DNA of 64,000 bases from Candidatus Collierbacteria bacterium GW2011_GWB2_45_17. GTDB lineage: Bacteria; Patescibacteriota; Microgenomatia; UBA1400; MFAQ01. The DNA lies in the NCBI GenBank assembly GCA_001001485.1, contig LCKO01000002.1, positions 47,567 through 111,566 of the forward strand, read 5' to 3'. The notes beneath the pieces are model-generated. The model made no database searches. It worked only from the letters and a program-made list of their open reading frames with translations, and had not been told where the DNA came from. Within the stretch, counting starts at the first letter, position 1; each line of letters begins with the position of its first letter. The position numbers were made by a program, and so were the translations under genes. Of this stretch, positions 1-64,000 are shown piece after piece.

Positions 1-2
1 TA

Positions 3-182
3 GCTACAAAAGGTCACATGGATACGAGTAATTTTATGCACAATGTGAATGTACCTCCGGCGGGTGTGTTGGCAGGTGGTCCTGAACAGTCAGATAAGGT
101 TATACAAGATGGTGATGAAATTGTAATTGAATCAAAATCAGACACGTCTTATCTGATGGGATACAGAATTGCGTACAAATAA
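3..182 (+). CDS. 3' end of an upstream gene (partial), product unknown
   Basis: Open frame from window edge to TAA at 180-182 (..GYRIAYK*); no recognisable motif. Confidence 0.3.
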   Translation, partial: ATKGHMDTSNFMHNVNVPPAGVLAGGPEQSDKVIQDGDEIVIESKSDTSYLMGYRIAYK

Positions 183-194
183 TAGTCGTTTAGT

Positions 195-500
195 CTACTC
201 CTTGGGTTCGATTAAACTTTCCGCTAAAGGCTCAATAATTTTTTCTAATATTTCCTGATCTGAGAATGTTGATGCTAACGATTGAAGAATAGAAGTTCTT
301 TGTTCTTCATCTGTTTCTTCCCATGGATTAAATTTTAAATGTTTCTCAAGTTCTGTTATGGGGTCTATCTCTTTATGTTTTAAGTCTACATTTATGCATT
401 TCACATCGATAGCTCTTTCTTTTCCGATGAATGGTATGTCATCTTTGTTGACCACAAGGACTTCGTCTCCTAATTTTGCTACTGGATAAAGTTCGTTCAT
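195..500 (-). CDS. hypothetical small acidic protein (101 aa)
   Basis: ORF track; immediately downstream of the 387-aa ORF on same strand (3-bp gap); AT-rich by eye. Confidence 0.4.
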   Translation of the reverse strand: MNELYPVAKLGDEVLVVNKDDIPFIGKERAIDVKCINVDLKHKEIDPITELEKHLKFNPWEETDEEQRTSILQSLASTFSDQEILEKIIEPLAESLIEPKE

Positions 501-502
501 TT

Positions 503-1666
503 TTAATATTCAATTAATTTAATATCTGAGTCCGGATGTGCCTCTTTAAACTTATTATATATCCTTCGCACATCTTCGACCCCATCACGATCCAATCCGT
601 TTTTAGTAGATATGTATATAGCTTCGATGTCATCAATTCTCAGTTGCCCATGAAACTGGGCTTCAGTATAACTTGATCCCCAATTTGTTTTGCTTGTTCT
701 TTCAATTTTTTCTAAAACTCCATCCACAGAATAATCTTTGATTCGCATACTTACAAAGTGAGGTTTGGAAGCTGGTGTTGGAGGCCAGTTCATTTGTCCA
801 AGGCTATCTTGGAAGGTGAGTGTTGTTTTTTGCATGGCTCGTTCCCTCTTAACTTTAACAGTCACTTCACCATATTGAGTAACATCGTTACTTGGAGGAA
901 TAGTTCCTTCATCGTTTATAGCTCCGAATTCGTTATCGGAAAAATAGCCATAAATTGGTCTAAATTCATTACTGTTTTTAACAGCTTCCTCTGGAATATC
1001 TTCTTCACGATAAATTGAAGAATGATCAAAGCCATCTGGTTCGTTAAATCCAAACATTTGCATCTCTGCTTGTGCTCTATATCTTTGGTTAAGACATCCA
1101 TTGCTTCTATTTGTTTCAAACTGGCTTTTATATCTGCCGCTATCGTTTAGCACCTTATCAAGCACATCAACATGGGTTGCTCTAAAAAAATTAGACTCTC
1201 TTACAACTTGTTCTACTTTCTCTTGTAACTTTTGTTTAAAGAGTTCTACTGTAAGTCCTGCTGATTCCGCAGCTTGTTCATATATTTCTTGATGCTCTTT
1301 TTCTGAGTCAAGAATGTTTTTTCTCATTTTGGCTTTGATTTCTGGATTAGCCTCGATATTCAGTGCTTCCCATTCACGAAAATATTTTTCTGTTGCAGCC
1401 GAAGGGAACTCATTTTTGTCGTATGAGACTTCTGCGAAGGCTGTGGGTTCTTGTATTGTGGCTTCAGTTGTTTCAAATGCTTCGGCTTCTCCTGGTTCGG
1501 AAAGTGGTTTAGTTGTTGGTAGTTCTAAATCAACAGCACTTGAACTAGCCCCCCCCAATCTTGTTCGGAATCTGGAGAGAATATCAGCACCTACTTCTTT
1601 TATAGTTTTCTTTTTTGCTTCGAACCCTGGTGACATATCCATAAATGTTTCTGCCATACACCCCAT
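503..1666 (-). CDS. hypothetical protein (387 aa), no recognisable domain
   Basis: Long ORF with even codon usage; AT-rich by eye relative to neighbours. Confidence 0.45.
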   Translation of the reverse strand: MGCMAETFMDMSPGFEAKKKTIKEVGADILSRFRTRLGGASSSAVDLELPTTKPLSEPGEAEAFETTEATIQEPTAFAEVSYDKNEFPSAATEKYFREWEALNIEANPEIKAKMRKNILDSEKEHQEIYEQAAESAGLTVELFKQKLQEKVEQVVRESNFFRATHVDVLDKVLNDSGRYKSQFETNRSNGCLNQRYRAQAEMQMFGFNEPDGFDHSSIYREEDIPEEAVKNSNEFRPIYGYFSDNEFGAINDEGTIPPSNDVTQYGEVTVKVKRERAMQKTTLTFQDSLGQMNWPPTPASKPHFVSMRIKDYSVDGVLEKIERTSKTNWGSSYTEAQFHGQLRIDDIEAIYISTKNGLDRDGVEDVRRIYNKFKEAHPDSDIKLIEY

Positions 1667-1704
1667 TATTGCGGTGATTTAGACAAGAGTCAATAACCGT
1701 AACC

Positions 1705-2790
1705 TTATACTACTCCCAGGCTCGGTTCCGGCCTCAAATCCAATTCTGAGCCTTCCGGCCGCAATATTGCCGCCGCACCTACCATGGCGGCATTATCTCC
1801 ACAATACTTTAATTCCGGAACGTAGAACTTTAAACCAGCATTTTCAACAGCAACTTTCAACAGCTCTCTCAGCATTTTATTCGCCGCCACTCCTCCAGCC
1901 AAAATTACATCTTTTGGCTTAAACTTCTCGACCGCGGCCATTGTTTTTTTGACCAATACTTCCGTCACCGCCTCGCTAAATTCCCTCGCCACCAAATTTG
2001 TATAACTAACAACTGTCATCTGAGAACTGTTATCTAAAATCTGAGATCTATTTTCCACCATTCTAGCCACCGCCGCCTTGATACCCGAGAAACTCATCTC
2101 CAATCCTGGATCATGAAGCAACGGTCTGGGTAACTTAAATTTGTTTTTATTTAGATTCCACTCTTCCTCGGTCACCTTACTCGCTGCTTTATCTACTTCT
2201 GGTCCACCAGGGTAGGGAAGACCAAGTAGTCGAGCTGTCTTGTCAAATGCTTCACCGGCCGCATCATCTCTCGTCCCTCCAATCCATGTCCATTTCAAAA
2301 GACTTTCCAAAAGAATCAAATCGGTGTGTCCACCACTTACCACCAGTCCCACCGCCGGCAGATGGGGAATATCGTAGAAATTTTCAATATCTTGAGTTCT
2401 TGAGTTCTTGAGTTCTTGAGTTTTTTCTCCAACTATCCAATTCGCCATCACATGTGCCGCCATGTGATTTACCTTAAGTAGTGGTTTTTTCCACGCCCAA
2501 GCCAGTACCTTGGCCGTCTCCACGCCTATCAGCAAACTTCCCATCAACCCCGGTCCGTAACTTACTGCCACCGCGTCTATTTCCTCGCCCTTGATAGCTT
2601 CGGTAATCACCGGAATGATACTTTTTATCTGCTCCCTCGCCGCCACCTCCGGAACGATACCACCATATTTCTTTTGCATCTCCACCGAACTGGCTACAAC
2701 ATTGCTGATCACTCTCACTCCGCCACCAAAACTCTCTACCACCGCCGCGGCCGTCTCGTCACATGTCGATTCAATAGCCAGTACCTTCAT
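1705..2790 (-). CDS. tsaD: tRNA N6-adenosine threonylcarbamoyltransferase TsaD (Kae1/Gcp family)
   Basis: N-term MKVLAIESTCDETAAAVV, His pair HMAAHV, VSGGHTDL motif; 361 aa; carries in-frame CTTGAGTT x4 insert. Confidence 0.9.
   Translation of the reverse strand: MKVLAIESTCDETAAAVVESFGGGVRVISNVVASSVEMQKKYGGIVPEVAAREQIKSIIPVITEAIKGEEIDAVAVSYGPGLMGSLLIGVETAKVLAWAWKKPLLKVNHMAAHVMANWIVGEKTQELKNSRTQDIENFYDIPHLPAVGLVVSGGHTDLILLESLLKWTWIGGTRDDAAGEAFDKTARLLGLPYPGGPEVDKAASKVTEEEWNLNKNKFKLPRPLLHDPGLEMSFSGIKAAVARMVENRSQILDNSSQMTVVSYTNLVAREFSEAVTEVLVKKTMAAVEKFKPKDVILAGGVAANKMLRELLKVAVENAGLKFYVPELKYCGDNAAMVGAAAILRPEGSELDLRPEPSLGVV
2391..2422 (+). repeat. Family B repeat copy B1: perfect 4x tandem octamer CTTGAGTT, in-frame inside tsaD (encodes KTQELKNSRTQD)
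   Basis: Read directly: cttgagtt x4 followed by ttttt; related copies at 20741 and 45925. Confidence 0.9.
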
Positions 2791-4506
2791 CTAGTTTCCG
2801 GTACCCTTCAAATAAACCGCCTGCCAGGGTTGGTAGTTACTCACAAAAGTTTTTTCGTAAATACTTTCCCCATTTCTCTCTACTTTATAATCGAAAGCGA
2901 CCTTTGCCCCAAAGGCTGACCAATCTATCTGTTTGGTAGTTCCCGTCGGTAGCGTTGGGTCATCCACATATAGCATTGCCGGCGGGGAACTTTGATTTGA
3001 AATTCTCGATTTGGATATCGTTGAACTTCTTCCATCACTTGTTCCATAAATATTTACCTTCATTGACATCTTCTTCGTATCAACTTCTTCTTGAATCAGA
3101 ATATAGTTTCCTGTATCGTTCAAAAATTTCAGATCCGCAGTTGGATAAAAAACTGTGGCATCAATTCCTGGAGGACTATCTTGCTCGTAATAGCCCACTC
3201 TATACGAATGGGCTTTTCTCTCGGTGATTGGCAGTCCGGCATCCAGAGCAGCTCGGAAAGTAGTCGTCGATACCTGACAAACTCCTCCACCGTCACCCAA
3301 AACTGTCCGCCCTTGACTAATGACGTAGGCCGTCTGATAACCCGTTGTCCTCGTAATATCTCCCACAGACTTGACAAAGGAAAACTCTTCTCCCGGGGCA
3401 ACCAAAGTTCCGTTCACTCGCGAAGCCGCTAAATTAACATTAAAAACTCTACCGGGGATAGAGTGGAGGAAGGTCGATTTACCACTTCCGATCAACTCCT
3501 TAATTCCCAAATTATTAATATCTTCTGTTTTGATCTTGGGGTAAGTTAGAATCACCGGCACCTCTAGGTCTTTTTTTTCACCGGCCAACAAATACTCGGC
3601 CAGCTTCCGGTTAAACGCAGGAATGTCAATTCTGGCCCCTATCACCTCCGGTCTAAATTCATTCACCTTATTATTTTCAAAAACAAAGATCGCGTCTTTA
3701 GGCTCCGTTTCGATAAAAGGCTTAATCTCCTCAATCAGACTTTCTAAACTATTTTTTTCTAATACGTCACTAGCTAGACCAAAAAGACTCAGCATCTCCT
3801 CTTGTTTCAGAGTCCTGACGAACTCTCCAAAACGGAGAGTCAAATTATTCTGTCCCCATTTTTCCAAAGCCAACTTTGCCATAGTCAACCTGTCGCTATT
3901 TACGCTGACATCAATCGTGCTGATCGGGACAGTAATTTCATGTTTCCCGGGGAGGGACAAACCGGTCAATATCTCTCTGATCAAGTCATCTTTCTTGATC
4001 TCAACCCCATTTACTCCCTCAGATACAACTATTTTATTATCTGCCCTTGTAAGTCTAGGCCAGACCGGTTTCTGCTCTATTTTTTCTGAGATTTGCCCAA
4101 CGAGGTCGTTTAACTCACCGACATCCAGCTTTACGGGGATCTTAATTTCCGCGCCCTTAATCAAAGTTCTGATCTGCTCCGCCATCTGTGTCAGAATGTT
4201 TCCATTTCTACCCACACTCAACGCCTGATCCACGGCCCATACCGGATCTTGCTCAACCTTCAAACCCTCCAGCTTAGACACCTCTGTTCCCTCAGTCACC
4301 AATATAACCAAACTTGGGTTAGTCTCAAAATAAGTCTTCACCAATCTGAGGGCAGACTCTTTGTTCATACCGGTCACTTCGATGTTGGCAATTTTCACTC
4401 TTGGATAAACCAGTTTCCGAAAGGCCAATCTATAACTAGTGACGACCGCTAAAGCGAACAGAAACAGAAAAACGGAAAAACCCAGGATGTATTTAAATTT
4501 TGTCAT
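2791..4506 (-). CDS. VanW family protein (N-terminal membrane anchor)
   Basis: C-terminal VanW-like block (PGEEFSF..GYQTAYVI..GGGVCQVSTT..YPTADLKF); 571 aa. Confidence 0.7.
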   Translation of the reverse strand: MTKFKYILGFSVFLFLFALAVVTSYRLAFRKLVYPRVKIANIEVTGMNKESALRLVKTYFETNPSLVILVTEGTEVSKLEGLKVEQDPVWAVDQALSVGRNGNILTQMAEQIRTLIKGAEIKIPVKLDVGELNDLVGQISEKIEQKPVWPRLTRADNKIVVSEGVNGVEIKKDDLIREILTGLSLPGKHEITVPISTIDVSVNSDRLTMAKLALEKWGQNNLTLRFGEFVRTLKQEEMLSLFGLASDVLEKNSLESLIEEIKPFIETEPKDAIFVFENNKVNEFRPEVIGARIDIPAFNRKLAEYLLAGEKKDLEVPVILTYPKIKTEDINNLGIKELIGSGKSTFLHSIPGRVFNVNLAASRVNGTLVAPGEEFSFVKSVGDITRTTGYQTAYVISQGRTVLGDGGGVCQVSTTTFRAALDAGLPITERKAHSYRVGYYEQDSPPGIDATVFYPTADLKFLNDTGNYILIQEEVDTKKMSMKVNIYGTSDGRSSTISKSRISNQSSPPAMLYVDDPTLPTGTTKQIDWSAFGAKVAFDYKVERNGESIYEKTFVSNYQPWQAVYLKGTGN

Positions 4507-6026
4507 TCTTGATATACTTTATCTGTAAACCTATGGATAATCAATTTTCTTTGCCTGGCCCAATACCTAACGTTCCGGAACCGGCTCTGATGCCCAAACC
4601 AGCTCCTCTGTCAAGTCCGGAAGAAGCCGCTCCTCCTCCGCCAGGATACCAACCTCCGGCCTCCGCCCCCCCGATAATCAAAAGCTCACTCAGAAAACTG
4701 CTCCTTCCGATTGGCATTGGCCTACTCGTAGTCGGCTTGGTCTCTTATCTTCTGTTTCGTTTGTTTGTCGGCAACAAAGCCGCTCCTCCTCAATCGGCTG
4801 TGCCTTCCAAACCGGTTACTCTGATTTACTATGGTTTATGGGAGCCTAGTTCGGTTATGAAACCGGTCATTGACGCCTTTGAGGCTAAAAATCCCAAAAT
4901 TAAAATTGATTATCAACTCCAGGCACCTCAAGATTACCAAGATCGTGTTAAAACAGCTTTAGAAAGCCCAGGTTCCCCGGACGTAATTCGTTTACACACT
5001 ACCTGGTTGCCTCTTTTTGCCGCCAACCTTCTTCCGGCTCCACCCAACACTCTTTCCGTCACCGAGCTAACCACTAATTTTTATCCCATCGTTAGCAAGT
5101 TGCTGGTCGCCAACAACCAAGTTTACGGCGCCCCCATGACGGCCGAAAGTCTTGGTTTATATATCAACTCAGCCATGCTTCAACAAAAACAACTCCAACC
5201 ACCCAAAACCTGGGAGGACCTGTTGACTGTTGCTAAAGCCATCAAAGAAGCAGATCCATTGACGGGTAAATTAACTCGCGCCGGAGTGGCTCTTGGAAAC
5301 ACCACCAATGTCGAGTACTGGCCGGACATTGTCTCGATGATGCTACTCCAATCCGGTGTTTCCTTGACCGATATTCAAGGTAAGGAAGTGGCTATTACTC
5401 TTACTTACTACACCGACTTTATCACCAAACATGCTGTTTGGGATCAAACCATGCCTCCATCAGTTGTTGCCTTTGCCAATGAAAAAGTGGCCATGATCAT
5501 CGCTCCAAGCTGGATTGCCAAAGACATCAAAGCCATCAACCCCTCACTTTCTTGGCAAGTTGTTGCTGTTCCTCAGTTACCCGACATTGATCCGGTAAAC
5601 TGGGCCTCTATTTGGTTCGAGGGTGTATCCAAAACCAGTAAATATCCCTTAGAATCATGGAAATTTGTCAGCTTCCTTGCTTCTGCAGAGGCTCAGCAAA
5701 TACTTTTCGATGCCGCCTCCATAGACCGAGGTTTTCCTCAACCCCCGGCCAACAAAGCGGTTGCCCAGACCGCAAGCAAAAATGCCGTTCTGGCTCCTTT
5801 TATTGCTGGACTCTCCACTGCCAAGAGTTTTTATACCGCCTCCATGACCCAAGACTCCAAAACGGCTCTGAACTACCGTCTCATAAAATACTTGGAAGAT
5901 GCTATCAACGGGATTATTTCCCGACAAGAAACTCCCAAAGTGGTTGAAGCTCTTCGTAATGGTTTCACTCAAGTTCTTTCTCAGTACGGACTGGTGGCGG
6001 CACCCACCCCCACACCCACTCCTTAA
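4500..6026 (+). CDS. Extracellular solute-binding protein (ABC transporter SBP family 1-like) with Pro-rich N-terminus and TM anchor
   Basis: MalE-like SBP region (LIYYGLWEPS..FEAKNPKIKIDYQ..); Pro-rich leader, TM, TPTPTP tail; true start may be the internal Met at 4533. Confidence 0.5.
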   Translation: MSFLIYFICKPMDNQFSLPGPIPNVPEPALMPKPAPLSSPEEAAPPPPGYQPPASAPPIIKSSLRKLLLPIGIGLLVVGLVSYLLFRLFVGNKAAPPQSAVPSKPVTLIYYGLWEPSSVMKPVIDAFEAKNPKIKIDYQLQAPQDYQDRVKTALESPGSPDVIRLHTTWLPLFAANLLPAPPNTLSVTELTTNFYPIVSKLLVANNQVYGAPMTAESLGLYINSAMLQQKQLQPPKTWEDLLTVAKAIKEADPLTGKLTRAGVALGNTTNVEYWPDIVSMMLLQSGVSLTDIQGKEVAITLTYYTDFITKHAVWDQTMPPSVVAFANEKVAMIIAPSWIAKDIKAINPSLSWQVVAVPQLPDIDPVNWASIWFEGVSKTSKYPLESWKFVSFLASAEAQQILFDAASIDRGFPQPPANKAVAQTASKNAVLAPFIAGLSTAKSFYTASMTQDSKTALNYRLIKYLEDAINGIISRQETPKVVEALRNGFTQVLSQYGLVAAPTPTPTP

Positions 6027-6028
6027 AT

Positions 6029-6868
6029 ATGGATCTGGCTCGAGCGGTGTCTGCTACCATTTCCTACGCCAACTACTTTAACTTTCCTCTCTTCCCTAAA
6101 GAAATACATCACTGGTTAATTCACTCTCGTCCCGTGTCTAAGAATGTACTCAAACCATATCTGACAGAAAAAATGTCAGTCGTTAATCGTCGTTACCGTT
6201 TACAAACCAACAAGTTCGCCAAACAAAAAATTCTTCACGCCCAAAAATTAATCGGCTTATTAAAACATTTTCCAGGACTGAGACTCATAGCTCTCACCGG
6301 CTCGGTTGCGGCCAGAAACGCTAAAAAAGATGATGACATCGACCTATTTTTCATTACCACCCCCCACGCACTTTGGCTGGTTCGACCTTTGGTGATCTGT
6401 ATCCTCACCATTTTTTTTCGCCGGCGTCATCCCTTGGAAGATCCTGCTCACGCTCCCAATGCCTTCTGCCCCAATTTCTGGCTCGATACTCTATCTCTTA
6501 CTATCGATGACTCGAAACAATCTCTTTTTACCGCTCACGAAGTTCTGCAAATAATACCTTTACTGGATAGGGGAGATACCTATCAATCTTTTTTGAAAGC
6601 CAACGCCTGGACCAAAAAATACCTCGCCAACGCTTACCTCGCATCTATATCAATCTCTTCTGTAGGGGCGAATCATGATTCGCCCGCAACTATCCCCGTT
6701 TCCCTCCTCCTCGCCCCCCTTAACTTGATTTTTTTCCTTTTTCAGTTTTTGTATATGCTCCCCAAAAAAACCACCGAAACTGTCAATCTTCATGTCGCTC
6801 ATCTCCACACCACCGACTATTCGAGTCAACTAGACGCTTATCTGATCCGGGATCCATCCGGAAACTAG
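6029..6868 (+). CDS. Nucleotidyltransferase-fold protein (Pol-beta-like NTase motif)
   Basis: GSVAARNAKKDDDIDLFF matches the GS-x(9-13)-DxD NTase signature. Confidence 0.4.
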   Translation: MDLARAVSATISYANYFNFPLFPKEIHHWLIHSRPVSKNVLKPYLTEKMSVVNRRYRLQTNKFAKQKILHAQKLIGLLKHFPGLRLIALTGSVAARNAKKDDDIDLFFITTPHALWLVRPLVICILTIFFRRRHPLEDPAHAPNAFCPNFWLDTLSLTIDDSKQSLFTAHEVLQIIPLLDRGDTYQSFLKANAWTKKYLANAYLASISISSVGANHDSPATIPVSLLLAPLNLIFFLFQFLYMLPKKTTETVNLHVAHLHTTDYSSQLDAYLIRDPSGN

Positions 6869-6886
6869 CTATATAATCAATTATCC

Positions 6887-7600
6887 ATGGATTTTTTTAC
6901 TCTCTACATTTACCAACCCTTTTTTAATATCTTAGTTGGACTTTACTGGTTGGTCGGACAAGTACTCGCTCGTCCCGACATGGGCATTGCTGTCATCCTC
7001 TTCGCCGTTGCCATTCGGATTATTCTTCTCCCGTTTGACCTCATTGGTGAACAGTCTGACGAAGACAAATTCCAGGTTTCTCAAAAAGTCAAACAAATCA
7101 AAAAAGAGTTTTCGGCCGACCCTGTCCGCCAAAAAGAAGCCATTCGCAGTCTCATGCGCCAAAGTCCCAAGGCTATCTTTTCCGAGGTCTTCACTATTAC
7201 CATTCAAGTTTTAATTATTTTGATCCTTTATCGCATTTTTACCACCGGCCTGGAAGGCGCCGACATGCATCTACTTTATCCGTTTATGCCATCGGTTCGT
7301 CAGCCGATCAGTCTCATTTTCATGGGGAAGTACGATCTCTCACACACCAACAGCACTCTTAACCTAATTCAATCTCTGATGATCGCCTTAGGCGAGATTG
7401 TTCATCTTTATTTTGCTCCGGTTAAGCCCACCAAAAAAGATTTGGTTTCCTTGGTAATTTTTCTACCTGTATTCAGCTTTCTAATCTTCATGTTCCTACC
7501 GGCCGGAAAAAAGGTTTTTATTATCACCTCCATCGCTTTCGGTATCGTTCTTAAGATCATTAAGCAAATTCATTATCTAACCTACGAAAAGAGGATATAA
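6887..7600 (+). CDS. yidC: Membrane protein insertase YidC/Oxa1 family (short form)
   Basis: YidC-like core: hydrophobic segments, charged KQIKKEF..RQKEAIRSLMRQS loop, 237 aa. Confidence 0.55.
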   Translation: MDFFTLYIYQPFFNILVGLYWLVGQVLARPDMGIAVILFAVAIRIILLPFDLIGEQSDEDKFQVSQKVKQIKKEFSADPVRQKEAIRSLMRQSPKAIFSEVFTITIQVLIILILYRIFTTGLEGADMHLLYPFMPSVRQPISLIFMGKYDLSHTNSTLNLIQSLMIALGEIVHLYFAPVKPTKKDLVSLVIFLPVFSFLIFMFLPAGKKVFIITSIAFGIVLKIIKQIHYLTYEKRI

Positions 7601-7611
7601 TAACCCAAGCT

Positions 7612-8169
7612 ATGGCTGATTTTGATAAATTGGTAGTTTCCTTTCTCGTCGATGAAGTCGTTGGAGGCTTCTTTATCTCCGTCCCACCCGGACACGTTGC
7701 CTGTGTCTATGATCGTGGAGCAGGCGTCCTTAAACGCGTTTGGGGTCCAGGTCTCCATCTCAAAATTCCTTTTTGGCAGATAGCCAAGTTGTTCAACGCT
7801 CAAGTTCTGGAATACACCATCAGGCACGGATTTGATCTTTCTATCAAAGAAGTTCTTGGAGACGAACCGGTTATTGCCACCACCAAAGACAACCAGACCG
7901 TTTCTATCGAAGGTTCCATCCTTTTCCGACTTGACAAAGCCAACGCCCCTCTTCTTTGGGAGAACATCGGTGACAACTTCATCTCCAAAGTTATCCGTCC
8001 TTACTCCAGAAGTCGGATCGCCTCGGCTTTTAGCCAGTTTGACTCCAAAGAAATCGGCGTCGAGCGTTCTAAAATTGAAACTTTCCTCAAGAACGAACTC
8101 AACGAACTTTTCCGGGACAAAGCTCTGATTATCGAGAATGTGCTTTTTTCGGAAGTAAAAAAGGTTTAG
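7612..8169 (+). CDS. SPFH/Band-7 (prohibitin/HflK-like) domain protein
   Basis: N-terminal anchor then SPFH-like core (VPPGHVACVYDRGAGVLKRVWGPGLHLKIPF..ATTKDNQTVSIEGSILFR). Confidence 0.55.
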   Translation: MADFDKLVVSFLVDEVVGGFFISVPPGHVACVYDRGAGVLKRVWGPGLHLKIPFWQIAKLFNAQVLEYTIRHGFDLSIKEVLGDEPVIATTKDNQTVSIEGSILFRLDKANAPLLWENIGDNFISKVIRPYSRSRIASAFSQFDSKEIGVERSKIETFLKNELNELFRDKALIIENVLFSEVKKV

Positions 8170-8189
8170 TTTTTTTATATACTTAATCT

Positions 8190-11100
8190 ATGGCTGCCCC
8201 CAAATACTCTGTTTTACAGATTCGTCCCGCCAAAGACTCTCTTACCGGTCAGGCCGCCTTTATTGAATTTCTATCTTCCCTCAGAACTGCCCTAAAAGCC
8301 GGTTTTGTGGATCGACTTCTGGGGACTTTCGACACTATCTGTCTGGAAATAGTTAACCTAAACCAAACCACCTACTACATTCTTTCCTGTCCTGAACGTT
8401 TGGAACATCTGGTCCGTGCCCAAATCGCGGCTCAGTACCCAACGGCTTTGATCACGCCCATGACCGATTATCTATCCGACTGGCTGAGTCACGGACAGAC
8501 TTCTTTGGGTCAACTGGTTCTTACCGGACCATCTCATCTTTCCTTGAACAACACTTTGGACGACAAGGTCGACCAGATGGCTTCGATTCTAGGCAGTCTC
8601 GCTCGAATTCCGGCTGGACAAGCCGGAATTATCCAAATCTGTCTTTTTGCCGGACCCAAGAACTGGCAAAAAGCTGTCCGTTCTAGCCTTGAAATTGTTA
8701 CTCCGGCTACGGCTACCGATCCGGCCAAAAGTAAACCCAGTCCCTATAAAGCCATTATCGAAAAGAAACTAGCCTACCCTGCCTACGCTTGTGATATCCG
8801 CTTGGCCGCTATCACTCCAAATTTACACACCTCCATCCAGCTTTTGACACAGCTTGCCGCCGCTTTTGGCACCTATGCTCTTTCGGAAGGGAACAGTCTT
8901 GCTTTAAAAATTCCCAAATCTGCCGGATCTCTCGAAAAACTTCGTCGCATGATGATCGATCGTTCAGCCAAATACTCAAACCAATATCAGTACTTAAACT
9001 ATGGCGAGATAACCGCCATGTTTCACTTACCCGGTGTTTTATTGGCTCCCATCAAGGGAATTGCTTGGGGTAAGACCCTCAAGGGCGAAGCCCCGACCAA
9101 CTTGCCGGTCAACGAGGGTATCACGGCGAGCGAACAAAAACTTTATAATTTTTTCGCCGTCACCGAATACAAAAATCACTTAGCCGTCTTTGGTATGAAG
9201 AAGGGGATTGATCGTTTGCGACATACCTACATTCTAGGAAAGTCAGGTACCGGTAAATCTACCTTAATTGGCCATATGGCTATTAATGACATCCAACATG
9301 GAGAAGGGGTGGCTTTTGTAGATCCACACGGCGATGCCGCCGAAATTCTCTTAGACTATATTCCTGAAAGTCGTATTAATGATGTTGCTTATCTCGACCC
9401 GTCAGTTCCAGGAAAATCATTCTGGATGAATCCGCTTTTTGTCAAAACTCCGGCCCATGGGGAGATGGTCGCCTCGAGCATTGTTTCTATTTTTAGCAAA
9501 CTTTATGGTAATTCCTGGGGACCCCGTCTGGAATACATTCTCAGAAATACTTTATTGACCTTAGTTTACAAACCGGAAACCACCCTCGCCGATGTTCCCC
9601 GCATTCTTACCAATAAAGATTTTCGGGAGAAAGAATGCCTCATTCACGTCACCGATCCTGTCCTCATTAATTTCTGGCGGGATGAATACGACAAATACTC
9701 GGAAAAATTCCAGACCGAAGCTATCGCTCCTATTCTAAACAAAGTTGGTCAGTTTATTACCTCTCCGACTATCCGAGACATTATTAATCATCCCAAGAGT
9801 ACTGTCGATTTTGAGGCAATGATGAACGCCGGGAAAATTATTATTCTCAACCTTCCTCAAGGTAAAATCGGCGAAGACAACGCCGCCTTGCTTGGTGCTA
9901 TGTTCATTTCTCAAATTCAAATCGCGGCCATGAACCGAGCCAACATCAAAGAAGAAGATCGTCGTGAGTTTTTTCTCTATGTTGATGAATTTCAAAACTT
10001 TGCCACCAGCTCCTTTGTCAAAATTCTGTCCGAGGCTCGTAAATACAAACTTGGCTTAATTCTCGCCAATCAATATATTGCCCAACTGCCGGAAGACATC
10101 CAAAACGCGATTTTTGGTAACGTTGGTACCGTCATGAGTTACGTTATCGGGGCCTCCGACGCCGACCGCATCGTGAAGGAATTAAACAATCTCTATACCG
10201 CCGACGACCTTGTTGGACTGGCTAAGTACCAATTGGCTATGAAAATGTCTGTCGATTCCCAAGTCACCCAACCTTTCTCTGCCAACGCACTACCTCTGCC
10301 GGATACCTACATGCACACCAAGGAAAGGGTCTTAGAGGCGACTTACGCCAAATATTATCGCGAAACCAAACCGATGGACATGTCTCAAATCACTGCCCTA
10401 ATGACACCCCCTGCCAAGCGCTTCACCGAGCCGGCCTACGCCCCCAAAGCACTGAGGGAACCTTCAGCGATTGTTTCTCTTGAGGGCCAGGCCTTAGAGA
10501 ATCCTCAATCTGCAAGGCCTGGCCCTGCAGGTAAATCATCATTTCCGTCAAAGGCACCTTACGTGCCTCAGCTTCCCCCAATCATCCCCCGCACCCAACC
10601 CAACCCCTTCAAAATTCCTCCCTCCGGTAAATCTGTCATTCCGAGCAGAGTCGAGAGCGAAGCGCGGCAATCTATTCCCCAGGGCCAGGCCTTAGAGAAT
10701 CCTCAATCTGCAAGGCCTGGCCCTGCAGGTCTCTCTGACCCCTCCCTCGCCGACCTCGATGCTCTTCGCAAAGAAGGTCTCCGCCCCAGTATTGTCGGCT
10801 GTTTTCTAAACGATAAAAAAATTCTTCTGGCCTATCAAAAGTCTTTCAATCAATGGCTTTTGCCTCAGGGGGGAGTGGAAAACAAACAGAATATTAAAGA
10901 TGCCTTTTTTAAGGAACTTGCCGAAGAAGTCACCGACGACTTTCTCAAAACCTGCGACACCGACATTCAATTGGTCGCAGTTGATAAAATCGAATTTCCT
11001 CCCAGCAAGCAAGGTCTTCGCGACATGTCCACCGATTCGGGTGAACCCGTGGTGATGAAAGGCAAGTACTATTATTTTTTTGTGGCCAACTCCAAAAAAA

Positions 11101-11435
11101 CTGAAATTACTCTTGGTGCCACCGAATTTGATGACCTAAAGTGGCTAAACTTCGACGAAGCGTATAAACTAATAAAAGAGACCAATACCGGAGGAAGATT
11201 GAGGATGATCGCCAACCTCCTCCACGTTCTTAAGGACAAAAATCTCTTATCTACCAATCAACCAGAAATTCATGGACCCAAACCCACAACCCAACCTGAA
11301 AGATCAAGAGGAAGTCAGCTACACCCCTCCTCAGTCGTGGGGAACCAATCAGACGACCACGCCCCCTCCATCCTCCTCGACGACCCTCTTGCCAACCTCC
11401 TTGGCAACCCTCGAACCAGCAAACCCGCAAATTAA
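8190..11435 (+). CDS. Multidomain protein: unknown N-domain + TraD/TraG/VirD4-like coupling ATPase (AAA_10 + TraG-D_C-like) + repeat-built linker + C-terminal Nudix hydrolase-like domain
   Basis: Walker A GKSGTGKST, VDPHGD, Walker B/TraG-D_C-like FFLYVDEFQNF..LGLILANQYIAQL; Nudix box-like GGVENKQNIKDAFFKELAEEV; three repeats in-frame in linker. Confidence 0.6.
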   Translation: MAAPKYSVLQIRPAKDSLTGQAAFIEFLSSLRTALKAGFVDRLLGTFDTICLEIVNLNQTTYYILSCPERLEHLVRAQIAAQYPTALITPMTDYLSDWLSHGQTSLGQLVLTGPSHLSLNNTLDDKVDQMASILGSLARIPAGQAGIIQICLFAGPKNWQKAVRSSLEIVTPATATDPAKSKPSPYKAIIEKKLAYPAYACDIRLAAITPNLHTSIQLLTQLAAAFGTYALSEGNSLALKIPKSAGSLEKLRRMMIDRSAKYSNQYQYLNYGEITAMFHLPGVLLAPIKGIAWGKTLKGEAPTNLPVNEGITASEQKLYNFFAVTEYKNHLAVFGMKKGIDRLRHTYILGKSGTGKSTLIGHMAINDIQHGEGVAFVDPHGDAAEILLDYIPESRINDVAYLDPSVPGKSFWMNPLFVKTPAHGEMVASSIVSIFSKLYGNSWGPRLEYILRNTLLTLVYKPETTLADVPRILTNKDFREKECLIHVTDPVLINFWRDEYDKYSEKFQTEAIAPILNKVGQFITSPTIRDIINHPKSTVDFEAMMNAGKIIILNLPQGKIGEDNAALLGAMFISQIQIAAMNRANIKEEDRREFFLYVDEFQNFATSSFVKILSEARKYKLGLILANQYIAQLPEDIQNAIFGNVGTVMSYVIGASDADRIVKELNNLYTADDLVGLAKYQLAMKMSVDSQVTQPFSANALPLPDTYMHTKERVLEATYAKYYRETKPMDMSQITALMTPPAKRFTEPAYAPKALREPSAIVSLEGQALENPQSARPGPAGKSSFPSKAPYVPQLPPIIPRTQPNPFKIPPSGKSVIPSRVESEARQSIPQGQALENPQSARPGPAGLSDPSLADLDALRKEGLRPSIVGCFLNDKKILLAYQKSFNQWLLPQGGVENKQNIKDAFFKELAEEVTDDFLKTCDTDIQLVAVDKIEFPPSKQGLRDMSTDSGEPVVMKGKYYYFFVANSKKTEITLGATEFDDLKWLNFDEAYKLIKETNTGGRLRMIANLLHVLKDKNLLSTNQPEIHGPKPTTQPERSRGSQLHPSSVVGNQSDDHAPSILLDDPLANLLGNPRTSKPAN
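10484..10531 (+). repeat. Family C palindromic repeat copy C1 (GGGCCAGGCCTT-agagaatcctcaatctgc-AAGGCCTGGCCC-tgcagg), in-frame (GQALENPQSARPGPAG)
   Basis: 11-bp perfect inverted repeat arms read directly; identical copy at 10682. Confidence 0.9.
10635..10678 (+). repeat. Family A GTCAT mini-element copy A10 (gtcattccgagcagagtcgagagcgaagcgcggcaatc), in-frame (VIPSRVESEARQSIP)
   Basis: Shares GTCATTCC..GGCAATC termini with copies at 25134 and 51705. Confidence 0.8.
10682..10729 (+). repeat. Family C palindromic repeat copy C2, identical to C1, in-frame
   Basis: Exact 48-nt duplicate of 10484-10531. Confidence 0.9.
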
Positions 11436-12324
11436 ACCAGCCACATCTTTCGGAAGACCCTTGTTGGTCTCGTTAGCTCTAATTCTTTTTGGTATCTTAT
11501 TGGGTGTCCTGGCCGCCCGTTTTCTACCCACACCTAAAACCACAACTACATCTACTCTTCCTGAATCAACTCCCACATCCGAACCAACTGCCACTTGGAA
11601 AACATACACCAATCAAAAGTTGGGGCTCGAATTCATGTATCCGAATAGCTGGCTCGATCCCAAAGAATCGTCATCGTCTGCTATCACAACCTTAAATTTT
11701 GACGATAAATTAATAATCCTAAAAGGAACTTTCAGTGATATATCATCTCTTAGACCCTTCACTTTTGATGAATATGTAATTCGAAGCTACGGCGATGAAA
11801 CGCCCAGATACGACTACAATGAAATCGTCGGTTTCGTTGGAAAAAGAGGACTAGAAAAATCGGTTACGGGTTACAGTGATCTTGTTATTCTTGCCAAGGA
11901 CAACAACTCCACAGAAATTACCTCCATACTTTACCGGTTCAACCTCCAAGACGAAGACGGCAAATTATTCGACCAGATCCTTTCAACCTTAAAATTTACA
12001 GTTGAAGGATCGTCACAAGAAATACTTGGAATACAATTAACACGGTGTTGTTCTTGCCCGACAATAATTGATTCTTCACAAATCGGGGAAAATGGATGGA
12101 TTCTTTATGAACAGGGAAAAGATTATTCCGCTCTGCGGCCAAAAATATGTTCATCTCCAAATATCGGAGTGTGTGCTCCCTGTCCACCGCTCGAGACAAA
12201 ATCATTAGACTGTCAATATAATGGCAAAACCTATAAAAATGGAGAAACGGTTTCCGTCGATAAGTGCAATTCCTGCTCCTGCGACAATGGACAAGTTGCC
12301 TGCACTCTCATGGCCTGTGAATAG
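11272..12324 (+). CDS. Secreted/membrane-anchored protein with Pro/Thr-rich linker and C-terminal VWC-like (von Willebrand type C / chordin-like) cysteine-rich domain
   Basis: TM segment LLVSLALILFGILLGVLAA; C-terminus CQYNGKTYKNGETVSVDKCNSCSCDNGQVACTLMAC fits VWC spacing Cx2CxCx6Cx4C; 5' 164 nt overlap previous ORF so true start may be downstream non-ATG. Confidence 0.5.
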   Translation: MDPNPQPNLKDQEEVSYTPPQSWGTNQTTTPPPSSSTTLLPTSLATLEPANPQIKPATSFGRPLLVSLALILFGILLGVLAARFLPTPKTTTTSTLPESTPTSEPTATWKTYTNQKLGLEFMYPNSWLDPKESSSSAITTLNFDDKLIILKGTFSDISSLRPFTFDEYVIRSYGDETPRYDYNEIVGFVGKRGLEKSVTGYSDLVILAKDNNSTEITSILYRFNLQDEDGKLFDQILSTLKFTVEGSSQEILGIQLTRCCSCPTIIDSSQIGENGWILYEQGKDYSALRPKICSSPNIGVCAPCPPLETKSLDCQYNGKTYKNGETVSVDKCNSCSCDNGQVACTLMACE

Positions 12325-12339
12325 CCAGCAAAAAACTAC

Positions 12340-12368
12340 TTGACAGAACTTCCCATCTTCGCTATAAA
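12340..12368 (+). promoter_or_regulatory. Sigma70-like promoter upstream of groES (TTGACA-17 nt-TATAAA)
   Basis: ttgaca 12340-12345, 17-nt spacer, tataaa 12363-12368, about 75 nt upstream of groES ATG; no CIRCE seen. Confidence 0.4.
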
Positions 12369-12441
12369 ATAGCAATCGAGATGGTAGACTGCTACCTTTC
12401 TGCTATACTCAAACAGCTAGATTATCAATTTATATCTAACT

Positions 12442-12750
12442 ATGGTCAACACCTTAACCGTCAAAAAATTACAACCCGCCCCCGGCTTTCTTCTAGTCGA
12501 ACCGGCCAAACAAGAAAAGAAAACCGCTTCCGGTCTTTATCTTCCCGATAGTCATTCCGAAAAACCTCAGTACGGTACTGCTCTCGCCGTTGGTGGCAAA
12601 TTAATTAACGATCGTGGTGTCGAAATCGGCTCTCCCGCCAAAGTAGGGGACACCGTTCTCTATAAAAAATGGGGTGGCAACGAAGTCATGATCGGTGACA
12701 TCGAATACCAGTTCCTCAAGTTCGACGACATCCTCGCCGTAGTCAAGTAA
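12442..12750 (+). CDS. groES: Co-chaperonin GroES
   Basis: 102 aa; LQPAPGFLLVEP, mobile loop, directly precedes groEL. Confidence 0.95.
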   Translation: MVNTLTVKKLQPAPGFLLVEPAKQEKKTASGLYLPDSHSEKPQYGTALAVGGKLINDRGVEIGSPAKVGDTVLYKKWGGNEVMIGDIEYQFLKFDDILAVVK

Positions 12751-12764
12751 CCAATAACTAATAA

Positions 12765-14399
<1,635 letters not shown>

Positions 14400-14406
14400 C
14401 GTACTC

Positions 14407-14451
14407 GTCATCCTGAGCGAGCCTTCGCGAGCCGAAGGATCACACTCCACC
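14407..14451 (+). repeat. Family A mini-element copy A1 (gtcatcctgagcga..ccgaaggatcacactccacc), 7 nt after groEL stop
   Basis: GTCATCCTGAGCGA start and CACTCCACC end shared with copies at 52375 and 26854/27349/62870. Confidence 0.8.
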
Positions 14452-14464
14452 AAAACATCGTACA

Positions 14465-14496
14465 AAAAAGACCCCGCAGACGCAGGGTCTTTTTTG
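14465..14496 (+). terminator. Rho-independent terminator after groEL (hairpin gaccccgcagacgcagggtc + T6)
   Basis: Interrupted-palindrome stem gaccc-tgcg/cgca-gggtc (4-nt centre cgca-gacg non-complementary) flanked by A6 and T6, so potentially bidirectional. Confidence 0.65.
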
Positions 14497-14542
14497 TCCC
14501 GTGTTATACTATCACTCAGCTCGCACCTTAAAGGAGGAACCC

Positions 14543-14824
14543 ATGAAAAATCGTTTTTACGGAGCTTTGTATGTACTTCTTGGTCGTGACAAAGAAACAC
14601 TGGAGGATCGTGCCTTCCGCCACGAACGCGAACGAGGACTGCTTTCCTTAGCTCTCTATGCCTTCGCAGGTATTTGTGTTGCCCTCGCTCTCTCGATAAT
14701 CGTTACCGGGACAATTGTCTGGCTACCGCAAATTCTGCTTTATAGCATCATCGCCGAGATCCTCATTCTCTTTTTGTACAATGCCTTTTTCAAGTGGCAC
14801 CAAAATAAATACGGCGGAGACTAA
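14543..14824 (+). CDS. Small membrane protein (about 94 aa)
   Basis: aaaggagg RBS 7 nt upstream of ATG 14543; two hydrophobic segments; longer 14501 start lacks RBS. Confidence 0.35.
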   Translation: MKNRFYGALYVLLGRDKETLEDRAFRHERERGLLSLALYAFAGICVALALSIIVTGTIVWLPQILLYSIIAEILILFLYNAFFKWHQNKYGGD

Positions 14825-14846
14825 ACAAATGGCAATGGTAACAAAT

Positions 14847-14872
14847 AAGCCCCCTCTGGTAGGGGGCTTTTA
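14847..14872 (+). terminator. Hairpin terminator between convergent genes (aagccccct-ctggt-agggggctt + TTTT)
   Basis: Perfect 9-bp stem read directly followed by ttttatt. Confidence 0.5.
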
Positions 14873-14968
14873 TTACTCCAAACTATTATCCCCAAAAAAA
14901 TCTAGTTATACACACGAGACGAAGGATTGATAAATCAATCTAAAATACATACAAATCTGTTGAAATCT

Positions 14969-15607
14969 TTATTTAGCCTTGGCTATTCGACCGTTGGACA
15001 AATCCAAATAAGGTCTAGGGTTTACCGTGCGATTCTTTTTTATTACTTCCAAGTGAAGATGTGGCCCGGTTGTCTTTCCGGTAATGCCCACTTCTCCCAC
15101 CGGCATGGCGGGAGTAACCCTTTCTCCTTCTTCGACAAAAATCTTTCCCATGTGGGCATAGCGGGTTTGCAAGCCGTTTCCGTGATCAAGTACCACGCTA
15201 CGACCGTATCCGGTTTTGGTAACACTCATCAAAACGACCACTCCCTCTTTTAGAGGATATATTTTTGATCCTAGCGAGGCAGTGATATCAGTCCCTGAGT
15301 GGCCAAGGTGAAACTCTTGAGATACACCGGTATTATCCGGTAAGACACTTATCAGGCTCCTCTTTGTTTCTATTACCACTTCTTGGTCAAAAGGTTGGAG
15401 GTTGGCTAACGCCACAGTAGACTGATCTCCAGGTAACATAAACATTCCCGAAGCTAAGGTGGTCATAGAAATGAATCCACCAAAGACGGCTTTAATATTT
15501 TTCTTTTCGAACACCGGTCTGAAGAGCTTGGAGAGGGGATGCGATGTTCTGGTTTTAGGTAGTATTCGTCTCATAGTTGCGGGCGAAAGCCCGCGTAATG
15601 GGTACAA
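14969..15607 (-). CDS. Peptidase M23 family (murein endopeptidase-like)
   Basis: HxxxD and HxH context: GHSGTDI..YGRSVVLDHGNGLQTRYAHM..GITGKTTGPHLHLEV. Confidence 0.8.
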   Translation of the reverse strand: MYPLRGLSPATMRRILPKTRTSHPLSKLFRPVFEKKNIKAVFGGFISMTTLASGMFMLPGDQSTVALANLQPFDQEVVIETKRSLISVLPDNTGVSQEFHLGHSGTDITASLGSKIYPLKEGVVVLMSVTKTGYGRSVVLDHGNGLQTRYAHMGKIFVEEGERVTPAMPVGEVGITGKTTGPHLHLEVIKKNRTVNPRPYLDLSNGRIAKAK

Positions 15608-15685
15608 AAAATGCTTGAATCTCTCAAGCGAACGGTATCATACCATATCAACCCCTCCAAAGTCAAGCCGTGATACACTAAAATT

Positions 15686-16657
15686 ATGCTTACAGCCACC
15701 GATATTCAGGGCAAAAACGTCCTTCTCCGGGCCGATCTGGACGTGCCTGTCAAAGACAGTAGGGTGGAGAACCGTTTCCGCCTCCAAGCCCTTCTTCCCA
15801 CCCTAAAACTCTGTCTCGAAAATGCCCGCCGTACTTGCCTGATAGGGCATCTCGGTCGACCGGAGAGTAACAATCCTGCTTTTAGCCTCGCTCCGGTACT
15901 AGAAGAGCTAAAAAGACTGCTAAATCAAGACATATTCTTTGTTACTTCGGGTTTTTCTCCAGGGGAGTGCTGGACAGGAGAATCTCCTCTCGCCTTGATA
16001 GAAAACTTACGTTTTGATCCTCGTGAAGAAAGACTAGACAGGGGATTCGCCGAAGTTTTGTCCCAAGATGCCGAGATTTATGTTTACGAGGCTTTTGCCA
16101 ACTACCGTCCTTCCACCAGTCTCCAAACTATTCCCGAACTCCTACCCACCCGTACTGGTATTCAGTTTGACAAGGAAATAGCCACCCTCAACCAAGTTCT
16201 CCAAAACCCTGCCCACCCCACTCTTCTTATAGCCTCAGGAGCCAAGATGGACAAGCTTGAAATCCTTAAAGGCGTTATGCCCAAGTTCGACCGCACTCTA
16301 CTGGGTGGTAAATTTGCTTCTCCCGACCATCTTACTTCCGATGGGCTGGATCTTAATCAAGAGACTACTTCCCTATTCCTCCAGGTTATTTCCCAGGCAC
16401 AAACCATCGTCCTTAATGGTCCACTCGGCTATTACGAGGACGGCATCCATGCCACAGCCACTAAGGCTATTTTTCAGGCACTCAAGGACAGCTCGGCTCT
16501 GACCATCCTGGGCGGAGGCGACACTATCGCCGCCATTCCTACTCTAGGCTTCAAATACTCGGACTTTGGCTTCGTCAGCACCGGCGGCGGCGCCATGCTC
16601 GACTTTCTGGCCATAGGCACCCACCCCCTCCTAGAAATTCTCGCTCGCAAAGCCTAG
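15686..16657 (+). CDS. pgk: Phosphoglycerate kinase (compact, 323 aa)
   Basis: VLLRADLDVP, GHLGRPE, LIENLRFDPREE, GGGDTIAA, STGGGAMLDFLA. Confidence 0.85.
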   Translation: MLTATDIQGKNVLLRADLDVPVKDSRVENRFRLQALLPTLKLCLENARRTCLIGHLGRPESNNPAFSLAPVLEELKRLLNQDIFFVTSGFSPGECWTGESPLALIENLRFDPREERLDRGFAEVLSQDAEIYVYEAFANYRPSTSLQTIPELLPTRTGIQFDKEIATLNQVLQNPAHPTLLIASGAKMDKLEILKGVMPKFDRTLLGGKFASPDHLTSDGLDLNQETTSLFLQVISQAQTIVLNGPLGYYEDGIHATATKAIFQALKDSSALTILGGGDTIAAIPTLGFKYSDFGFVSTGGGAMLDFLAIGTHPLLEILARKA

Positions 16658-16731
16658 TCACTCCTTTTGTGCTATCATTTCCCAAACTGATCCTTAAAAC
16701 CCCGGTAGTTTATTTAACAAAGAGGTGAAAA

Positions 16732-16914
16732 ATGTTATTCTCTGTAGCCTTGATACTGATTGCTTTCATCGCTTGTCTCCGGATATTGATATTCCCCATT
16801 TTCTTACCGTGGATTATCGGTATCATCGCAGCAGTCCCCGTGGCAAATTCCGCCTCAATTACGATTTTTTTAACAGTCATAGTCGCCACTGTACTATTCT
16901 TCCGTCGACCCTAA
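16732..16914 (+). CDS. Small hydrophobic protein (60 aa)
   Basis: Two predicted TM segments; weak hairpin downstream; low support. Confidence 0.25.
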   Translation: MLFSVALILIAFIACLRILIFPIFLPWIIGIIAAVPVANSASITIFLTVIVATVLFFRRP

Positions 16915-17220
16915 TCGTTGCCAGCCTCACCCTTCCGGTAGGGCTTTTTCCTAGTCGGCACCAGCAATTTCTAGATAGTGTCTGCCGGATTCTTTTCTTT
17001 GACTCTAAATATCATTACTGAATCTGTGAAGGGTCGTAATTTGCTTGGTTTTTTTCTATCTCCAATTCTGGCAACTCCTGGAACAAAATCAATTTTTCCC
17101 CATTGCCACTCAACGGATTCTATAAATTCTAGACCCAAGCTTTCTCCAATTTTTTTCCATTCAGATAATGTATGGTTGCTGTGAGGATTTGTATCGTCAC
17201 TTTGTGAGTTCCATGTGTTA

Positions 17221-17733
17221 TCAAAGCTGTGTAATTTTTCCTTTTTTTTGATCTGTCCAGCTGTCACCGAGCAAATTTTCCAATAAAACTATGTATCCAT
17301 TTTGCTTGGTAGTTCTTATCCCTTCTAGCAATAATTCTTCTGGCATTTTAGTATGGTGAAGCATGTCTATAAACAAAGTCGTGTCAAAAGTAGATGCCTC
17401 AAAAGGTAATTTCTCTCCTTCTGCAAGCGAATAACCATTCTTTAAACTATCTTCCATTAGAACGTCGCCCAAATCAATAGAAAAAATATTTTTCTGATTC
17501 AAGTGGAGCTTTTCAGAAAAAGTTTTTGTTGTTTGTCCCAACCCTACTCCCACATCTAGTATTTTTTGATCAGGTCGAATGTATTTATTAAGAACTTCTC
17601 TGGTGTTTCTCCACATATCTTCTGCTCGCAATTCACCAAATATCTTTATAATTTTGTGAACAGGTTGTAATTTATTCAACTTATCTGTAACTCTACTGAT
17701 TTCATATCCTTGTTGTTCTGTCACTTCAGTCAT
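17221..17733 (-). CDS. Class I SAM-dependent methyltransferase (probably frameshifted; downstream ORF 16971..17267 likely its C-terminal continuation)
   Basis: Motif I ILDVGVGLGQTT; ORF ends in A8/T8 homopolymer (17241-17250) where a second frame continues. Confidence 0.65.
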   Translation of the reverse strand: MTEVTEQQGYEISRVTDKLNKLQPVHKIIKIFGELRAEDMWRNTREVLNKYIRPDQKILDVGVGLGQTTKTFSEKLHLNQKNIFSIDLGDVLMEDSLKNGYSLAEGEKLPFEASTFDTTLFIDMLHHTKMPEELLLEGIRTTKQNGYIVLLENLLGDSWTDQKKGKITQL

Positions 17734-17793
17734 ATTTGAGATGATTTTACACCTTCTGTGCTAAAGTTTAAGTAGTTACATATTTCTGCCCAC

Positions 17794-18885
17794 ATGACAA
17801 ACTTCAGCATCAATGGTTTCGGCCGCATTGGACGTTCTGCCACCAGAGTCTGGCTAGCCAGCCACCTCGATGACTTCAATCTTTGCGCTATCAACACTTC
17901 CGGCTCTCAAGACGTCTCCGGCTGGGCCTACCTGCTCAAGTACGATACCGCCTACGGCCCCCTGCCTTACCCCATTACCTCCGAAGAACTTCAAAAGCCC
18001 GATCAAGTCACCGATGAAAATCCTCTTTTGGGCTACATTACGGTTGAACATCCAAAAAGAGCCGTAAAAATCCCCATTCTGGCTCAAAGAGACCCGGCCA
18101 AGATCCCGTGGAGCCAATTTGGAGCCGAAGTCGTTATCGAGTGTACGGGAGCCTTCACTTCTCTCGAGAAAGCCACTCTCCATCTCCAAGGCGGAGCCAA
18201 AATGGTGGTTCTTTCCGCTCCTCCGAATGGCGAAGGTGTTCCGACAGCTCTACTTGGTGTCAACGAGCAGGAAGTTATCGGCAAAGACAAAGTAAATACC
18301 ATTTCCGTCATTAGTAATGCCTCTTGTACCACCAATAGTATCGCCCCCGTAGCCGACCTGCTTCATGAAAAGCTTGGAATTCTCAAAGCCATGTTGACCA
18401 CGGTCCACGGCTACACCGACGATCAAAATCTTCAGGACAACTCTCACCGTGATCTCCGCCGGGGCCGAGCCGCCGCCGCCAACATCATTCCCACCAGTAC
18501 CGGCGCCGCCATCGCCGCTACCCAAGCCATTCCCGAGCTCAAAGGTCTCTTTGATGGTATCGCCCTCCGTGTTCCTGTCATTACTGGTTCCATTACCGAC
18601 TTCACCTTTATTACCCAAAGAGCCACTTCGGTGGAAGAAGTTAATCAAATCTTTATCGATGCGGCTAATACCCCCAGATACAAAAACATTCTGGCTGTTA
18701 CCGATGAGCCCATGGTCTCTTCCGACGTCATTGGTCGTTCAGAGTCCAGCGTGGTGGATTTGAAGATGACCAGGGTCGTCGACGGTACCATGGTCAAAGT
18801 TCTGGCTTGGTACGACAACGAATGGGGCTATGCCAACCGTCTTATCGAAGAAACCATCAAAGTCAGCCAGTCTCTAGAACCCTAA
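17794..18885 (+). CDS. gap: Glyceraldehyde-3-phosphate dehydrogenase, type I
   Basis: INGFGRIGR, SNASCTTN active-site Cys, WYDNEWGY. Confidence 0.95.
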   Translation: MTNFSINGFGRIGRSATRVWLASHLDDFNLCAINTSGSQDVSGWAYLLKYDTAYGPLPYPITSEELQKPDQVTDENPLLGYITVEHPKRAVKIPILAQRDPAKIPWSQFGAEVVIECTGAFTSLEKATLHLQGGAKMVVLSAPPNGEGVPTALLGVNEQEVIGKDKVNTISVISNASCTTNSIAPVADLLHEKLGILKAMLTTVHGYTDDQNLQDNSHRDLRRGRAAAANIIPTSTGAAIAATQAIPELKGLFDGIALRVPVITGSITDFTFITQRATSVEEVNQIFIDAANTPRYKNILAVTDEPMVSSDVIGRSESSVVDLKMTRVVDGTMVKVLAWYDNEWGYANRLIEETIKVSQSLEP

Positions 18886-18937
18886 CAGCTGGAACCGAAG
18901 CAAATTGCATGATGAATCTCAAGTAAAATAAGTATTA

Positions 18938-19654
18938 ATGATTATTTCGTCTCCAACACTAGAACAGATTTTGGTCTTGGCTAAAAAGCACAGAATCATC
19001 GCCATGGGTGAAATGCATGGAGTTAGAGAGAACCCAGAAATAGTACAGAAAGTTATCGACTACCTAAAGAAACAATACTCAATCATAGTTGGTTTTGAGT
19101 ATCCACAATTACTTCTAGACTGGCTAGACAAGCCATTTGAAGAACTGAAAAACACTTCGCCGGCAAACTTCCTTATCCAAGATGGAAGATTTTCCATTTA
19201 TCACTATGACCTTCTTAAGAACCTGGTTAATACAGATGTACCAGTGTTTGGGTTCGACCTCAACACCAATGAACAAAACAAACAAATGGCAAACACCTTG
19301 GACTGGAGAGACTCTATTATGGCGAGGAATATCAACCAAATATTATCAAATATACCGGAAAATCAAAAAGTCTTGCTTGTGACAGGTGATATGCATTTTC
19401 AGACCAAAACTCAAAATGTAATGTATCCAGATAATACGGGAACCCTTCGGCCAGTGAAATACATACCCACAGGAGAGCAAATCAATGTAGATTCAATTCT
19501 GGCCCTGCATTTAAGATATCTCTCTGGAGAGTTTTACAATAAAAAGCTTAAACCAATGCCAAAAATAACCATGGTTAAAGAAAGCTCGTTTCGTGATAAA
19601 GACGATTTACTGGAAATAGATATTGAATCTGCCCATACCACAATAACCAATTAG
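18938..19654 (+). CDS. ChaN/Tiki/TraB-superfamily-like protein (GExHxxxxN motif)
   Basis: IIAMGEMHGVRENPEIVQ..IIVGFEYP and later VTGDMHF resemble ChaN-family core; AT-rich by eye. Confidence 0.4.
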   Translation: MIISSPTLEQILVLAKKHRIIAMGEMHGVRENPEIVQKVIDYLKKQYSIIVGFEYPQLLLDWLDKPFEELKNTSPANFLIQDGRFSIYHYDLLKNLVNTDVPVFGFDLNTNEQNKQMANTLDWRDSIMARNINQILSNIPENQKVLLVTGDMHFQTKTQNVMYPDNTGTLRPVKYIPTGEQINVDSILALHLRYLSGEFYNKKLKPMPKITMVKESSFRDKDDLLEIDIESAHTTITN

Positions 19655-19671
19655 GAGAAAAATCCAAATCT

Positions 19672-19744
19672 GAGGCCGGAGCGGGAATTGAACCCGCGCA
19701 TAGAGGTTTTGCAGACCACCGCGTTACCACTTCGCCATCCGGCC
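19672..19744 (-). tRNA. tRNA-Cys (anticodon GCA)
   Basis: Reverse complement folds as cloverleaf: acceptor GGCCGGA/TCCGGCC, T-arm GCGGG-TTCAATT-CCCGC, anticodon loop CTGCAAA; short D-arm; one T.T mismatch in anticodon stem. Confidence 0.8.
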
Positions 19745-19791
19745 GTAACTAACACGCACTATTTTAACATTTTCTGATACACTAGGATATT

Positions 19792-20682
19792 ATGAGGACT
19801 AGACTTCTACGTACACTGCCCATTCTATTATTTTCTATCTTCCTTGCTGGCTGTCAGCTCAACCCTTTTGCCAAAAAAGCCGGCATCCAAATTACCTCTC
19901 AGCCCGACGCTAACGTAGTCATCAACGGTAAATCTGTGGGTAAAACCCCCTACTACGTCGAGAATGCCGACGCCGGTAATGCCAGCATTCAGATGACTGC
20001 CATCGGCTCCGGCCAATCCTGGGAAGGCAAGGTTAACTTGGTTAGCGGTACACTCACCACTGTTCATCGTGATTTTGGCGTTACTCCGGACAAATCTCAA
20101 AGCTACACTCTCTCTTTCGAAAAGCTCGCCAACAACAAAGATTCATCGATAAGTATTATCAGTCTTCCGGCCAGCGCCACCGTCAGTATTGATGGTAAAC
20201 CTGCCGGATTTACTCCCATTACCAATGACATTTCTGCCGGCCCTCACGTCTTTTCTTTCACCGCCCCGGGCTATCAAGACAAGATCGTCAACGCTGCTGT
20301 TCAAGAGGGTTATCGTCTAGTTCTGAATCTCACTATGGCAACAATGGATGTTGTTCCCACCCCCACCCCAACTCCGGTAGCTACTTCTTCAGCCACCATT
20401 ACTCCCAAGCCTACCGCCACGGTCGCCATCACCCCACTTCCCAAACAGGCCTCATCTTCTGCCGCCATGGCCAAGCCCTATGTCGAAATTCTCGCTACTC
20501 CTACCAATTTTCTAAGAGTCCGTGAAACTGCCTCGGTCAACGGTACCGAACTGGCTAAGGTTAACCCGGGTGACAAATTCGCCTACAAAGAGTTGGAATC
20601 TACCACTACCTGGTACTCCATCGAATACATCAAGGGCTCCTGGGGATTCGTCTCCTCTCAATACGCCAAACTAGTTAAATAA
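19792..20682 (+). CDS. Lipoprotein with two PEGA domains and C-terminal SH3b-like domain
   Basis: Lipobox LAGC; PEGA-like ANVVINGKSVGKTPY and ATVSIDGKPAGFTP; TPTPTP linker; C-terminal bacterial SH3-like block. Confidence 0.5.
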   Translation: MRTRLLRTLPILLFSIFLAGCQLNPFAKKAGIQITSQPDANVVINGKSVGKTPYYVENADAGNASIQMTAIGSGQSWEGKVNLVSGTLTTVHRDFGVTPDKSQSYTLSFEKLANNKDSSISIISLPASATVSIDGKPAGFTPITNDISAGPHVFSFTAPGYQDKIVNAAVQEGYRLVLNLTMATMDVVPTPTPTPVATSSATITPKPTATVAITPLPKQASSSAAMAKPYVEILATPTNFLRVRETASVNGTELAKVNPGDKFAYKELESTTTWYSIEYIKGSWGFVSSQYAKLVK

Positions 20683-20687
20683 GTCAC

Positions 20688-20722
20688 GTCATTGCGAAGT
20701 CGCTTAAGCGACCGCGGCAATC
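20688..20722 (+). repeat. Family A mini-element copy A2 (gtcattgcgaag-TCGCTTAAGCGA-ccgcggcaatc), 6 nt after stop of upstream gene
   Basis: Internal 12-nt perfect palindrome; same architecture as 25169 copy. Confidence 0.8.
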
Positions 20723-20740
20723 TATACAGATTTTCCTAAA

Positions 20741-20776
20741 CTTGAGTTCTTGATTCCTAGAGTTCTAGAGTTCTTT
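20741..20776 (+). repeat. Family B repeat copy B2 (cttgagtt cttgattc ctagagtt ctagagtt cttttt), intergenic, adjacent to A2
   Basis: Four degenerate 8-mers read directly. Confidence 0.8.
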
Positions 20777-20777
20777 T

Positions 20778-21707
20778 TTACCCCACGTAATACAACACCC
20801 CGATCACCATTACCCCCCACGAAATTACCGTGGCCATCAGCGGTTTGTCGGACAGCAGAATTCTCTCCGGACTTTCACCCTCATTTCTTTCGTAAATCAG
20901 TTGTAGATATCTCATAATGCCGTAAACCACAAAGGGAATGGTGACCATCAGCCATTTTTCCGAGATCAGTGTTCTCGGTAGTATGGAAATAATATCCAGA
21001 GCTCTACCGTCCGGAATAATTCTCGGGTGATTGAAAGTAAACAAAGCGTAGGTAATCCAAGTTCCGGTCGCGAACATGGCGGTATAAATATCTAAAAGAT
21101 GTTCGGTGTATCTTTTAAGTGTCGCTCTTGTCTCTGCCTCTTTGTAGTTAAGGAGCAGGGTCATCTCGCTTCTTCTTTTTCCTACGGCCAGAAAGAGCGA
21201 GGCCGCGATCACCGTCATTAGAAACCACACATCCATATGCGCCGATATCGTAAAAGCGCCGGCGTAAACTCGGATCAAGTATCCGGAAGCGATCACAATC
21301 ACGTCCACAATCGGGACATTCTTCAAATAAGAGGTGTAAAAAATCTGCAGTATCAAGTAAGCCAGTCCGCTTATAAACAAGTAGTAGTTTATCTGCATGG
21401 CCCATGAAAGTCCCACCACTACCCCTACCACCAAAGAAAAAATGGCCATCGGTATCGGTAATCCCCCCGAAGCAATTGGTCTTGATTTTTTATACGGATG
21501 TTTCCGGTCTGCCTCGACGTCGACTAGATCGTTAAAGATATAAGTGATACTGCTAAAAATCGTAAAAACCAAAAACGCCTGAAAGACTAAGCTAAACGCC
21601 CCTTCTTGAAAAAGAAGACCCGAAAAAACCAAAGCCGCAAAAAGAGCGAAGTTTTTTACCCATTGTCTGGGGCGGACCGTTTTGAATAGCGCCAGGAGTA
21701 TTGCCAT
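20778..21707 (-). CDS. UbiA-family prenyltransferase (decaprenyl-phosphate phosphoribosyltransferase-like)
   Basis: NDLVDVEADRKHPYKKSRPIASG Asp-rich motif; 8-9 TM helices. Confidence 0.7.
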   Translation of the reverse strand: MAILLALFKTVRPRQWVKNFALFAALVFSGLLFQEGAFSLVFQAFLVFTIFSSITYIFNDLVDVEADRKHPYKKSRPIASGGLPIPMAIFSLVVGVVVGLSWAMQINYYLFISGLAYLILQIFYTSYLKNVPIVDVIVIASGYLIRVYAGAFTISAHMDVWFLMTVIAASLFLAVGKRRSEMTLLLNYKEAETRATLKRYTEHLLDIYTAMFATGTWITYALFTFNHPRIIPDGRALDIISILPRTLISEKWLMVTIPFVVYGIMRYLQLIYERNEGESPERILLSDKPLMATVISWGVMVIGVLYYVG

Positions 21708-22741
21708 AGTACGAAAACCAACATTAGTATAACCAATCCTATCATGATGAAGAGCTTACTTCTAGCCTCAAACTTCACTGCCGCTACTCCCAAGATAGCC
21801 GTCACCAGCCAATAAAATAAAGCCACTCTCCTCTTTCCCCAGCCCATCTCCAGTAATTTATGATGCAGGTGCCCCTTGTCTCCCCAGACCGGAGACTTTC
21901 CGGAAGCCACTCTCTTGATCGTTAGATAAATAAAGTCGATCAAAGGTACTCCCAATACTACCAGCACAGTGCCCACTTTTGCCGTGGCTAAAATTGAGAT
22001 CACTCCCAAAAGCAAACCGGCCAATGACGTCGCCGAGTACCCGGGCATAATTTTCTGCGGATAGAAGTGAAATACGGTTAGTCCTGCAAAAGCTCCGGCT
22101 AGAGCGAAAGCCAGCGTCGCCACCGGCCATTGGGTAATATCGGCGCTGTAAGTCAGAGATATTATTCCCACGATCAAAGCGGCGATCATTACCACCCCGC
22201 TAATTTGGCCATCGACTCCGGAGGACCAGTTTATCGCGTTCATCAAAATTGGGATCCACAACAGCGCAAACAGGTCGGCCAAAATCCAGATCTCATGATG
22301 TCTACCCAGCAGGTCGAAACCAATTCTTGGTTGAGATAGATCAATAATTCCGCCAAAGGGATTGGAAATAAAAGCGATACCAATCCCCGAAGCCACGATA
22401 ATTCCCACCGCCAAAAAATTAACGGCTAACCTTAGATATGGATTCATTCCTCGGACATCATCGATGAGGCCGGCCACTACGGTGATACCGGCCGCCAAAG
22501 CAATCGCAATTAAATGTTTATCCAGCTTCAAAAGAAGAGCCATGGTCACAAATACTGCCAAGAAAATTGCCAAACCACCGCCCTTAGGCACCGGCACATT
22601 ATGAATATGAGCCGGATGGGGGCTTTTCTTAGGGTCGATGACAAAACCCATTTTTGTAAAAAACCAAATAGTTAAAGGTGTAACCATCAGACTAAGTAGT
22701 AAGGAAATAAAGAAGGGCAAAAAAGTAATTAATGGATTCAT
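21656..22741 (-). CDS. Glycosyltransferase family 4, MraY/WecA-like polyprenyl-phosphate sugar-1-phosphate transferase
   Basis: MraY/WecA-like multi-TM topology with cytoplasmic DD..R (LIDDVRG) motif. Confidence 0.7.
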   Translation of the reverse strand: MNPLITFLPFFISLLLSLMVTPLTIWFFTKMGFVIDPKKSPHPAHIHNVPVPKGGGLAIFLAVFVTMALLLKLDKHLIAIALAAGITVVAGLIDDVRGMNPYLRLAVNFLAVGIIVASGIGIAFISNPFGGIIDLSQPRIGFDLLGRHHEIWILADLFALLWIPILMNAINWSSGVDGQISGVVMIAALIVGIISLTYSADITQWPVATLAFALAGAFAGLTVFHFYPQKIMPGYSATSLAGLLLGVISILATAKVGTVLVVLGVPLIDFIYLTIKRVASGKSPVWGDKGHLHHKLLEMGWGKRRVALFYWLVTAILGVAAVKFEARSKLFIMIGLVILMLVFVLWQYSWRYSKRSAPDNG

Positions 22742-23073
22742 AGACCAATAATTATCTGTATAACTCTGAAAAAACTAGCCGCCGCCAAGATTACGGCCAC
22801 CAGCCCTCCCGTCATGATGGCAATCTCCACCGGAACATCCTCTTTGCTGGCCCATCGGGCAATCGCTCGAGTCATATAAAGCGAAGCAACCAAGCCTATT
22901 ATCACTCCAATCAGAGTTAATTTACCCACCAACTGTTGTTCACCTGAAGGCAAAGAGTAAAACCAGGGAACTTGTGGGGGGAGAGCTTTCCAAAACCAGG
23001 CCAAGGTCAGTCCCATGAGAACAATGACTATCTCACCAGTCAAAAAAATTTTCTTCACGGTCTTATTTTTCAT
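22738..23073 (-). CDS. Small membrane protein (DUF2304-like, often paired with GT2)
   Basis: 111 aa, 3 TM segments, 4-nt overlaps with flanking GT genes suggest operon. Confidence 0.35.
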   Translation of the reverse strand: MKNKTVKKIFLTGEIVIVLMGLTLAWFWKALPPQVPWFYSLPSGEQQLVGKLTLIGVIIGLVASLYMTRAIARWASKEDVPVEIAIMTGGLVAVILAAASFFRVIQIIIGL

Positions 23074-24578
23074 TAAACTTTTTTAGTTGTTACTCTGTAC
23101 TCCATATATCTTCCCATCATCAGACGGGTATGGGCATCGAGACCCGGCAGAGCCGAAAAGAAAAAGCCCACCACCGGTAGCAGAATAAATTCAAAGGGTG
23201 CTAATATTTTTCTCCATACAGGTAAGTTCGTTACTTTTGGTCTGGTTTTTAAATCTATCAATATCATTGCCATCAAGCTGATTAAAGACATGGTCAGGAT
23301 AGCCGAAGATACCTGAGGCAGGGTTTTCCCGATCACGGTTCTGGAAAAAGTCGGATTCAAAAGTGGCGGCATATTCGCTCCTACTGTAATGATGAACCAG
23401 TGAACCGGCCACATAAAATGGTCCTCCATTACCTTAAAAACTCTGATTGTCTTGTCCCAAAAAGGCGCTTCATCATCCAAGATATATCTCTTGATAATGT
23501 AAGCATCATCGCTCGCCCCCCACGCCCATCTTTTTACTTGTTCATAGGTATTGGTGTAAGTGCTCCAGAATCCATTGGCTTCCGCCGCATCGGCCGAAAC
23601 CGAAATAAAGAGCGGCTCTACCTCTACCTCCCCCTTGGTCGCAAAATAGGTTTTAAAGAAAATCCGGTAATCTTCGGGGATGACATCGGTATCCCAGTAG
23701 TCAATCTCATTCATCAATCTCAAACTCAAGGTATAAGTGGAAAAATTTATCAATCTATCGGGTCTCGATAGCTGAGCCATATAAATGACACTACTCATCC
23801 TATTAAATACTCTCATCGGCCAAGGAATTCTTTCAATATTGTTATAAAAAACAATCGCTCCCTGCCAAATCTTCTTGTATCTGTTTGGATCATCGAGGAA
23901 AGAATAGGTCAGCGCCGCCAAATGATTAGGATGCAGAGCCACATCGCAGTCCACCGAAGAGATGGTTAGCTTGTCTATATTCCAATCTCTGTGTTTGTTC
24001 AGTTCTTTCCGGAACTCTTTGCCTACCCATGAGGCATTGCTGGACTTACCCACCACTTCCCCCTCCAGATTGGCTGGATGATAGGTAAAAAATAAACTGG
24101 CAAATGTATCCTTAAATTTTTCTTTGAGCAACTTTTCTCTTTCCGAGTTTATCTCTGCCCCGGCTCTCTCTTCAAAACCTATTATTGGAATAATTTGTTT
24201 GGGACCAATCGTTTGTTTCTTTAACGCCTCCAAGGTTCTTTGTAGAATCTCCCCCGGTTCTTTGAAGGTCGGTAAGACAATCACGTGTTTTACCTCTTTC
24301 CAGTCCGCAAAGCCAAAGACATCTCCCATCCAGTCATACTTTTCCCAAGCCTTTATCCGGTAATAAGACATTACCCCCGCCCAGGCCAAAGACGCCGATC
24401 GGTAAAGCCAGTAGACGTTGAAGGCGATAATGAAGTAGGCGACGCCAATCGGCCAGAAAATCGACCCCCAGATGGGGAACAAAATAAATGTCCAGCTGGT
24501 TAGTCCGGGCAGAATCTCCAAAGCTCTTTGGCTCCCGTTTGGATATCTTTTGATTAAATATCTAAGGAATATAAACAT
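23073..24578 (-). CDS. Membrane-bound glycosyltransferase family 2-like protein
   Basis: N-terminal TMs, GT-A-like core (VLPTFKEP..DCDVALHPNHL), C-terminal TMs. Confidence 0.55.
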   Translation of the reverse strand: MFIFLRYLIKRYPNGSQRALEILPGLTSWTFILFPIWGSIFWPIGVAYFIIAFNVYWLYRSASLAWAGVMSYYRIKAWEKYDWMGDVFGFADWKEVKHVIVLPTFKEPGEILQRTLEALKKQTIGPKQIIPIIGFEERAGAEINSEREKLLKEKFKDTFASLFFTYHPANLEGEVVGKSSNASWVGKEFRKELNKHRDWNIDKLTISSVDCDVALHPNHLAALTYSFLDDPNRYKKIWQGAIVFYNNIERIPWPMRVFNRMSSVIYMAQLSRPDRLINFSTYTLSLRLMNEIDYWDTDVIPEDYRIFFKTYFATKGEVEVEPLFISVSADAAEANGFWSTYTNTYEQVKRWAWGASDDAYIIKRYILDDEAPFWDKTIRVFKVMEDHFMWPVHWFIITVGANMPPLLNPTFSRTVIGKTLPQVSSAILTMSLISLMAMILIDLKTRPKVTNLPVWRKILAPFEFILLPVVGFFFSALPGLDAHTRLMMGRYMEYRVTTKKV

Positions 24579-25411
24579 TTTGTATTTTGGCTAGTGATTT
24601 CTGCCAATTTAGGCAGGTCTAAGTTGAGTTCGGTAGCGACAAACTCAGCTATTATTTTAACATTCGCGGGTATGTTCACCGTCCCACGAAGCGGTTCTGG
24701 CGCTAAATATGGGCTATCCGTCTCCAGCAGTAACCTGTCCAAAGGCACCCTCCTCAGTAGTTCTCTCAGGTTCCCGGCCGTTTTGTAGGTAATGTTTCCA
24801 CAAAAACTGACGTAAAAACCTCGCTCCAGTATCATTTCCAAAAATTCCTCACTCCCGGCAAAACAATGAAATTGCCCCCGTAGGGGCGCATCGCGATGCG
24901 CCCGCCTAAAATTATCCAATTCATCCCTCATCTCCTCCTCCGCCTCCCGCATATGGATCGCCACCGGCAGATTATTCTCCACCGCGAGCTCCATTTGCCT
25001 CCTAAAAAGCTCTATCTGTTTTTCTTTCGTCTTTTTCTCTTTATCGTAGAAAAAATCCAGCCCTATCTCTCCAATTCCCACTACCCTCTTCGAACTTTTT
25101 ATTATTTCCTCTAATTCACCAATTACAACATCTGTCATTCCGGCCAGCGAGCCGGAATCCATCCCATCGTCATTGCGAGGTCGCCTAGGCGACCGTGACA
25201 ATCCATATAAATCTTCAACATTTTCCGGGTGAATCCCCACCAGGCAATACTGCTGATATTTCTCAGCAATCTCCACCGCCAGTTTGGCATCTTCTACACT
25301 GGTCGAGGGAAAGATCACTCTCTCCACTCCGGCTTCTTGGGCCCGCTTCAGCACCTCCCCAATGTCCGAGAATCTCCTGTCCGTCAGATGACAATGCGTA
25401 TCGATTAACAT
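24554..25411 (-). CDS. tatD: TatD-family metal-dependent DNase/hydrolase with in-frame tandem mini-element insertion
   Basis: MLIDTHCHL start, GIHPEN, GEIGLDFFY, ETDSPYL; 25-aa insert LSRSPRRPRNDDGMDSGSLAGMTD encoded by two family-A elements. Confidence 0.85.
   Translation of the reverse strand: MLIDTHCHLTDRRFSDIGEVLKRAQEAGVERVIFPSTSVEDAKLAVEIAEKYQQYCLVGIHPENVEDLYGLSRSPRRPRNDDGMDSGSLAGMTDVVIGELEEIIKSSKRVVGIGEIGLDFFYDKEKKTKEKQIELFRRQMELAVENNLPVAIHMREAEEEMRDELDNFRRAHRDAPLRGQFHCFAGSEEFLEMILERGFYVSFCGNITYKTAGNLRELLRRVPLDRLLLETDSPYLAPEPLRGTVNIPANVKIIAEFVATELNLDLPKLAEITSQNTKCLYSLDI
25134..25159 (+). repeat. Family A mini-element copy A3a (gtcATTCCGGccagcgagCCGGAATc), in-frame in tatD
   Basis: 8-bp inverted arms read directly. 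Confidence 0.8.
25169..25203 (+). repeat. Family A mini-element copy A3b (gtcattgcgagg-TCGCCTAGGCGA-ccgtgacaatc), in-frame in tatD, tandem with A3a
   Basis: Internal 12-nt perfect palindrome; near-twin of 20688 copy. Confidence 0.8.
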
Positions 25412-26827
25412 TTATTTCTCAATTCTCTGGAAAAGGTTTTCCCCTCGTTTAATTTCTTCTTTACCAAATTGCGCCATCAGCTTCTCGGCCGTCTCCGGCA
25501 TAAAAGGCACCATATCTGCCGCAATTTGCCGAATAATTCTCACGAGGTCCGTCAAGACAAACTCTTGATCTTCCCCCGTCAGTTTCCAAACTTCTCTCTG
25601 ATTAATTAAAGAGTCCGCCTTCTTCACGTCTTCCCAGATAAATTTCAAGGCTTCGTCAAATCTAAAGATCTTTAATTTATCCACCACTTCCTGGCTGATC
25701 TCCATTTTTTGTTCGGGCACCTTCAAACTGATCTTCTCGGCCATAGTCGCCACTCTCGCCGCCAAATTTCCGATACCATTGGCGAGATTCGTTTGGTACG
25801 CCTCTTCAAATCTATCAACAGTCACATCCGAATCTTCAAAAACACTCACTTCGGACAAGAGAAAATATCTCAAGGCATCCGCCCCATACTTCTCCGCCCA
25901 CTCCAGCGGATTAATCGTATTTCCAAGGCTCTTGCTAATTTTTTGCCCACCGGAAGTCAAAAACCCTCCTACCAAAACTTGCTTTGAAGTGGGCAGATCG
26001 GCCGACATCAGCATCGCTTGCCACATGGCTGTTTGTTGCCGGAGATTATCTTTGCCGCACACTTGCACCCCCGGCCAAAATTCCTTAAACCTTTTCGTAT
26101 TTTCTGGCCAGCCAAGGCATGAGATATAGTTCACCAGAGCATCAAACCACACGTAGATTATTTGTGTTGGGTCTCCGTGCACTTCTATTCCCCAGGGCAT
26201 TTTAGATTTGAGTCTCGATATCGAAAAATCCTGCAGACCTCCCTCTATAAAGATTCTCATCTCATTCTGTCGGAAATCGGGCATGACGAAATCGGGCTGT
26301 GCTTGGTAAAGACCCAGCAGTTTCTGTTGATAATTCGAAAATCTAAAGAAATAATTTTCCTCCTCGATATTTTGGAGTTTCTGAGTCGGATGTAGAGGAC
26401 ACTTCCCCTCCTCCAGCTCGGAATCGGTTTTTTCCAGCTCGCACCCCACGCAGTATTTTACTTTGTAAGTTTTTTTATAAATATCTCCCTTAGCTTCACA
26501 CAGTTTCCAAAACTCCTGCGCCGCTTGAATATGGTGCTCATCGGTTGTTCTGACAAAGTTGTCATATGACAAATTTAGCCCGGTTTTTAGTTGGCCAAAC
26601 TTGGCCGCATTCTCATCACAGTAGGCCTTTGGCTCTTGCCCCGCCTCCACTGCCATTTGATAAATCTTCTGCCCATGCTCATCCGTGCCGGTATTAAAGA
26701 AAACTTCGTCCCCCAAAGCTCGATGCATTCTGGCCAGAACGTCGGCTCTGATTATCTCCATCGCAAAACCAATATGCGGTTCGGCATTTACGTAGGGTAA
26801 GGTGGTGGTGATATAAAACTTTCCCAT
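25412..26827 (-). CDS. metG: Methionyl-tRNA synthetase (short form)
   Basis: PYVNAEPHIGF (HIGH region), KISKSLGN (KMSKS), 471 aa. Confidence 0.9.
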   Translation of the reverse strand: MGKFYITTTLPYVNAEPHIGFAMEIIRADVLARMHRALGDEVFFNTGTDEHGQKIYQMAVEAGQEPKAYCDENAAKFGQLKTGLNLSYDNFVRTTDEHHIQAAQEFWKLCEAKGDIYKKTYKVKYCVGCELEKTDSELEEGKCPLHPTQKLQNIEEENYFFRFSNYQQKLLGLYQAQPDFVMPDFRQNEMRIFIEGGLQDFSISRLKSKMPWGIEVHGDPTQIIYVWFDALVNYISCLGWPENTKRFKEFWPGVQVCGKDNLRQQTAMWQAMLMSADLPTSKQVLVGGFLTSGGQKISKSLGNTINPLEWAEKYGADALRYFLLSEVSVFEDSDVTVDRFEEAYQTNLANGIGNLAARVATMAEKISLKVPEQKMEISQEVVDKLKIFRFDEALKFIWEDVKKADSLINQREVWKLTGEDQEFVLTDLVRIIRQIAADMVPFMPETAEKLMAQFGKEEIKRGENLFQRIEK

Positions 26828-26853
26828 TTCCCCATTTTACCCCAATAAACCCC

Positions 26854-26898
26854 GTCATTGCGAATCTCGTACTCGAGCTGTGGCAATCTCACTCCACC
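26854..26898 (+). repeat. Family A mini-element copy A4 (gtcattgcgaatctcgtactcgagctgtggcaatctcactccacc), fills metG / trpR-like intergenic gap and abuts stop codon at 26898-26900
   Basis: Shares both termini with 27349 and 62870 copies. Confidence 0.85.
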
Positions 26899-27260
26899 TA
26901 TCTGAATATCTTCTTTATCCCCCCTGTTATCTTCTCCGTCCAGTCACTGGCCCACTCTTCAGCCTTTATTCTCCTGATCATCTCTTGCCAGCCTGAGTTC
27001 CCCAAATTTTCCGCTACCGTGGCGATGGTGGCTGAGCTAACCTTAATATTATTTTTGATGTCTTCGTAGTTTCGGCCTTTATCAAGATAAAGTGCTATTC
27101 CCAGCCTTTTTATTACCGCCGTTCTCTCCCCCTCAGTTAGGACGTCACAGAGAACAGTCTTCAAGTCCTCCGGCGAGTCAATCTCTGCCAGTACCTGGTA
27201 AAACATCTGGTCTAACTGCTTCTCCAACGTCTTGTTAATTGGATTTTGTGAAACTTGCAT
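26898..27260 (-). CDS. TrpR-like (YerC/YecD family) small HTH protein
   Basis: 120 aa; HTH-like segment resembling Trp-repressor-like family; moderate. Confidence 0.4.
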   Translation of the reverse strand: MQVSQNPINKTLEKQLDQMFYQVLAEIDSPEDLKTVLCDVLTEGERTAVIKRLGIALYLDKGRNYEDIKNNIKVSSATIATVAENLGNSGWQEMIRRIKAEEWASDWTEKITGGIKKIFR

Positions 27261-27269
27261 ATTTCTGTC

Positions 27270-27319
27270 CTAAATAATAACCCTGCCTGCCGGTTTACCC
27301 GCCGTGGTGGGCAGGCAGG
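27270..27319 (-). terminator. Hairpin (cctgcctgcc-N18-ggcaggcagg) downstream of minus-strand membrane-protein gene, possible terminator
   Basis: 10-bp perfect stem read directly; U-rich-ish tract follows on minus strand. Confidence 0.35.
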
Positions 27320-27348
27320 TCTTTAATTAATTAAACCACACCTACATC

Positions 27349-27391
27349 GTCATTGCGAGGAGGTATTCCGACGTGGCAATCTCACTCCACC
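27349..27391 (+). repeat. Family A mini-element copy A5 (gtcattgcgaggaggtattccgacgtggcaatctcactccacc); 3' end supplies last codons and stop of gene 27382..27744
   Basis: 41/43 nt identical to lepA-internal copy at 62870. Confidence 0.85.
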
Positions 27392-27744
27392 TCTTTTTTC
27401 GGCCTTGTCTTCATCAAATATATTTCCAAAGAAATCAAGAGCCCCAGTATCAGCACCCCATTCATCACCGACCCTAGTCCCAAAACTCTCATTTGTAGAA
27501 ATGCCGTTATCCCAAGAGTCCATCGCAATGCTGCTTGAGCCGACATCAGCAAGATAGACAACAGCCAAAAAATGCCTCCCATCACGAGCATCATCATCGG
27601 AAAATAACTTCCGGGAATAATCATATTTTTCATTGTCTCCGGATCCACTTTCCAAACGACGAAGCCAATCACCAACCAATTCAACACCGCAAAAAACACC
27701 AACCATCCATATCTCTTCTTCTGTCGGTGTTTGTTTACTTCCAT
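27382..27744 (-). CDS. Small multi-TM membrane protein (120 aa)
   Basis: 3 hydrophobic helices; preferred over overlapping alternative frame 27350..27706. Confidence 0.4.
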   Translation of the reverse strand: MEVNKHRQKKRYGWLVFFAVLNWLVIGFVVWKVDPETMKNMIIPGSYFPMMMLVMGGIFWLLSILLMSAQAALRWTLGITAFLQMRVLGLGSVMNGVLILGLLISLEIYLMKTRPKKEVE

Positions 27745-27776
27745 CTACTCAATTTAACCACACTATATAATGAACT

Positions 27777-28760
27777 ATGTCTTCCGATACCCTGATCATT
27801 GTTTCCTTCCTCGCCATCGGCCTGCTTTTAGTTTACCTTCTTCTCAAACAGAAGCTCGAAGCTCAGAAAACCGATCCGACTCTCAACGCTTGGCTCAAGT
27901 CCCTCCAGCAGTCTTTCGACACGACGAACCGTACCACCAACGCCTCTCTTCAGCAAAACTACCGCGAGCTCTTCGCCCGTCTCGATCAGGCTACCGCCGT
28001 CATTAGTGACCTCAAGAAAGAAGCCGGCGCCTTCGGCGAGGTCAGCCGCTCCATGAAAGATCTCCAAGATTACTTGAAGTCTCCCAAACTGAGGGGCAAC
28101 ATCGGTGAACAAGTCCTCAAAGACCTCATCGGCCAGATGTTCCCCAAAAATAGTTTTCATCTTCAATATCATTTTAAGGATGGCTCCATCGTCGATGCCG
28201 CCATCAAAACTCAAGCCGGCATCCTTCCGATCGACTCCAAGTTTCCCATGGAAAACTTCCAAAAAATCTACTCGGCAACTTCGGCTACCGACAAAGCCGC
28301 CGCTCGCAATGCCTTCATTCGCGATGTCAAAAAACACATCAAAGATATCTCCGGCAAGTACATTCTGCCGGAAGAAGGCACTCTCGACTTTGCACTTATG
28401 TACATTCCCTCAGAAACCATTTTTTACGAGATAGTCAACGAACAAGAGCTTATGGATCTGGCCCGCGACTCCCGTGTCTATCCTGTCTCGCCCACCACTC
28501 TCTATGCCCACCTTCAGACCATTCTTCTGTCTCTCGAAGGCCAGAAAATCGCCGGCAAAACCTCCGAAGTTTTTACTCTCCTAAGAGCCGTTCAAAAAGA
28601 CTACGAAAAGCTCAACGAAAACTTTGTTCTCATGGGTAAACACCTAACCAACGCCTACAACTCTTTAGGTAGTACCTCCCAAACCATGAACCAGATCGGC
28701 ACCAAGCTCGACTCCGCTCGCCAGCTCAAAACCGGCCTCCTAGAGGATACAGAGATATAA
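27777..28760 (+). CDS. rmuC: DNA recombination protein RmuC
   Basis: N-terminal TM, long coiled-coil, C-terminal RmuC block (ILPIDSKFP..LMYIPSETIFYEI). Confidence 0.8.
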   Translation: MSSDTLIIVSFLAIGLLLVYLLLKQKLEAQKTDPTLNAWLKSLQQSFDTTNRTTNASLQQNYRELFARLDQATAVISDLKKEAGAFGEVSRSMKDLQDYLKSPKLRGNIGEQVLKDLIGQMFPKNSFHLQYHFKDGSIVDAAIKTQAGILPIDSKFPMENFQKIYSATSATDKAAARNAFIRDVKKHIKDISGKYILPEEGTLDFALMYIPSETIFYEIVNEQELMDLARDSRVYPVSPTTLYAHLQTILLSLEGQKIAGKTSEVFTLLRAVQKDYEKLNENFVLMGKHLTNAYNSLGSTSQTMNQIGTKLDSARQLKTGLLEDTEI

Positions 28761-28769
28761 TATATAGAA

Positions 28770-29609
28770 ATGGTCAAAATACTATCAAAGGTTGAAGCAA
28801 TCAAATTATTGGGATTAGACGACAAAACATTTGAAAATTACTTCAAGAACGCAAGAGAATTTTTCTGTCTTCCTAGAAAAGGGAAAGAAAGATTTCGATT
28901 CGACGAGGACGAGTTAAAGCACTGGAAGAAGGACTTAATATGGCGTACTATAAATCTCAACTTTGAAGACTACGCCACTTGCCTAGATTTTGCTTTAGCT
29001 CAACATTTTCGAAAATATGTTGGTTCTGACTGGGGAACATCTAGACAAAGAGAATTTGGCCAAAAAATCACAAATTGGGTTAAGGGTCAATTGGGCGAAA
29101 TTGCCGTACAAAAATTTTTCAATAGGGAATTTGGAAAAGAAATTGAACTTGATTTCGATATTCACCCAAAGATAGTTCCCCAAGATATTATTGGAGTTTT
29201 AGAAAATCGTAAAATGAGAAAACCAAAAATAGGTGTTGGTATTAAATCTTCAAAACCAAAAAGTGCCTTTCTTGTTCTTGGAGACAAAGAGATTAAACTT
29301 AAGGAGAGGAGGTCGGATATCTATATTTATTGCCGACCAGATATCCCAGATGACCACCTTCTAAGATTGACAAAGGATTTGATCGTCAAAGCGGTAAAAG
29401 ACAAGCCACTATTCTCGAAATATAAGGACCTGCTTCCTGATTTTAATGATATTCCTTGTGAAGTAGTTGGTTGGTGTAGATACAAGGAGCTAGAAGAAGT
29501 ATCTTCCATTCCTGGGCAGGCTTTTGATAATGGAACAAGGTTTGTAAAAAAATCTGGTGAACTACACAAGAGTAAATCAGATTGGAAAAAACTTATCCAG
29601 CAACTATAG
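28770..29609 (+). CDS. Hypothetical protein; candidate restriction endonuclease partner of adjacent C5-MTase (by position only)
   Basis: Convergent with and 17-nt overlapping the 3' end of the m5C MTase gene; AT-rich by eye; no motif confidently recognised. Confidence 0.3.
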   Translation: MVKILSKVEAIKLLGLDDKTFENYFKNAREFFCLPRKGKERFRFDEDELKHWKKDLIWRTINLNFEDYATCLDFALAQHFRKYVGSDWGTSRQREFGQKITNWVKGQLGEIAVQKFFNREFGKEIELDFDIHPKIVPQDIIGVLENRKMRKPKIGVGIKSSKPKSAFLVLGDKEIKLKERRSDIYIYCRPDIPDDHLLRLTKDLIVKAVKDKPLFSKYKDLLPDFNDIPCEVVGWCRYKELEEVSSIPGQAFDNGTRFVKKSGELHKSKSDWKKLIQQL

Positions 29610-30876
29610 CTGGCTGAAAAACAAACATCTCTTCTTGATTCGATGAAACCTTTTCATTTTTACGTTTGTCTGTGATGTTCGCATAAACCCAATCATAATT
29701 TACCCCGGCAAATGTTTTTAATACTGCCTCCGAAATAATTTTAGCGGCTTTTGGCGGTACAGCCATTCCAATTTGTTTTCTTACGCTTTCTTTTGAACCT
29801 TCAAACACGAAATTGTCGGGAAAGGTTTGAATCCTTGCTCTTTCTCTGTTTGTTAAGGCTCTGTTTTCACTCCAATGATATCCGTGCGTTCCCCCACCTC
29901 CACTTCCAGTAATTGTATATGACGGTTTATCTTGGTGGAGCCTTTTATAGATTTGGCTTAATTTTGCCCCTTTTACATTCAGCTGTAGATATTTAGGAAT
30001 TGCTGAGTACCAAGCATTTTCACCTGGAGGTATATACTTTAATCTTTCTTCGACAATTTTTGATTGTGCGGTCATTTCGTTATTGGGAGCGTCTCTTTCA
30101 ATCGGAGGATTTTCTATGGCGTACTTAGCTGAAATATATTTGTTTGCGGATATGGGCGCTGGAACTCTAAATTCCAACCCCAAATCTTTTCTAATTCCTA
30201 TTATTACCACTCTGTGACGAGTTTGTGGTACCCCGTACTCTTCGAATTTATATTGATGTGCCGTAATTCTGTATCCTTCTCCAGCGTCTTCTAGATCCTC
30301 CAATATTTTTTCAAAGGCCCTACCACCATTGGCACTCTGCAGGCCACTAACATTTTCAGCCATAAACCACTTTGGATTATGTATATTTATGGCTTTGACA
30401 CCAAAGTTATACAAGGGGCCAAATTTTCCATTGAAGCCTTTTTGCTCGCCTACAACACTAAAATCATTGCATGGAAACCCAAAAGCCAAAACATCAAACG
30501 ACGGAACTTTTCTGAAATCAATTGTTTCGACCGGAGCACAAACTACTTTTGACATGTCACCGTGATGGATATTTTTTGCGTATGTTTTACACGTATTCTC
30601 ATCTATGTCATTCGCCCAAACAGGCTCAATTTCGTATATACTACCCGTTGAGTCAACAATCCTCGATGATTTTGCTCCAAAGGATAATCCTCCGGGGCCA
30701 CAAAATAGTTCAGCAAGTCTAAACTTTGTCGAATTGTTTTTTTGAATTCTATCAGCTTTCACAAGATTAAACATTCGTATAATATTTGGATATATATTAA
30801 GTAAAGCAGAATAGAAATCACGTGTCAAGCGGCACGCCGTTTGGCCAGCAGTGATTTTTGAATTCGCAAGTGGCAC
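29593..30876 (-). CDS. DNA (cytosine-5)-methyltransferase
   Basis: Motif I FCGPGG, motif IV GFPCNDFS, ENV motif FMAENVSGL; real start possibly internal Met (MFNLVK) removing overlap with upstream helicase. Confidence 0.85.
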   Translation of the reverse strand: MPLANSKITAGQTACRLTRDFYSALLNIYPNIIRMFNLVKADRIQKNNSTKFRLAELFCGPGGLSFGAKSSRIVDSTGSIYEIEPVWANDIDENTCKTYAKNIHHGDMSKVVCAPVETIDFRKVPSFDVLAFGFPCNDFSVVGEQKGFNGKFGPLYNFGVKAINIHNPKWFMAENVSGLQSANGGRAFEKILEDLEDAGEGYRITAHQYKFEEYGVPQTRHRVVIIGIRKDLGLEFRVPAPISANKYISAKYAIENPPIERDAPNNEMTAQSKIVEERLKYIPPGENAWYSAIPKYLQLNVKGAKLSQIYKRLHQDKPSYTITGSGGGGTHGYHWSENRALTNRERARIQTFPDNFVFEGSKESVRKQIGMAVPPKAAKIISEAVLKTFAGVNYDWVYANITDKRKNEKVSSNQEEMFVFQPAIVAG

Positions 30877-33800
30877 AGGTGGTGTAGACTGTAGTCCGGT
30901 CGAACTTTAGCTTCCGAATATCGGCCACCGAAGCTTTGATCACTTCTTTCAGCTCGCCCACTTCCTCCTCCGTGATATTAAAGTGTTCCCTTTTGAAAAC
31001 TCCTCCCTTATCCGGCTCGATAAAGTCGATCACTGACTGGACCACTTTGTATTTGAAGGATTTGTCCAAGTCAGCCAGTATGGTATAGAAAACCAGCTGA
31101 CGCTTGTAATCCCCATCGGAATTTTTGGTATTCCCCTCTATCTCATTCCTACTTTTGGGAGCCCCTGTCTTGTAGTCCGTAAATCGAACGTGTTTATCCT
31201 CCTTACTCGTCAGATCTATCCTATCCGCCTTTCCCGACAGGGGAATATCACCGAGCATTACTGAAGAAGATAGCGAGTCTCCAAATTTCTTCTCGGTAAA
31301 TAGACTCGGCTCAAACTCTTTCTCGTATCGATCATAGTATGCCGATAATATTTCTCTCCCGTGTTCCAATCGTGTCTTGTACTCTGCTTCCGTCAGCACT
31401 TCTCTCGCGAGAGCCACTTCAAAGTCCCGCAGGAAATCTTTTTTGGATTCCAGCTTCTCACCGTTATTCAGCCCCAAATATAGTCGTTCCAGAGCAAAGT
31501 GAACCGCTGTTCCAAAACACATGGGCGGTGCCTTCGCTCGCGGAATCTTGTAGAGGTTATCCAGCTTAAATTTATACGGACACTTGAGAAACGTATTTAA
31601 AGCCGTCGGGCTAAGCTTAAAGTCTTTGATGATTTGCAGTAGATACTCTTTCTCACCCTCGTGAATGGTCGGAGCTATTGGTACTTGCATTAGAGAGGCC
31701 AGAATCTTGGCCGCTTTTTTCTCCAGTCCTAACGTTTTAATTTTCTTTATTGTTTCTTTTGGCAGGTCTGAGAGAAACAGGGATGGATACACCATCTTTA
31801 CCGAAGAGCTGTACTTGGTAGAGCCTACTATATATAGCTCCTGCTTCGCCCGCGTCATGGCGACATAAAAAAGTCTTCGCTCCTCCGCATTCTTATCCTC
31901 CTTACTCACATCCTGCTCGTTGATGATTCCCGGTGGCAATTTGATCATCTGGCGCCTGCTGGTATTTCCCCAGTGAGTATCGGCGAAGCGATAAATGTAA
32001 ACCAGTTTCCACTCCAAGCCCTTGGCCTTGTGCGCCGTTGTCAGGGTTACGGCTTTGGTATCCGACACTAGTGTTTGCTCCGGCAGTTTCAGCCCGTTCT
32101 CTTCCATAATTCCAAGGTTAAAAACATAGCCAAAAATATCTAGACCAGAAGTTGCCGCCGCTTGTGCCTTAACATCTTCATAGAGAGTGCCAAAACGATT
32201 TAACTCGATGATCGGCTGGGGGAGAGCCAGAACATAATCAAGGAGCCCCGATTCTTGAAAAATAATCTGAAACATCTCCGGCAGAGTGTGAGAGGCCGAG
32301 CGCGAGTTCCACGACACCAGCAGATTAAACTTCTCTATCAATTCTCTATCAATCTCCGGATGAGCGTCTTGCAGGCTGTCCACCAACGTCTTTCTATTCT
32401 CGTGTGCATATCTGGCTGCTCTTAAAATAGGTAGTGGCTTGAGACCTAAATACGGATAATTCAAAATAGTAAAGAGGTCAATATCATCTACCGGACCCTG
32501 TAAACCGGTCACTACTTTGAGAATCTTCAGAAACTGGCCGACCAAAGGTGTTCTCAGCACATCCGTGCCCCCTTCCAAACGATACGGAATATTTTTTTGT
32601 TTGAAGATATTTATCAGATTATCGATATCTCTGTTTTCTTTGACGATGACCGCCATCTCTTCCGGCGGGATACCTTTCTTTATCTTTTGTTTTATCGACC
32701 GGCAAACAAATTCATCTTCCAGTACGGACGAGCTAAATTTGGCCGTCTTCACCAGCACGTCCCGATATTTCACTTTGGGGTTTAAGGGTGTTTCTCCCAT
32801 AAGGGCGGCGGAAGACTGCAGTAGACTCGGCGTCGAGCGGTAGTTATCTACCAGCTTGACCGAGGTGTGTCCCGGAAATCTTTTTTCAAAGGCCAACAAG
32901 TTTTCTTTACTGGCTCCCTGAAAACGGAAGATGGAATTATGAACGACAATGCCATTGGCTATAAAATTGTGAGAGGGGGTGACTTCGAGGTCAAAAACGG
33001 TTTTCACCTTGATTTCTTCAGTTCTGGAAATTATTTTTTCATATTTAATTTCAAACCCATTTAATACTGGTAAATAATTTCCTATGAGCAGGTTGCCCAT
33101 TTGCATGACTCTTGCAGATCTATGTTGAATTGAATTAGTTCCAATGCTTGACTTTATATCGATAAAGCCAGGCAACTCTCTTTCAAGGTTTTCTGCGATA
33201 CTGAACAATTGTTTTATATCTGTTGAGGTAATCCTAAAACCCTTGCCAATATTTTTGTTTTTCAATTTGAATCCTAATTTAGATAGCTTATCTAACACTT
33301 TTTTATTTGATGTTTGGATATTAATTTCGTGAAGAACCTCTGGGTGTTCAAGAAGACCGACCTTGGCATATTTAGTCCTGTAGCTTCTAGAGCACATCAT
33401 AAAGTTAATCTTCACCCTCCCTTTTCCAAGTGTGGTGGCCTCTCTTGAGTAGTGAGGCTCCATGAGATTTATTCCCAAATCATCGGCCAGTCTTTTTGCA
33501 TTCGAAAGTGTATCAAATTCTGCAAAAATTACCTTTATGTATTCCTGAGAAACTTTACCTCCTCGCGGTTGAAACACTATGGTAGGAATCTGATATTTTA
33601 GAGAATAGATTGTTTCTGCACAGCGAGCTTCCCATTCAGTATTATGTGAGGCGATTCCAACGATTTTATCTGCACCAGATTCCGTTTTAAGTCTAATCGA
33701 CAGACCCCTGGTAATTCCCAAACGCCAACCAACTCCTTCCTTGAACATCAGATAGTTGTACCAATAGCTGGTTTCTTCTCTCGGTGGAATGTAACAGAAC

Positions 33801-34906
33801 ATCTTGTGGTTATCGGTAGCGGTAACAGTTTTACCAGATTCTGTTGTTAGGGTGATTAGTCTTACCTTTTTGGTTTGGGAAAAAACGTTTGTAACCTTAA
33901 TGTATGAGGTATATCCTTTTCCGACGGCAGACAATACAGATTCCCCAATTTGTATATCCTTAATATTTTTTTCTCCTCCTGCTGTATTTATCTTCGTGTC
34001 GCCAGGAAGGCATTGATTGTTGTCTCCCACACAAAAAATATTTGACCTTTCTCCCCAGAAAGACGACAGAGCAAACACCAATCTATTTTGTGCCGAGTTC
34101 GTATCCTGATACTCGTCTACCAGAATGTACTGAAAATTTTCTTCGTATTGTTGTAAAAAATCCGCATCATTTTCAAACGCCTCTACCACCCAATTGATCA
34201 TGTCCTCGAAATCCAGTCTCCCCAATGCTTTTAATTTCTCCTGATATTTTTCGTAGATAAAAAGGAGATCAATATTCTTATTTACCAGCGTTTCCCTTTC
34301 GGTTCTCGCCGTCTTGCTCATTCCCCCTTTCTCTATCTCAAACTCGTCTTTGAGTATCGACACCAGCTCGGAAAACTTCTTCAAAGTAATTCCTTCTCTC
34401 TTGAGGATTGAGATACTGCCGATAATATCCTTGACATACATCAGGGGTGCATTGACGGGCTTCAAGAGTTTAAAAGAATTTTTTTCCAGAACTTCGGAAA
34501 TGAGATTGACTCTTTCCAGCTCTGTCACGTTCTGCATTCCCGCCGGCCTAGCAAACCTGTCCGGATTGTCGGCAATGATCTCATTACACAGTGCATGAAA
34601 GGTGCCGATCTTCACATAGTACCCGTCCTGACCGATAAGGCTGATGAGACGTTCCTTCATTTCTCTTGCCGCCGCATCGGTGTAGGTTAGGGCAAGAATT
34701 GAGGATGGTTCGGTATCGGTTTCTTTGAGAATATTGGCAATTCGTACCGTCAGTACTTGCGTTTTCCCGGTACCCGGACCGGCCAGCACCAGTACCGGCC
34801 CTTCGATACTATCGACGGCTTTTTTCTGAGTCGGATTTAATTTTCGATAAGCGGATTCAAAGGCAACCGTTACAGGCATGCCTAATTGTATATCGAAAAA
34901 AGTCAT
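30818..34906 (-). CDS. UvrD-family helicase fused to C-terminal PD-(D/E)XK / Cas4-like Fe-S nuclease, interrupted by an intein (1362 aa precursor)
   Basis: Walker A AGPGTGKT, motif II LVDEYQDTN, motif III split VGDNNQ|intein|SIFRFQGA; C-terminal Cys4 (C..CATCEFKNHC). Confidence 0.85.
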   Translation of the reverse strand: MTFFDIQLGMPVTVAFESAYRKLNPTQKKAVDSIEGPVLVLAGPGTGKTQVLTVRIANILKETDTEPSSILALTYTDAAAREMKERLISLIGQDGYYVKIGTFHALCNEIIADNPDRFARPAGMQNVTELERVNLISEVLEKNSFKLLKPVNAPLMYVKDIIGSISILKREGITLKKFSELVSILKDEFEIEKGGMSKTARTERETLVNKNIDLLFIYEKYQEKLKALGRLDFEDMINWVVEAFENDADFLQQYEENFQYILVDEYQDTNSAQNRLVFALSSFWGERSNIFCVGDNNQCLPGDTKINTAGGEKNIKDIQIGESVLSAVGKGYTSYIKVTNVFSQTKKVRLITLTTESGKTVTATDNHKMFCYIPPREETSYWYNYLMFKEGVGWRLGITRGLSIRLKTESGADKIVGIASHNTEWEARCAETIYSLKYQIPTIVFQPRGGKVSQEYIKVIFAEFDTLSNAKRLADDLGINLMEPHYSREATTLGKGRVKINFMMCSRSYRTKYAKVGLLEHPEVLHEINIQTSNKKVLDKLSKLGFKLKNKNIGKGFRITSTDIKQLFSIAENLERELPGFIDIKSSIGTNSIQHRSARVMQMGNLLIGNYLPVLNGFEIKYEKIISRTEEIKVKTVFDLEVTPSHNFIANGIVVHNSIFRFQGASKENLLAFEKRFPGHTSVKLVDNYRSTPSLLQSSAALMGETPLNPKVKYRDVLVKTAKFSSSVLEDEFVCRSIKQKIKKGIPPEEMAVIVKENRDIDNLINIFKQKNIPYRLEGGTDVLRTPLVGQFLKILKVVTGLQGPVDDIDLFTILNYPYLGLKPLPILRAARYAHENRKTLVDSLQDAHPEIDRELIEKFNLLVSWNSRSASHTLPEMFQIIFQESGLLDYVLALPQPIIELNRFGTLYEDVKAQAAATSGLDIFGYVFNLGIMEENGLKLPEQTLVSDTKAVTLTTAHKAKGLEWKLVYIYRFADTHWGNTSRRQMIKLPPGIINEQDVSKEDKNAEERRLFYVAMTRAKQELYIVGSTKYSSSVKMVYPSLFLSDLPKETIKKIKTLGLEKKAAKILASLMQVPIAPTIHEGEKEYLLQIIKDFKLSPTALNTFLKCPYKFKLDNLYKIPRAKAPPMCFGTAVHFALERLYLGLNNGEKLESKKDFLRDFEVALAREVLTEAEYKTRLEHGREILSAYYDRYEKEFEPSLFTEKKFGDSLSSSVMLGDIPLSGKADRIDLTSKEDKHVRFTDYKTGAPKSRNEIEGNTKNSDGDYKRQLVFYTILADLDKSFKYKVVQSVIDFIEPDKGGVFKREHFNITEEEVGELKEVIKASVADIRKLKFDRTTVYTTCATCEFKNHCWPNGVPLDT
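32936..34012 (-). mobile_element. Intein (359 aa) inserted in helicase motif III
   Basis: Starts CLPGDTKI right after VGDNNQ, block B TATDNH, ends NGIVVHN followed by S; excision restores VGDNNQSIFRFQGA. Confidence 0.8.
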
Positions 34907-34980
34907 TCCTTATTATTTATTTACCGTACCCCCCCCCCACAGTGCTTGTCAAGCTATTATTGATATAAAATATCTACACA

Positions 34981-36441
34981 GTGAAACAACAAGAACTAGG
35001 CGAATTACTGGAATATTTACTCTCACAACCAGGGGAATCTGAATGGATCGAATTCAAACATAATAATTATTCCCCAGATGATCTCGGAGAATATATCTCA
35101 GCCTTATCCAATTCAGCCTGTTTACTCGATAAACCGCGGAGCTATCTGATTTTCGGAATTGAAGACAAAACGAAAAAAGTTGTGGGAACAAATTTCAATC
35201 CAAATAAAGAAAAAGTAAGGAATCAAGAGTTATTGAATTGGCTGGATACTCAACTCCGTCCAAGCATACAGTTTACATTTAGCGTATTCTCAGAGCAAAA
35301 AACAGGATACCAAATTGTAATAATTGAAATTCACCCTGCCCCTGGTAGCCCAATTAAGTTCAAAACCGAAAGTTACATTAGAGTTGGAACATATAAAAAG
35401 AAATTAAGAGACCACGCGGGGTTAGAGAGAAGATTGTGGGAAAAATTGAACCGAAAAGATTTTGAATCACAATTAGCAACAGAGAACATTTCTTCAAGCG
35501 ACGTGCTCCGTATAATTGATTATCCAAGTTTCTTTGACATGTTAAATATACCCTTACCAGCAGACAGGGAGAGCATTCTATCTAAATTAGAAGAGGAGAG
35601 AATGATAGCTCGGAGAGGGAAATCATGCGATATTACAAATTTAGGAGCAATTCTATACGCCAAGAAACTAAGTTATTTCGAACATTTGGATAGAAAATCA
35701 ATTAGAGTAATAATATACAAAGGAGGAAACAGAAATGAATCAGCAAAGGAGCAAATTGGATTAAAGGGATATGCTACAGGCTTTGAGGGTCTTATAAGTT
35801 ATATTAACGATCAGATTCCTGCAAACGAACTAATTGGTCAGGCCATAAGAGTCAACACAAAAATGTATCCCGAGATTGCCATCAGGGAATTGGTTGCAAA
35901 CACATTGATTCACCAAGACCTTTCAATTAAAGGATCGTCCCCATTAATTGAAATATTCAACGATAGGATAGAATTCTCAAACCCAGGGAAACCCTTAATT
36001 GACACACTTCGTTTTCTAGATCATGCACCTCAAAGCAGAAATGAAAAAATCGCAAAAATGATGAGACGGGTTGGTATATGTGAAGAAAGAGGAAGTGGAA
36101 TTGACAAGGTTATTATCCAAACAGAACTCTATCAACTTCCTGCTCCAGAATTTGAAGTTGGAGATAGTTTCACAAGAGTAATTTTATTCGCTCATAAAAC
36201 ATTTTCGGAGATGGGGAAAAAGGATAGAATTCGTGCCGCATACCAACATTCATGTTTGAGATATGTTTCGAATCAACAAATGACAAACGAAAGTTTACGT
36301 AAGAGGTTCAATATTAGTGACAAGAATTATCCAATAGCCTCAAGAATTATTAACGAAGCTGTAGACGCTAAACTCGTAAAACCATTTGACCTTGAGTCAA
36401 AATCTAGGAAATACGCACGATATATACCTTTTTGGGCTTGA
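34981..36441 (+). CDS. AlbA_2 (divergent AAA / Schlafen-like DNA-binding) + HATPase_c_4 domain protein, RecG-C-terminal-like putative regulator
   Basis: N-term SEWIEFKHNNYSP..ISALSNSACLL..YLIFGIEDKTKKVVGT typical of AlbA_2; C-terminal HATPase_c_4-like region; AT-rich by eye. Confidence 0.6.
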   Translation: MKQQELGELLEYLLSQPGESEWIEFKHNNYSPDDLGEYISALSNSACLLDKPRSYLIFGIEDKTKKVVGTNFNPNKEKVRNQELLNWLDTQLRPSIQFTFSVFSEQKTGYQIVIIEIHPAPGSPIKFKTESYIRVGTYKKKLRDHAGLERRLWEKLNRKDFESQLATENISSSDVLRIIDYPSFFDMLNIPLPADRESILSKLEEERMIARRGKSCDITNLGAILYAKKLSYFEHLDRKSIRVIIYKGGNRNESAKEQIGLKGYATGFEGLISYINDQIPANELIGQAIRVNTKMYPEIAIRELVANTLIHQDLSIKGSSPLIEIFNDRIEFSNPGKPLIDTLRFLDHAPQSRNEKIAKMMRRVGICEERGSGIDKVIIQTELYQLPAPEFEVGDSFTRVILFAHKTFSEMGKKDRIRAAYQHSCLRYVSNQQMTNESLRKRFNISDKNYPIASRIINEAVDAKLVKPFDLESKSRKYARYIPFWA

Positions 36442-36445
36442 GAAC

Positions 36446-36539
36446 TCTTATGTAATCAGATATGTGAAGAATGCAAGCCATTATAATTTTAGATTGACTT
36501 ATCAATCAAATCTTATGTAACAGATATGTAACCAGATAT
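36446..36539 (+). repeat. Imperfect direct repeats (tcttatgtaa[t]cagatatgt[g/a]a) 65 bp apart plus third partial cagatat copy, intergenic
   Basis: Read directly at 36446-36470 and 36511-36533; third cagatat at 36533. Confidence 0.5.
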
Positions 36540-36570
36540 ATCTCTCCTCGACCAACCATCGCAGTCAACC

Positions 36571-36960
36571 CTATTTCTCTTTCTTGAAAACCTTCATCAT
36601 TCCCTTGCTTTGAACAAAACCAAAGGCAACCGCCAGAAGTAGGCCTACCCACCAGCCGGAAATACCCAGTCCAAACTGTTCCGAGAATCTGGTAATCACC
36701 CACACTCCCACAAAATTTATTGCCAAGTAGCCGATCATCCATTCCTTGGTCGTGAGTGCTCTACCCAGCATTTTTTGTTTCCACTCAAACAGGGGTACAG
36801 CCAAGGTCCCGATCAAAGTCAACATCACCATACTGTGGAAGACAGCCCACCACAAATTTGAGTTGGCGTTCCCCAACACTACTTGGGCCGGAAAGAGGGC
36901 ATTGGCAATCAGAATTACTAAACTATTAAGGACCAATGAGACAAAAAAAGTAGGTGTCAT
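36571..36960 (-). CDS. Small 4-TM membrane protein (129 aa)
   Basis: ORF track; hydrophobic helices; no family assigned. Confidence 0.3.
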   Translation of the reverse strand: MTPTFFVSLVLNSLVILIANALFPAQVVLGNANSNLWWAVFHSMVMLTLIGTLAVPLFEWKQKMLGRALTTKEWMIGYLAINFVGVWVITRFSEQFGLGISGWWVGLLLAVAFGFVQSKGMMKVFKKEK

Positions 36961-37028
36961 TTGTCGTAAAAATTACTAATAATTCAGTCTAGCACAACCA
37001 AACCAAAGTCTTTTGCTATATTTAATCA

Positions 37029-37943
37029 ATGCTGGAATTTGAAAGAAAGAAATTAATTGAAACCGAAATTTATGAAAAACCCCTACCTTTCTTTAACCCA
37101 GAGGTTTACGAAACTCACCTTGGTCTCTCTTATCTCCGGGAGCCAGGTGTCGCCATTATTTCCATTCCTTATGTCGATCTCAGAGGTGCGCAGGGTTTCT
37201 TAGATGGTTTTCCCCGAGAATTGGAATTTTTTAAGTATCTTGAAGACCCCACTCCCATCCCGTCTTCCGAAGCCCTCTGTAAGTTTGCCGGCCAACTTTG
37301 CTTTTTGAGTCATGGCCCTCAGCGGACTATGAACAAAGATGCTCAGAAATATTTTCAAAACATCAAAGAATCTGGTCATGGATCCGTCCTGGAACACGCC
37401 AACATTTCCATTCTGCTTTGGGGAGTTTCGCGGAGCCTCACTCACGAACTGGTCCGCCATCGGGCCGGTTTTGGTTTTTCTCAAGTTTCTCAGCGGTACG
37501 TCGGAGGTCGCACTCTTCGCTTCATCGAGCGACCGGAATATGTCGACGACGCTTTTCTCCATGAACTTTTTGAAGATCGAATTGAAAGGACTCAGCGAGA
37601 ATACGAAGGTATTACCGATTATTTACTGGAAAAACAAAAAGCCGGTTCTGAAATCCTCAGTGCCGACCGTAAAACCGATCTCCGTAAAAAAGTCCGCCAG
37701 GCGGCAAGGTCTCTCTTGCCCAATGAAACCGAAGCCCCGATCGTCGTCACCGGGAATGCCCGAGCCTGGAGACATTTTCTGAACATGCGGGGTAGTGAAC
37801 ATGCCGAAATCGAGATTCGTCGTGCCGCTTTCGAAACCTACCGCTGTCTCTCTCAAGTGGCTCCGCTTCTCTTCGAGGACTTCGGCGTGGCTCACTTGCC
37901 GGACGGCACCCACGGGCTCACCACCCACTTCCCCAAAGTTTAG
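37029..37943 (+). CDS. thyX: FAD-dependent thymidylate synthase ThyX
   Basis: ThyX signature HELVRHRAGFGFSQVSQRY (RHRx7-8S..SQRY). Confidence 0.85.
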   Translation: MLEFERKKLIETEIYEKPLPFFNPEVYETHLGLSYLREPGVAIISIPYVDLRGAQGFLDGFPRELEFFKYLEDPTPIPSSEALCKFAGQLCFLSHGPQRTMNKDAQKYFQNIKESGHGSVLEHANISILLWGVSRSLTHELVRHRAGFGFSQVSQRYVGGRTLRFIERPEYVDDAFLHELFEDRIERTQREYEGITDYLLEKQKAGSEILSADRKTDLRKKVRQAARSLLPNETEAPIVVTGNARAWRHFLNMRGSEHAEIEIRRAAFETYRCLSQVAPLLFEDFGVAHLPDGTHGLTTHFPKV

Positions 37944-39013
37944 CTCTTATTTCCAAACGCCGGGGAAACTGCAAAAGGAATTTCTTCCCAGTCCTTTGAT
38001 TTTCTTACCTTTAGGTTTTTCGCCCAAACCGCGTCCAGAATTTTGGTATCTACTCCCTTGCCCCTTGCCATAGCCCTCAGAGCCAGCAGATCTTTCGGGA
38101 AACACTTCCCTCCAAATCCCTTCAGGGTGGTAATGTCCAAGTGACCGTCAAGAATTCTTTTATCCGCCACCACCATTTTCTTCACCTCTTCGTACTTTAT
38201 CCCCAGCTTTTCACAAATCTCCGCCATCTCATTGGCAAAAATAACTTTAGTCGCCAGAAAACAGTTGGCCATGTACTTCACCATCTCGGCCGAAGTCGGA
38301 TCTGTTTGGTATATCGGGGCCAGCGGTAGCACCGCCTGGTACATCGCCGACACTCTTCGGGATACCTGATCGTTGCTCGCTCCTATTACAATCCTGTCCG
38401 CATTGACAAAGTCTTGTAGAAATGAAGCTTCCCTCAGAAACTCGGGGTTAAAACAAAACAAACTCTCCGGATACTTCCTGATGTAGCCCGCCGTCGTTCC
38501 AGGAACTACTGTCGACTTGATAATGATGATTTTATCGGTACCCTTAGTCAGTTTAGCCAGGATCTTCATATTTTCATCCATAATCGATAGATCTATTCCC
38601 GACTCGTCTTCCCTAATGGGGGTTGGTAAGCAAACGAAAATATAATCGGACTTATCTACCACCTCTGCTAAAGACTCAAAATCTTTATATTTATCGTAAA
38701 CATGGATCTCGTGATTGGAAAAGCCATACTCCACCGCCTGCCCCACAAAGCCGTAGCCAATAATCCCAATTCGGAACTTTCTCTTAGTACTAAAATTTCC
38801 GCTTTGAATCACCGGCATCACCCCTCTGGCACCACCACTGTTTTGCTGTAATCTTCCCTTATCAATCAAAGTTTTTACATACTGGTGAATGGTGGGGACG
38901 CTTCTTTTAAACTTCTTGGCAATTTCCTCCAAGGTTGGCGAAAACTGATTTGCTTGATAATATTCTTCGATGAAATCAAGAATCTGCTTTTGTTTGGGGG
39001 TTATACCTAACAT
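37940..39013 (-). CDS. Fusion of LexA-type winged-HTH DNA-binding domain with UDP-glucose/GDP-mannose dehydrogenase-family NAD-binding and central domains (no obvious C-terminal UDP-binding domain)
   Basis: N-term LGITPKQKQILDFIEEYYQANQFSPTLEEIAKKF..TIHQYVKTLIDKG resembles LexA N-domain; then Rossmann IGIIGYGFVGQA and UDPG-DH central-domain-like region. Confidence 0.55.
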   Translation of the reverse strand: MLGITPKQKQILDFIEEYYQANQFSPTLEEIAKKFKRSVPTIHQYVKTLIDKGRLQQNSGGARGVMPVIQSGNFSTKRKFRIGIIGYGFVGQAVEYGFSNHEIHVYDKYKDFESLAEVVDKSDYIFVCLPTPIREDESGIDLSIMDENMKILAKLTKGTDKIIIIKSTVVPGTTAGYIRKYPESLFCFNPEFLREASFLQDFVNADRIVIGASNDQVSRRVSAMYQAVLPLAPIYQTDPTSAEMVKYMANCFLATKVIFANEMAEICEKLGIKYEEVKKMVVADKRILDGHLDITTLKGFGGKCFPKDLLALRAMARGKGVDTKILDAVWAKNLKVRKSKDWEEIPFAVSPAFGNKS

Positions 39014-39077
39014 ATTACTTATAATTTACTAATATTATTCATATTAATCCTATATTTTCACTCTGTCAAACAATTTT

Positions 39078-39926
39078 TTACCGAAATGGACCACGCAGAT
39101 TTTCCGGTAAATACTTCGCTATCTCAAACATCGCTTCCGTGGACGCCAAACTTGCCTTCTCGGTCGTAATAAAAAAGGGTTTCCCTACTACCATTTCAAC
39201 TTCCTTTGGTATTTCGGCCCAAACCGCCACCGGCACCGTCGGAATTCCCATTTTGCTCGCCAGAATGGCGAGTTTCCCCGATCCTTCATGATAAGTTTCT
39301 GTCGGCGAGATCTCTCCACCCTTTTCGATGTGTCCTTCCGGAGACATAAGGACTATATTTTTTTCTTTTAATGCTCGCATCATTTTCCTAACCGCGCTTG
39401 TCCTGCCGCCTAGAAAATCTTTCCTGTCTTCTGCTGTCGGCACGGAAATAATATTCTCCGAATACATGCGGTGGAATCTTTCCAGTAGCTGTACCGAGCC
39501 TGGTAGGGTAGTTTTTCCATTAAAATTGCTGGTTGTCAAGGATATTTCCGAAGCCATAGCTAGTTTTACTTGTTGGCCATTTACGTCATAAATCTGGACA
39601 AATAATTTCAACATGGCCGGCAAAAGCACATCCATGTTTGGATGGTTAAAAACAATCAGACAGCCGGTGTCTTTCGGAATATTTTCCAAGCCACTAAAAT
39701 TCACTTTGGTTTTTGTTTCCAATTCCCAAAGCAATTTTCTCGCATCTTCTACCAAACTTCTTCCCGTCTCCTCTTTAATCATTCCTGTCACCAGTTCATT
39801 CAAGAGCCCCGCTCTATAAAACGAAGCGGCAATTCCAGGCAGTCTTCTGAGTTCTGGCGACAGAGGCATGGCATATAAGATAACATAAACTTTATAGATA
39901 TGGATATCACTGCCGCCCACCGACAC
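39078..39926 (-). CDS. Lysophospholipid acyltransferase (PlsC-like)
   Basis: HxxxxD motif FNHPNMD plus EGHIEKGG-type block. Confidence 0.5.
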   Translation of the reverse strand: MSVGGSDIHIYKVYVILYAMPLSPELRRLPGIAASFYRAGLLNELVTGMIKEETGRSLVEDARKLLWELETKTKVNFSGLENIPKDTGCLIVFNHPNMDVLLPAMLKLFVQIYDVNGQQVKLAMASEISLTTSNFNGKTTLPGSVQLLERFHRMYSENIISVPTAEDRKDFLGGRTSAVRKMMRALKEKNIVLMSPEGHIEKGGEISPTETYHEGSGKLAILASKMGIPTVPVAVWAEIPKEVEMVVGKPFFITTEKASLASTEAMFEIAKYLPENLRGPFR

Positions 39927-40499
39927 TTAAAAAAAGACTCACGGCTTGCCCCGCTACTGTCCAAGTACTCCCTATCTCTGTCAAAGATTTCCACCGATCT
40001 CTTCCGTGACCTTCTCGAGTCGATCATTGGTCAGCAACTCTCGGTCAAAGCCGCATCGACTATCATTAAACGCTTTGTTGCTCTTTTCCCCGATCCTAAA
40101 AACATCAAGCCGAAAGATATCCTGGCCCAAAACGCGGACACTCTCCGGTCCGTCGGTCTTTCCCGTCAAAAAATCTCTTACCTCCAGTCTCTTTCCGAAT
40201 TCATACTTTCCGAAAAATTAGTTCTGGCTTCCCTTAAGGACTTGTCAGATGAAGCGGTCATCGAGAACTTGATTCAGGTCAAAGGTATCGGTCGCTGGAC
40301 CGCCGAAATGATATTAATTTTTTCTCTAGGTCGAGAAGATGTTTTTTCTGTTGGAGATCTTGGTTTGCGGACTGCCGTTTCCAAAATTTATGGCGTCGAT
40401 CGTGAAGATAAAATAAAAATCGAAAATATTGCTAAGAAATGGAGCCCTTACCGCTCTTTAGCCAGCCTCTATCTCTGGCAGAGTTTGGACAATAAATAG
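39900..40499 (+). CDS. HhH-GPD family DNA glycosylase (AlkA / 3-methyladenine glycosylase II-like)
   Basis: GQQLSVKAASTI, helix-hairpin-helix VKGIGRWTAEM, catalytic Asp region VGDLGLR. Confidence 0.75.
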   Translation: MDITAAHRHLKKDSRLAPLLSKYSLSLSKISTDLFRDLLESIIGQQLSVKAASTIIKRFVALFPDPKNIKPKDILAQNADTLRSVGLSRQKISYLQSLSEFILSEKLVLASLKDLSDEAVIENLIQVKGIGRWTAEMILIFSLGREDVFSVGDLGLRTAVSKIYGVDREDKIKIENIAKKWSPYRSLASLYLWQSLDNK

Positions 40500-40541
40500 T
40501 TGCTATAAAAAACCGGGTGCTCATGACACCCGGTATCCAAA

Positions 40542-41186
40542 TTATGGGAAAACGACTTCTTTCTTCGCTATTTCCAAAGTTTCAGCGGCTCTTTCCACCC
40601 CTGCCCGATATTTTTCAGGGATCCCGTTCCGGTAAAACAAACTTACCGCGTTTGGCCGGAACCAAATCAAATGATAGGTATCCAACCATTCTCCACCCCG
40701 ATAGTCGTCTACCGGTTCTTCACCCCAGACGGTATAACCTACCCTCTCCAGAGCCTTACGAGAAGCTTCGTTTACCACCCGCACCGTGCTCCGGATCGTA
40801 AAACGGTTAAGAAAATTGGCTGCGAACATAGTTCTACCTAAATGAGCTGCGGATGCCACTCCTTTTCCCCACCATGCCGGATCCCAAATAATGATTCCCG
40901 AATAGCAGGAATTTTCTCTGTTACTTAGTTCATGAATCCCCGATACCCCAATAGGCACGTCAGACCCCTTGGGTTGTATCGCCCACAGGCAGCAGCTAGG
41001 ATCAACTCTTCTCTTTTCATACCACTCGGTTTCGTTTTCCAGGGTCTGAGCAAACATCCCCTTGGTATGCATGTGAACCTTCATTGACGAAAAATTCTTC
41101 ACCAATATCGGAAGGTCATCCTTAGAAAACGCTCTCAAGACCACTTCTTGTTCCTTGTGTGAAACTACCATAGTTACTCCAAACAT
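40542..41186 (-). CDS. GNAT family N-acetyltransferase (RimL/Acetyltransf_3-like)
   Basis: 214 aa; GNAT motif A-like VRVVNEASRKALERVGY. Confidence 0.6.
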   Translation of the reverse strand: MFGVTMVVSHKEQEVVLRAFSKDDLPILVKNFSSMKVHMHTKGMFAQTLENETEWYEKRRVDPSCCLWAIQPKGSDVPIGVSGIHELSNRENSCYSGIIIWDPAWWGKGVASAAHLGRTMFAANFLNRFTIRSTVRVVNEASRKALERVGYTVWGEEPVDDYRGGEWLDTYHLIWFRPNAVSLFYRNGIPEKYRAGVERAAETLEIAKKEVVFP

Positions 41187-41280
41187 TTATGCCTCCTTTT
41201 TTAGTGTGCCAGCCACGTAAGCTACTCATGAGATAGCTTTGTTTGGCCGGTTAAAACTCCAAAAAGAGGAAAAAACGAAA

Positions 41281-41305
41281 AAAGCCTCCATTTGGAGGCT
41301 TAAAC
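41281..41305. promoter_or_regulatory. Perfect hairpin (agcctcca-ttt-ggaggct) in 284-bp intergenic region; on minus strand followed by U-run (terminator/attenuator-like) upstream of GNAT gene
   Basis: Read directly; GGAGGC also recurs at the GNAT RBS and once more upstream, allowing alternative pairings. Confidence 0.3.
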
Positions 41306-41470
41306 AGTAAACTAAGTTTGCTCTTATGCCTCCATATAGGTATCACAAAGGACACCCATAGAATGGGTTTCTTTATAGGCATTAGGATGCATGCTTCTTA
41401 TCATGCGCATATTATAACACATTATAAGACAGATTCGTTCTCCGCTTTAACTTTGGGATATATTTAAAGT

Positions 41471-41875
41471 ATGAACCAATCCTCTACCTACCTCTGGTAC
41501 CAAACCCTGATAAAACCCTCTTGGGCGCCTCCATCCTGGCTCTTTGGACCCGTCTGGACAGTTCTCTACGTTCTCATCGCCTTTTCATTCGGAACCGTTT
41601 TTTACCGCATCTACCGGAAAAAGCTCAAGCCACGACTCGCTCTGCCCTTTGTTCTTAATCTGATTTTTAATTTTATTTTTACTCCCATTCAGTTCCGTTT
41701 ACAAAATAACCTTCTGGCGGCTCTGGATATTCTTCTCGTTCTTACCACCTTGATCTGGGCTATCAGAATAATTTATAAGAAAATCCGTTGGGTAGCCCTT
41801 ATTAATCTTCCATATCTGGCTTGGGTTTCCTTTGCCACCATCCTTCAGTTCACCGTCACTTATCTAAATCGATAA
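41471..41875 (+). CDS. tspO: TspO/MBR family tryptophan-rich sensory protein
   Basis: KPSWAPPSWLFGPVWTVLYVLIA, 5 TM helices, 134 aa. Confidence 0.8.
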   Translation: MNQSSTYLWYQTLIKPSWAPPSWLFGPVWTVLYVLIAFSFGTVFYRIYRKKLKPRLALPFVLNLIFNFIFTPIQFRLQNNLLAALDILLVLTTLIWAIRIIYKKIRWVALINLPYLAWVSFATILQFTVTYLNR

Positions 41876-41889
41876 ACTAAAATAACTGC

Positions 41890-42552
41890 ATGGAAGTCCG
41901 CTTGGAACAATCATGGAAGAGCCTCCTCAAAGATGAGCTCGAAAAGCTTTATTTTAAGGAGTTAACTGACTTTGTCAGAAAAGAATACCAAACCACCACC
42001 GTCTACCCCCCTCCCAAGTTTATTTTTAACGCCCTTGATAGCCTCTCCGTGGATAAAGTCAAAGTCGTCATTCTCGGCCAGGATCCTTATCACGGTCCCG
42101 GCCAGGCCCACGGTCTCTCCTTTTCGGTACCGGAAGGAATCGCCATACCTCCATCTCTGCAAAATATCTATAAAGAAATTGAAACTGATTTGGGGAACCC
42201 TCGCCACGCTTCCGGCAATCTGGAGCGTTGGGTCAAACAGGGAGTCCTGCTTCTAAATGCCACTCTCACCGTCCGGGCAAATCAAGCCGGTTCACACCAA
42301 AATAAAGGCTGGGAAACTTTTACCTCTGCCATCATCCACCATCTAGCCGAAAAAAAAGACCACCTCGTCTTCATCCTCTGGGGAAACTATGCCCAAAGAA
42401 AAGGCTCTTTTATCGATGAAAAGAATCATCTGGTTCTCCGCTCGCCCCACCCCTCTCCGCTTTCGGCTTACAGCGGCTTCTTTGGCAGCCGCCCCTTTAG
42501 CCAAACCAACAAATACTTGGTCAAAAACGGCCAAATACCTATTGACTGGTAA
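41890..42552 (+). CDS. ung: Uracil-DNA glycosylase (family 1)
   Basis: GQDPYHGPGQAHGLSFSV, HPSPLS motifs. Confidence 0.9.
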   Translation: MEVRLEQSWKSLLKDELEKLYFKELTDFVRKEYQTTTVYPPPKFIFNALDSLSVDKVKVVILGQDPYHGPGQAHGLSFSVPEGIAIPPSLQNIYKEIETDLGNPRHASGNLERWVKQGVLLLNATLTVRANQAGSHQNKGWETFTSAIIHHLAEKKDHLVFILWGNYAQRKGSFIDEKNHLVLRSPHPSPLSAYSGFFGSRPFSQTNKYLVKNGQIPIDW

Positions 42553-42554
42553 CC

Positions 42555-43133
42555 TTATCTTGCGTTCAAACCCGGTTGTAACTTTGGTGTCGGGGTTTTT
42601 ATCGTTCTGGTCACGATTGGTTTGGTCGTAGGTGTTGGGCAGACAAGAATCTTTTCACAAGGAGCCTGGATACACTGTACTTCTTGATAATAACAGCCCT
42701 TTCCTAACTTTGGTGTGGGTGTCGAAATAGGTAATATTTTATATAATTTCTTCAAGCGATCGTAAAGTGTCGTAATTTGAGCGCACCTTACTTTAATAAC
42801 TTTCTCAATCGATGCCAGTTCTCTGGTGCCGGTCTTATCTTCACTCCATTTCCCATCCTTGAAATTGTCGCCCGCCACAATGTCATCATCAGTCGTTTTT
42901 TCTATTTGTATTTGAGGTCCGGAAAATCGATCACAAGCAGATTTCATTGTACTAAGTATGCTGGCGATAGCCTCATACCGATTTCCTGGAGCAATATCCG
43001 TCGTTACTGCCTTTACCTGACCCTTACTAAACAGAGCGTCAAATGGCCAGAAAGACGAAGCCGAAGAAGCAAACACCACCGAGCCGGCTATCATCGCCGA
43101 CAAAAAGCCGATTATTATAGTTTTTTTATTCAT
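42555..43133 (-). CDS. Secreted Cys-containing hypothetical protein
   Basis: Signal/anchor segment, TPTPK linkers, several Cys; no family. Confidence 0.35.
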   Translation of the reverse strand: MNKKTIIIGFLSAMIAGSVVFASSASSFWPFDALFSKGQVKAVTTDIAPGNRYEAIASILSTMKSACDRFSGPQIQIEKTTDDDIVAGDNFKDGKWSEDKTGTRELASIEKVIKVRCAQITTLYDRLKKLYKILPISTPTPKLGKGCYYQEVQCIQAPCEKILVCPTPTTKPIVTRTIKTPTPKLQPGLNAR

Positions 43134-43197
43134 ACGACAGCTAGACTTATTAATACTTCATTATATACACAAATAAAAACCAGATACAATACAACCC

Positions 43198-43488
43198 ATG
43201 GAAATTCAAAAAAGGTTCAATCGTGAACGTTTTTCCTTTTCCGGTCAGGGAGAGGTCTATTCCTTTACCATCATTTACGACGCTCCCAGAGGCTTTACCC
43301 AATTTGCTCCTTACCCAATCGCCTTGGTTAAGCTCAAAGAAGGCAACCTGATCACCGCTCAGCTAACCGACGTTGACCTAGACGATATCTATATCGGTAT
43401 GCCGGTCGAAATGGTCACCAGAAAACAATCGGAAGATGGCGAGCGTGGCTTGATCACTTACGGCTACAAATTCCGTCCAAGAATGTAG
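43198..43488 (+). CDS. Small OB-fold protein (DUF35-like)
   Basis: 96 aa; weak resemblance to DUF35 OB-fold family. Confidence 0.3.
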   Translation: MEIQKRFNRERFSFSGQGEVYSFTIIYDAPRGFTQFAPYPIALVKLKEGNLITAQLTDVDLDDIYIGMPVEMVTRKQSEDGERGLITYGYKFRPRM

Positions 43489-43492
43489 AAAT

Positions 43493-44314
43493 CTAGAGCC
43501 AGCGGAAAAAACTACCCGGGAAAGCCACTTCGTCACCCCCGAAACGTCGTTTGAACTCCGTAAAACCAAGCCATCTTTTTTGGGGCCAGCGTTCGTCATA
43601 AATTCCCTCCAGGTCAAAAAACTTGAGTCCTTCTTTTTTTGCCCTCAGAATCTCTTCCCAAACCAATTTGTAATGGGCTCCGGAAGCTCGTCCTTCACCA
43701 CTCGTCCACGTCTGATAGTAATTCGCTGTGTCACTTGAGTACATCACCAGCAATCCGGAGTGATAAACCTCACCGGATCTGCTAACGATCAGCTTGGCTT
43801 TTCCTCGGAAATGTTTTTTAATACTTTTTAATTCTTTAATACTCATAGTCCAAACCTTACTACTTTTCTTCCATAGTTGGTGAAACTTCTCCACCTCGAC
43901 CTCCTCGATCATTACTTTTTTGTTTTTTACTATCTGCCGTCTGGCGTTCTCCGACAAGTTTTTCCATAACCGTTCTTCCGTCTGGGTGAGGTCCGTGATG
44001 TAAGTTTTGGTGGCGAGATAGGGGAAGCGGGTAAGGTGGTACCCCGCCATTTGATAACCCAGACGATCCTGCACTCTAATTGGTTCAATCACGGAACTAA
44101 CCACCCTATACTTTCTTTTTACTTTTTTAAGTTCGTTCCAGTTTGGGTCATACGAGGATCTCTGTAACTTCATCATCTTCAAACCAAAAATTCCCAGGGG
44201 AATGATAAAGGCTCTCATGCTGTGCTGTTTGTCTTCCGACCCAATGCTCACCACTTTCCATCTCTTGTCGGTCAAGTAACCTTTCCAGCCCAAAGTCTGC
44301 CTTAGATCCTCCAT
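43493..44314 (-). CDS. FemAB-family peptidoglycan bridge-forming aminoacyltransferase-like protein (paralog 2)
   Basis: Paralogous to upstream ORF; FemAB-like C-terminal region (LKFFDLEGI..FKRRFGG). Confidence 0.5.
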   Translation of the reverse strand: MEDLRQTLGWKGYLTDKRWKVVSIGSEDKQHSMRAFIIPLGIFGLKMMKLQRSSYDPNWNELKKVKRKYRVVSSVIEPIRVQDRLGYQMAGYHLTRFPYLATKTYITDLTQTEERLWKNLSENARRQIVKNKKVMIEEVEVEKFHQLWKKSSKVWTMSIKELKSIKKHFRGKAKLIVSRSGEVYHSGLLVMYSSDTANYYQTWTSGEGRASGAHYKLVWEEILRAKKEGLKFFDLEGIYDERWPQKRWLGFTEFKRRFGGDEVAFPGSFFRWL

Positions 44315-45334
44315 TTATTTTCTTATTTTAGCTACCAGTTTGAGGACTACCCATCTCAGCTTTTCCGCCCAGTTGTAAATTAAATACTCAAAGTTGTTAA
44401 TTACCAGATCATATGTTCCTACAAACTCAATCAGTTCCGCCCCATAGCCTTGTTTAAATCGGTGAAAGCCGTACCATGGGTCCGTGGTGTCCGGTTCCGG
44501 CCCCAGGCTCCCCCAAAGGTCAAACAATTTACATCCTTGTTTTTTTCCAAACTTGATTGCCTCCCACATCATTAGATTATTAGCCATCACTTCTCGATGA
44601 GTATTACTCGATGCTCCGTATGGATAATACAAAACCCCATTCAACTCAAACAATACCCAAGTAGTCAGAGTCTCTCCCCGATAAACGGCCTTAAACAGGT
44701 GCCCGCTTCCCGATTCAACCATTGTTTTCCACATCTGTTGGTGGTAATTCTTTGAGTGGGCAAAAAACCCTTGCCGTTTGGTAGTCTCCTCCATCAGTTT
44801 CCAGTACTCTTCAAAACCTTGTTCCGAGTTATCTTCTACAATCTTCACTCCTTTTTTCTCCGCCAAGCGAAAGTTATATTTGGTCTTCGGGTGCATTTTC
44901 TTCAACAGCTCCTCCTCGCTCACCGAGATATCCAGCTGGAACGAGTACTTAGTAAACAACGGTTTCCCCTTTACCAATTTAAAGTCCAGGCTGAGATTTT
45001 TTATTCTTTCCAGCTCGGCAACTCCGGCTTTTTCATTTGGTTCAAACTTCACCACCAAGGCTCTCATTTTTTTGGCTATCTCCGCTATTGCCTCCAGCGC
45101 TTCCCGATCCGGAATCGCCGATTTGGGGCAATACCCAATATATCTATTTATCTTGGGAATTTTGTGCCAGGTAATCTGATAGACCTCCTTCTTCGCCTCG
45201 CCGAAGTCTTGACGAAGGCGGGTTACCCTTACCCCAGTTTGCTTCCGAAACTCTCCCCACTGCCACGATTGCAACGGATGCCTCGCCGCTTCGTTAAAAT
45301 TTTTCTTATCAGAATCTGTTACCTCTCTTATCAC
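44315..45334 (-). CDS. FemAB-family peptidoglycan bridge-forming aminoacyltransferase-like protein (paralog 1)
   Basis: N-term HPLQSWQWGEFRK..; C-term FDLWGSLGPEP..FKQGYGAE pattern of FemX/FemAB. Confidence 0.55.
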   Translation of the reverse strand: MIREVTDSDKKNFNEAARHPLQSWQWGEFRKQTGVRVTRLRQDFGEAKKEVYQITWHKIPKINRYIGYCPKSAIPDREALEAIAEIAKKMRALVVKFEPNEKAGVAELERIKNLSLDFKLVKGKPLFTKYSFQLDISVSEEELLKKMHPKTKYNFRLAEKKGVKIVEDNSEQGFEEYWKLMEETTKRQGFFAHSKNYHQQMWKTMVESGSGHLFKAVYRGETLTTWVLFELNGVLYYPYGASSNTHREVMANNLMMWEAIKFGKKQGCKLFDLWGSLGPEPDTTDPWYGFHRFKQGYGAELIEFVGTYDLVINNFEYLIYNWAEKLRWVVLKLVAKIRK

Positions 45335-45362
45335 AATCTATTCTAAACTACAGTTCCCGATA

Positions 45363-45722
45363 TTATATCCCCTCCACTGGTTCTGGAAGAGCTTCATCCA
45401 GTATAATTTGATCTTCTGTCGGTTCAAATAGAGTCTCGTCAACCACACTTTGATCCTCCACCGGTACTTCTTGATCAACCTCTTCGGTCGTAAAGATTTC
45501 TTCGGTTATTGGTTCAAATGCCTTGGGAGAACTTTCTGGGGCTGTCGGTGCTACCGGAGTTTTACTGGCAACTTTTGCCGAAATAATTAAAGTGGCGAAC
45601 ACTGCTGTAACTACTAGAAGTAAAGTCACCAGTCCCCAAACAATCATTCCGCCTTTTTTCTTCGGAAGAATAACCTCACCGTTTAAATTGTTTGAGTTCA
45701 GGGGAATATTTATGTCATCCAT
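45363..45722 (-). CDS. Membrane-anchored acidic protein with PVAPTAPESSP motif
   Basis: TM anchor then motif shared with ORFs at 53056 and 54615; acidic C-terminus. Confidence 0.35.
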   Translation of the reverse strand: MDDINIPLNSNNLNGEVILPKKKGGMIVWGLVTLLLVVTAVFATLIISAKVASKTPVAPTAPESSPKAFEPITEEIFTTEEVDQEVPVEDQSVVDETLFEPTEDQIILDEALPEPVEGI

Positions 45723-45766
45723 AGCAATTCGTTATTTAATGTTAATTCCAATATAACATAATCAGG

Positions 45767-47740
45767 TCACCAGCTGTCAATATCTTCAAAATCGTCTTTA
45801 ACCGCCTCCTCAATCTCCCAATCCTGCACAATAATCCTCTTTTTTTCCCCAAATTCATCAAAACCGTCATTGCGAGACGTAGGGGTTTGATTTATCAAAC
45901 CCGTTCGGCGTGGCAATCCAGTGTCTTGAGTTCTTGGGTTCTTGATTTCTTGAGTTCTTTGGATGTTCTCATCCGATATCTCGGATAAAAACCTTGACGG
46001 TATCGATTGATGCCTCCCCCCAAAACTAAGTCTTGATCTGGCCCACGAAAGGGTCAGATTCTCTTTTGCCCTGGTCATGGCCACGTACATGAGTCTCCTT
46101 TCTTCCTCGATCTCTTCTTTACCGCCCTCAAACATCGAGCGGGAGTGGGGGAAAAGCCCCTCTTCCAAGCCCACTACAAAAATCTCGGGAAACTCCAGCC
46201 CCTTAGCCGCGTGCACTGTCATCAAAGTCAGCTTTGCGTTTGATCGGTGTTGTTTAATCTCCGACTCCGAAAGAGCCGCGCTTTCCAAAAATAGCGCTAC
46301 ACTTTCGTACTCTCCGGCCACTGCCAACAGCTCGTTTATATTTTCGATTCTTGCCACATCTTCCTCATCCCTCTCATCAAATCTTTCCATGTAATTAATC
46401 AAATTAATTATTTCCTCCAATAGAGGTCCCGGTCGCCCTTCACTCCTTCTCTTATCAGAAAGTCTCCCGAACCATTCATCAAAAATGGCGGCTTTTCTTT
46501 TTCCGATTTTTTCAATTCTCTGCCGGCTGATTTCCTCACCCGGGTTGTGAATTAGTCGTAAATAGGCGATCAAGTCTTTTACCTCCGCTCGATTATAAAA
46601 CCGCAGTCCGCCAATCAACTTGTAGGGAATATCCCGTCTTAACAGTTCATCTTCAAACGCACGGGACTGGGCATTTGTTCGATAAAGAACTGCTACTTCC
46701 TCCCCCCGGTCACCGATTTTTTTAGATTGATCCACCACATATCTTGCTTCGTCTCTTTCATCCAGGGCTTCAAATAAATTAACTTTTTGACCCATCTCTC
46801 TGGTTGCCGAAAGTTTTAAAGTCGGATGATTAGTATTATTGCTCACCACCCCATAAGCCGCGTCCAAGATATACTGGGTGCTCCGATAATTCTTAGGCAG
46901 TCCGACCGTGGTTAGTTCGGGGTAAGTTTCTTCCAGCAGTCTCAAATTTCTATAATCTGCCCCTCTAAAAGAGTAGATGGCTTGGGCGGCGTCTCCCACC
47001 GCCGTAATATTTCGTTTTTCTCCGGCCAGCAACTTTGTCAGTTCAAACTGAGCTTTGTTGGTGTCTTGATACTCATCCACCAGTATCCACTCAAGTCGGT
47101 CGTTTACCTCTTTTCTAATCCTGTCGATTTCTAACACTTTCACCGCCTTAACCAGCAAATCATCAAAGTCCACCGCGTTGTTCCGAACCAGTCTACTCTG
47201 GTACTCACTCCAAACTTTATTAATCTGCCGGTGAAAATAATCTCTCGACACGTTTTCGGCCTCTTTTAAAGTTACCAAATCGTTTTTCATCTTACTGATC
47301 ATGGCCAAAAACATCCCCGGTTTGTTTTGCTTCGGGTCAATAGAGAGATCTTTAAGCACCTTTTTCATCACGGACTCGGAGTCTTGACTATCAAAAATTA
47401 CAAAATGGGGGCTCACTCCGACCTCCACTCCGTAGTTTCTCAGCAGTTTGGCGCAAAAAGTATGAAAAGTACCGGAAAATCCCAGATCAATCTTTTTGCC
47501 CGCCGAATTGGATGGTTTTGTGCCGATCTTTTTGATTCTTTCTTTCATCTCACCGGCCGCTTTATTGGTGAAAGTTAACAAGGCTATTTTCGTTGGGTCG
47601 ACATTTTTTTCTTTGATCAACCATGCCACTCGGTGGATCAGCACTCTTGTTTTTCCCGAACCTGCTCCGGCCAGAACCAAAAGAGGACCTTCTCCATGAG
47701 TTACCGCCACCAGCTGTTCTTTATTGAGAATATCTACCAC
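45767..47740 (-). CDS. ATP-dependent DNA helicase PcrA/UvrD/Rep family (C-terminal tail carries in-frame A+B repeats)
   Basis: AGAGSGKT Walker A, LVDEYQDTN, VGDAAQAIYSFRGA motif III intact, 657 aa. Confidence 0.9.
   Translation of the reverse strand: MVDILNKEQLVAVTHGEGPLLVLAGAGSGKTRVLIHRVAWLIKEKNVDPTKIALLTFTNKAAGEMKERIKKIGTKPSNSAGKKIDLGFSGTFHTFCAKLLRNYGVEVGVSPHFVIFDSQDSESVMKKVLKDLSIDPKQNKPGMFLAMISKMKNDLVTLKEAENVSRDYFHRQINKVWSEYQSRLVRNNAVDFDDLLVKAVKVLEIDRIRKEVNDRLEWILVDEYQDTNKAQFELTKLLAGEKRNITAVGDAAQAIYSFRGADYRNLRLLEETYPELTTVGLPKNYRSTQYILDAAYGVVSNNTNHPTLKLSATREMGQKVNLFEALDERDEARYVVDQSKKIGDRGEEVAVLYRTNAQSRAFEDELLRRDIPYKLIGGLRFYNRAEVKDLIAYLRLIHNPGEEISRQRIEKIGKRKAAIFDEWFGRLSDKRRSEGRPGPLLEEIINLINYMERFDERDEEDVARIENINELLAVAGEYESVALFLESAALSESEIKQHRSNAKLTLMTVHAAKGLEFPEIFVVGLEEGLFPHSRSMFEGGKEEIEEERRLMYVAMTRAKENLTLSWARSRLSFGGRHQSIPSRFLSEISDENIQRTQEIKNPRTQDTGLPRRTGLINQTPTSRNDGFDEFGEKKRIIVQDWEIEEAVKDDFEDIDSW
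45866..45919 (+). repeat. Family A mini-element copy A6 (gtcattgcgagacgtaggggtttgatttatcaaacccgttcggcgtggcaatcc), in-frame in helicase tail
   Basis: GTCATTGCGAG..TGGCAATC termini with internal hairpin gggtttgat-ttatcaaaccc. Confidence 0.75.
45925..45960 (+). repeat. Family B repeat copy B3 (cttgagtt cttgggtt cttgattt cttgagtt cttt), in-frame (RTQEIKNPRTQD), adjacent to A6
   Basis: Read directly; same frame usage as tsaD copy. Confidence 0.85.
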
Positions 47741-47904
47741 TCAAACATTGTAAGTCATTTGCGATGGTCTAAGTGGTGCAGAAGTATAGCCAAACAACCG
47801 CACGGACCATGTACATGCGAGCCGAAGGGTACTGCTGCGAGACAGTAACGCGGGAGTACGGTTTTTGGCGGACTTCGAACCACAGCCGCTGTATAATTAA
47901 AAAA

Positions 47905-48597
47905 GTGAAATACGTTATTGGCAACTGGAAAAGCAATCAAAATATCAGCCAATCTCTTATTTGGCTGGATGGTTTGTCCGCTCTCCACCCCAAGTTCTCT
48001 CCCGAAGTTACCGTTATTCTCTGCCTGCCTTTTACGGACATCGCCTCCTTCAATCACAAAATTTCCGACCTGAACTTACCCATTATCTCCGGCTCTCAGA
48101 ACGTCTCTCATCTGGCCCCCGGTAAACATACCGGCGAAATCACCGCCAACATGCTTTCCGAACTGGTGAACTACTGTATCGTCGGTCACTCAGAACGCCG
48201 TCAGGAATTTTCTGAAACCTCTGAAATAGTCGCCCAAAAAGCCCGCCTCTTACTCGAAAGCTCCATCACCCCCATTATTTGTTTGGACACTCCCTATCTC
48301 GATGAACAGATAAAAGCTCTTTTTACTTGCGATGTGGACGTCTCTCGTTGTTTCTTTGTTTATGAACCTATCTCAGCCATCGGTATCGGGAAACCTATCG
48401 ATTCTGTCTCAGCCAATCACATCGCTAACCAAATCGCCTTTTTAACAGACAACGCCGCCCCGATTCTTTACGGTGGCTCGGTTAGCTCGGACAACGCCGC
48501 CTCTTTCGTTCGGGAAAACTGTATCGATGGCGTCCTGGTGGGTACCGACAGTCTCGAACCCACTTTATTTGCCGGTATTATTACTAGTCTTTCTTGA
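47905..48597 (+). CDS. tpiA: Triosephosphate isomerase (start placed at in-frame GTG; longer ORF from 47773 overlaps divergent helicase start)
   Basis: VIGNWKSNQ, CIVGHSERR, YEPISAIGIGKP; tataat at 47892-47897 just upstream. Confidence 0.8.
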   Translation: MKYVIGNWKSNQNISQSLIWLDGLSALHPKFSPEVTVILCLPFTDIASFNHKISDLNLPIISGSQNVSHLAPGKHTGEITANMLSELVNYCIVGHSERRQEFSETSEIVAQKARLLLESSITPIICLDTPYLDEQIKALFTCDVDVSRCFFVYEPISAIGIGKPIDSVSANHIANQIAFLTDNAAPILYGGSVSSDNAASFVRENCIDGVLVGTDSLEPTLFAGIITSLS

Positions 48598-49667
48598 GTC
48601 TCATGAAACTTAGCCATGTCAGACCCATGCGCCTTCTCGTCAAATTCCTGTCCGGAATTAAAAATCATCTTTGGTTAATATTTATTGTTTTTGCCGCTTC
48701 CATCCTTGTCGCCCTGGGTGTCGTTGGCTATGGTTATTTATTAAAATTAAATGTCCGCCCCCAAAATCTGCTTAATTTTTTTGGCACTCCAAAAGATAAT
48801 CTGGAAAGCACCGGTGGTATCACCAATTTTTTAGTTTTGGGTATTCGTGGTGAGGGGTCGGAGTCTCCCGATCTTTCGGACACCCTCATTCTGGCGTCGT
48901 ATAACCACGAAAACAATACTACTTCTCTGATCAGTATTCCTCGGGATCTCTGGGTTCCTTCTCTAAAAGCCAAAATTAATACCGCTTATTACTACGGTGA
49001 GCAAGCCAGCCCCGGAGCCGGTATCAATTTTGCCCAAGCCTCCGTTCTGGAAGATCTGGGTCAACCCATCCACTATACCGCCATCGTCAACTTTACTCTC
49101 TTTACTCAGGCTATTGATCTGGTTGGTGGTGTCGACATTGAAGTTAATCCCGGTTTTTCGGACACCCAGTTTCCCATCCCGGGTAAAGAAAAGGCCTTGC
49201 CAATTTCTTCCCGTTACGAAAAAATTTCTTTTTCAGGAGGCATAAATCACCTAGACGGCCAAACAGCTCTCAAATTTGTCCGGTCACGTCACTCGGTCGG
49301 TGATGAAGGCACCGACTTTGCTCGAACGAATCGCCAACAACAGGTAATTTATGCCCTTCGTCAAAAAATTATCAACCCAGGTTTCCTCCTCGATCAAAAA
49401 AAGGTGGACGCTCTGCTTAACATTATCGGAAAAAATCTCAAATCAAACATTGATGGGGATCTCTATCCAACACTGGCCAAACTCGCCTTGGATACTAGAG
49501 ATAAACCTATCCGCACCATCTCCCTCACCGACACCCCCGACAAAAATGGCGTCACTATTCTCGAAAATCCTCCTATATCAAAATATAACGGTGAATGGGT
49601 CCTTATTCCCAAAGATAACAACTGGAACGCTCTCAAGCAATATCTCAAAAACGCCCTCTCCCAATAG
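48594..49667 (+). CDS. LytR-CpsA-Psr (LCP) family cell-wall polymer transferase
   Basis: N-terminal TM; LGIRGEG..DTLILASYN..LISIPRDLWV..DLVGGVDIEV. Confidence 0.8.
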   Translation: MSLMKLSHVRPMRLLVKFLSGIKNHLWLIFIVFAASILVALGVVGYGYLLKLNVRPQNLLNFFGTPKDNLESTGGITNFLVLGIRGEGSESPDLSDTLILASYNHENNTTSLISIPRDLWVPSLKAKINTAYYYGEQASPGAGINFAQASVLEDLGQPIHYTAIVNFTLFTQAIDLVGGVDIEVNPGFSDTQFPIPGKEKALPISSRYEKISFSGGINHLDGQTALKFVRSRHSVGDEGTDFARTNRQQQVIYALRQKIINPGFLLDQKKVDALLNIIGKNLKSNIDGDLYPTLAKLALDTRDKPIRTISLTDTPDKNGVTILENPPISKYNGEWVLIPKDNNWNALKQYLKNALSQ

Positions 49668-49713
49668 GGCCAGGCCTTAAAGGGCACCAATCTGCAAGGC
49701 CTGGCCCTGCAGG
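49667..49713 (+). repeat. Family C palindromic repeat copy C3 (same GGGCCAGGCCTT / AAGGCCTGGCCC arms, variant loop), overlapping stop codon of LCP gene
   Basis: Arms identical to 10484/10682 copies; loop aaagggcaccaatctgc. Confidence 0.85.
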
Positions 49714-49727
49714 ATCGCGATGACAAA

Positions 49728-51680
49728 TTACTTTACCTTCACCAAGTAAGTCTCCCCATTTTCATAAACCATCTCACCTAATTCTTTTATCTGTTCCTCA
49801 TTCACCTCATACATTCCTCTTTCATCGGCTCCCACCAATATCCAACCGATATTATATTTTTTTAAGAGCAAGCTTCTTGCACCTTGGTCTTTCGTTTCAT
49901 AAATCGTTCTTACCTCGACCTCTCGTGCGGCCACTACCTCAAAACCACCTCGCCACAGCCACTCATGCACTCTCCAGCCCTCTATCGTCGGCACTCCCGA
50001 AAAAACCGACACCGCATTAAAATCTGTATAACTGTCTCCCACTGCCTCCACCATATTTTTTTCACCCTTATTTTTTTGTAGATACTTAATCGCCTCGTAT
50101 TTTTCCGGCATCTCTGTTTTTATCCAAGTTTCCCCGTTCAGTCCTTGGTAATTTTTAAAATTATTGTAGAAGTTTGGAAAGGACACTGTCGGGAATATCA
50201 TCGTTCCTAAAAAAATCACTCCGGCCACCGATATCCCCAGCCATCTCAATGGCCAAAGAATTTTTCTATCCGAATCAAACAGTTTTCCCCAAAGAGCTCC
50301 GGCCAGTAGCCCAATCATTATCGAAGCCTGATAAGTTAGTTTAAACATGGTATTGGCTCTCGGGTGATCCGGATAAATATCCTTGGCATAAACCAGTTCA
50401 GGAATGATTATCAAAAGAATCAGTGTCAGGGTAAGTGTCCGTATCATCACCTTCTTTTCGCTTCTTCCCTCGATCAAAACCGCCAGAAGTGAAACCGCCG
50501 CCCCTCCCGCCCAAAGGACGGCCAACTGCCACAAGGGTGACCGTTCCGTCACCATTTTGATGCCGTTTGAGATCGGCTCAAAGGTCGCGAGCCACGGCAA
50601 GGCCGCCAGTATCATGAACAGCCCCATCACTCCTGCCGATCTCATCAAACGTAAAAAGCTTTTTGGTTCCCCGATGACTATCTGTAACCCGGCCACCACC
50701 ATTAGTAATCCGTAAACCGCCACATCCCAAGTATTCGTCATCATCATCACCCCAAAGAGAATGCCCATCAAGACTTCAAACATTATTTTTCGATTCTCCA
50801 GCCAAAGTAAAAAAACCAGTATCAAAAGCAACACCGCGGGTAATCCCAAAACATGGCCATGGAGATCGGCCACCACAAAACTGTATCCGGGAAACTCGTG
50901 AATGGTGTTGTGAATAAATCTAGTGGCGTCAGCATACCAGTAATTGGCTAGACCGCGATTGGAAATAAAGTACCAAATAATCTGACTATTACCGGCGATC
51001 ACCGTAGTCATTGCCCCAATGAGTCCGGCTATCATCCCGGCCAATGGTTTCTTCGCTCCGGCCAAAAAATGCGCAATTCCAAAAGCTATTGACATCGACA
51101 GCCCGGCAATAAATCCCAGCACCAAGTTGTATCCCACCGCCGCCTCCACCATAAACAATCTGATTAAGCCACTAGCCCAGAAGTGGCCAAAAGAATAATA
51201 GTTTATCGATTTTCCGGCTTGCCACATGTCCATGGCCGGCAAAGTGGAGGAGACCAGGTATCTATTGATAAAGCCAAAGTCCATAAACTTCTCCAAGCTG
51301 TCGATGTTTGGTAAAAAACCTCTGATTAAAGTAATTCCCAGTAGTCCCACGAAGAACAAGTACTCTTCCATCACCATAATTTTTATACTTTCTTTCGTTA
51401 GTCTGTTTTCCGGTTTTTTTGTCATCCACCACCAAACATTAAACAAGGCCAGTCCGGACAAGACGGCCACCAAGCCAACATTGGTATTGACCGGCAAACC
51501 CAGGTGAGACAGTTCCCAAATAATTAGACTCGCCGCCAGTGTTGTGATCAGTCGCGAAACCGGCCAGCCTTTGTCGGTGAGTTTGCTAAAAAACGATCTG
51601 GTTACCGGCCAGCAGACTAGCTGTAGAACTAAACTTATCAGATAAACTTTCCCGATGGTGATTAAATCTGTGTATATCAT
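49728..51680 (-). CDS. Large polytopic membrane protein, possibly GT-C-type glycosyltransferase (PMT/ArnT/DUF2298-like) with C-terminal soluble domain
   Basis: About 12-14 TM helices over 500 aa then soluble tail; family assignment tentative. Confidence 0.35.
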   Translation of the reverse strand: MIYTDLITIGKVYLISLVLQLVCWPVTRSFFSKLTDKGWPVSRLITTLAASLIIWELSHLGLPVNTNVGLVAVLSGLALFNVWWWMTKKPENRLTKESIKIMVMEEYLFFVGLLGITLIRGFLPNIDSLEKFMDFGFINRYLVSSTLPAMDMWQAGKSINYYSFGHFWASGLIRLFMVEAAVGYNLVLGFIAGLSMSIAFGIAHFLAGAKKPLAGMIAGLIGAMTTVIAGNSQIIWYFISNRGLANYWYADATRFIHNTIHEFPGYSFVVADLHGHVLGLPAVLLLILVFLLWLENRKIMFEVLMGILFGVMMMTNTWDVAVYGLLMVVAGLQIVIGEPKSFLRLMRSAGVMGLFMILAALPWLATFEPISNGIKMVTERSPLWQLAVLWAGGAAVSLLAVLIEGRSEKKVMIRTLTLTLILLIIIPELVYAKDIYPDHPRANTMFKLTYQASIMIGLLAGALWGKLFDSDRKILWPLRWLGISVAGVIFLGTMIFPTVSFPNFYNNFKNYQGLNGETWIKTEMPEKYEAIKYLQKNKGEKNMVEAVGDSYTDFNAVSVFSGVPTIEGWRVHEWLWRGGFEVVAAREVEVRTIYETKDQGARSLLLKKYNIGWILVGADERGMYEVNEEQIKELGEMVYENGETYLVKVK

Positions 51681-51704
51681 AAAGAAGTGTATAATCCCTT
51701 CCTT

Positions 51705-51729
51705 GTCATTCCCGACCTGATCGGGAATC
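51705..51729 (+). repeat. Family A mini-element copy A9a (gtcATTCCCGAcctgaTCGGGAATc), intergenic
   Basis: Perfect 8-bp arms. Confidence 0.8.
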
Positions 51730-51754
51730 TATATAAATAATCCATATTTGGGAT

Positions 51755-51779
51755 GGATCCCCGCATTCGCGAGGATGAC
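51755..51779 (-). repeat. Family A mini-element copy A9b in opposite orientation (rc: gtcatcctcgcgaatgcggggatcc), intergenic
   Basis: Read as reverse complement; forms inverted pair with A9a 25 bp away. Confidence 0.7.
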
Positions 51780-51792
51780 AAATCGTGTATTG

Positions 51793-53052
51793 TCATCTAT
51801 TTTTCATATCTTCTATAACTGCTTTTGCCACCTCATTCCCCATTTTGACCGCGTAGTTGGTTCCCCTGTCAAACGGATAAACCATACTCATATTAGCGAG
51901 GTATACTCCCGCAATCGACGTCCTCATGTCTGGAAGCCTTGAAGAGTAGTTTATCGGAAAGACCGGCTGGGCAAAAGGCTCTCGAAAGAGGTAACTGCCT
52001 TTAACTTGATTTTTCTTGAAACCATGATTTATTTTTTTTAAAAAAGGAGAATAAATTTTTAACAGCTCTTCCTTAGTCATCTCTAGCTGTTCGTCACCTT
52101 CCGGCAGATAGTTCCCGAGATACACCAGGACGTTTCCTCCATAATATTTTTTGTCAATCATGTTGGTATGTTCCACCACCACCAGAAAGGGCCATTTATC
52201 CTCCAGTATGTTTAGCCAATAACCCCGAATAAGTTTTTTAGAAAGTTCCAAAATTAACGTTTGTCCCCACAGATAATCTAATTTCGGAAAATCGATTCTC
52301 GGAACCATCTTCTTAATGATCGGCGCCGGTACAGTCATCACCACCACCTCAAACCTCTCCCCATTCACCAACATGTCATCCTGAGCGAAGTCGAAGGATC
52401 TCACTTCACTATTCACTCTCACCTTTCCCCCTTTCCTTTCTATACTCTCCACCATTTTCTCCACCAAACCACCAAACCCTCCCTCAAAATATCCCAATCT
52501 TTGTGTTCTTTTGGCCACTCGGCTCCAAAACCACGCCATGTTAACCTGCTTTACAAACGGTCCAAACTTAGCGGTTAACAATTTTTTCCAAATCGTTTCG
52601 TAACCGCCTCTGCCCAAAAGTTTCGGAAGAAAATCCACCACTTGATACTTTTCTAGAAATAAGCCATCGGGAATTATTTTTAGCACTGTCAAACCCAAAC
52701 CCATCCGAACTCTCTCCCCCAAACTTATTCCCGAAAATCTCAACAAAGACAGTGGAGAGTCTAGCTGGATTTCTTGGTTGTCAATATAACTACTGGTTAC
52801 CGGACTATTTATCTGCACTGGACAGTTCACCTTCTCGGCTAACTGGATAATCTCCTTATCGTTTGTAAAAACATGATGATAAAAGCTCTCCAAACTCCAC
52901 TTCCATTTAAAGTTTCCCAAAAACCCCGCCGCCAGCCCTCCACACTTATCACTAGCTTCGAAAATCGTCACTTGAAATCCTTGATCCACCAAACTTAGTG
53001 CACAAGCGAGACCGGTAAAACCTCCACCAATAATAGCGATCTTTTTCCTCAC
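51793..53052 (-). CDS. FAD/NAD(P)-binding amine-oxidase-like oxidoreductase (protoporphyrinogen/phytoene-desaturase-like fold)
   Basis: N-terminal Rossmann KIAIIGGGFTGLACAL..EASDKCGG; carries in-frame A8 insert (RSFDFAQDDM). Confidence 0.65.
   Translation of the reverse strand: MRKKIAIIGGGFTGLACALSLVDQGFQVTIFEASDKCGGLAAGFLGNFKWKWSLESFYHHVFTNDKEIIQLAEKVNCPVQINSPVTSSYIDNQEIQLDSPLSLLRFSGISLGERVRMGLGLTVLKIIPDGLFLEKYQVVDFLPKLLGRGGYETIWKKLLTAKFGPFVKQVNMAWFWSRVAKRTQRLGYFEGGFGGLVEKMVESIERKGGKVRVNSEVRSFDFAQDDMLVNGERFEVVVMTVPAPIIKKMVPRIDFPKLDYLWGQTLILELSKKLIRGYWLNILEDKWPFLVVVEHTNMIDKKYYGGNVLVYLGNYLPEGDEQLEMTKEELLKIYSPFLKKINHGFKKNQVKGSYLFREPFAQPVFPINYSSRLPDMRTSIAGVYLANMSMVYPFDRGTNYAVKMGNEVAKAVIEDMKNR
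52375..52404 (+). repeat. Family A mini-element copy A8 (gtcatcctgagcgaagtcgaaggatctcac), in-frame in oxidoreductase
   Basis: Same head as 14407 copy. Confidence 0.8.
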
Positions 53053-53055
53053 CTC

Positions 53056-54609
53056 TTACAAGGCTAACAGTATTCCAATGATAGCGAGCATCAGACCACC
53101 TCCAAAAGCGGCCACTCCCGGGAAGTCCAGAATGCCGGCTTCGGGAAGCGCTGTGGGTTCAACTGCGGCCACCGGTCTCTCGGTGGGTAGAGGAGCTTCG
53201 GTCACCACCACCTCACCGACCACTCTGGTTGGTGCCGGTGTTCTGATCGAAGTCGGTCTTGCTGCCATCGGTGCGGAACAAGTATCAGATCCCAAATTTG
53301 TAGCCAGTCTACACTTACTTGATCCGGTGTCACAAACCAATCCAGTATTGCACTCCGAATCTCCGGTGCAGGTATGGTCGCATCCTACCACCGTACTAAT
53401 AGTTAGTTCGTTTGCGGCATTGATGTCCGTTCCAACCGCATTTACTATCGCCACATTTTTTATAATGTCACCGTTGACCGCGCCACCAGCCACCTTCACC
53501 TTGAAAGCGTATACCCCCTTCTCGCCGGCTTTTACCGTCAGTCCGTCGCACTTCACTCTCCGGTCGGAAGCTGAATAAGTACAGCCACTCTTGGCGTCTA
53601 CAAAGGTTAGTTGGTCTTGCTTTTCCCCGTTAAGAGTATCGGTGATGTTTACATCGGTAACATCGACCTCTCCAAAGTTTTCTATGGTTATAGCGTAGAT
53701 AAAGGTTTGGTTTTTGGCCACAGTGTCAATTTCCGTCGTGTAGGCGTAGGTTCCACCGACATATTTATAAGCCTTTTTAGTCACCTCAAGATCATCGGTA
53801 CAAGCCGTTGTGGCAGCGCAAATGTCAGTCGCCACTCTTCCACACGCATTACTACATAAAACCAAGTCTTTTGTTGCCTCTTTAAACTTGTCTAGGTTGT
53901 ACCAGACTTGCGCCTTGTTTTCTATTTTTTTACCGACTACTGCATCATCACTTGCCTTCACCCTAAAAGCAAAGACTTTCTCTTGTCCCGGGTTCAGCTT
54001 GATATCGTCACAAATTACAGTTCCCATGGTATCGGTATTCTGAACATATCTACAAGCTGAGGTGGTGTCTAAGAATGTCAAGAAATTAACATCCTTCTCG
54101 ACGGAGTCTTTGATATAAACACCTTTGGTAACTGCCACCGAGGTAGTATTCTTCAAATATATGGCGTACACGATTGTTTGCCCCGGAGTTGCGGAGCTAA
54201 TTTCAGTTTTTAGATCATATGATCCTGCTTTGTTTGTGCTCTCATTTTTAAAAGCTTTCTTTACAATGGTGATGTCTGCACAAGCCGAAGTTGCCGGACA
54301 GGCTTTGGTCGTCGCTATTCCGCAGGAGTTTTTACATGTCGAAATCGTCGAAGCCGCAGTTCCGCACGCCGTCGGACAGTCCGGATTGCAAGTAATTACG
54401 TCGGAAGCGACACACAAACTGGTGGCGGTCACAGTACACGCCGCCGACCCAACCCATTTGACCTCAGCCGCCTGCGGCTCGCTTTCCGGTGCTGTAGGGG
54501 CTATCGCCTGTTCTTGACTTACCTTGGATGAGATAAATATCGTCGCCACCCCAATCAGTAATATGACTAGAATTAAGAAAATCGATAGTATGGCTTTGTT
54601 TTTTTTCAT
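53056..54609 (-). CDS. Cell-surface protein with DUF11-type repeat domains, N-terminal anchor + APTAPESEP motif, C-terminal LPEAG + hydrophobic tail (sortase-like signal?)
   Basis: Repeated ..TKKA[FY]K..YAI[YT][IL][KE]N.. DUF11-like units, Cys pairs, C-term ALPEAGILDFPGVAAFGGGLMLAIIGILLAL. Confidence 0.45.
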   Translation of the reverse strand: MKKNKAILSIFLILVILLIGVATIFISSKVSQEQAIAPTAPESEPQAAEVKWVGSAACTVTATSLCVASDVITCNPDCPTACGTAASTISTCKNSCGIATTKACPATSACADITIVKKAFKNESTNKAGSYDLKTEISSATPGQTIVYAIYLKNTTSVAVTKGVYIKDSVEKDVNFLTFLDTTSACRYVQNTDTMGTVICDDIKLNPGQEKVFAFRVKASDDAVVGKKIENKAQVWYNLDKFKEATKDLVLCSNACGRVATDICAATTACTDDLEVTKKAYKYVGGTYAYTTEIDTVAKNQTFIYAITIENFGEVDVTDVNITDTLNGEKQDQLTFVDAKSGCTYSASDRRVKCDGLTVKAGEKGVYAFKVKVAGGAVNGDIIKNVAIVNAVGTDINAANELTISTVVGCDHTCTGDSECNTGLVCDTGSSKCRLATNLGSDTCSAPMAARPTSIRTPAPTRVVGEVVVTEAPLPTERPVAAVEPTALPEAGILDFPGVAAFGGGLMLAIIGILLAL

Positions 54610-54614
54610 TTTGT

Positions 54615-56207
54615 CTATGGTTCGGTTGTAACCTGTCCCTCAAACTTATAACTACCCGATTTCTTAATTTCGTAGTCGCTATACCACATTGTTTTCTTAT
54701 CGGCTCCTGAATATCCTTGGCCCAGTTTCCACACGGGAGTTTCCACTACACCGTCTATAAAAACTCTAAATCTAGCTTTCAAGTTTGCTTTGTTACCGGT
54801 GATGGCAATTCGAATCTTGTCACCAACGTGTAATTTGGCTCTCTGAGCCGCGGTCATTGGGGTCGTTTGATATCCCTCCGCCAGACAAGTCACTCCACCC
54901 GGAGTACCCGGTTGACAAATTTTGGCATACAAGGCCACTTCCATACACGCTCCAACTCCCGGTGTCGGAGTAAGTGTCGGTGTTATTGCTGTTGTTGTAA
55001 AAGACACTGTTGGTGCTTCCTGATCACACCCAGATTGTTTCCACATTATCAGTCTCCAATAGTATTTTGTGTTTGGCTTCATCCCCGTTACCTTATAAGT
55101 ACTCGGAACCGCCTTAAGGTAATAATCGGTGTTTTCATTTGCCACACACACAGCATCAGTCTTTCGAGACGGAAGTCTGCCACAATCGTCAGTTGGGTTT
55201 CCTTTTGGATTGGAACTTACCCATAATTTTATATAATTACCACCGGTTCCCGGTGTCCACGAAAGAGTCGCACTCGTTCCGGTAATATTGGTAATTTTTA
55301 GACCTTTTGGTGGGGTTATTTTACAAGCTCCTCCACCACACTTCTTCATATCGGTCGTCCAGGCTCCTCCGGCCGAGGGACAGCAGTATGGCTTATTTCC
55401 ACAGCTCTCCACTCTCCCGGCCGTATCACAATTACTATCTCTGCTAGATCCATCATCTTCAGGTGGAGTACAGCTTCTCAGCACCCCATCACTACCCGGA
55501 CACTGCTCCTTACAAGATCCTCCACCAGGCTTCTTCGTCGGCTTTGTCGTCGGCACGACGGTGGGGCAGGATTGTTTAGGACATATCATGGTACCATCGG
55601 CACAAACTTTCGTCTTCTCGCAGGCAGCCGTCGTCGGCGTAGTACCACATTCCGAATCTGAAGAACACTCTCCCACTGATAATCTATCACCGGTACAACG
55701 AACACATTTATTACTAGAACAATATTCACACTTACCTCCTTCAGTCGGCGTCTTCGTCGGTGTTATCGGCGGCTTCGTCGGTATTGTGGGCGAAACGCAA
55801 GCATCGCCTTCGTCCACCCATGATCCATTTTCACAAGTTTGCCGCCGATTATTACTACACCTAGTCGCGCCATCAAAACATTTCCATGCCAGGGGTTCGC
55901 TTTCCGGCGCGGTCGGGGCCACTGCCTGCCTGCCCGAAATCCTATTTGACACAAAATAAGCCGCCGTGGCCACTCCGACGACTAGAATAATCGCGGCGAT
56001 ACCACCCAGTATCTGAGGCATTTTACTTTTTGGTTTTGACCCTGGCCATTCGGGTTCCGGGGGAGCACTCGGGGCTGGTGGAGCTGTTACGGGCAAAGGT
56101 TGAATCGGGGCGATGGGTGGAACAACAGGGTTTAGTCCCTCTGGCATTGGAGGAGTCAATGGAAGAACCACCGGAGTTACGGGCGCTAAATTATTTTGAT
56201 CGTCCAT
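54615..56207 (-). CDS. Cys-rich secreted/surface protein with Pro-rich N-terminus, APTAPESEP motif and FN3 domain
   Basis: Signal anchor; more than 30 Cys; FN3-like PKGLKITNITGTSATLSWTPG..YYLKAV. Confidence 0.45.
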   Translation of the reverse strand: MDDQNNLAPVTPVVLPLTPPMPEGLNPVVPPIAPIQPLPVTAPPAPSAPPEPEWPGSKPKSKMPQILGGIAAIILVVGVATAAYFVSNRISGRQAVAPTAPESEPLAWKCFDGATRCSNNRRQTCENGSWVDEGDACVSPTIPTKPPITPTKTPTEGGKCEYCSSNKCVRCTGDRLSVGECSSDSECGTTPTTAACEKTKVCADGTMICPKQSCPTVVPTTKPTKKPGGGSCKEQCPGSDGVLRSCTPPEDDGSSRDSNCDTAGRVESCGNKPYCCPSAGGAWTTDMKKCGGGACKITPPKGLKITNITGTSATLSWTPGTGGNYIKLWVSSNPKGNPTDDCGRLPSRKTDAVCVANENTDYYLKAVPSTYKVTGMKPNTKYYWRLIMWKQSGCDQEAPTVSFTTTAITPTLTPTPGVGACMEVALYAKICQPGTPGGVTCLAEGYQTTPMTAAQRAKLHVGDKIRIAITGNKANLKARFRVFIDGVVETPVWKLGQGYSGADKKTMWYSDYEIKKSGSYKFEGQVTTEP

Positions 56208-56266
56208 CTGTATTTAACTATACTATTTGTTTAATCACTGTCAACAAGCAGTCCTTTTTGTAGTTG

Positions 56267-57445
56267 TCAGGTGATAGATCCTCCCCAAAAATAATCTTCA
56301 AACCGTGGTGATGGATGACGAGACACCAGTCTGAAATCTTTAATACCCGCAGTGGCTGACAGTCGAGATAAAGTTGCCAAATCACCATCTGTAGGAGTCT
56401 CTTTAGCTTCTATGGCTATTTTTCCATCTAAGACGAAGTCTATTTCATTTCCACTCTTCAAAGCATAGTACTGTATAGATCCATGTTTTGACAGTTGATT
56501 GTAGAGCGTGTTTTCAAACTGCGATCCACTGGAAATATCAGTCAGTGTATTGGCAAGTCCTGTATCACAGAAATATAATTTTCTCGACTTGACGATTTCT
56601 CTACTTGAATTTTTAGTAAAAACAGGCACTGTATGGATGAGATAAGTTTTTTCGAAAAAAGTGATGTAATTGGTTACGGTCGGTCTGGATATCCCCGTTA
56701 GCTTAGAGATGGTGTTGTACTCTGTTCGGCTTCCCACTCTGTTGGCTAATAATTTGGCCAGTGAAAAGAGGTTCCTTTCGTCGGAAAAATCTGCCAACGA
56801 GCGAATGTCTATATTTATATACGAAGACATGATGTCGAGTAGGATATCTTTCTTGGTTTCTTCCGACTCTGCTAGAACAACCTGGGGAAAGCCTCCAAAA
56901 CGGATGAATTCTTCGTAATAAGATGTCAGCCGATTGTATTCATTTTTATCAAACGTTTTCTCTCTCCAGGCGGTATTAGCGTGGTTTATGCCTTTGAATG
57001 TCAAAAACTCTCCGAAGTCCAAAGGAAACAGTTCGAATACTTTTTTCCTTCCGGCCAGAGATTCTGTAAATAGATTTTTTAGATAATAAGAACTAGACCC
57101 TGTGACTATGAACTTAATTTTTTTGTGGTCAGAAAGATATTTAATGACACCAGGACTATCTGGTGCCAGCTGGATCTCATCTAGGGCAACCACCATGTCT
57201 TGATCCTTGGATAGTCCTCTTTTGACAAAAGCCTCGTAAATTCCATCGTAATTTTTTTGATGGAAGAGCTCTCTATTATCTGGACGTTGAAGGTCAAGGT
57301 ATAAAGAATTTCTATTTGGGATATCCTCCAAGAGTTGAATGACCAGGGTGGTTTTTCCGGTTCGCCTCATCCCTGTAAGGACCGTTACCAAAGGGGATCG
57401 GGTATGAGATAAAAGGTCTTGATATATTTTACGTTTGTATACCAT
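56267..57445 (-). CDS. AAA ATPase (AAA_14 + DUF4143 family)
   Basis: Walker A GMRRTGKTT, Walker B VALDEIQ, C-terminal DUF4143-like region. Confidence 0.7.
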   Translation of the reverse strand: MVYKRKIYQDLLSHTRSPLVTVLTGMRRTGKTTLVIQLLEDIPNRNSLYLDLQRPDNRELFHQKNYDGIYEAFVKRGLSKDQDMVVALDEIQLAPDSPGVIKYLSDHKKIKFIVTGSSSYYLKNLFTESLAGRKKVFELFPLDFGEFLTFKGINHANTAWREKTFDKNEYNRLTSYYEEFIRFGGFPQVVLAESEETKKDILLDIMSSYINIDIRSLADFSDERNLFSLAKLLANRVGSRTEYNTISKLTGISRPTVTNYITFFEKTYLIHTVPVFTKNSSREIVKSRKLYFCDTGLANTLTDISSGSQFENTLYNQLSKHGSIQYYALKSGNEIDFVLDGKIAIEAKETPTDGDLATLSRLSATAGIKDFRLVSRHPSPRFEDYFWGGSIT

Positions 57446-57492
57446 ATGTTAACCATACTTTACAAAAAGTATCACTATTTGTCAAGTTCTGT

Positions 57493-58836
57493 CTAGTCTC
57501 GGTTTTCACCCAGCCTCTTTTTAGTCACCTTTCCGAAAACCAGCAGACCAATACCTAGCATTGCCAGTATCAAAGAAGTCATCAAACCACCGGCATCCTC
57601 CAATTCTTCGGAAGTCGTTGGTGGCATGGTGGTTGCTGACGTGGGTGTGGGGGTTAGGGATATGGTTGCCGATGGAGTAGCCGTGAAGGCGGGCAGTCCA
57701 CTGCCGGCCAGGACGGTAAATGTTCTGGTAATTGTTTGCAGTTTGTTGGCCCCATCGGTAAACTCGGCCGTTAACACATGACCGCCCTGACCGAGTTTTT
57801 GTGGCGGTGTCCAAGTCCAGTTGCCATCGATATTCGCCGTTACCACTTGAGTCAATTGATTCGGAGTATCCACGGTTAGTTTCACCGTCGATCCGGTCGG
57901 AGCCTTACCTCTAAACTCCGGCAAGTCCGTCGCAATGATTTCTCCGTTTACGGCCGGATTTAAGATTTTTACCGCACTGGTTGCTTCCAACTGTTCCGAT
58001 AAAGACAGTTGAGCCTCTACCAGCTGAAAACCGGCCCCTGTAACCGATCCGGAATCGGAGACGACGAGACCGGAAACGAGGGAACCGGCCTCGATAAAGC
58101 TCTGATTTTTCCCTAAAATGATGTCCGGCACCGGCGAGCGCTTGCTGGTATCCGTGATGGCTGTAGCCGTACCGGCGCTACCAGCCTGGACAAAGATAGA
58201 GAGCAAGGTGGTTTGGGGATCATAGGTCAAGACCTTACCGCTTTTGTCGCGCGCGTTGGCCAGGTTAAGTCTCCAAGTTCCATCTGTTTTCGTCATCGTC
58301 GCCAAAGATTCACCTCCTTCGGCTTCCACGAATACGATTGCCCCGTTCACCGCCTCACCACTGGCACCGACCACTTTACCAAAAATCACCTCTTCCGGAG
58401 GAGAAATTACCTGAGCCGGTGTTCTTACTTGAAATGGTTTGCTGTTGTCGTTATAACTTGCCGATCCGGACACGATTAAAAAGTAATAAGTTTTATTCGC
58501 TCCCAAACCGGTCACGTTTACCAAATGGTTGGTGTAACCCTGTGATGTTCCGGAAATTTGGTCTCGTACATCTCCCGCCGGAGTATTAATTTTCGCCGGA
58601 TCTTCGGAATACTTTATTAGTCCGGTCAGTGGCACATCGGTCGTCCAACTGGCGCTAAAGGTTGTCGAACCCAAGTTGGAAACCTTCACATTTTTCGGAC
58701 TTTCGGTTGGACCGGCCTTGGTTCCCAAACCCTGTCTCATATTTACCAAAATTACGCCGGCCACCAAGCCTCCGATAAGTATCAAGATACCCAATAAAGT
58801 CGGAATTCGTTTGTTCATTAATCCTGATTTTGCCAT
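57493..58836 (-). CDS. Surface protein with N-terminal anchor, FN3-like domain and C-terminal TM + basic tail
   Basis: PKNVKVSNLGSTTFSASWTT..YYFLIV FN3-like; C-term ..EELEDAGGLMTSLILAMLGIGLLVFGKVTKKRLGENRD. Confidence 0.4.
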   Translation of the reverse strand: MAKSGLMNKRIPTLLGILILIGGLVAGVILVNMRQGLGTKAGPTESPKNVKVSNLGSTTFSASWTTDVPLTGLIKYSEDPAKINTPAGDVRDQISGTSQGYTNHLVNVTGLGANKTYYFLIVSGSASYNDNSKPFQVRTPAQVISPPEEVIFGKVVGASGEAVNGAIVFVEAEGGESLATMTKTDGTWRLNLANARDKSGKVLTYDPQTTLLSIFVQAGSAGTATAITDTSKRSPVPDIILGKNQSFIEAGSLVSGLVVSDSGSVTGAGFQLVEAQLSLSEQLEATSAVKILNPAVNGEIIATDLPEFRGKAPTGSTVKLTVDTPNQLTQVVTANIDGNWTWTPPQKLGQGGHVLTAEFTDGANKLQTITRTFTVLAGSGLPAFTATPSATISLTPTPTSATTMPPTTSEELEDAGGLMTSLILAMLGIGLLVFGKVTKKRLGENRD

Positions 58837-58837
58837 A

Positions 58838-59146
58838 TTATTGTATTGGTGCGTCTGATGGTACCGCCGACGGCGTGGCCTGCCCGCCTAACTGTTCCAC
58901 TGTTGGCGTGGGGATCAAAACCGATCCAAGTTCCGCCTCGGTAATAACATCTCTTTTTACTAAATTATCCACCACCGTTTGAACAATAGTTCCATCTATC
59001 GGCTTTACCGCTTCTTTCTGAGCTGCTGTCAGTTGACTTTTGACAGAGGCAGAAAAAATCTGGAACGCCAAAACTCCTCCCACAATAGATAGTCCCATCA
59101 CTCCTATTAATAATACATAAATCGACAGTGTCTTTCTAGGTTTCAT
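58838..59146 (-). CDS. Small membrane-anchored protein (possible pilus assembly accessory)
   Basis: N-terminal TM; co-oriented with 1-nt spacing to PilO/PilN-like genes. Confidence 0.3.
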   Translation of the reverse strand: MKPRKTLSIYVLLIGVMGLSIVGGVLAFQIFSASVKSQLTAAQKEAVKPIDGTIVQTVVDNLVKRDVITEAELGSVLIPTPTVEQLGGQATPSAVPSDAPIQ

Positions 59147-59798
59147 TTTCTAAGTAGAAATAAAAGGATACTTGTCCGGTCGCTTTGATACTCGATGTCT
59201 TACCTGCCTGACCCGTTTCTGTCGTCATCACAATACTTTCCAGCAAGGTTGCTCTGTCCAGGTTTTCTAAATTCCCCAGAAACTCTCTTACCTTTTTTGG
59301 ATCTCCTGACACCGCAAATGACACGCTGGATCTAACAATGTTCGAAGCGCTCTTGGTCAGGAGCTTTGAAGCCCACCCCCCATTACCCTTTCCGGTTCCA
59401 AACAGCCTTATACCGGGCATACTAATGGTTTGTATAGTTAGTCCACTTTTTCTGGCCAACACTTCGATTCTCCCGGCCATTCCTTGATATGAAAATTTAT
59501 CCGGCACCGCTTCGTCAAAAAGTTTCAGTTTGTCTTGAAAGACACTGAGCTGGTTTTGTGAGTCAAAAACTTGGGCAATCTTCAAGTCCGCCTTTTTATT
59601 AAATGAGTTGAGATCCTCAATTCTTTTTTGCAGCGCGGCTATATTGGTTACTGTCGGTCTGATAGCGAAAAATATCAATCCGGTCACCATAAATACTGAA
59701 AGAACTATCTCCAGCGAAGCTTTTACCTCTGGTCTTTGGTAAATTAAACTAATTTGTTGATAGTAGAGCGAGTACTTTTCGTTGTTAATTAAGGCCAT
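59136..59798 (-). CDS. Type IV pilus assembly protein PilO-like
   Basis: TM + coiled coil + C-terminal domain arrangement; 1-nt overlap with upstream PilN-like gene. Confidence 0.4.
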   Translation of the reverse strand: MALINNEKYSLYYQQISLIYQRPEVKASLEIVLSVFMVTGLIFFAIRPTVTNIAALQKRIEDLNSFNKKADLKIAQVFDSQNQLSVFQDKLKLFDEAVPDKFSYQGMAGRIEVLARKSGLTIQTISMPGIRLFGTGKGNGGWASKLLTKSASNIVRSSVSFAVSGDPKKVREFLGNLENLDRATLLESIVMTTETGQAGKTSSIKATGQVSFYFYLENET

Positions 59799-60343
59799 TA
59801 TTTAAAAGTTGCCTGAATATTAAATTTTACCGCCCCCGAAGTTTGGTCGAAATTGGTGTCTTTCATTGAAAGATTGGCAATCCCCTCCATTTTCTTCAAA
59901 CTTCTCAGTAGCTGGGCAAATCCCAGCTCCGACACCGATTCACCGGCCATTCCGACACCGCTATCGTCGATAGTCAGCTTCTCTAGGTGAACTCCGGAAG
60001 GAATCAGCTTGGAAAGGCTATCGTATCGTCCACCAAAAGAAATGTTCTCCGCCAAGTAGTTGCTTATGGGGGCTTGCTTGGCCAAAATCTTCCTCATTTG
60101 TTTTTCCGTTTCGGCAAATGACTCAATCTGAACCTGTTTCTGGTCCACCTCTTCTGACAAGTCATTGATTTTTTTATCAAAGTAAAATCTTGATCCGAAA
60201 GCGAGTAACACCACAAACTCGGTCAGAACCACCAAAACTCTTCCGGTCGTCGTCGCCCACGACAAAAACTTTCCCAAACCGGAAAACTCAAAACTATCTT
60301 TCGGTATTAAATTGATCTGAAAAACACCTTGCTGAGTAGCCAC
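59798..60343 (-). CDS. Type IV pilus assembly protein PilN-like
   Basis: N-terminal QINLIPKD (PilN INLLP motif), TM, coiled coil. Confidence 0.45.
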   Translation of the reverse strand: MATQQGVFQINLIPKDSFEFSGLGKFLSWATTTGRVLVVLTEFVVLLAFGSRFYFDKKINDLSEEVDQKQVQIESFAETEKQMRKILAKQAPISNYLAENISFGGRYDSLSKLIPSGVHLEKLTIDDSGVGMAGESVSELGFAQLLRSLKKMEGIANLSMKDTNFDQTSGAVKFNIQATFK

Positions 60344-60386
60344 ACTTTCAGTTTATCAAATGGATCTCTCAAACACAAAGAAACCT

Positions 60387-60620
60387 TTACTTAACCTTCT
60401 TCGACAACCGCGCCTTGATCCTATCTGCCTTGCCCTTTTTGATAACACCTTTTTTTGCCGCTCGGTCTACCGCGGAAAAAGCCTTACCGAGAGACTCCAG
60501 TGTCAGCAAACCTTTAAAGGTCTCGATCGCCGACTTCGCTTTGGTTCTGGTGGCTTTATTAAAAATAGCCTTCTTCTTGTCGGCTCTGAATTTTTTGATG
60601 GCTGATTTAGTTATAGGCAT
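60387..60620 (-). CDS. rpsT: 30S ribosomal protein S20
   Basis: 77 aa, Lys-rich, MPITKSAIKKFRADKKK.. Confidence 0.85.
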   Translation of the reverse strand: MPITKSAIKKFRADKKKAIFNKATRTKAKSAIETFKGLLTLESLGKAFSAVDRAAKKGVIKKGKADRIKARLSKKVK

Positions 60621-60684
60621 GGCCTTATTTTAACACGCCCATTCGCCTCTGGCACAAGTGTGTCTCTTGAATTAAAATTGATAG

Positions 60685-62334
60685 GTGGTAAACAGGATTA
60701 TTTCCAGCTCTCAAGAGTTTTTCAATCGTAAAAGCAGTAGCATTCTTTCTGCCGCGGCTATCATCGGTATTTCTTATCTCGGTTCAGCTATTTTGGGGCT
60801 CATCCGCAATCACCTTTTGGCCGCCCGTTTTTTTGGCGGCCTGGAAGCCGACCTTGACGTTTATTTTGCCGCCTTTGTCATCCCCGACACGGTTTTCCAG
60901 CTTCTTGTCGTCGGCGCCGTTTCCGCCGCTTTTATTCCCGTTTATCAAGAATATTTTGAAAAATCCGCCGAAGAAGCTCATGACTTGGCCAACGCCGCCC
61001 TGACTTCAGTTGGTTTCTTCTTAGTTATCCTTTCCATCGTCATTGCTATTTTTGCTCGGCCATTAGCCGGCCTTTTGGCTCATTTTCCTCCCGAAAAACT
61101 CGACTTAATGGCAAATCTCATCAGATTTATGTCGGTAGCTCAGATTCTTTTTGCCGTCTCCGCTTTCCTTACCGGAGTGCTCCAGTCCCAGCGACGTTTT
61201 TTAATCCCCGCCCTGGCTCCTCTTTTCTACAATCTGGGCACCATTTCCGGTATTTTCTTCCTTTCGTCTCGTTTTGGAATTTACTCGGCCGCCATAGGCG
61301 TTGTTCTGGGGGCTCTGCTTCATATGGCCATCCAGTTACCTACTGCCCGCTCCGTCGGTTTTTGGCCAAAAATTAATTGGCAACCAAAACACCCCGGAGT
61401 TCTGTCCATGATTCATCTGATGCCTCCCAGAGCTTTGGCCCTTGGCTTAGACCAAATAGAGCGTTGGGTGGCGGTCAATCTTAGTTCTCTCATGGCCGCC
61501 GGATCTCTTTCGATCTTCAATTTTGCCCGCCAACTTTACGTCCTCCCAATTTTGCTTTTTGGAGTTTCTCTAAGCCAAGCCTCTTTTCCTTCTCTAGCGA
61601 AAGAAGCCCTGATCGAAGACAAAACTCGGTTCAAGTCCACTTTATCAAAGTCTATTTTACAAATTTTCTTTTTTGCTCTCCCTGCCAGTGTCATCATTCT
61701 AGTTCTTCGCATACCCCTCGTCCGTCTGGCTTTTGGAGCCAAAAACTTTCCCTGGGAAGCCACTCTACTCACCGGTAAAGCTCTGGCCTTCTTTAGTTTG
61801 TCTATTGCTCCACAAGCAGTCACCAACACTCTTACCCGCGCCCTTCACGCCTTGAAAGATACCAAGACACCTTTGATCATAGGCTTTATTACCATGGTTG
61901 TTTTTGTTAGCTTGGCTTATTTTCTTGGTCTGATCACCGAAAAAAATGTGGCCGGTATTACCCTGGCTTTGACCCTAGGTAATTTACTCGACTTTGTTCT
62001 CTCTTACTGGGCCGTCCGCCGGAAAGTCGGCTCTCTGGGCATCTCCGTCAGAATGATAAAAATGTTTATTGTCAGCCTTCTTACCGGCGTTTCTCTCTGG
62101 CTCCCTCTACGCCTTCTTGATCAACTAATCTTCGACACCACCAGAACCGTTCCACTTATCATCCTTACCTTAATAGTCGGCTCTGTAGGTTTCAGTGTTT
62201 ATCTCTTTTTCTGTTGGCTGTTTGAAATTGAAGAACTACAGGATGTCGTTAATATCGTGAAAAAGGTTGGTAACTGGCGTAAAATACTGGCGAGTAGTGA
62301 CGAAGTCCTTGAGACCACTCCCACTAGTAACTAA
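60685..62334 (+). CDS. murJ: Lipid II flippase MurJ (MviN)
   Basis: 14-TM profile; IRNHLLAARFFGGLEADLDVYFAAFVIPD N-terminus typical of MurJ. Confidence 0.85.
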   Translation: MVNRIISSSQEFFNRKSSSILSAAAIIGISYLGSAILGLIRNHLLAARFFGGLEADLDVYFAAFVIPDTVFQLLVVGAVSAAFIPVYQEYFEKSAEEAHDLANAALTSVGFFLVILSIVIAIFARPLAGLLAHFPPEKLDLMANLIRFMSVAQILFAVSAFLTGVLQSQRRFLIPALAPLFYNLGTISGIFFLSSRFGIYSAAIGVVLGALLHMAIQLPTARSVGFWPKINWQPKHPGVLSMIHLMPPRALALGLDQIERWVAVNLSSLMAAGSLSIFNFARQLYVLPILLFGVSLSQASFPSLAKEALIEDKTRFKSTLSKSILQIFFFALPASVIILVLRIPLVRLAFGAKNFPWEATLLTGKALAFFSLSIAPQAVTNTLTRALHALKDTKTPLIIGFITMVVFVSLAYFLGLITEKNVAGITLALTLGNLLDFVLSYWAVRRKVGSLGISVRMIKMFIVSLLTGVSLWLPLRLLDQLIFDTTRTVPLIILTLIVGSVGFSVYLFFCWLFEIEELQDVVNIVKKVGNWRKILASSDEVLETTPTSN

Positions 62335-62336
62335 GT

Positions 62337-64000
62337 ATGTCCAACTCAACTCGAAACTTCTCTATTATTGCTCATATTGATGCCGGCAAATCTACTTTGG
62401 CAGATCGTATGTTGGAAATCACCGGTACTGTTCAGGCGGACAAAATAACCCCCCAACTTCTGGATAGCAACCCTATCGAGCGCGAACGGGGAATCACCAT
62501 CAAACTAGCCCCAGTAGCCATGAGCCACAAGGGTTATACTCTCAATCTCATTGATACTCCAGGCCATGTAGATTTTAATTATGAAGTTGAGCGTGCTCTC
62601 CAGGCCTGCGAAGGCGCCCTACTACTAGTAGATGCCACCAAAGGGGTTCAGGCTCAAACTGTCGCCAATCTCCGTCTAGCCAAGAATCTTGGCCTTACCA
62701 TTATTCCGGTCGTCAACAAAATCGACGCCCCCCTAGCCAACACCTCTGCCGCTATTCGTCAGTTAAAACAACTTTTAAATATCGATATCGAACCATTTCT
62801 GGTTTCCGCCAAAACCGGAGAGGGAGTCAAAAATCTATTAGACCACATCATCTCCGACCTCCCTAGTCCGTCATTGCGAGGAGGTACACCGACGTGGCAA
62901 TCTCACTCCACCCACCCCTTCCAGGCCCTCGTCTTCAACTCCACCTTCGATATCCATCTGGGAGTCATTGCCTTTGTCAAAATCGTTTCCGGAGACCTTC
63001 ATCATGGCGATAAACTGGAGTTTCTAAACTCCGGCCAGTCGCTGACTGCTTCCGAAATTGGCATTTTTTCGCCCGGAAGAACCGAAAAAAAGATCATTGC
63101 CTCCGGTAATGTCGGCTATATCATCACCGGCTTGAAAGATATTCGCCGAGTTTTGGTCGGGGACACCCTCTGTCTTTCCACCCAGATAAAACAGGTCAGC
63201 CCCATACCCGGCTTCCGAAAAATTCACCCCAACGTTTTTTTGGATCTCTACCCGGCCGAGGGTTCACAGTACCGGGATCTGGTCGATGCTTTGGAAAAAT
63301 TAAAACTTAATGATTCTTCCCTCACCACTCAAGGCATCAACTCTCCCATTCTCGGCCAAGGTGTCAAGGTGGGTTTCCTGGGGATGCTTCACGCCGAGGT
63401 GGTGGGTGAGCGACTGGAAAGAGAGTTTGGTCTGCCGGTCATCTCCGTTTCTCCTTCGGTAGAGTACAAAGTTCAGCTCCGTTCCGGTGAAGAAAAATGT
63501 TTTAGTTCTCCGACCGACTTTCCAGATCCGGCTGTAATTACCAAGAGTTACGAACCCATGGCCGCGGTCAACATCGTGGTGACCTCACCCTACGTCGGTG
63601 CCGTCATGGAACTCTGTCAGGATCTGCGAGGCAGTCTGGTCAACGTTTCCTACCTTGATGAGTTAGTCGAGATCGATTATTTCCTACCCCTAATCGAAGT
63701 TATCACCACTCTTCATGACAGCCTCAAAAGTGTTTCTCAAGGCTTTGCTTCCATGGACTACGAACTTTCCGGTTGGCAGGAGGCCGAATTAGTTAAACTT
63801 GATGTCCTCCTCAATCACGAACTCTTCACCCCCATGAGTGTTATAACGGTGAAAGAAAAAGCTTACTACAAAGGCAAAAGAATTTCCGAAAAACTTAAAG
63901 AAGCTATTCCTCGTCAGCAGTTTGAGATCCCTATTCAGGTGGCTATTGGTGGCCAGATCATCGCTCGAGAAACTATCAAGGCTTACCGTAAAGATGTCGA
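62337..64000 (+). CDS. lepA: Elongation factor 4 (LepA), runs off the window end; contains in-frame family-A insertion
   Basis: NFSIIAHIDAGKSTLADR G1 motif, DTPGHVDF, NKID; insert SLRGGTPTWQSHST at 62870-62912. Confidence 0.9.
   Translation, partial: MSNSTRNFSIIAHIDAGKSTLADRMLEITGTVQADKITPQLLDSNPIERERGITIKLAPVAMSHKGYTLNLIDTPGHVDFNYEVERALQACEGALLLVDATKGVQAQTVANLRLAKNLGLTIIPVVNKIDAPLANTSAAIRQLKQLLNIDIEPFLVSAKTGEGVKNLLDHIISDLPSPSLRGGTPTWQSHSTHPFQALVFNSTFDIHLGVIAFVKIVSGDLHHGDKLEFLNSGQSLTASEIGIFSPGRTEKKIIASGNVGYIITGLKDIRRVLVGDTLCLSTQIKQVSPIPGFRKIHPNVFLDLYPAEGSQYRDLVDALEKLKLNDSSLTTQGINSPILGQGVKVGFLGMLHAEVVGERLEREFGLPVISVSPSVEYKVQLRSGEEKCFSSPTDFPDPAVITKSYEPMAAVNIVVTSPYVGAVMELCQDLRGSLVNVSYLDELVEIDYFLPLIEVITTLHDSLKSVSQGFASMDYELSGWQEAELVKLDVLLNHELFTPMSVITVKEKAYYKGKRISEKLKEAIPRQQFEIPIQVAIGGQIIARETIKAYRKDV
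62870..62912 (+). repeat. Family A mini-element copy A7 (gtcattgcgaggaggtacaccgacgtggcaatctcactccacc), in-frame in lepA
   Basis: 41/43 identical to intergenic copy at 27349. Confidence 0.9.

Follow-up and report, generated by a model that had tools for sequence, protein, structure and literature searches.

A perfect octamer array in tsaD of a Collierbacteria genome as a probable member of a dispersed, strand-polar family of 36-nt modules

The perfect octamer array found inside tsaD of Candidatus Collierbacteria bacterium GW2011_GWB2_45_17 is probably the core of a 36-nt module that belongs to a dispersed, strand-polar repeat family, and which is tolerated in a loop of the protein as a DNA or RNA element and does not act as a phase switch. 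All coordinates given below refer to the 64-kb stretch of DNA that was analysed, here called the window.

Results

The array in tsaD and its 36-nt module

A direct check of the sequence confirmed a perfect (CTTGAGTT)x4 with 0 mismatches at 2391-2422, lying inside tsaD between the HMAAHV and VSGGHTDL motifs as described in an earlier note on this DNA. TRF called the repeat at 2390-2422 with period 8, 4.1 copies and 100% matches, and the dimer CTTGAGTTCTTGAGTT (up to 2 mismatches) has 9 matches in the window for an expectation of 0.10; 9 was reached in 0/100 shuffles. The host ORF was identified as TsaD from its match to PDB TsaD chains (E ~4e-62, residues 1-359 aligned), and Pfam PF00814 is on record for the 361-aa protein. 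The features of this gene are the following:

1705-2790, minus strand: tsaD (tRNA N6-adenosine threonylcarbamoyltransferase), 361-aa ORF
2389-2424, minus strand: 36-nt octamer module in tsaD, coding strand AA(AACTCAAG)4AT, with the perfect core at 2391-2422 on the plus strand
2015-2049, minus strand: another insert of repeat origin in tsaD, made of AGATCTC x5 (degenerate heptamer array, 7 mismatches)

The array translates to KTQELKNSRTQD, and the codons of the complete module read K T Q E L K N S R T Q D. The heptamer insert encodes RSQILDNSSQM, located C-terminal to ARMVEN. The true unit of the repeat is the 36-nt module, AR(AACTCAAG)4AY on the coding strand, giving the peptide [KR]TQELKNSRTQD. 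A 32-nt insert had been proposed that would keep the frame only together with adjustment of its flanks; the conserved block (AR, four units and AY) is instead exactly 12 codons long, and therefore keeps the frame with no such adjustment. The edges of the block are sharp, as seen in the sufS-like genes of L049 and L057, which are 70% identical and have an identical array core and AT end, their first two module bases (AG and AA, respectively) both matching the AR consensus. The module lacks terminal inverted repeats, and no target-site duplication could be recognised; since AAGA is also the end of the unit, the exact junctions of the module are ambiguous. The octamer is A/T-rich and without G4 potential. 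In folding calculations the sense strand of the module was unstructured (0 kcal/mol), the antisense (CUUGAGUU)4 gave a weak hairpin that was not significant (-6.9 kcal/mol, z -1.3), and composite loci with array and hairpin folded no better than shuffles.

Since 8 and 3 have no common factor, all frames through the array read one cyclic peptide, NSRTQELK. The AACTCAAG strand is open in three frames and the opposite strand has TGA in three frames, so that only one orientation of the module can survive within an ORF. Among the 30 copies in ORFs all three reading phases are used (17/8/5), and tsaD and pcrA share the commonest one; the identical frame use in these two genes, regarded earlier as informative, is thus real but says little, the peptide being the same whichever frame is read.

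The TsaD module is located in the loop between the HMAAH-bearing helix (residues 109-118) and the strand formed by residues 146-152. The AF2 model of the protein has a mean pLDDT of 86.5 overall and values of 54-63 for residues 121-140, which are nearly all coil with one 3-residue helix. The loop that holds the module is of the surface type and hypervariable, and is predicted to be disordered.

States of the loop among TsaD orthologs

The loop is empty in L005 (GGA GAT GAG), holds one unit in L091 (GAA AGA ACT CAA GAT) and is filled with four units in seven genomes, the most distant at 61% amino acid identity, and in other TsaD orthologs the same loop carries a heptamer array or a peptide of the REP-like hairpin type. 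The octamer states observed at the tsaD site comprise 0, 1 and 4 units only; they differ in length by 24 or 36 nt, and each leaves the gene intact. A perfect repeat in an ORF with a unit not divisible by three is the classic substrate of slipped-strand mispairing, and single-unit differences do occur among the non-coding copies of the family (3, 4, 5 and 17 units). Phase variation of tsaD through changes in octamer number, as suggested previously, is nevertheless most improbable: the four-unit protein of 361 residues is called, identical, on 24 contigs from independent assemblies, all filled orthologs have four units, the two other states are both in-frame, and no array frameshift was found in any tsaD cluster member checked. 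TsaD is moreover the universal t6A37 tRNA-modification enzyme and not a typical contingency gene. A split gene (P0243/P0244) was considered as a frameshifted tsaD allele and rejected, its break being located after AVGLVV, away from the array.

Copy numbers in relatives that break the frame had been set beforehand as the sign of an artefact, and none was found among the orthologs compared, which speaks against an artefact. Short perfect repeats are prone to mis-assembly, but a read is longer than this array, which is found again in independent assemblies and in orthologs from other samples and assemblers; an origin in assembly or sequencing error is therefore barely credible.

Other copies in the window

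The window contains three copies of the module, in tsaD, in pcrA and in an intergenic region, the last two with adjoining REP-like hairpins:

45923-45958, minus strand: module in the C-terminal linker of pcrA, AG AACTCAAG AAATCAAG AACCCAAG AACTCAAG AC, translated as RTQEIKNPRTQD
45866-45919, plus strand: REP-like hairpin adjoining the pcrA module, GTCATTGCGA...GGCAATCC, with minus-strand translation GLPRRTGLINQTPTSRNDG
20741-20772, plus strand: non-coding module, CTTGAGTT CTTGATTC CTAGAGTT CTAGAGTT, between convergent genes
20688-20722, plus strand: REP-like hairpin adjoining the non-coding module, missing from the orthologous site of L090

The core of the pcrA array (45925-45956, within the ORF 45767-47740 on the minus strand) has the orientation and phase of the tsaD copy, in agreement with the earlier note, and the closest PcrA orthologs have neither hairpin nor module. 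The non-coding module begins a few bases past the stop codon of a UbiA-family gene (20778-21707, minus strand); the window and L090 have a module at this site, which is empty in L088 and L089. A copy in L095, which lies after dnaN, was considered as an ortholog of the intergenic copy and rejected, as tblastn gave no UbiA or PEGA gene there. The hairpin was also rejected as an obligatory partner of the array, since the window copies in pcrA and in the intergenic region are the only arrays with one, and at the orthologous site of L090 the module stands by itself.

Rfam at gathering thresholds returned one tRNA only for the whole window and nothing at arrays or hairpins, and a terminator and promoter scan around the intergenic copy found nothing. 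Among the ~56 ORFs of the window compared with Pfam there was no transposase, HUH or Y1 match, and no mobilising enzyme. Among the proteins of the window are an AddA-like helicase-nuclease and one with a PilN domain (type IV pilus assembly).

A dispersed family in Collierbacteria-type loci

In related loci 45 arrays were found, of which 30 lie in ORFs of at least 170 aa, and their hosts include TsaD, PcrA, SufS-like, class-I aaRS, CcdA-like and TrmD-like proteins. Four units are by far the most frequent among the 41 arrays scored for unit number in these loci (4 units in 28, 5 in 9, 3 in 3 and 17 in 1). Modules occur unevenly, at about one per 20-26 kb, and a 42-kb portion of the L005/L088 genome has no copy. 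Alongside the octamer modules there is a sibling heptamer family (AGATCTC/AGTTCTC), which is present in tsaD as well.

The variant-unit order [CTTGAGTT][CTTGATTC][CTAGAGT.] was found at at least five non-orthologous loci, which indicates that whole modules have been copied. This argues against an origin of the tsaD array at its own site through duplication and slippage, independently of the rest of the family, for which the one-unit state in L091 could be cited, slippage being able to account for three-unit steps. Growth unit by unit would, however, go through frameshifted tsaD intermediates; a 36-nt block with the same ends is found in many unrelated genes and in spacers; and slippage in place does not predict strand polarity. 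A local origin is on these grounds very unlikely.

Genome matches to the octamer array (76) span many phyla. Outside the Collierbacteria group the arrays show no polarity and variable lengths, and were therefore treated as separate phenomena. In viral contigs the real trimer had 1 match and two shuffled controls 1 and 0. A full-text literature search for the 16-mer in either orientation gave no paper, and literature searches covering octanucleotide repeats, small dispersed repeats and repeats of Patescibacteria gave no description of the family.

Strand polarity

In the Collierbacteria-type loci CTTGAGTT is on the C-rich strand in 41/41 arrays scored, where the strand is defined by GC skew and not by a mapped origin, and where the counts are not fully independent since many of the arrays are at orthologous sites. 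The same strand carries CTTGAGTT in 4/4 metagenome loci, whereas control arrays from other phyla are split 30/28 between strands. The orientation-specific insertion suggested before is therefore stronger than proposed, as the polarity is complete although the long ORFs of these loci are distributed ~50:50 between strands. The REP-like hairpins share the polarity of the module in 28/30. An unexpected observation in L007 and L008 was that genes lying on the yidC/rpmH side of dnaA have the G-rich strand as their antisense strand.

Constraint on the array

Pairwise differences between tsaD arrays are spread evenly over the three codon positions (50/48/42), in contrast to the rest of the gene (1646/1032/3990; Fisher p=3e-12), and by octamer position they number [28,0,36,0,0,6,0,42]. 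They are mostly non-synonymous, and the ACT, CAA and TCA codons are never changed synonymously. Among 29 arrays, four of the eight unit positions are nearly invariant, and the common variant is never found in the first unit. The substitutions thus follow the octamer phase and not the codon phase, which suggests that the constraint is on the nucleic acid and not on the peptide, and judged from this pattern the module behaves as a DNA (or RNA) element rather than as a functional peptide.

Selection for a tolerated hydrophilic peptide, one of the two alternatives offered earlier, is contradicted by the octamer-phased substitutions in orthologous tsaD arrays. An adaptive role of the 12 residues, as a hydrophilic or disordered peptide under protein-level selection, might be argued from the retention of the insert in TsaD over deep divergence and from its position in a surface-type loop, but it is highly unlikely in view of the even and mostly non-synonymous differences, of the many relatives that have no insert or unrelated inserts in the same loop, and of the presence of the same DNA in non-coding spacers.

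Recombination around the tsaD module

The tsaD genes of the window and of L004 are 76.6% identical overall and 96-100% identical around the array, and third codon positions match in 31/35 cases near the array versus 195/361 overall. The near-identical tract around the module is ~105 nt long, and the two genomes are not sisters in an NJ tree, in which the balance of gains and losses is uncertain as the tree has no support values. This sequence pattern points to homologous recombination of the loop allele between the window lineage and the L004 lineage.

Discussion

The most likely process behind new copies of the module would be replication-strand-specific copy-and-paste or conversion, possibly acting on single-stranded DNA, as for the REP-like hairpins that accompany two of the window's three copies in the same orientation. 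Purifying selection would then act as a filter, the survivors being in-frame in permissive loops of genes with a G-rich sense strand, or in spacers. In tsaD the module would be tolerated because it has 12 codons, three open frames on the AACTCAAG strand and a hypervariable, predicted-disordered loop as its site.

The perfect orthologous arrays and the invariant positions would also fit a selected cis function, counter to the view of the module as a passenger. Four phased TNGANT cores read in one orientation might then form a polarity motif of the KOPS/Chi/AIMS kind, a recognition or landing site for an enzyme acting on single-stranded DNA, or a DNA-uptake-type signal that spreads through biased recombination. 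Such a selected signal could explain the strict polarity in 41/41 arrays, the four invariant unit positions with their octamer-phased substitutions, arrays that are still perfect at orthologous sites in genomes ~30% diverged, a consensus that is stable although TsaD is only 61% identical between genomes, and the short recombination tract centred on the module; the helicase-nuclease and PilN-domain protein of the window are also in line with it. It is on the whole unlikely, though far from negligible, since the density is low and uneven (also the 42 kb without any copy), known polar motifs come from point mutation and not from 36-nt insertions in essential genes, the orthologous arrays in L003 and L008 have decayed, there is no known binding protein, and concerted evolution among copies would yield the same pattern with no host function.

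A broader formulation, which we put forward as a tentative possibility, is that the module represents a new coding-compatible, strand-polar cis element of CPR bacteria, in which the four phased TNGANT cores, under constraint as nucleotide sequence, would be read by a sequence-specific machinery acting on one replication strand. Candidate readers would be a transposase or recombinase of single-stranded DNA, an enzyme of translocation or recombination as known for KOPS or Chi, or a DNA-uptake system, which would copy, convert or select the module, with tsaD, pcrA and the sufS-like gene carrying the signal in frame.

CPR bacteria (Patescibacteria) have tiny genomes with little spare DNA, and this repeat family lives inside the reading frames of their core enzymes (TsaD, PcrA, SufS-like, aaRS and TrmD-like proteins). 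With 12 codons and a strand open in all frames, the module illustrates how coding DNA can be colonised by a repeat at no cost. Its strict polarity and its conservation in octamer phase point to a process that is sequence-specific, linked to replication and undescribed for these organisms. The inserts account for some unexplained loops in CPR proteins, may mislead annotation, phylogeny and structure prediction, and are sharp markers of recombination between lineages. Should the module turn out to act as a polar signal, or to be the trace of a new mobilisation system, it would offer a testable question of chromosome biology in uncultivated bacteria.

The module can be compared with several known systems. 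Contingency loci consist of slipped-strand repeats in ORFs of Haemophilus and Neisseria, and have in common with the tsaD array a perfect short tandem repeat in an ORF with a unit not divisible by 3. Their hosts are, however, dispensable surface, restriction-modification or virulence genes, whereas the host here is a core tRNA-modification enzyme, in which no single-unit variation was seen, the unit number is fixed and the block is a multiple of three.

The RPEs of Rickettsia are palindromic, ~150 bp long, counted among MITE-like elements and found in-frame in protein-coding genes (PMC10969869). They resemble the module as short multi-copy repeats inserted in-frame in unrelated housekeeping genes, patchy among orthologs, which add a peptide where the fold appears compatible. 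RPEs are on the other hand palindromic and hairpin-forming elements of ~100-150 bp, and the module is 36 nt of tandem octamers, strictly strand-polar and with no palindrome; the nearby GTCATTGCGA...GGCAATC hairpins are more RPE- or REP-like than the octamer module itself.

Cyanobacterial STRR and the GGGNATC heptamer arrays of Xanthomonas and Nostoc are mainly intergenic, depleted in ORFs, G-rich and capable of forming G-quadruplexes (PMC4692102). They are likewise dispersed arrays of 7-8-nt units with a preferred unit number, four in that report and four in 28/41 for the module, but the unit of the module is 8 nt, A/T-rich and without G4 potential, and two thirds of the copies are in ORFs. 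The tandem repeats of archaeal Borgs are reported to create new intrinsically disordered protein regions and to evolve rapidly (PMC9879509). They share with the module the addition of predicted-disordered stretches by tandem nucleotide repeats in ORFs; the module differs from them by one sequence repeated at many loci, by its fixed length and strand polarity, and by its conservation between genomes.

REP/REPIN sequences with RAYT, and the single-strand transposition of IS200/IS605 (PMC6006769, PMC3116915), are comparable in that a strand-specific orientation is expected of processes at the fork that use one template strand. The module lacks a recognisable guide or cleavage architecture and the subterminal hairpin recognised by a Y1/HUH transposase, hairpins being present only as separate neighbouring elements, and no Y1/HUH gene was found in the window. 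Its orientation, scored against GC skew, may be strand-specific as in these elements, and the REP-like hairpins beside 2/3 of the window copies have the same polarity. Finally, KOPS, Chi and AIMS are frequent motifs whose orientation flips at origin and terminus, with one per few kb compared with about one per 20-26 kb for the module and zero in one genome, but the strong strand skew of the module, 41/41, is a property that it shares with them.

The octamer array in tsaD

The window is from a groundwater Candidatus Collierbacteria MAG. The minus-strand ORF that contains the first array encodes TsaD: it matches PDB TsaD chains at E about 4e-62, and PF00814 is recorded for its protein. The array, four copies of CTTGAGTT with zero mismatches (TRF: period 8, 4.1 copies, matches 100%), encodes KTQELKNSRTQD, flanked by HMAAHV and VSGGHTDL. 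An identical TsaD protein is called on 24 independently assembled contigs, so the array reported in the earlier note is real and correctly placed, and the possibility of an assembly artefact falls away. With at most two mismatches allowed, the octamer dimer has nine matches in the window, where shuffles predict 0.10, and these matches are accounted for by three arrays.

Repeat features in and outside tsaD (modules delimited by alignment of copies)
1705-2790, minus strand: tsaD ORF, 361 aa, containing the first octamer array
2391-2422, + strand: octamer array in tsaD
2389-2424: 36-nt module in tsaD
2015-2049, minus strand: degenerate heptamer array in tsaD, forming a second variable loop after ARMVEN
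20741-20772, + strand: octamer array
45925-45956, + strand: octamer array in pcrA
45923-45958: 36-nt module in pcrA

Reading frame and the 36-nt module

On the coding strand an infinite octamer repeat reads AAC TCA AGA ACT CAA GAA CTC AAG, with 0 stop codons; since 8 and 3 are coprime, each of the three frames runs through this one set of eight codons, and the cyclic peptide NSRTQELK results whichever frame is used. The opposite strand, CTT GAG TTC TTG AGT TCT TGA GTT, has TGA once per 24 nt in each frame, so that a copy is survivable within an ORF in one orientation only. All three phases are represented among 30 long-ORF copies (17/8/5). The frame identity between tsaD and pcrA, to which attention had been drawn earlier, holds in that both copies use the commonest phase, but any frame would yield the same cyclic peptide. 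Alignment of orthologous and paralogous copies gives a sharply bounded block, AR + (AACTCAAG)4 + AY, of 12 codons ([KR]TQELKNSRTQD). The module thus keeps the reading frame by its own length, and the flanking adjustment once thought necessary for a 32-nt insert is not needed.

Variable loops of TsaD

The TsaD loop is 18 residues longer than in T. maritima TsaD. Part of the excess is IENFYDIPH, which replaces the short segment preceding LP in other orthologs and is otherwise found only in the orthologous proteins P0002-P0004. In the AF2 model (pLDDT 86.5 overall) residues 121-140 have pLDDT 54-63; they lie between helix 109-118 and strand 146-152 and are nearly all coil, apart from a single helix of 3 residues. 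The loop following ANWI was surveyed in 38 aligned TsaD orthologs.

Forms of the TsaD loop and states of tsaD DNA in related loci
Loop short and plain: P0011, P0019, P0028
Loop with octamer peptide: length never varies
Loop with heptamer-type peptide: RSQISDL type
Loop with REP-hairpin-type peptides: PRNDD; RFPIRSGMTS
DNA, 0 units: L005, GGA GAT GAG; 36 nt absent exactly
DNA, 1 unit: L091, GAA AGA ACT CAA GAT; 24 nt less than the full module
DNA, 4 units: seven genomes, as low as 61% aa identity

With ortholog DNA in states of 0, 1 and 4 units, differing by 36 or 24 nt, the proposal of a phase-variable tsaD finds no support. An NJ tree of 120 TsaD orthologs, built without support values, shows the 4-unit state as patchy in two clades, including filled/empty sister pairs, and a third clade with a plain loop of 10 residues. 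To judge from these alignments, repeat-derived inserts have a hot spot in this loop of TsaD.

The sibling heptamer family has the form AGATCTC/AGTTCTC in about 5 units. Beside tsaD, two clearly distinct types of class-I aaRS occupy one genomic position (related loci L003, L007, L008 and L009 versus L004, L005 and L006), which suggests xenolog replacement; octamer modules are seen only in the former type.

Constraint and recombination

Pairwise differences among tsaD sequences at codon positions 1/2/3
tsaD array: 50/48/42
rest of tsaD: 1646/1032/3990

The codon-position pattern of the orthologous arrays differs from that of the rest of the gene (Fisher p=3e-12), and by octamer position of AACTCAAG the array differences are distributed as [28,0,36,0,0,6,0,42]. 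On average the arrays are slightly more conserved than the rest of the gene (pairwise identity 0.64-0.97 vs 0.61-0.79). A sufS-like gene from genomes with 70% overall identity shows no difference in its array core or AT end. A selected hydrophilic peptide, one of the explanations offered in the earlier note, does not agree with differences that follow the octamer phase and spread evenly over codon positions; together with the array conservation, this phasing argues against such a peptide and also against a neutral repeat. On the sequence comparisons, the constraint acts on nucleic acid, a pattern that would fit either concerted evolution with sequence-specific copying or a cis-acting function.

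The window and L004 tsaD genes share 76.6% identity overall, with third codon positions identical at 195/361, while about 105 nt around the module are 96-100% identical (third positions 31/35). The IENFYDIPH extension is confined to these two lineages, which the NJ tree does not place as sisters. Local near-identity between non-sister lineages points to exchange of the array within a short recombination tract, and the perfect tsaD array of the window probably arrived in this way.

The pcrA and UbiA copies and the REP-like hairpins

Part of the variable linker ahead of the conserved FDEFGEKKRIIVQDWE tail of PcrA is replaced by the module together with a neighbouring REP-like hairpin (45866-45919); the closest PcrA orthologs (57-67% identity) carry neither. 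The copy at 20741 begins a few bases past a UbiA-family stop codon. At the orthologous spacer, L090 has the module and no hairpin, L088 two hairpins and no module, and L089 neither; this independent presence indicates that module and hairpin are separate elements gathering at permissive sites. In 42 kb of the L005/L088 genome there are 16 hairpins and 0 octamer arrays.

The hairpin family has the form GTCATTGCGA-(variable stem-loop)-GGCAATC.

Hairpin copies of the window (7 in 64 kb)
10635, 20688, 25169, 26854, 27349, 45866, 62870; all + strand

By coordinates alone, copy 10635 lies within a NUDIX-domain ORF (8187-11435) and 25169 within a TatD ORF (24554-25411); only copy 45866, in pcrA, was checked as translated. 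An IscU/NifU-like ORF (by eye; L029, 3997-4389) has the peptide IPGQARNDK, resembling a translated REP-type hairpin, and this would be another in-frame repeat element in a core gene.

The octamer family

The Collierbacteria-type loci surveyed (7 neighbourhoods of tsaD, 18 loci found by scanning a genome collection, 3 neighbourhoods of UbiA and 4 metagenome loci) hold 45 arrays, 30 of them inside ORFs with a length of 170 aa or more. Among the host proteins are TsaD, PcrA, a SufS-like protein, a CcdA-like membrane protein, a TrmD-like protein and, at two sites, a class-I aaRS. Among 41 arrays scored, 28 have 4 units, 9 have 5, 3 have 3 and one has 17; non-coding copies differ by single units (3, 4, 5, 17), and such differences are absent from coding copies. 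Units have positional identity in the CTTGAGTT orientation, the ATTC/ATTT variant occurring in unit 1 in 0/29 and in unit 2 in 11/29, and positions T2, G4, A5 and T7 are nearly invariant (116 units). The internal order [CTTGAGTT][CTTGATTC][CTAGAGT.] recurs at at least five non-orthologous loci: past the UbiA stop codon (window), in a CcdA-like ORF (L029/L094), in a TrmD-like ORF (L093), in L092 and past the dnaN stop codon (L095). Modules are thus copied whole.

The 17-unit CTTGAGTT array (L073, 7124-7260), the sole long expansion in the Collierbacteria set, is non-coding; a tRNA-Arg gene lies some 200 bp away, and sequence resembling a tRNA 3' half adjoins the array. In Chthoniobacterales, Acidobacteriota and Omnitrophota (L019, L033, L042, L051, L065, L071) the octamer is arranged in (AACTCAAG)n - spacer - (CTTGAGTT)n inverted pairs, and strand polarity is absent from the arrays; it is also multi-copy within single non-Collierbacteria MAGs, with nine loci in one Acidobacteriota MAG. 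CAYTOI01 (L007/L040/L044/L057/L079) and CAZPFY01 (L008/L029), and probably also L012, L025 and L046, are titled 'uncultured Pseudomonadales' and carry Collierbacteria-type genes. TsaD of the two named MAGs is 61% identical to that of the window with gene order conserved, and across the sufS-like gene L046 matches a Collierbacteria contig without a difference; the titles look mislabelled.

Strand polarity

Polarity was scored against local base composition (C-rich versus G-rich strand). CTTGAGTT lay on the locally C-rich strand in 41/41 arrays scored and in 4/4 metagenome loci, as did 28/30 GTCATTGCGA hairpins of related loci, while in other phyla, taken as control set, the octamer was split 30/28 between strands. 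Long-ORF coding in Collierbacteria-type loci is about 50:50 between strands, and the window + strand has negative skew irrespective of gene direction. Strict polarity implies that ORF copies are found only in genes with a G-rich sense strand. The L003 heptamer array (1782-1813) maintains chromosomal polarity inside an opposite-strand gene, i.e. in the stop-prone orientation, and survives because one unit has CGA at the in-frame TGA position.

A strong, uniform GC skew (0.1-0.4) extends left of dnaA in L007 and L008 and across window 1-64000. On the yidC/rpmH side of dnaA in these two loci, the minus-strand genes beside dnaA have the G-rich strand as their antisense strand, the reverse of what is normally seen at an origin. 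This leaves two readings, an origin located elsewhere or an unusual skew polarity.

Other genes of the window

An AddA-like helicase-nuclease (30818-34909, minus strand; UvrD-helicase, UvrD_C and PDDEXK_1 domains) is split by an intein (Intein_splicing and Hint matches at about residues 297-658). A stop-to-stop ORF (37940-39025, minus strand) has a LexA DNA-binding domain match (residues 5-68) followed by UDP-glucose/GDP-mannose dehydrogenase domains; a fusion is possible, as are two genes merged by the stop-to-stop call.

Comparison with known systems

No Pfam match to a transposase was obtained among the ~56 window ORFs, and the literature search found no description of the octamer sequence or family. 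The tsaD array lacks two of the three defining features of phase-variable loci. The polarity of the module is reminiscent of single-strand DNA elements (PMC6006769), but it has no hairpin or enzyme of its own. Closest in form are dispersed heptamer arrays, which are largely intergenic and capable of forming G-quadruplexes and share with the octamer family a preferred unit number (PMC4692102). Closest in behaviour are the Rickettsia palindromic elements, in-frame inserts of housekeeping genes like our module, which unlike them is non-palindromic and not ~150 bp (PMC10969869). The tsaD array represents a single copy of a strand-polar module of 12 codons that colonises permissive core-gene loops in Collierbacteria, and the module belongs with the in-frame dispersed repeats, already known as a class.

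Follow-up and report, generated by a model that had tools for sequence, protein, structure and literature searches.

Bacterial MITEs, such as the Correia, ERIC and BOX elements and the cyanobacterial small dispersed repeats, are small, non-autonomous, dispersed inverted-repeat elements. GTAG-tagged REPs combine stems of 5-13 bp and loops of 2-20 nt with a degenerate GYAG tag, include intragenic units and can donate a TAG stop codon (Di Nocera et al. 2013, PMC3733652), and they are mobilized by RAYT Y1 transposases (PMC3733652). The Rickettsia palindromic elements (RPEs; Ogata et al. 2000, reviewed in PMC10969869) are in-frame insertions of approximately 100-150 bp that are found in Rickettsia and carry a CGTC tag (PMC10969869). 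Here we analyze a stretch of 64,000 nucleotides of Collierbacteria DNA (the window) that contains three copies, C1, C2 and C3, of a hairpin that probably represents a new dispersed family of small palindromic DNA elements of the REP or RPE kind.

Two of the copies lie inside a single gene, arranged as follows.

8190-11435, forward strand: host gene, 1081 aa, which joins a P-loop ATPase of the DUF8128 / TrwB-VirD4-like kind (residues ~335-661) to a NUDIX domain (867-996)
10404-10727, forward strand: disordered interdomain linker, residues 739-846, AlphaFold pLDDT <50, holding C1, a conserved core, A10 and C2
10483-10531, forward strand: C1, a hairpin element of 49 nt that reads in frame as host-protein residues 765-781 (5' arm AGGGCCAGGCCTT, 10483-10495; loop AGAGAATCCTCAATCTGC, 10496-10513; 3' arm AAGGCCTGGCCCT, 10514-10526; tail GCAGG, 10527-10531)
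10557-10628, forward strand: linker core PYVPQLPPIIPRTQPNPFKIPPSG, shared by the aligned orthologues, with the deletion-allele proteins P0001 and P0002 as exceptions
10635-10672, forward strand: family-A element A10 (GTCATTCCGAG...GCGGCAATC), read as VIPSRVESEARQS in the protein, with C2 following 8 nt downstream
10681-10729, forward strand: C2, the same sequence as C1, in frame, residues 831-847

The ATPase-NUDIX fusion is kept across Collierbacteria and other Microgenomates. C1 and C2 agree at every position over 50 nt (10483-10532 versus 10681-10730), with flanks that diverge immediately outside, and they are translated within the open reading frame as EGQALENPQSARPGPAG and QGQALENPQSARPGPAG. 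Tandem Repeats Finder reported no array in 10300-10900, so the two copies are not part of a tandem duplication. The first-pass annotation had described two identical in-frame copies on either side of a family-A element, in a linker between the ATPase and Nudix domains, and the alignment, the Pfam domains and the AlphaFold confidence values bear this out. It had also described the unit as a perfect hairpin of 47-48 bp; the stem-loop stands, but the size and symmetry do not, as the unit comprises approximately 49 nt (48 in C3), with a GC-rich perfect stem of 13 bp, a loop of 17-18 nt and a 5-nt tail, GCAGG, on one side only. The C1 stem has these 13 bp and that of C2 reaches 14 bp through the extra pair C10680-G10725.

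The third copy stands outside coding sequence, apart from its first two bases.

48603-49667, forward strand: LCP gene (Pfam LytR_cpsA_psr), with its TAG stop codon at 49665-49667
49666-49713, forward strand: C3, a 48-nt copy with the 17-nt loop AAAGGGCACCAATCTGC, between the convergent LCP and DUF2298 genes
49728-51680, reverse strand: DUF2298 membrane-protein gene, convergent with the LCP gene

C3 lies within the gap of approximately 60 bp between the two gene ends and begins with the last two bases, AG, of the LCP stop codon, which agrees with the earlier description of a copy with the same arms and a different loop at that stop. It shares the 13-nt arms and the tail CTGCAGG with C1 and C2, with a loop of 17 nt as against 18 nt (18-nt loop consensus AGAGGrTCCCCAATCTGC). 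On the opposite strand the tail reads as a GYAG tag adjoining the stem. Each arm contains GGCCWGGCC, a 9-bp palindrome by itself, and the unit has AGG at both ends (AGGGCC...CTGCAGG), either a possible duplication or the element's own sequence. The 22-mer CTGCAAGGCCTGGCCCTGCAGG occurs three times in the window versus never in 100 shuffles (at most 3 mismatches allowed), and the 11-mer arm has seven matches against 0.87 expected. The predicted RNA hairpins have energies of -33 to -35 kcal/mol (z -4.0 to -5.6) and the predicted DNA hairpins approximately -17 kcal/mol.

Copies are also found beyond the window. The arms GGCCAGGCCTT/AAGGCCTGGCC mark multi-copy subfamilies in many Microgenomates/CPR genomes: a collection-wide scan returned 89 loci, with the multi-copy matches all in CPR MAGs of 40-49% GC. 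Perfect-arm copies number 15 in JAKAJD01, 14 in CAZUFH01, 13 in JACREM01, 8 each in JAKALT01 and JAUYJX01, and 7 in JBBTTM01. Sister subfamilies in many other CPR lineages have identical 11-bp arms and different loops, an invariance that is partly built in, since the scan required perfect 11-nt arms. The closing stem pair is Watson-Crick, either A-T or G-C, in 83 of 83 copies (shuffle mean 52, maximum 65), and the first loop positions can pair in only 3 of the 83, against 22 expected. Read on the opposite strand, the tail, ...CCCTGCAGG, becomes CCTGCAGGG, in which GCAG adjoins the stem and the AG of the tag lies within the 13-bp stem; a few copies (L008, L188) have GTAG instead. Decayed and half copies exist. 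A metagenome scan with the 18-mer of 3' arm plus tail gave mostly chance matches in high-GC genomes, and its low-GC subset alone is informative. No hairpin with these arms was found in viral contigs. Searching a 5.8-billion-protein database with the four stop-free consensus translations, concatenated, returned 0 of 40 candidates at E<=10 with a query that is too short for this purpose. As far as could be found, the element family is apparently undescribed in the Collierbacteria-like (CPR) lineage: our literature search met no description of REP-like or in-frame palindromic elements of CPR/Patescibacteria, nor of the arm sequence.

Both coding and non-coding DNA had been proposed to hold palindromic families of this kind, and that proposal is both supported and widened by the multi-copy families of the CPR MAGs and by copies in five other housekeeping genes. 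In-frame copies, confirmed by Pfam, lie in genes for the Obg GTPase, the RNase P protein, YraN/UPF0102, an FkbM methyltransferase (up to two copy sites) and the CCA-adding enzyme. They occur in several frames and in both orientations, with Obg reading LQGQALKVGDPIRPG and YraN and FkbM reading PAGPGLADWGPLRPGP; three of the six frames are free of stops in the C1/C2 sequence of the window and four of six in the family consensus. Of some 38 type-1 copies, approximately 17 have a reading frame that stays open to either side for 30 codons or more, and most of these ~17 are in the Pfam-confirmed genes. Extragenic copies include C3 and one in L092 directly after groEL.

Individual sites vary in occupancy. 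In a linker alignment of 33 orthologues of the host protein, the C2 peptide is confined to one clade and that of C1 to the window protein and P0003. Some orthologues of FkbM have a copy at a given site and others do not. Elsewhere unrelated hairpins take the place of copies. A10 is missing in the L007 orthologue, where a hairpin of the GTAG type stands instead. The window and its relatives have no fewer than three or four families of small hairpin repeats, which accumulate at shared hot spots.

A comparison with the described systems highlights both similarities and differences. Like a GTAG REP, the present element is a short, dispersed, multi-copy, GC-rich stem-loop, with a 13-bp stem and a 17-18 nt loop that fall within the REP ranges. 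It likewise has a conserved extension on one side that places GCAG, or GTAG in L008 and L188, beside the stem on the other strand; some copies lie downstream of ORFs or between convergent genes, and it donates a TAG stop, has occasional intragenic copies and leaves the loop edge unpaired. However, the AG of its tag is base-paired where the REP tag is unpaired, its loop is long with a conserved sequence of its own, it is low-copy (~10-20 per genome), and a large share of its copies are in frame within genes. Moreover, the phyla from which GTAG REPs are recorded (PMC3733652) do not include CPR/Microgenomates, and tblastn and phmmer searches with E. coli RayT gave no significant match in the window plus ~830 kb of CPR-like DNA from hairpin neighborhoods.

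The resemblance to RPEs lies in the placement of palindromes in frame within unrelated housekeeping genes of a reduced genome, where they add a short peptide at fold-compatible positions; in both cases several families coexist and no dedicated transposase is known. The element is RPE-like in its in-frame insertion but is not an RPE, being 49 nt long (approximately 16 residues), without a CGTC tag or sequence similarity, and in a different phylum. Its nucleotides are also strongly conserved at orthologous sites, unlike those of RPEs. With MITEs it shares in-frame fusion with host ORFs and nesting of elements into one another. It differs from them in that the unit is one whole hairpin, with no terminal inverted repeats around an internal segment, that no parent IS is known for it, and that target-site duplication is not definable at diverged sites: the filled and empty sites compared (Obg, YraN, FkbM and the groEL 3' end) are too diverged, or hold other hairpins.

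If C1, C2 and C3 do belong to a REP/RPE-like family, it is plausible that its members arrive by insertion, possibly favoring places that already hold other small hairpins, and that copies within genes survive only where some 16 extra residues are tolerated, in disordered linkers, surface loops and stop-free frames. The constancy of the arm sequence across subfamilies suggests to us that a sequence-specific protein recognizes the stem, which might be a Y1/RAYT-like mobilizing enzyme or a factor of the host, and hairpin formation in DNA or RNA may be what selection maintains.

The existing copies proved to be old and under a strong nucleotide constraint, neither of which the first-pass annotation had foreseen. 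C1 and C2 are both at orthologous sites in L007, and C3 has an orthologue in L082 with the same GGGCACC loop variant. Orthologues of C2 in L007, L092, L093 and L095 have invariant arms and tail, and all changes between species fall in the loop. Third-codon identity across C2 is 16/17 in each of the four species pairs, compared with 47-49% in the ATPase domain, in a test that covers one site in five species. L092, L093 and L095 were found via the protein alignment, L007 also by the arm scan; as three of the four orthologues thus came from the protein alignment, the synonymous result is free of the perfect-arm bias. As judged from these alignments, the copies are old, and the nucleotides of stem and tail are frozen while nearby synonymous sites are near saturation. 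The contrast between 16 of 17 third positions and ~48% in the ATPase domain argues that the constraint acts on the nucleotides and not on the peptide.

Several observations sit uneasily with a REP/RPE-like family. The RayT searches of the window and the ~830 kb gave no transposase, and neither a target-site duplication nor a clean empty site could be delimited. At ~10-20 copies per ~1 Mb genome, copy number is low relative to classical REPs, and the strict synonymous conservation of static copies is unlike a purely selfish, decaying element; this conservation points to a host-level role or to some correction process. The hairpins could then be, in the main, cis-elements that the host maintains and not selfish DNA, with purifying selection preserving them in coding sequence as well, a reading that we regard as possible but clearly the less probable one. 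In its variants, the GGCCWGGCC arm could bind a conserved CPR DNA-binding protein, or the RNA structure could protect 3' ends or set translation or processing boundaries. Such a role would fit the frozen synonymous sites of C2 across five species, the invariance of arms and tail at orthologous C1, C2 and C3 sites, identical 11-bp arms with unrelated loops in very different CPR lineages, and the avoidance of pairing at the loop edge; the positions just past stops, that of C3 between convergent genes and that of the L092 copy after groEL fit a 3'-end role in particular. Conversely, the presence and absence among close orthologues means that a copy can be dispensed with at any one site, unrelated hairpins replace some copies in place, others are decayed or reduced to halves, and an in-frame deletion allele of the host gene (below) loses one copy without destroying the gene. 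Nor does the hairpin have a known binding protein or RNA family: only a tRNA reaches the Rfam gathering threshold in the window, and a permissive search of 10400-10800 gave only chance matches to eukaryotic miRNA/snoRNA models (E ~1-10). Host maintenance is compatible with the REP/RPE-like explanation and does not exclude it.

More speculatively still, the GGCCWGGCC hairpins may constitute a CPR-wide cis-element under purifying selection even in essential coding sequence, for example as pairs of sites that are recognized by a conserved protein, DNA- or RNA-binding, with a role in chromosome organization or in control of mRNA 3' ends or processing, with new copies preferentially replacing other hairpins at hot spots. 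If true, Patescibacteria would thereby gain their first defined structural genome element with sequence specificity.

It is unlikely that the intergenic copies are intrinsic terminators and those within genes accidental duplicates of them. The locations of C3 between convergent genes and of the L092 copy right after groEL would suit a terminator, but no T-run adjoins the stem on either strand, a loop of 17-18 nt is atypical, a terminator scan around C3 did not call its stem, and efficient termination inside essential genes would be harmful; furthermore, the window has a separate canonical terminator after groEL, with TTTTTT following its stem. The hairpins accordingly fall outside the intrinsic terminator class, by the absence of a stem-adjacent T-run and by loop length.

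We give almost no credence to the idea that the unit is a peptide motif, GQALExPxSARPGPAG, that has a function and was duplicated within the linker, with the palindrome incidental: orthologues with the peptide conserve it, but most have no such peptide, C3 and many other copies are non-coding, and the peptide as selected unit is effectively refuted by the Obg, YraN and FkbM copies, which read the same DNA in other frames or on the other strand, and by synonymous positions that are conserved as much as non-synonymous ones.

Equally improbable is an assembly artefact, whether a false duplication or, conversely, a collapsed repeat, behind the duplicated 48-50-mer. The first-pass annotation had named independent assemblies without the second copy as grounds for abandoning the duplication, and two exist (L090, from megahit k127, and L091), both of which precisely lack the following segment.

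10532-10729, forward strand: deleted segment, 198 bp, equal to one repeat copy plus spacer

In addition, a 98%-identical protein, P0032, stops exactly at C1, which suggests a contig break at the repeat. Nevertheless, the two-copy duplication is not an assembly artefact, and it stands despite L090 and L091. Contigs that were assembled independently, at least 24 from 29 collection blocks and mostly of 50-200 kb, code for precisely this 1081-aa protein with its two copies. In L007, at ~76% nucleotide identity, C1 and C2 both occupy the corresponding sites and the DNA that separates them is homologous. The suggested comparison with orthologous ATPase genes places both copies of that species around a conserved core, and the inter-copy sequence encodes the linker core conserved in orthologues.

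L090 and L091 are otherwise 99.9-100% identical to the window, and the deletion is in frame. Loss of 198 bp is the expected product of recombination or slippage between C1 and C2, and the single-copy form is most likely a recombination allele between the two. Within each species, C1 and C2 have derived loop states in common, and these lineage-specific shared states indicate gene conversion between the copies.

The CPR/Patescibacteria have tiny, streamlined genomes that are thought to be poor in repetitive or mobile DNA, and here small hairpin repeats are found inside their essential genes, among them those for Obg, the RNase P protein and the CCA-adding enzyme. By lengthening and reshuffling disordered linkers and loops, the elements offer a concrete mechanism for the unusual insertions that have often been remarked on in CPR proteins, and as recombination substrates their copies give rise to in-frame structural alleles in a natural population. 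The hairpins also break or mis-join metagenome assemblies and yield spurious hypothetical proteins of repeat peptide. The conservation of nucleotides within coding copies raises the question of whether a REP-like element is under host-level selection, and the constant GGCCWGGCC arm provides a handle for finding the protein that recognizes it.

The window carries three copies of a C-type hairpin, a unit of about 49 nt with a GC-rich stem and a one-sided tail. These copies, the genes around them and the family-A elements of the same stretch (GTCATTSCGAG...GCAATC) lie as follows:

10483-10531, plus strand: hairpin C1, residues 765-781 of the host protein, in its linker
10681-10729, plus strand: hairpin C2, residues 831-847 of the host protein, in its linker
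49666-49713, plus strand: hairpin C3, in the gap between the LCP and DUF2298 genes
8190-11435, plus strand: host gene, an ATPase-Nudix fusion of 1081 aa (TrwB/VirD4-like P-loop ATPase, residues ~335-661; NUDIX, 867-996)
48603-49667: LCP gene (Pfam LytR_cpsA_psr), with the stop codon TAG
49728-51680, minus strand: DUF2298 gene, convergent with the LCP gene across a gap of ~60 bp
10635-10672, 27349-27381, 62870-62902, 20687-20735, 25168-25216 and ~14407-14450 (after groEL): family-A elements

C1 and C2 match at every position of a 50-nt stretch, AGGGCCAGGCCTTAGAGAATCCTCAATCTGCAAGGCCTGGCCCTGCAGG(T), and their flanks diverge directly beyond; C3 shares their 13-nt arms and their tail, CTGCAGG, and its loop is 17 nt long. 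Each copy forms a perfect stem of 13-14 bp, with a hairpin energy of -33 to -35 kcal/mol as RNA (z -4 to -5.6) and about -17 kcal/mol as DNA. The 22-mer CTGCAAGGCCTGGCCCTGCAGG has three matches in the window with up to three mismatches allowed, and none in 100 shuffles. No tandem array was found around C1 and C2. The first-pass annotation, which had placed two identical in-frame copies around a family-A element (A10) in the ATPase-to-Nudix linker and a third copy at the LCP stop codon, is upheld throughout: C1 and C2 both lie within ORF 8190-11435, the disordered linker (residues 739-846) holds C1, A10 (10635-10672) and C2, and the AG of the LCP stop is part of C3. The finding is real, and the interpretation first given to it holds.

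In an AlphaFold model of the host protein built on 47 orthologues, the ATPase and Nudix domains are confident, and residues 739-846 have pLDDT <50 and no secondary structure. The fusion itself is conserved, since DUF8128 and NUDIX occur together in most of the best 120 of 2033 homologues retrieved at E<=1e-20, those with names being from Collierbacteria and other Microgenomates. Separately, the 3' end of the host ORF (11272-11435) shares 164 nt with the next ORF when that one is taken at its longest (11272-12324); its product is a secreted protein, Cys-rich and VWC-like. The host tail, residues 1025-1081, is disordered (pLDDT <50), and public gene calls differ on the start of the second gene (229 versus 287 aa), so that the start or stop given here is tentative.

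The duplication is real and not an assembly collapse. In 29 blocks of assemblies at least 24 contigs encode the exact 1081-aa protein, most of them 50-200 kb long; one is a megahit contig of 124 kb from Rifle groundwater, another is NCBI DNMI01000020.1. Locus L007 of MAG CAZUFH01, at ~76% nucleotide identity, has both copies with positions and frame unchanged. Independent assemblies with one copy, named at the outset as grounds for refuting the duplication, do exist, yet they leave it standing: L090 (megahit k127) and L091 match the window at 99.9-100% identity and lack exactly 198 bp, retaining a single hairpin with the left flank of C1 and the right flank of C2. Because this deletion takes out PYVPQLPPIIPRTQPNPFKIPPSG (10557-10628), a linker core present in the other aligned orthologues, the two-copy state is ancestral and the single-copy state most likely a derived in-frame deletion. 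This allele would have arisen when C1 recombined with C2, its direct repeat, or by slippage between them; a mis-join at the repeat is less likely. One further protein, 98% identical, has its end precisely at C1, as if the contig had broken at the repeat.

The copies are unevenly distributed among the orthologous ATPase-Nudix proteins. C2 is found in the linker in one clade only (the window, P0002, P0046, P0008, P0005 and P0003), two further members of which lack it. C1 is restricted to the window lineage and P0003, and most orthologues at 73-80% identity have neither. The FkbM sites, too, are occupied in part of the species and vacant in the rest. C3 and its counterpart in L082 share a loop variant, GGGCACC(C)AATCT, unlike that of C1 and C2, and the C2 loop variants track the gene tree; the copies are therefore inherited rather than re-inserted time and again. 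Within each species C1 and C2 share derived loop states (GAATCCTCAATCT in the window, GGATCCCCGATCT in L007), the signature of gene conversion between them. Third-codon identity in the ATPase domain is only 47-49% between the window and L007, L092 and L093, while in the 17 codons of C2 third positions are identical at 16/17 in every comparison (binomial probability ~7e-5 per pair at p=0.48), with substitutions confined to the loop. This is not an artefact of ascertainment, as three of the four orthologues (L092, L093 and L095) came in by way of the protein alignment; L007 was a match in the arm scan as well.

Scanning one genome per species with GGCCAGGCCTT-N12-24-AAGGCCTGGCC gave 89 loci. Single matches fall in genomes of high GC and seem to be due to chance; the multi-copy matches are all in CPR MAGs of 40-49% GC, six of which hold 15, 14, 13, 8, 8 and 7 perfect copies. 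The 11-bp arms are constant, with GGCCWGGCC invariant across the family, and loops and closing pairs define several subfamilies: that of the window, in Collierbacteria (cAGGGCC...loop AGAGGrTCCCCAATCTGC...GGCCCTGCAGG), a Gottesmanbacteria/H52 type, a WY3/WY5 type and a short-loop type in C24 bins. Among all 83 perfect-arm copies in the low-GC loci L001-L089, a Watson-Crick pair closes the fixed arms in 83/83, as A-T (63) or G-C (19), against a shuffle mean of 52 and maximum of 65; the second pair outward is almost always A-T, pairing ceases further out, and the first loop positions are complementary in three copies where shuffling predicts 22. On these counts the stem has a set length of 13 bp and the loop must stay open; growth of the stem into the loop seems to be avoided. 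The tail is on one side only and on the opposite strand, CCTGCAGGG, reads GCAG (GYAG) adjoining the stem, or GTAG in a few copies. As to the MAGs themselves, CAZUFH01 (L007, L014, L017, L034, L045, L060, L063, L071, L075, L081-L083) is labelled Pseudomonadales yet is clearly syntenic with the window, and its public label looks wrong. The same label looks doubtful for CAYHNG01 (L026, L053) and CAYILS01 (L051, L068); all three "uncultured Pseudomonadales" MAGs have ~46-49% GC.

Palindromic families had been proposed to occupy both coding and non-coding DNA, and the intergenic C3 is indeed matched by in-frame copies elsewhere in genes confirmed by Pfam: Obg GTPase (L048, ...DLQGQALKVGDPIRPGLAAP...), RNase P protein (L009), YraN/UPF0102 (L053), FkbM-type methyltransferases (two sites in L184, one each in L034 and L200) and, in the WY subfamily, CCA-adding enzyme (L043, L061). 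Three of six frames are free of stops in the C1/C2 sequence, and four of six in the family consensus. In-gene copies are read in differing frames and in both orientations, and a peptide motif is therefore ruled out as the selected unit.

The same sites carry different small hairpins in different genomes. The 3' side of groEL has a family-A element in the window, a small unrelated hairpin in L095 and a C-type copy in L092; the Obg site has a GTAG-type hairpin in L034 and a C-type one in L048; and the stretch from C1 to C2 holds family A in the window but, at that place in L007, a GTAG-type hairpin. In YraN of L124 only half of a C-type hairpin is present, joined to a different hairpin, AAGGAGTCTCC...GGAGACTCCTT, that replaces the missing half. 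Several CPR-like metagenome contigs (L101/L169, right after the LCP orthologue, L107/L109, L116/L196, L124, L125, L146, L147, L153, L160 and L205) bear solo halves, (C)CTGCAAGGCCTGGCCCTGCAGG, in which the 5' arm is missing, and the 23-mer CCTGCAAGGCC-T-GGCCCTGCAGG is by itself a near-perfect palindrome.

Other small repeats share these genomes. Canonical GTAG-tagged, REP-like hairpins, GTAGGGGCGAATCATGATTCGCCC and GTAGGGGCGCATCGCGATGCGCCC, at 6662-6685 and 24880-24903 of the plus strand (two matches against 0.03 expected), represent a third small palindromic family, also present in L007 (from 4078), L048, L075, L107, L116 and others, and in orthologues they are translated in frame as PVGAGRDLPA-type peptides. 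Family-A elements are in-frame as well as intergenic (VIPSRVESEARQS in the window; VIARSETTRQSN, VIASEARQS and SLRGTERRGNL in orthologues); A10 now folds poorly (z +2.2). Family D1, short runs of the 8-mer TTCTTGAG at 2367-2434, 20725-20776 and 45909-45968, is read as LKNSRTQ or LTENRELKTEIS in linkers of orthologous ATPase-Nudix proteins and in FkbM methyltransferases, often beside hairpins. Elsewhere in the host gene L095 is the full relative nearest to the window, yet in the linker (L095 1270-1400) it shares two family-A elements with the more distant L093 at the C1 position (window 10420-10560), and C1 is common to the window and the distant L007; such a linker mosaic points to recombination or to repeated replacement inside it.

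GTAG-superfamily REPs have stems of 5-13 bp, loops of 2-20 nt and a one-sided tag, sometimes degenerate (GYAG); they sit downstream of ORFs and at times within genes, are able to supply TAG stops, and CPR bacteria are not among their listed hosts (PMC3733652). Rickettsia palindromic elements (RPEs) have entered numerous housekeeping genes by in-frame insertion (PMC10969869). The C-type element works like both; it is at most a candidate member of the REP superfamily and is not itself an RPE. Its tail recalls the one-sided GTAG tag, and the avoided loop-edge pairing recalls the unpaired loop-edge residues reportedly required for RAYT cleavage of E. coli REPs; however, its tag is partly paired, with the AG within the stem, and its copy number is low. 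In a limited test with E. coli RayT as query, no RAYT was detected in the window and ~830 kb of hairpin neighbourhoods. The C-type copies gave no definable target-site duplication, no Rfam family matches the hairpin and no viral contig carries it; nor did we find a description in the literature of such elements, or of the arm sequence in that context, in CPR bacteria. Within the known class of small REP/RPE-like palindromic repeats, the C-type hairpin of this Collierbacteria-like CPR genome is a family not described before. Its interest is raised above the routine by the strong nucleotide-level conservation of copies within coding sequence and by a population-level in-frame deletion allele that the repeats themselves appear to have generated.

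Follow-up and report, generated by a model that had tools for sequence, protein, structure and literature searches.

A predicted VirD4/TrwB-like ATPase of Collierbacteria carrying an RppH-like Nudix domain: an apparently ancient fusion with later repeats in its linker

Collierbacteria are tiny, uncultured groundwater bacteria. Within the 64,000 nt of DNA analysed here (the window), one gene encodes an ATPase resembling the coupling proteins of type IV secretion systems (T4SSs), joined to a C-terminal Nudix domain by a linker containing palindromic repeats. This raises the questions of whether the repeats made the fusion, and of what such a protein does. The gene is chromosomal and vertically inherited, from a Collierbacteria-like member of Microgenomates (Patescibacteria/CPR). 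The initial annotation could point to no described coupling-protein-Nudix architecture, and no paper on it was found in a literature search. The single ORF of 1081 aa that it placed on the forward strand at 8190-11435 is uninterrupted (Table 1), and the Walker A motif (aa 350-358), VDPHGD (aa 377-382), FLYVDEFQNF (aa 595-604), LGLILANQYIAQL (aa 621-633) and, within the Nudix box, GGVENKQNIKDAFFKELAEEV (aa 894-914) all lie where it had located them.

Table 1 Features of the ATPase-Nudix gene and of the adjacent upstream gene. Positions are those of the window; aa, residues of the 1081-aa protein.
Feature	Position (nt)	Strand	Basis
Band_7/SPFH gene, 20 nt upstream of the ATPase-Nudix gene	7612..8169	+	Pfam Band_7, E 2e-22
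Complete ORF, 1081 aa: DUF8128 / coupling-protein-like ATPase / linker / Nudix / tail	8190..11435	+	Uninterrupted
N-terminal alpha/beta domain DUF8128 (PF26449), aa 1-315	8190..9134	+	Precomputed Pfam matches on homologues
VirD4/TrwB-type nucleotide-binding domain, aa 319-725	9144..10364	+	Pfam, hhalign, Foldseek
Walker A / P-loop GKSGTGKST, aa 350-358	9237..9263	+	Read in sequence
All-alpha insertion within the ATPase fold, aa 421-547	9450..9830	+	AF2 secondary structure
Walker B region FLYVDEFQNF, aa 595-604	9972..10001	+	Read in sequence
Pro-rich linker, presumably disordered, aa 726-855	10365..10754	+	Composition: 19% Pro
Palindromic mini-element copy 1, in frame, translated (E)GQALENPQSARPGPAG	10483..10532	+	Exact 50-nt repeat
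Older linker core PYVPQLPPIIPRTQPNPFKIPPS, aa 790-812	10557..10625	+	Homologue alignment
Second mini-palindrome family (GTCATTSCGAG...GGCAATC), degenerate copy, translated VIPSRVESEARQS	10635..10674 (approx.)	+
Palindromic mini-element copy 2, with the sequence of copy 1 and 198 nt (66 codons) downstream of it	10681..10730	+
Complete Nudix domain, RppH/NudH/Ap4A-hydrolase-like, aa 856-1025	10755..11264	+	Pfam, AF2, Foldseek, profile search
Nudix box, aa 894-916, G-x5-Q-x7-K-E-L-A-E-E-V-T	10869..10937	+	Read in sequence
C-terminal low-complexity tail, aa 1026-1081	11265..11432	+	Alignment of homologues
Stop codon	11433-11435	+

Sequence profiles and the predicted fold mark the ATPase as a genuine homologue of VirD4/TrwB, and the results of Pfam, NCBIfam, profile comparison and fold uphold both calls made initially, T4CP-type and Nudix. 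The Pfam model TrwB_AAD_bind scores 23.4 bits over aa 344-641 (cut-off 20.5) and up to 72 bits in relatives. DUF87, T4SS-DNA_transf and TraG-D_C score slightly below their cut-offs in the 1081-aa protein and above them in relatives; AAA_10, proposed initially, has no match in the protein and matched one relative with a score below cut-off. The family profile aligns with R388 TrwB over 283 columns (hhalign probability 96.9%, E 1.4e-10), versus a probability of 2% with TrwK/VirB4, where the P-loop alone is matched. Foldseek retrieved TrwB (TM 0.63, rmsd 5.4 A) and Cag-beta (TM 0.57), with DotL, HerA and the DndH C-domain also among the matches; HerA and full-length TrwK/VirB4 gave E values of 1e-12 to 1e-15, and the TM of VirB4 is about 0.3 despite long alignments. 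The helical block separates the fold into its two halves, and the TrwB alignment extends across it. Across 79 homologues, G350, K351, S352, G353, T354, G355, K356 and T358 are invariant, as is the stretch from L596 to T606.

The N-terminal domain occupies the place of the membrane anchor in canonical coupling proteins. Its DUF8128 label is taken from homologues, on most of which PF26449 is precomputed, the two nearest full-length ones (P0001 and P0002) being unlisted. The domain can be aligned across 38 diverse family members and is modelled by AF2 with a mean pLDDT of 88. No transmembrane helix is predicted in the 1081-aa protein (highest 19-residue Kyte-Doolittle mean, 1.44), the PDB holds no sequence relative of the domain, and it has no profile similarity to the N-terminal domain of VirB4 (TrwK; hhalign probability 0.3%). 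The layout of DUF8128 followed by a VirD4-like ATPase is that of a family with 5,732 clusters (50% identity) at E <= 1e-30, which ranges over Microgenomates, Saccharibacteria, Dojkabacteria, Paceibacteria and Peregrinibacteria. Its members are soluble 'orphan' VirD4/TrwB-like ATPases, chromosomal and unlinked to virB4, relaxase or T4SS genes. In positional orthologues the C-terminal place of the Nudix domain is taken by S1, or by S1 together with Nudix; the C-termini of more distant relatives bear a treble-clef zinc finger or else long basic tails. A survey of 2,918 Patescibacteria genomes counted 5,713 VirD4-type homologues, 148 of them near virB4, with relaxases nearly absent and about two chromosomal VirD4-like genes per genome; according to its authors, exaptation of these homologues cannot be ruled out (PMC12102498, Microb Genom 2025). 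DUF8128, the S1/Nudix fusions and the YidC/Band_7/GroES order are not mentioned in that paper.

The order SBP, 279-aa protein, YidC, Band_7, ATPase gene, GroES, GroEL is found in all sufficiently long loci fetched from the clade, and among those reaching far enough it is the same for the Nudix, S1 plus Nudix and S1-only forms. No T4SS, relaxase or VirB4 gene lies near the ATPase-Nudix gene in the window or in the related clade loci. The adjacency to Band_7, seen in L001-L010, is conserved only in the clade with S1 or Nudix modules; it is a matter of genomic context and implies no physical partnership. Paralogues in Saccharibacteria and some Microgenomates adjoin topA and dprA.

The initial annotation placed the Nudix domain in the last 150 aa or so. 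The domain is real, but it spans aa 856-1025, with a tail of 56 aa after it, so it is not simply the protein's final 150 residues. The start of this tail (NQP..HG..P...PE.SR ... GSQLH) is kept at the protein level in relatives, and a frameshift need not be invoked. Pfam NUDIX covers aa 867-996 (E 1.4e-9, 38.5 bits, cut-off 21.1), and the AF2 model of the domain has a pLDDT of 93.4. E. coli RppH is its top Foldseek match (E 7.6e-10); of 401 PDB matches at E <= 1e-3 the best 50 are all Nudix-family proteins, and NudI and NudB are likewise close in fold. A profile search with the domain found lupin Ap4A hydrolase (E 2e-11) and RppH (E 3e-9). RppH models are also the top NCBIfam Nudix matches at 31-33 bits, well under their cut-offs; the best score of 32.6 bits (cut-offs 116-259) does not reach RppH equivalog status, nor does the stand-alone relative P0124 reach the cut-off of its RppH model (58.6 bits versus 118). 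On this sequence evidence the domain is RppH-like and no RppH orthologue. Compared with the consensus GX5EX7REUXEEXGU, the Nudix box keeps the three core Glu residues (E909, E912 and E913), with the first Glu replaced by Gln, Arg by Lys and the last Gly by Thr. The 85 distinct boxes of homologues comprise 29 canonical ones, 30 more with the three Glu and 26 that lack at least one core Glu, the first Glu and the Arg being highly variable. Outside the box, R860, G863, R865, P866, C871, W889, P892, Q893, G894, G895, F936, P937, M956, G958, K959, Y961, F963, G1002 and R1005 are invariant.

The initial annotation suggested that mini-elements had created the fusion, by inserting between separate ATPase and Nudix genes or by removing a stop codon. 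Three repeat elements do sit in the junction, and in-frame insertions of mini-palindromes occur in two additional genes of the window, as this model of a recent joining would have it. The same fusion is nevertheless widespread in relatives without the repeats. Among the best 120 homologues, 99 have a Nudix box and thus the same fused architecture, with identity down to about 42%; the fused ones come from Collierbacteria and other Microgenomates, and their linkers mostly lack the repeats of the window (repeat-free examples are P0006, P0010, P0022, P0037, P0063 and P0074). Fusion in repeat-free relatives had been named beforehand as the test of the insertion-origin model, and the model fails it. 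The linker core PYVPQLPPIIPRTQPNPFKIPPS, which lies between the repeats, is also conserved in repeat-free homologues. The Nudix-less positional orthologues that were fetched, P0119 (L003/L004) and Shapirobacteria L011, have no adjacent Nudix gene, and the nearest stand-alone Nudix genes are situated elsewhere, one of them beside relA/spoT. A recent joining by mini-elements therefore has next to no chance of being right. The fusion is ancient, and the linker repeats came later and did not make it. The stand-alone Nudix proteins (172-173 aa) are collinear with the Nudix domain at 42-44% identity. An ancestor of Collierbacteria and neighbouring Microgenomates may have acquired a complete, previously stand-alone gene for a Nudix protein of the RppH/NudH/Ap4A-hydrolase type, which would then have been joined to the ATPase C-terminus through the Pro-rich, presumably disordered linker.

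The junction is also not made entirely of repeats, as had been thought, since the three elements account for about 140 of its roughly 390 nt, or about a third. They are palindromic mini-elements of the host genome, inserted in frame around the older core after the fusion, in a linker whose sequence and length differ between homologues; they are tolerated there, as a presumably disordered linker offers no fold for them to disrupt. No match as long as the exact 50-nt repeat (10483-10532 and 10681-10730) is expected by chance. Its RNA would form a hairpin (dG -34.8 kcal/mol, z -5.2), and further copies of the element lie between convergent genes of the window and, in one relative, immediately 3' of groEL. 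The second family has five copies within the window (0.06 expected), of which the one in the linker folds poorly (z +1.0). The two identical 50-nt copies can recombine, deleting 66 codons: in contig L005, from the same population, exactly one 198-nt unit between them is absent, with flanks 99.9-100% identical to the window.

What the fused protein does can be approached from its domains and from those of its relatives. We lean slightly towards a joint reading, in which the protein is an inherited orphan VirD4/TrwB-like ring NTPase acting on nucleic acid, anciently fused to a Nudix domain and later provided with repeats. The ATPase would assemble into a ring as TrwB does, NTP hydrolysis by the ring would drive translocation or remodelling of a polynucleotide, and the C-terminal module would hold or process this substrate. 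The tethered Nudix domain may hydrolyse a 5'-end pyrophosphate linkage, in a 5'-triphosphate or in an Np(n)N cap, with RNA as the most plausible substrate. Against this reading stand the three departures of the window protein's Nudix box from the consensus and the 26 of 85 homologue boxes without a full set of core Glu. S1 domains bind single-stranded DNA too, and the topA and dprA neighbours of the paralogues suit a DNA substrate no less than RNA. A more specific proposal is that the patescibacterial DUF8128/VirD4-like ATPases are a conjugation motor that was exapted to handle RNA as a housekeeping task, in a role like that of Rho or a degradosome helicase. In this clade, the S1 and RppH-like Nudix modules would then point to RNA with a 5'-triphosphate or a cap as the substrate, with the motor threading transcripts and the tethered Nudix readying 5' ends for decay. 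We consider this quite unlikely as it stands; if true, it would amount to an RNA-metabolism machine derived from a type IV coupling protein.

The Nudix domain may instead act on free nucleotides (Ap4A, (p)ppGpp, NTPs or NAD-type compounds) as a motor-tethered regulator or house-cleaning activity. Its top profile match is a plant Ap4A hydrolase, NudI and NudB are near in fold, and the stand-alone relative P0124 lies 4 nt upstream of relA/spoT, with which it is probably co-transcribed, a hint of a free-nucleotide substrate rather than RNA. This link comes from a single contig, however, RppH ranks first both in fold and among the NCBIfam families, and an S1 RNA-binding domain replaces or accompanies Nudix in positional orthologues; we regard action on free nucleotides as unlikely. 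We rate as very unlikely a pseudoenzyme role in this lineage, with the Nudix domain chiefly binding or scaffolding without catalysis: the loss of core Glu in 26 of 85 boxes, by which hydrolysis is not uniformly required, the wide variation of the first Glu and Arg and the persistence of invariant residues outside the box fit such a role, but all three core Glu are kept in the window protein and in 59 of the 85 boxes, 29 of them fully canonical.

True homology to VirD4/TrwB leaves the protein a candidate for a working type IV coupling protein that recruits DNA or protein to a patescibacterial VirB4-type machine, with Nudix as an accessory or co-delivered part. Chromosomal VirB4 systems in Patescibacteria are essential for epibiotic growth (PMC12102498), and in actinobacterial conjugative elements a Nudix gene (Pif) is often found beside an FtsK-like translocase (PMC3218068). 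The membrane anchor is absent, however, the conserved neighbourhood holds no T4SS or relaxase gene, and the C-terminal modules of relatives (S1, zinc finger, basic tails) bind nucleic acid, not a relaxosome. Moreover, just 148 of the 5,713 patescibacterial homologues are near virB4, and in S. epibionticum other T4SS genes are essential but the coupling-protein homologue is dispensable (PMC12102498). A working coupling protein is thus decidedly unlikely. An anti-phage defence protein combining a HerA-like ATPase with a Nudix effector is scarcely credible. The PADLOC matches to mad8, HerA and DndH ATPase models and the Foldseek matches to the DndH C-domain and HerA are confined to the generic ATPase core, the neighbouring genes have no PADLOC match, and the gene keeps a fixed housekeeping order across lineages, from yidC/Band_7 to groES/groEL, instead of lying in a variable island.

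Among known systems, the HerA/FtsK/VirB4 ring ATPases belong with the window ATPase to the ASCE P-loop superfamily, and beyond the P-loop the family has no sequence homology to VirB4 over the N- or C-terminal domains. TrwB/VirD4/TraD proteins (R388 TrwB 1e9r/1e9s, H. pylori Cag-beta 8dol, DotL 6sz9) share with it the ATPase fold (TM 0.57-0.64), Walker A and B and the inserted all-alpha domain. The window protein differs from them in having a soluble 315-aa DUF8128 domain in place of an N-terminal transmembrane anchor, a Nudix domain in place of a relaxosome-binding tail, and a gene in a housekeeping chromosomal position, unlinked to relaxase, VirB4 or T4SS genes. RppH (NudH/YgdP) and the plant and bacterial Ap4A hydrolases (4s2x, 6d1q, 1f3y) come closest to the Nudix domain by fold and by profile; they have the Nudix fold in common with it and the canonical box in common with many homologues, with the three core Glu kept in the window protein, whereas identity is 16-23%, the fusion partner of the domain is a 725-aa ATPase and some lineages have a degenerate box. 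In Streptomyces pSAM2 and other actinobacterial conjugative elements, the Nudix hydrolase Pif is functionally tied to a DNA translocase of the FtsK/HerA superfamily, but the genes are separate and on a mobile element, and the role of Pif is conjugal immunity (PMC3218068). By description, the window gene fits the orphan patescibacterial VirD4 homologues (PMC12102498).

The 1081-aa open reading frame claimed in the initial annotation is single and uninterrupted, and all the motifs quoted for it were found at aa 350-914. A Pfam search of the translated ORF agreed with both domain assignments, a coupling-protein ATPase (TrwB_AAD_bind, aa 344-641; 23.4 bits against a gathering score of 20.5) and a Nudix domain (NUDIX, aa 867-996; E 1.4e-9; 38.5 bits against a gathering score of 21.1). 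The Pfam models TraG-D_C, DUF87 and T4SS-DNA_transf scored slightly under their cut-offs, and AAA_10, the family label first given to the ATPase, had no match. In NCBIfam, weak matches of the protein to TraD/VirD4-type models and of its Nudix part to RppH models were found. Proteins of this architecture are already deposited in public databases with automatically assigned names ("NUDIX domain-containing protein" or "MutT", for example), and no description of a coupling-protein-Nudix architecture was found in the literature searched.

Coordinates of the ATPase-Nudix gene, its motifs, the mini-elements and other features (window positions unless marked aa, residues of the 1081-aa protein)
Feature	Position	Strand	Remark
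ATPase-Nudix gene	8190-11435	+	1081 aa
GKSGTGKST	aa 350-358		
VDPHGD	aa 377-382		
FLYVDEFQNF	aa 595-604		
LGLILANQYIAQL	aa 621-633		
GGVENKQNIKDAFFKELAEEV	aa 894-914		Nudix-box region
Exact 50-nt direct repeat	10483-10532 and 10681-10730		spacing 198 nt = 66 codons
Segment between the two 50-nt repeats	10557-10625		linker core
Third, related copy of the 50-nt hairpin element	49665-49714		between convergent LytR_cpsA_psr (48594-49667) and DUF2298 (49728-51680, -) genes
Second mini-palindrome family, CGTCATTGCGAG...GTGGCAATC	10635, 25169, 27349, 45866, 62870		
TatD-like ORF with second-family copy	24554-25411	-	translated in frame, peptide ...GLSRSPRRPRNDDGMD...
UvrD-like ORF with second-family copy	45767-47740	-	translated in frame, peptide ...LPRRTGLINQTPTSRNDG...
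Short arrays of an 8-nt unit (CTTGAGTT / TCTTGAGT)	2367-2434, 20725-20776, 45909-45968		
279-aa conserved protein	6029-6868	+	between SBP gene and yidC
Downstream ORF	11272-12324	+	
AddA/UvrD-type helicase-nuclease	30818-34906	-	1362 aa

For aa 1-735, AlphaFold gives a confident model (mean pLDDT 88.1), which predicts an alpha/beta N-terminal domain followed by a P-loop domain, into which a helical block (aa 421-547) is predicted to be inserted in the same arrangement as in TrwB. Foldseek searches against the PDB matched it to TrwB (TM 0.63 on the target, rmsd 5.4 Å) and Cag-beta/VirD4 (TM 0.57), and also to DotL, HerA and the C-domain of DndH. Consistently, a family profile built from 63 diverse members aligned with R388 TrwB over 283 columns (hhalign probability 96.9%, E 1.4e-10). 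The match to TrwB in both fold and profile therefore identifies the ATPase as a true VirD4/TrwB homologue. Full-length TrwK/VirB4 was the top Foldseek hit by E-value, with a TM of only ~0.3, and the family profile aligned with R388 TrwK/VirB4 in the P-loop alone (probability 2%). The N-terminal domain, DUF8128, did not resemble the N-terminal domain of VirB4 in profile comparison (0.3%), and a VirB4-like N-terminal domain was rejected on these values, with the Foldseek ranking left as a putative structural lead. Searched against PDB sequences, the DUF8128 profile found no relative, only chance apolipoprotein matches. No transmembrane helix was predicted in the 1081-aa protein. A reading as a defence system was also rejected, as the PADLOC matches are confined to the generic ATPase core.

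To the initial annotation, the junction appeared to be made entirely of repeats, and the fusion was proposed to have arisen by mini-element insertion or stop-codon loss between two originally separate genes. A homologue search over 5.8 billion proteins gave 2033 matches at E ≤ 1e-5. Among the best 120 of these, 99 contain a Nudix box, identity extends down to ~42%, and the source labels, where given, are Candidatus Collierbacteria, Microgenomates or Woesebacteria. Most of the best 120 carry precomputed PF26449 (DUF8128) and PF00293 (NUDIX), frequently accompanied by coupling-protein or DUF87 families. In the alignment, six homologues (P0006, P0010, P0022, P0037, P0063 and P0074) keep the fusion without the 50-nt element and share a linker core, PY.PQLPP...PNPFKIPPS, corresponding to the segment between the two 50-nt repeats. 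In other lineages, this linker holds translated mini-palindromes of other kinds (for instance, the peptides SPVIA... and VIPAQAGIHP). The three elements account for ~140 of the ~390 nt of the linker, and the junction is therefore not all repeats. Moreover, instead of separate ATPase and Nudix genes, the fetched Nudix-less orthologues at the same gene position (loci L003/L004 and L011) have no Nudix gene adjoining the ATPase gene. The repeat-free fused homologues, the very outcome that the initial annotation had named as evidence of an ancient fusion, and these Nudix-less loci together rule out creation of the fusion by mini-element insertion, and the alignments indicate that the Nudix fusion is old and the linker repeats are later. 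Thus, the original observation essentially holds, as does its domain reading, but not the proposed origin. The tail following the Nudix domain is conserved at the protein level in relatives, and it therefore hides no frameshift.

The Nudix domain (aa 843-1037) was modelled with a pLDDT of 93.4. Its top PDB fold match is E. coli RppH (E 7.6e-10, TM 0.69), followed by NudI, NudB, NudC and Ap4A hydrolases, and a profile of 19 Nudix domains matched lupin Ap4A hydrolase (E 2e-11) and RppH (E 3e-9). However, the domain scores far under the cut-offs of the curated RppH models, and it is therefore RppH-like rather than an RppH orthologue. Three stand-alone Nudix proteins of 172-173 aa (P0123, P0124 and P0126), 42-44% identical to the fused domain, are collinear with its entire length, first and last helices included, which shows that a whole Nudix gene was captured. 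A search with the Nudix domain only returned 55 candidates, missed the fused proteins and gives no basis for counting stand-alone relatives. A gap of 4 nt separates P0124 (173 aa, canonical box) from a RelA/SpoT-family gene downstream of it (L088 1323-3338; TIGR00691, 557 bits), an arrangement suggesting an operon that links this Nudix subfamily to alarmone metabolism. In Nudix enzymes, most of the catalysis falls to the three glutamates of the REUXEE core, and all three are present in the box of the 1081-aa protein (G-x5-Q-x7-K-E-L-A-E-E-V-T). Among 85 distinct homologue boxes, 29 are fully canonical, 30 have the three glutamates and 26 lack at least one; P0063 has a canonical box and P0115 a degenerate one. 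Judged from these residues, hydrolysis is likely in the 1081-aa protein and is no universal requirement of the fusion.

The linker is rich in proline (19%), varies in length among homologues and is a tolerant landing site for mini-elements. Each copy of its 50-nt repeat forms a strong hairpin (dG -34.8 kcal/mol, z -5.2). In a relative (L006/L007, encoding P0003), the hairpin element occupies the same two linker positions and also lies directly behind groEL (L006 13762-13801). With this copy and the one between convergent genes, the element looks like a REP-like or terminator-like palindrome; both sites are terminator-like positions. The linker hairpins were rejected as internal terminators, as a consensus scan called none at either copy. 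A degenerate member of the second family (GTCATTSCGAG...GGCAATC) separates the two linker copies; five copies of this family were counted in the window, where 0.06 would be expected. One of the three 8-nt-unit arrays adjoins a mini-palindrome within the UvrD-like gene. Contig L005, assembled from Rifle groundwater metagenomic reads, matches window 7906-11435 at 99.9-100% identity except for the loss of exactly one 198-nt unit delimited by the 50-nt repeat, giving a 1015-aa protein (P0001); the difference reflects either a true deletion by recombination in the population or a collapse of the assembly. The locus clearly illustrates the in-frame translation of palindromic mini-elements inside a linker that is presumably disordered, and the generation of a length variant of 66 codons between two identical copies.

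Gene order was the same in all fetched loci of the S1/Nudix clade reaching far enough: SBP_bac_1, a 270-280-aa protein, YidC, Band_7, the ATPase gene, and then GroES and GroEL, sometimes with one to three extra genes between the ATPase gene and GroES. This order marks the site of the ATPase-Nudix gene as a housekeeping one rather than a mobile element. At this position, P0119 carries an S1 domain in place of Nudix, P0115 carries S1 then Nudix, and a Shapirobacteria orthologue (L011) has a low-complexity tail only. Band_7 was rejected as a general partner of the ATPase family, as its adjacency is confined to the S1/Nudix clade. The 279-aa protein, with a faint Pol-beta nucleotidyltransferase match and a hydrophobic C-terminus, accompanies the YidC/Band_7/ATPase block in related clade loci extending that far upstream. 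The downstream ORF would overlap the end of the ATPase-Nudix gene by 164 nt if its first ATG were used, and its real start probably lies further downstream. A hydrophobic segment is located close to its N-terminus, and the Cys-rich module at its end has near-threshold VWC and pacifastin-inhibitor matches that are unusual for a bacterium.

Elsewhere in the window, the AddA/UvrD-type protein (UvrD-helicase, UvrD_C, PD-(D/E)XK) carries an intein within its helicase domain (Hint and Intein_splicing matches, ~aa 296-657). GC skew is negative in 31 of the 32 2-kb bins, and the cumulative skew declines near-linearly to -5.0; the same strand disparity is reported in complete Collierbacteria, Beckwithbacteria and Ch65 genomes (PMC7143001).

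Patescibacteria account for much of bacterial diversity, and the ATPase family is widespread among them. Scanning one genome per species yielded at least 509 relatives, spanning Microgenomates, Saccharibacteria, Dojkabacteria, Paceibacteria lineages and Peregrinibacteria, with some record titles mislabelled for taxon. An exhaustive HMMER search gave 5,732 clusters (50% identity) at E ≤ 1e-30 and 14,105 at E ≤ 1e-10. Most members consist of a 725-750-aa core, alone or extended by a long tail that is basic, Gln-rich or Pro-rich; S1 or a treble-clef zinc finger is present in others, and DUF8128 is missing from some. A DUF8128-ATPase paralogue lies just downstream of topA in 29 loci from Saccharibacteria and some Microgenomates (L021, L027, L029, L030, L042-L087), with dprA nearby in 13 loci, often further upstream of topA. 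On the other flank of these loci, ftsQ, murG, ftsW and mraY lie on the opposite strand. Two tandem DUF8128-ATPase paralogues are present in L036, L037, L039, L041 and L061. A 2025 survey reported 5,713 VirD4-type homologues in 2,918 Patescibacteria genomes, about two genes of unknown role per genome, with only 148 of the 5,713 near virB4 and relaxases almost absent (PMC12102498). The homologue of S. epibionticum, the one cultured species tested, was not essential for epibiotic growth, and the authors considered exaptation possible; Nudix is not mentioned in that survey. The term "DUF8128" was not found in the literature searched.

The architecture, homologies, fusion age, gene order and secondary nature of the repeats are established. 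We propose that the 1081-aa protein would form a TrwB-like ring and move or remodel a polynucleotide, which the C-terminal modules at the same position in family members (S1, zinc finger, basic tails or Nudix) would engage. The tethered Nudix domain may cleave a pyrophosphate or cap linkage at a 5' end; RNA is its most plausible substrate, given the co-occurrence of S1 and RppH-like domains. The degenerate Nudix boxes count against such cleavage, and the relA/spoT linkage of the stand-alone relative suggests instead that the Nudix substrate is a free nucleotide. For the motor, the topA/dprA-linked paralogues suggest DNA, whereas the C-terminal modules, read from sequence, point to nucleic acid, possibly RNA. 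Candidate substrates given by the modules are 5'-ppp RNA, Np4-capped RNA and Ap(n)A.

The main value of the ATPase-Nudix architecture is as a clue to what the orphan motors act on, and the S1, RppH-like Nudix, zinc finger and basic-tail modules provide the first such clue at the sequence level. Working coupling proteins have a membrane anchor and a T4SS/relaxase linkage; in contrast, the 1081-aa protein has neither, and it belongs to the known but uncharacterised orphan coupling-protein homologues of Patescibacteria.
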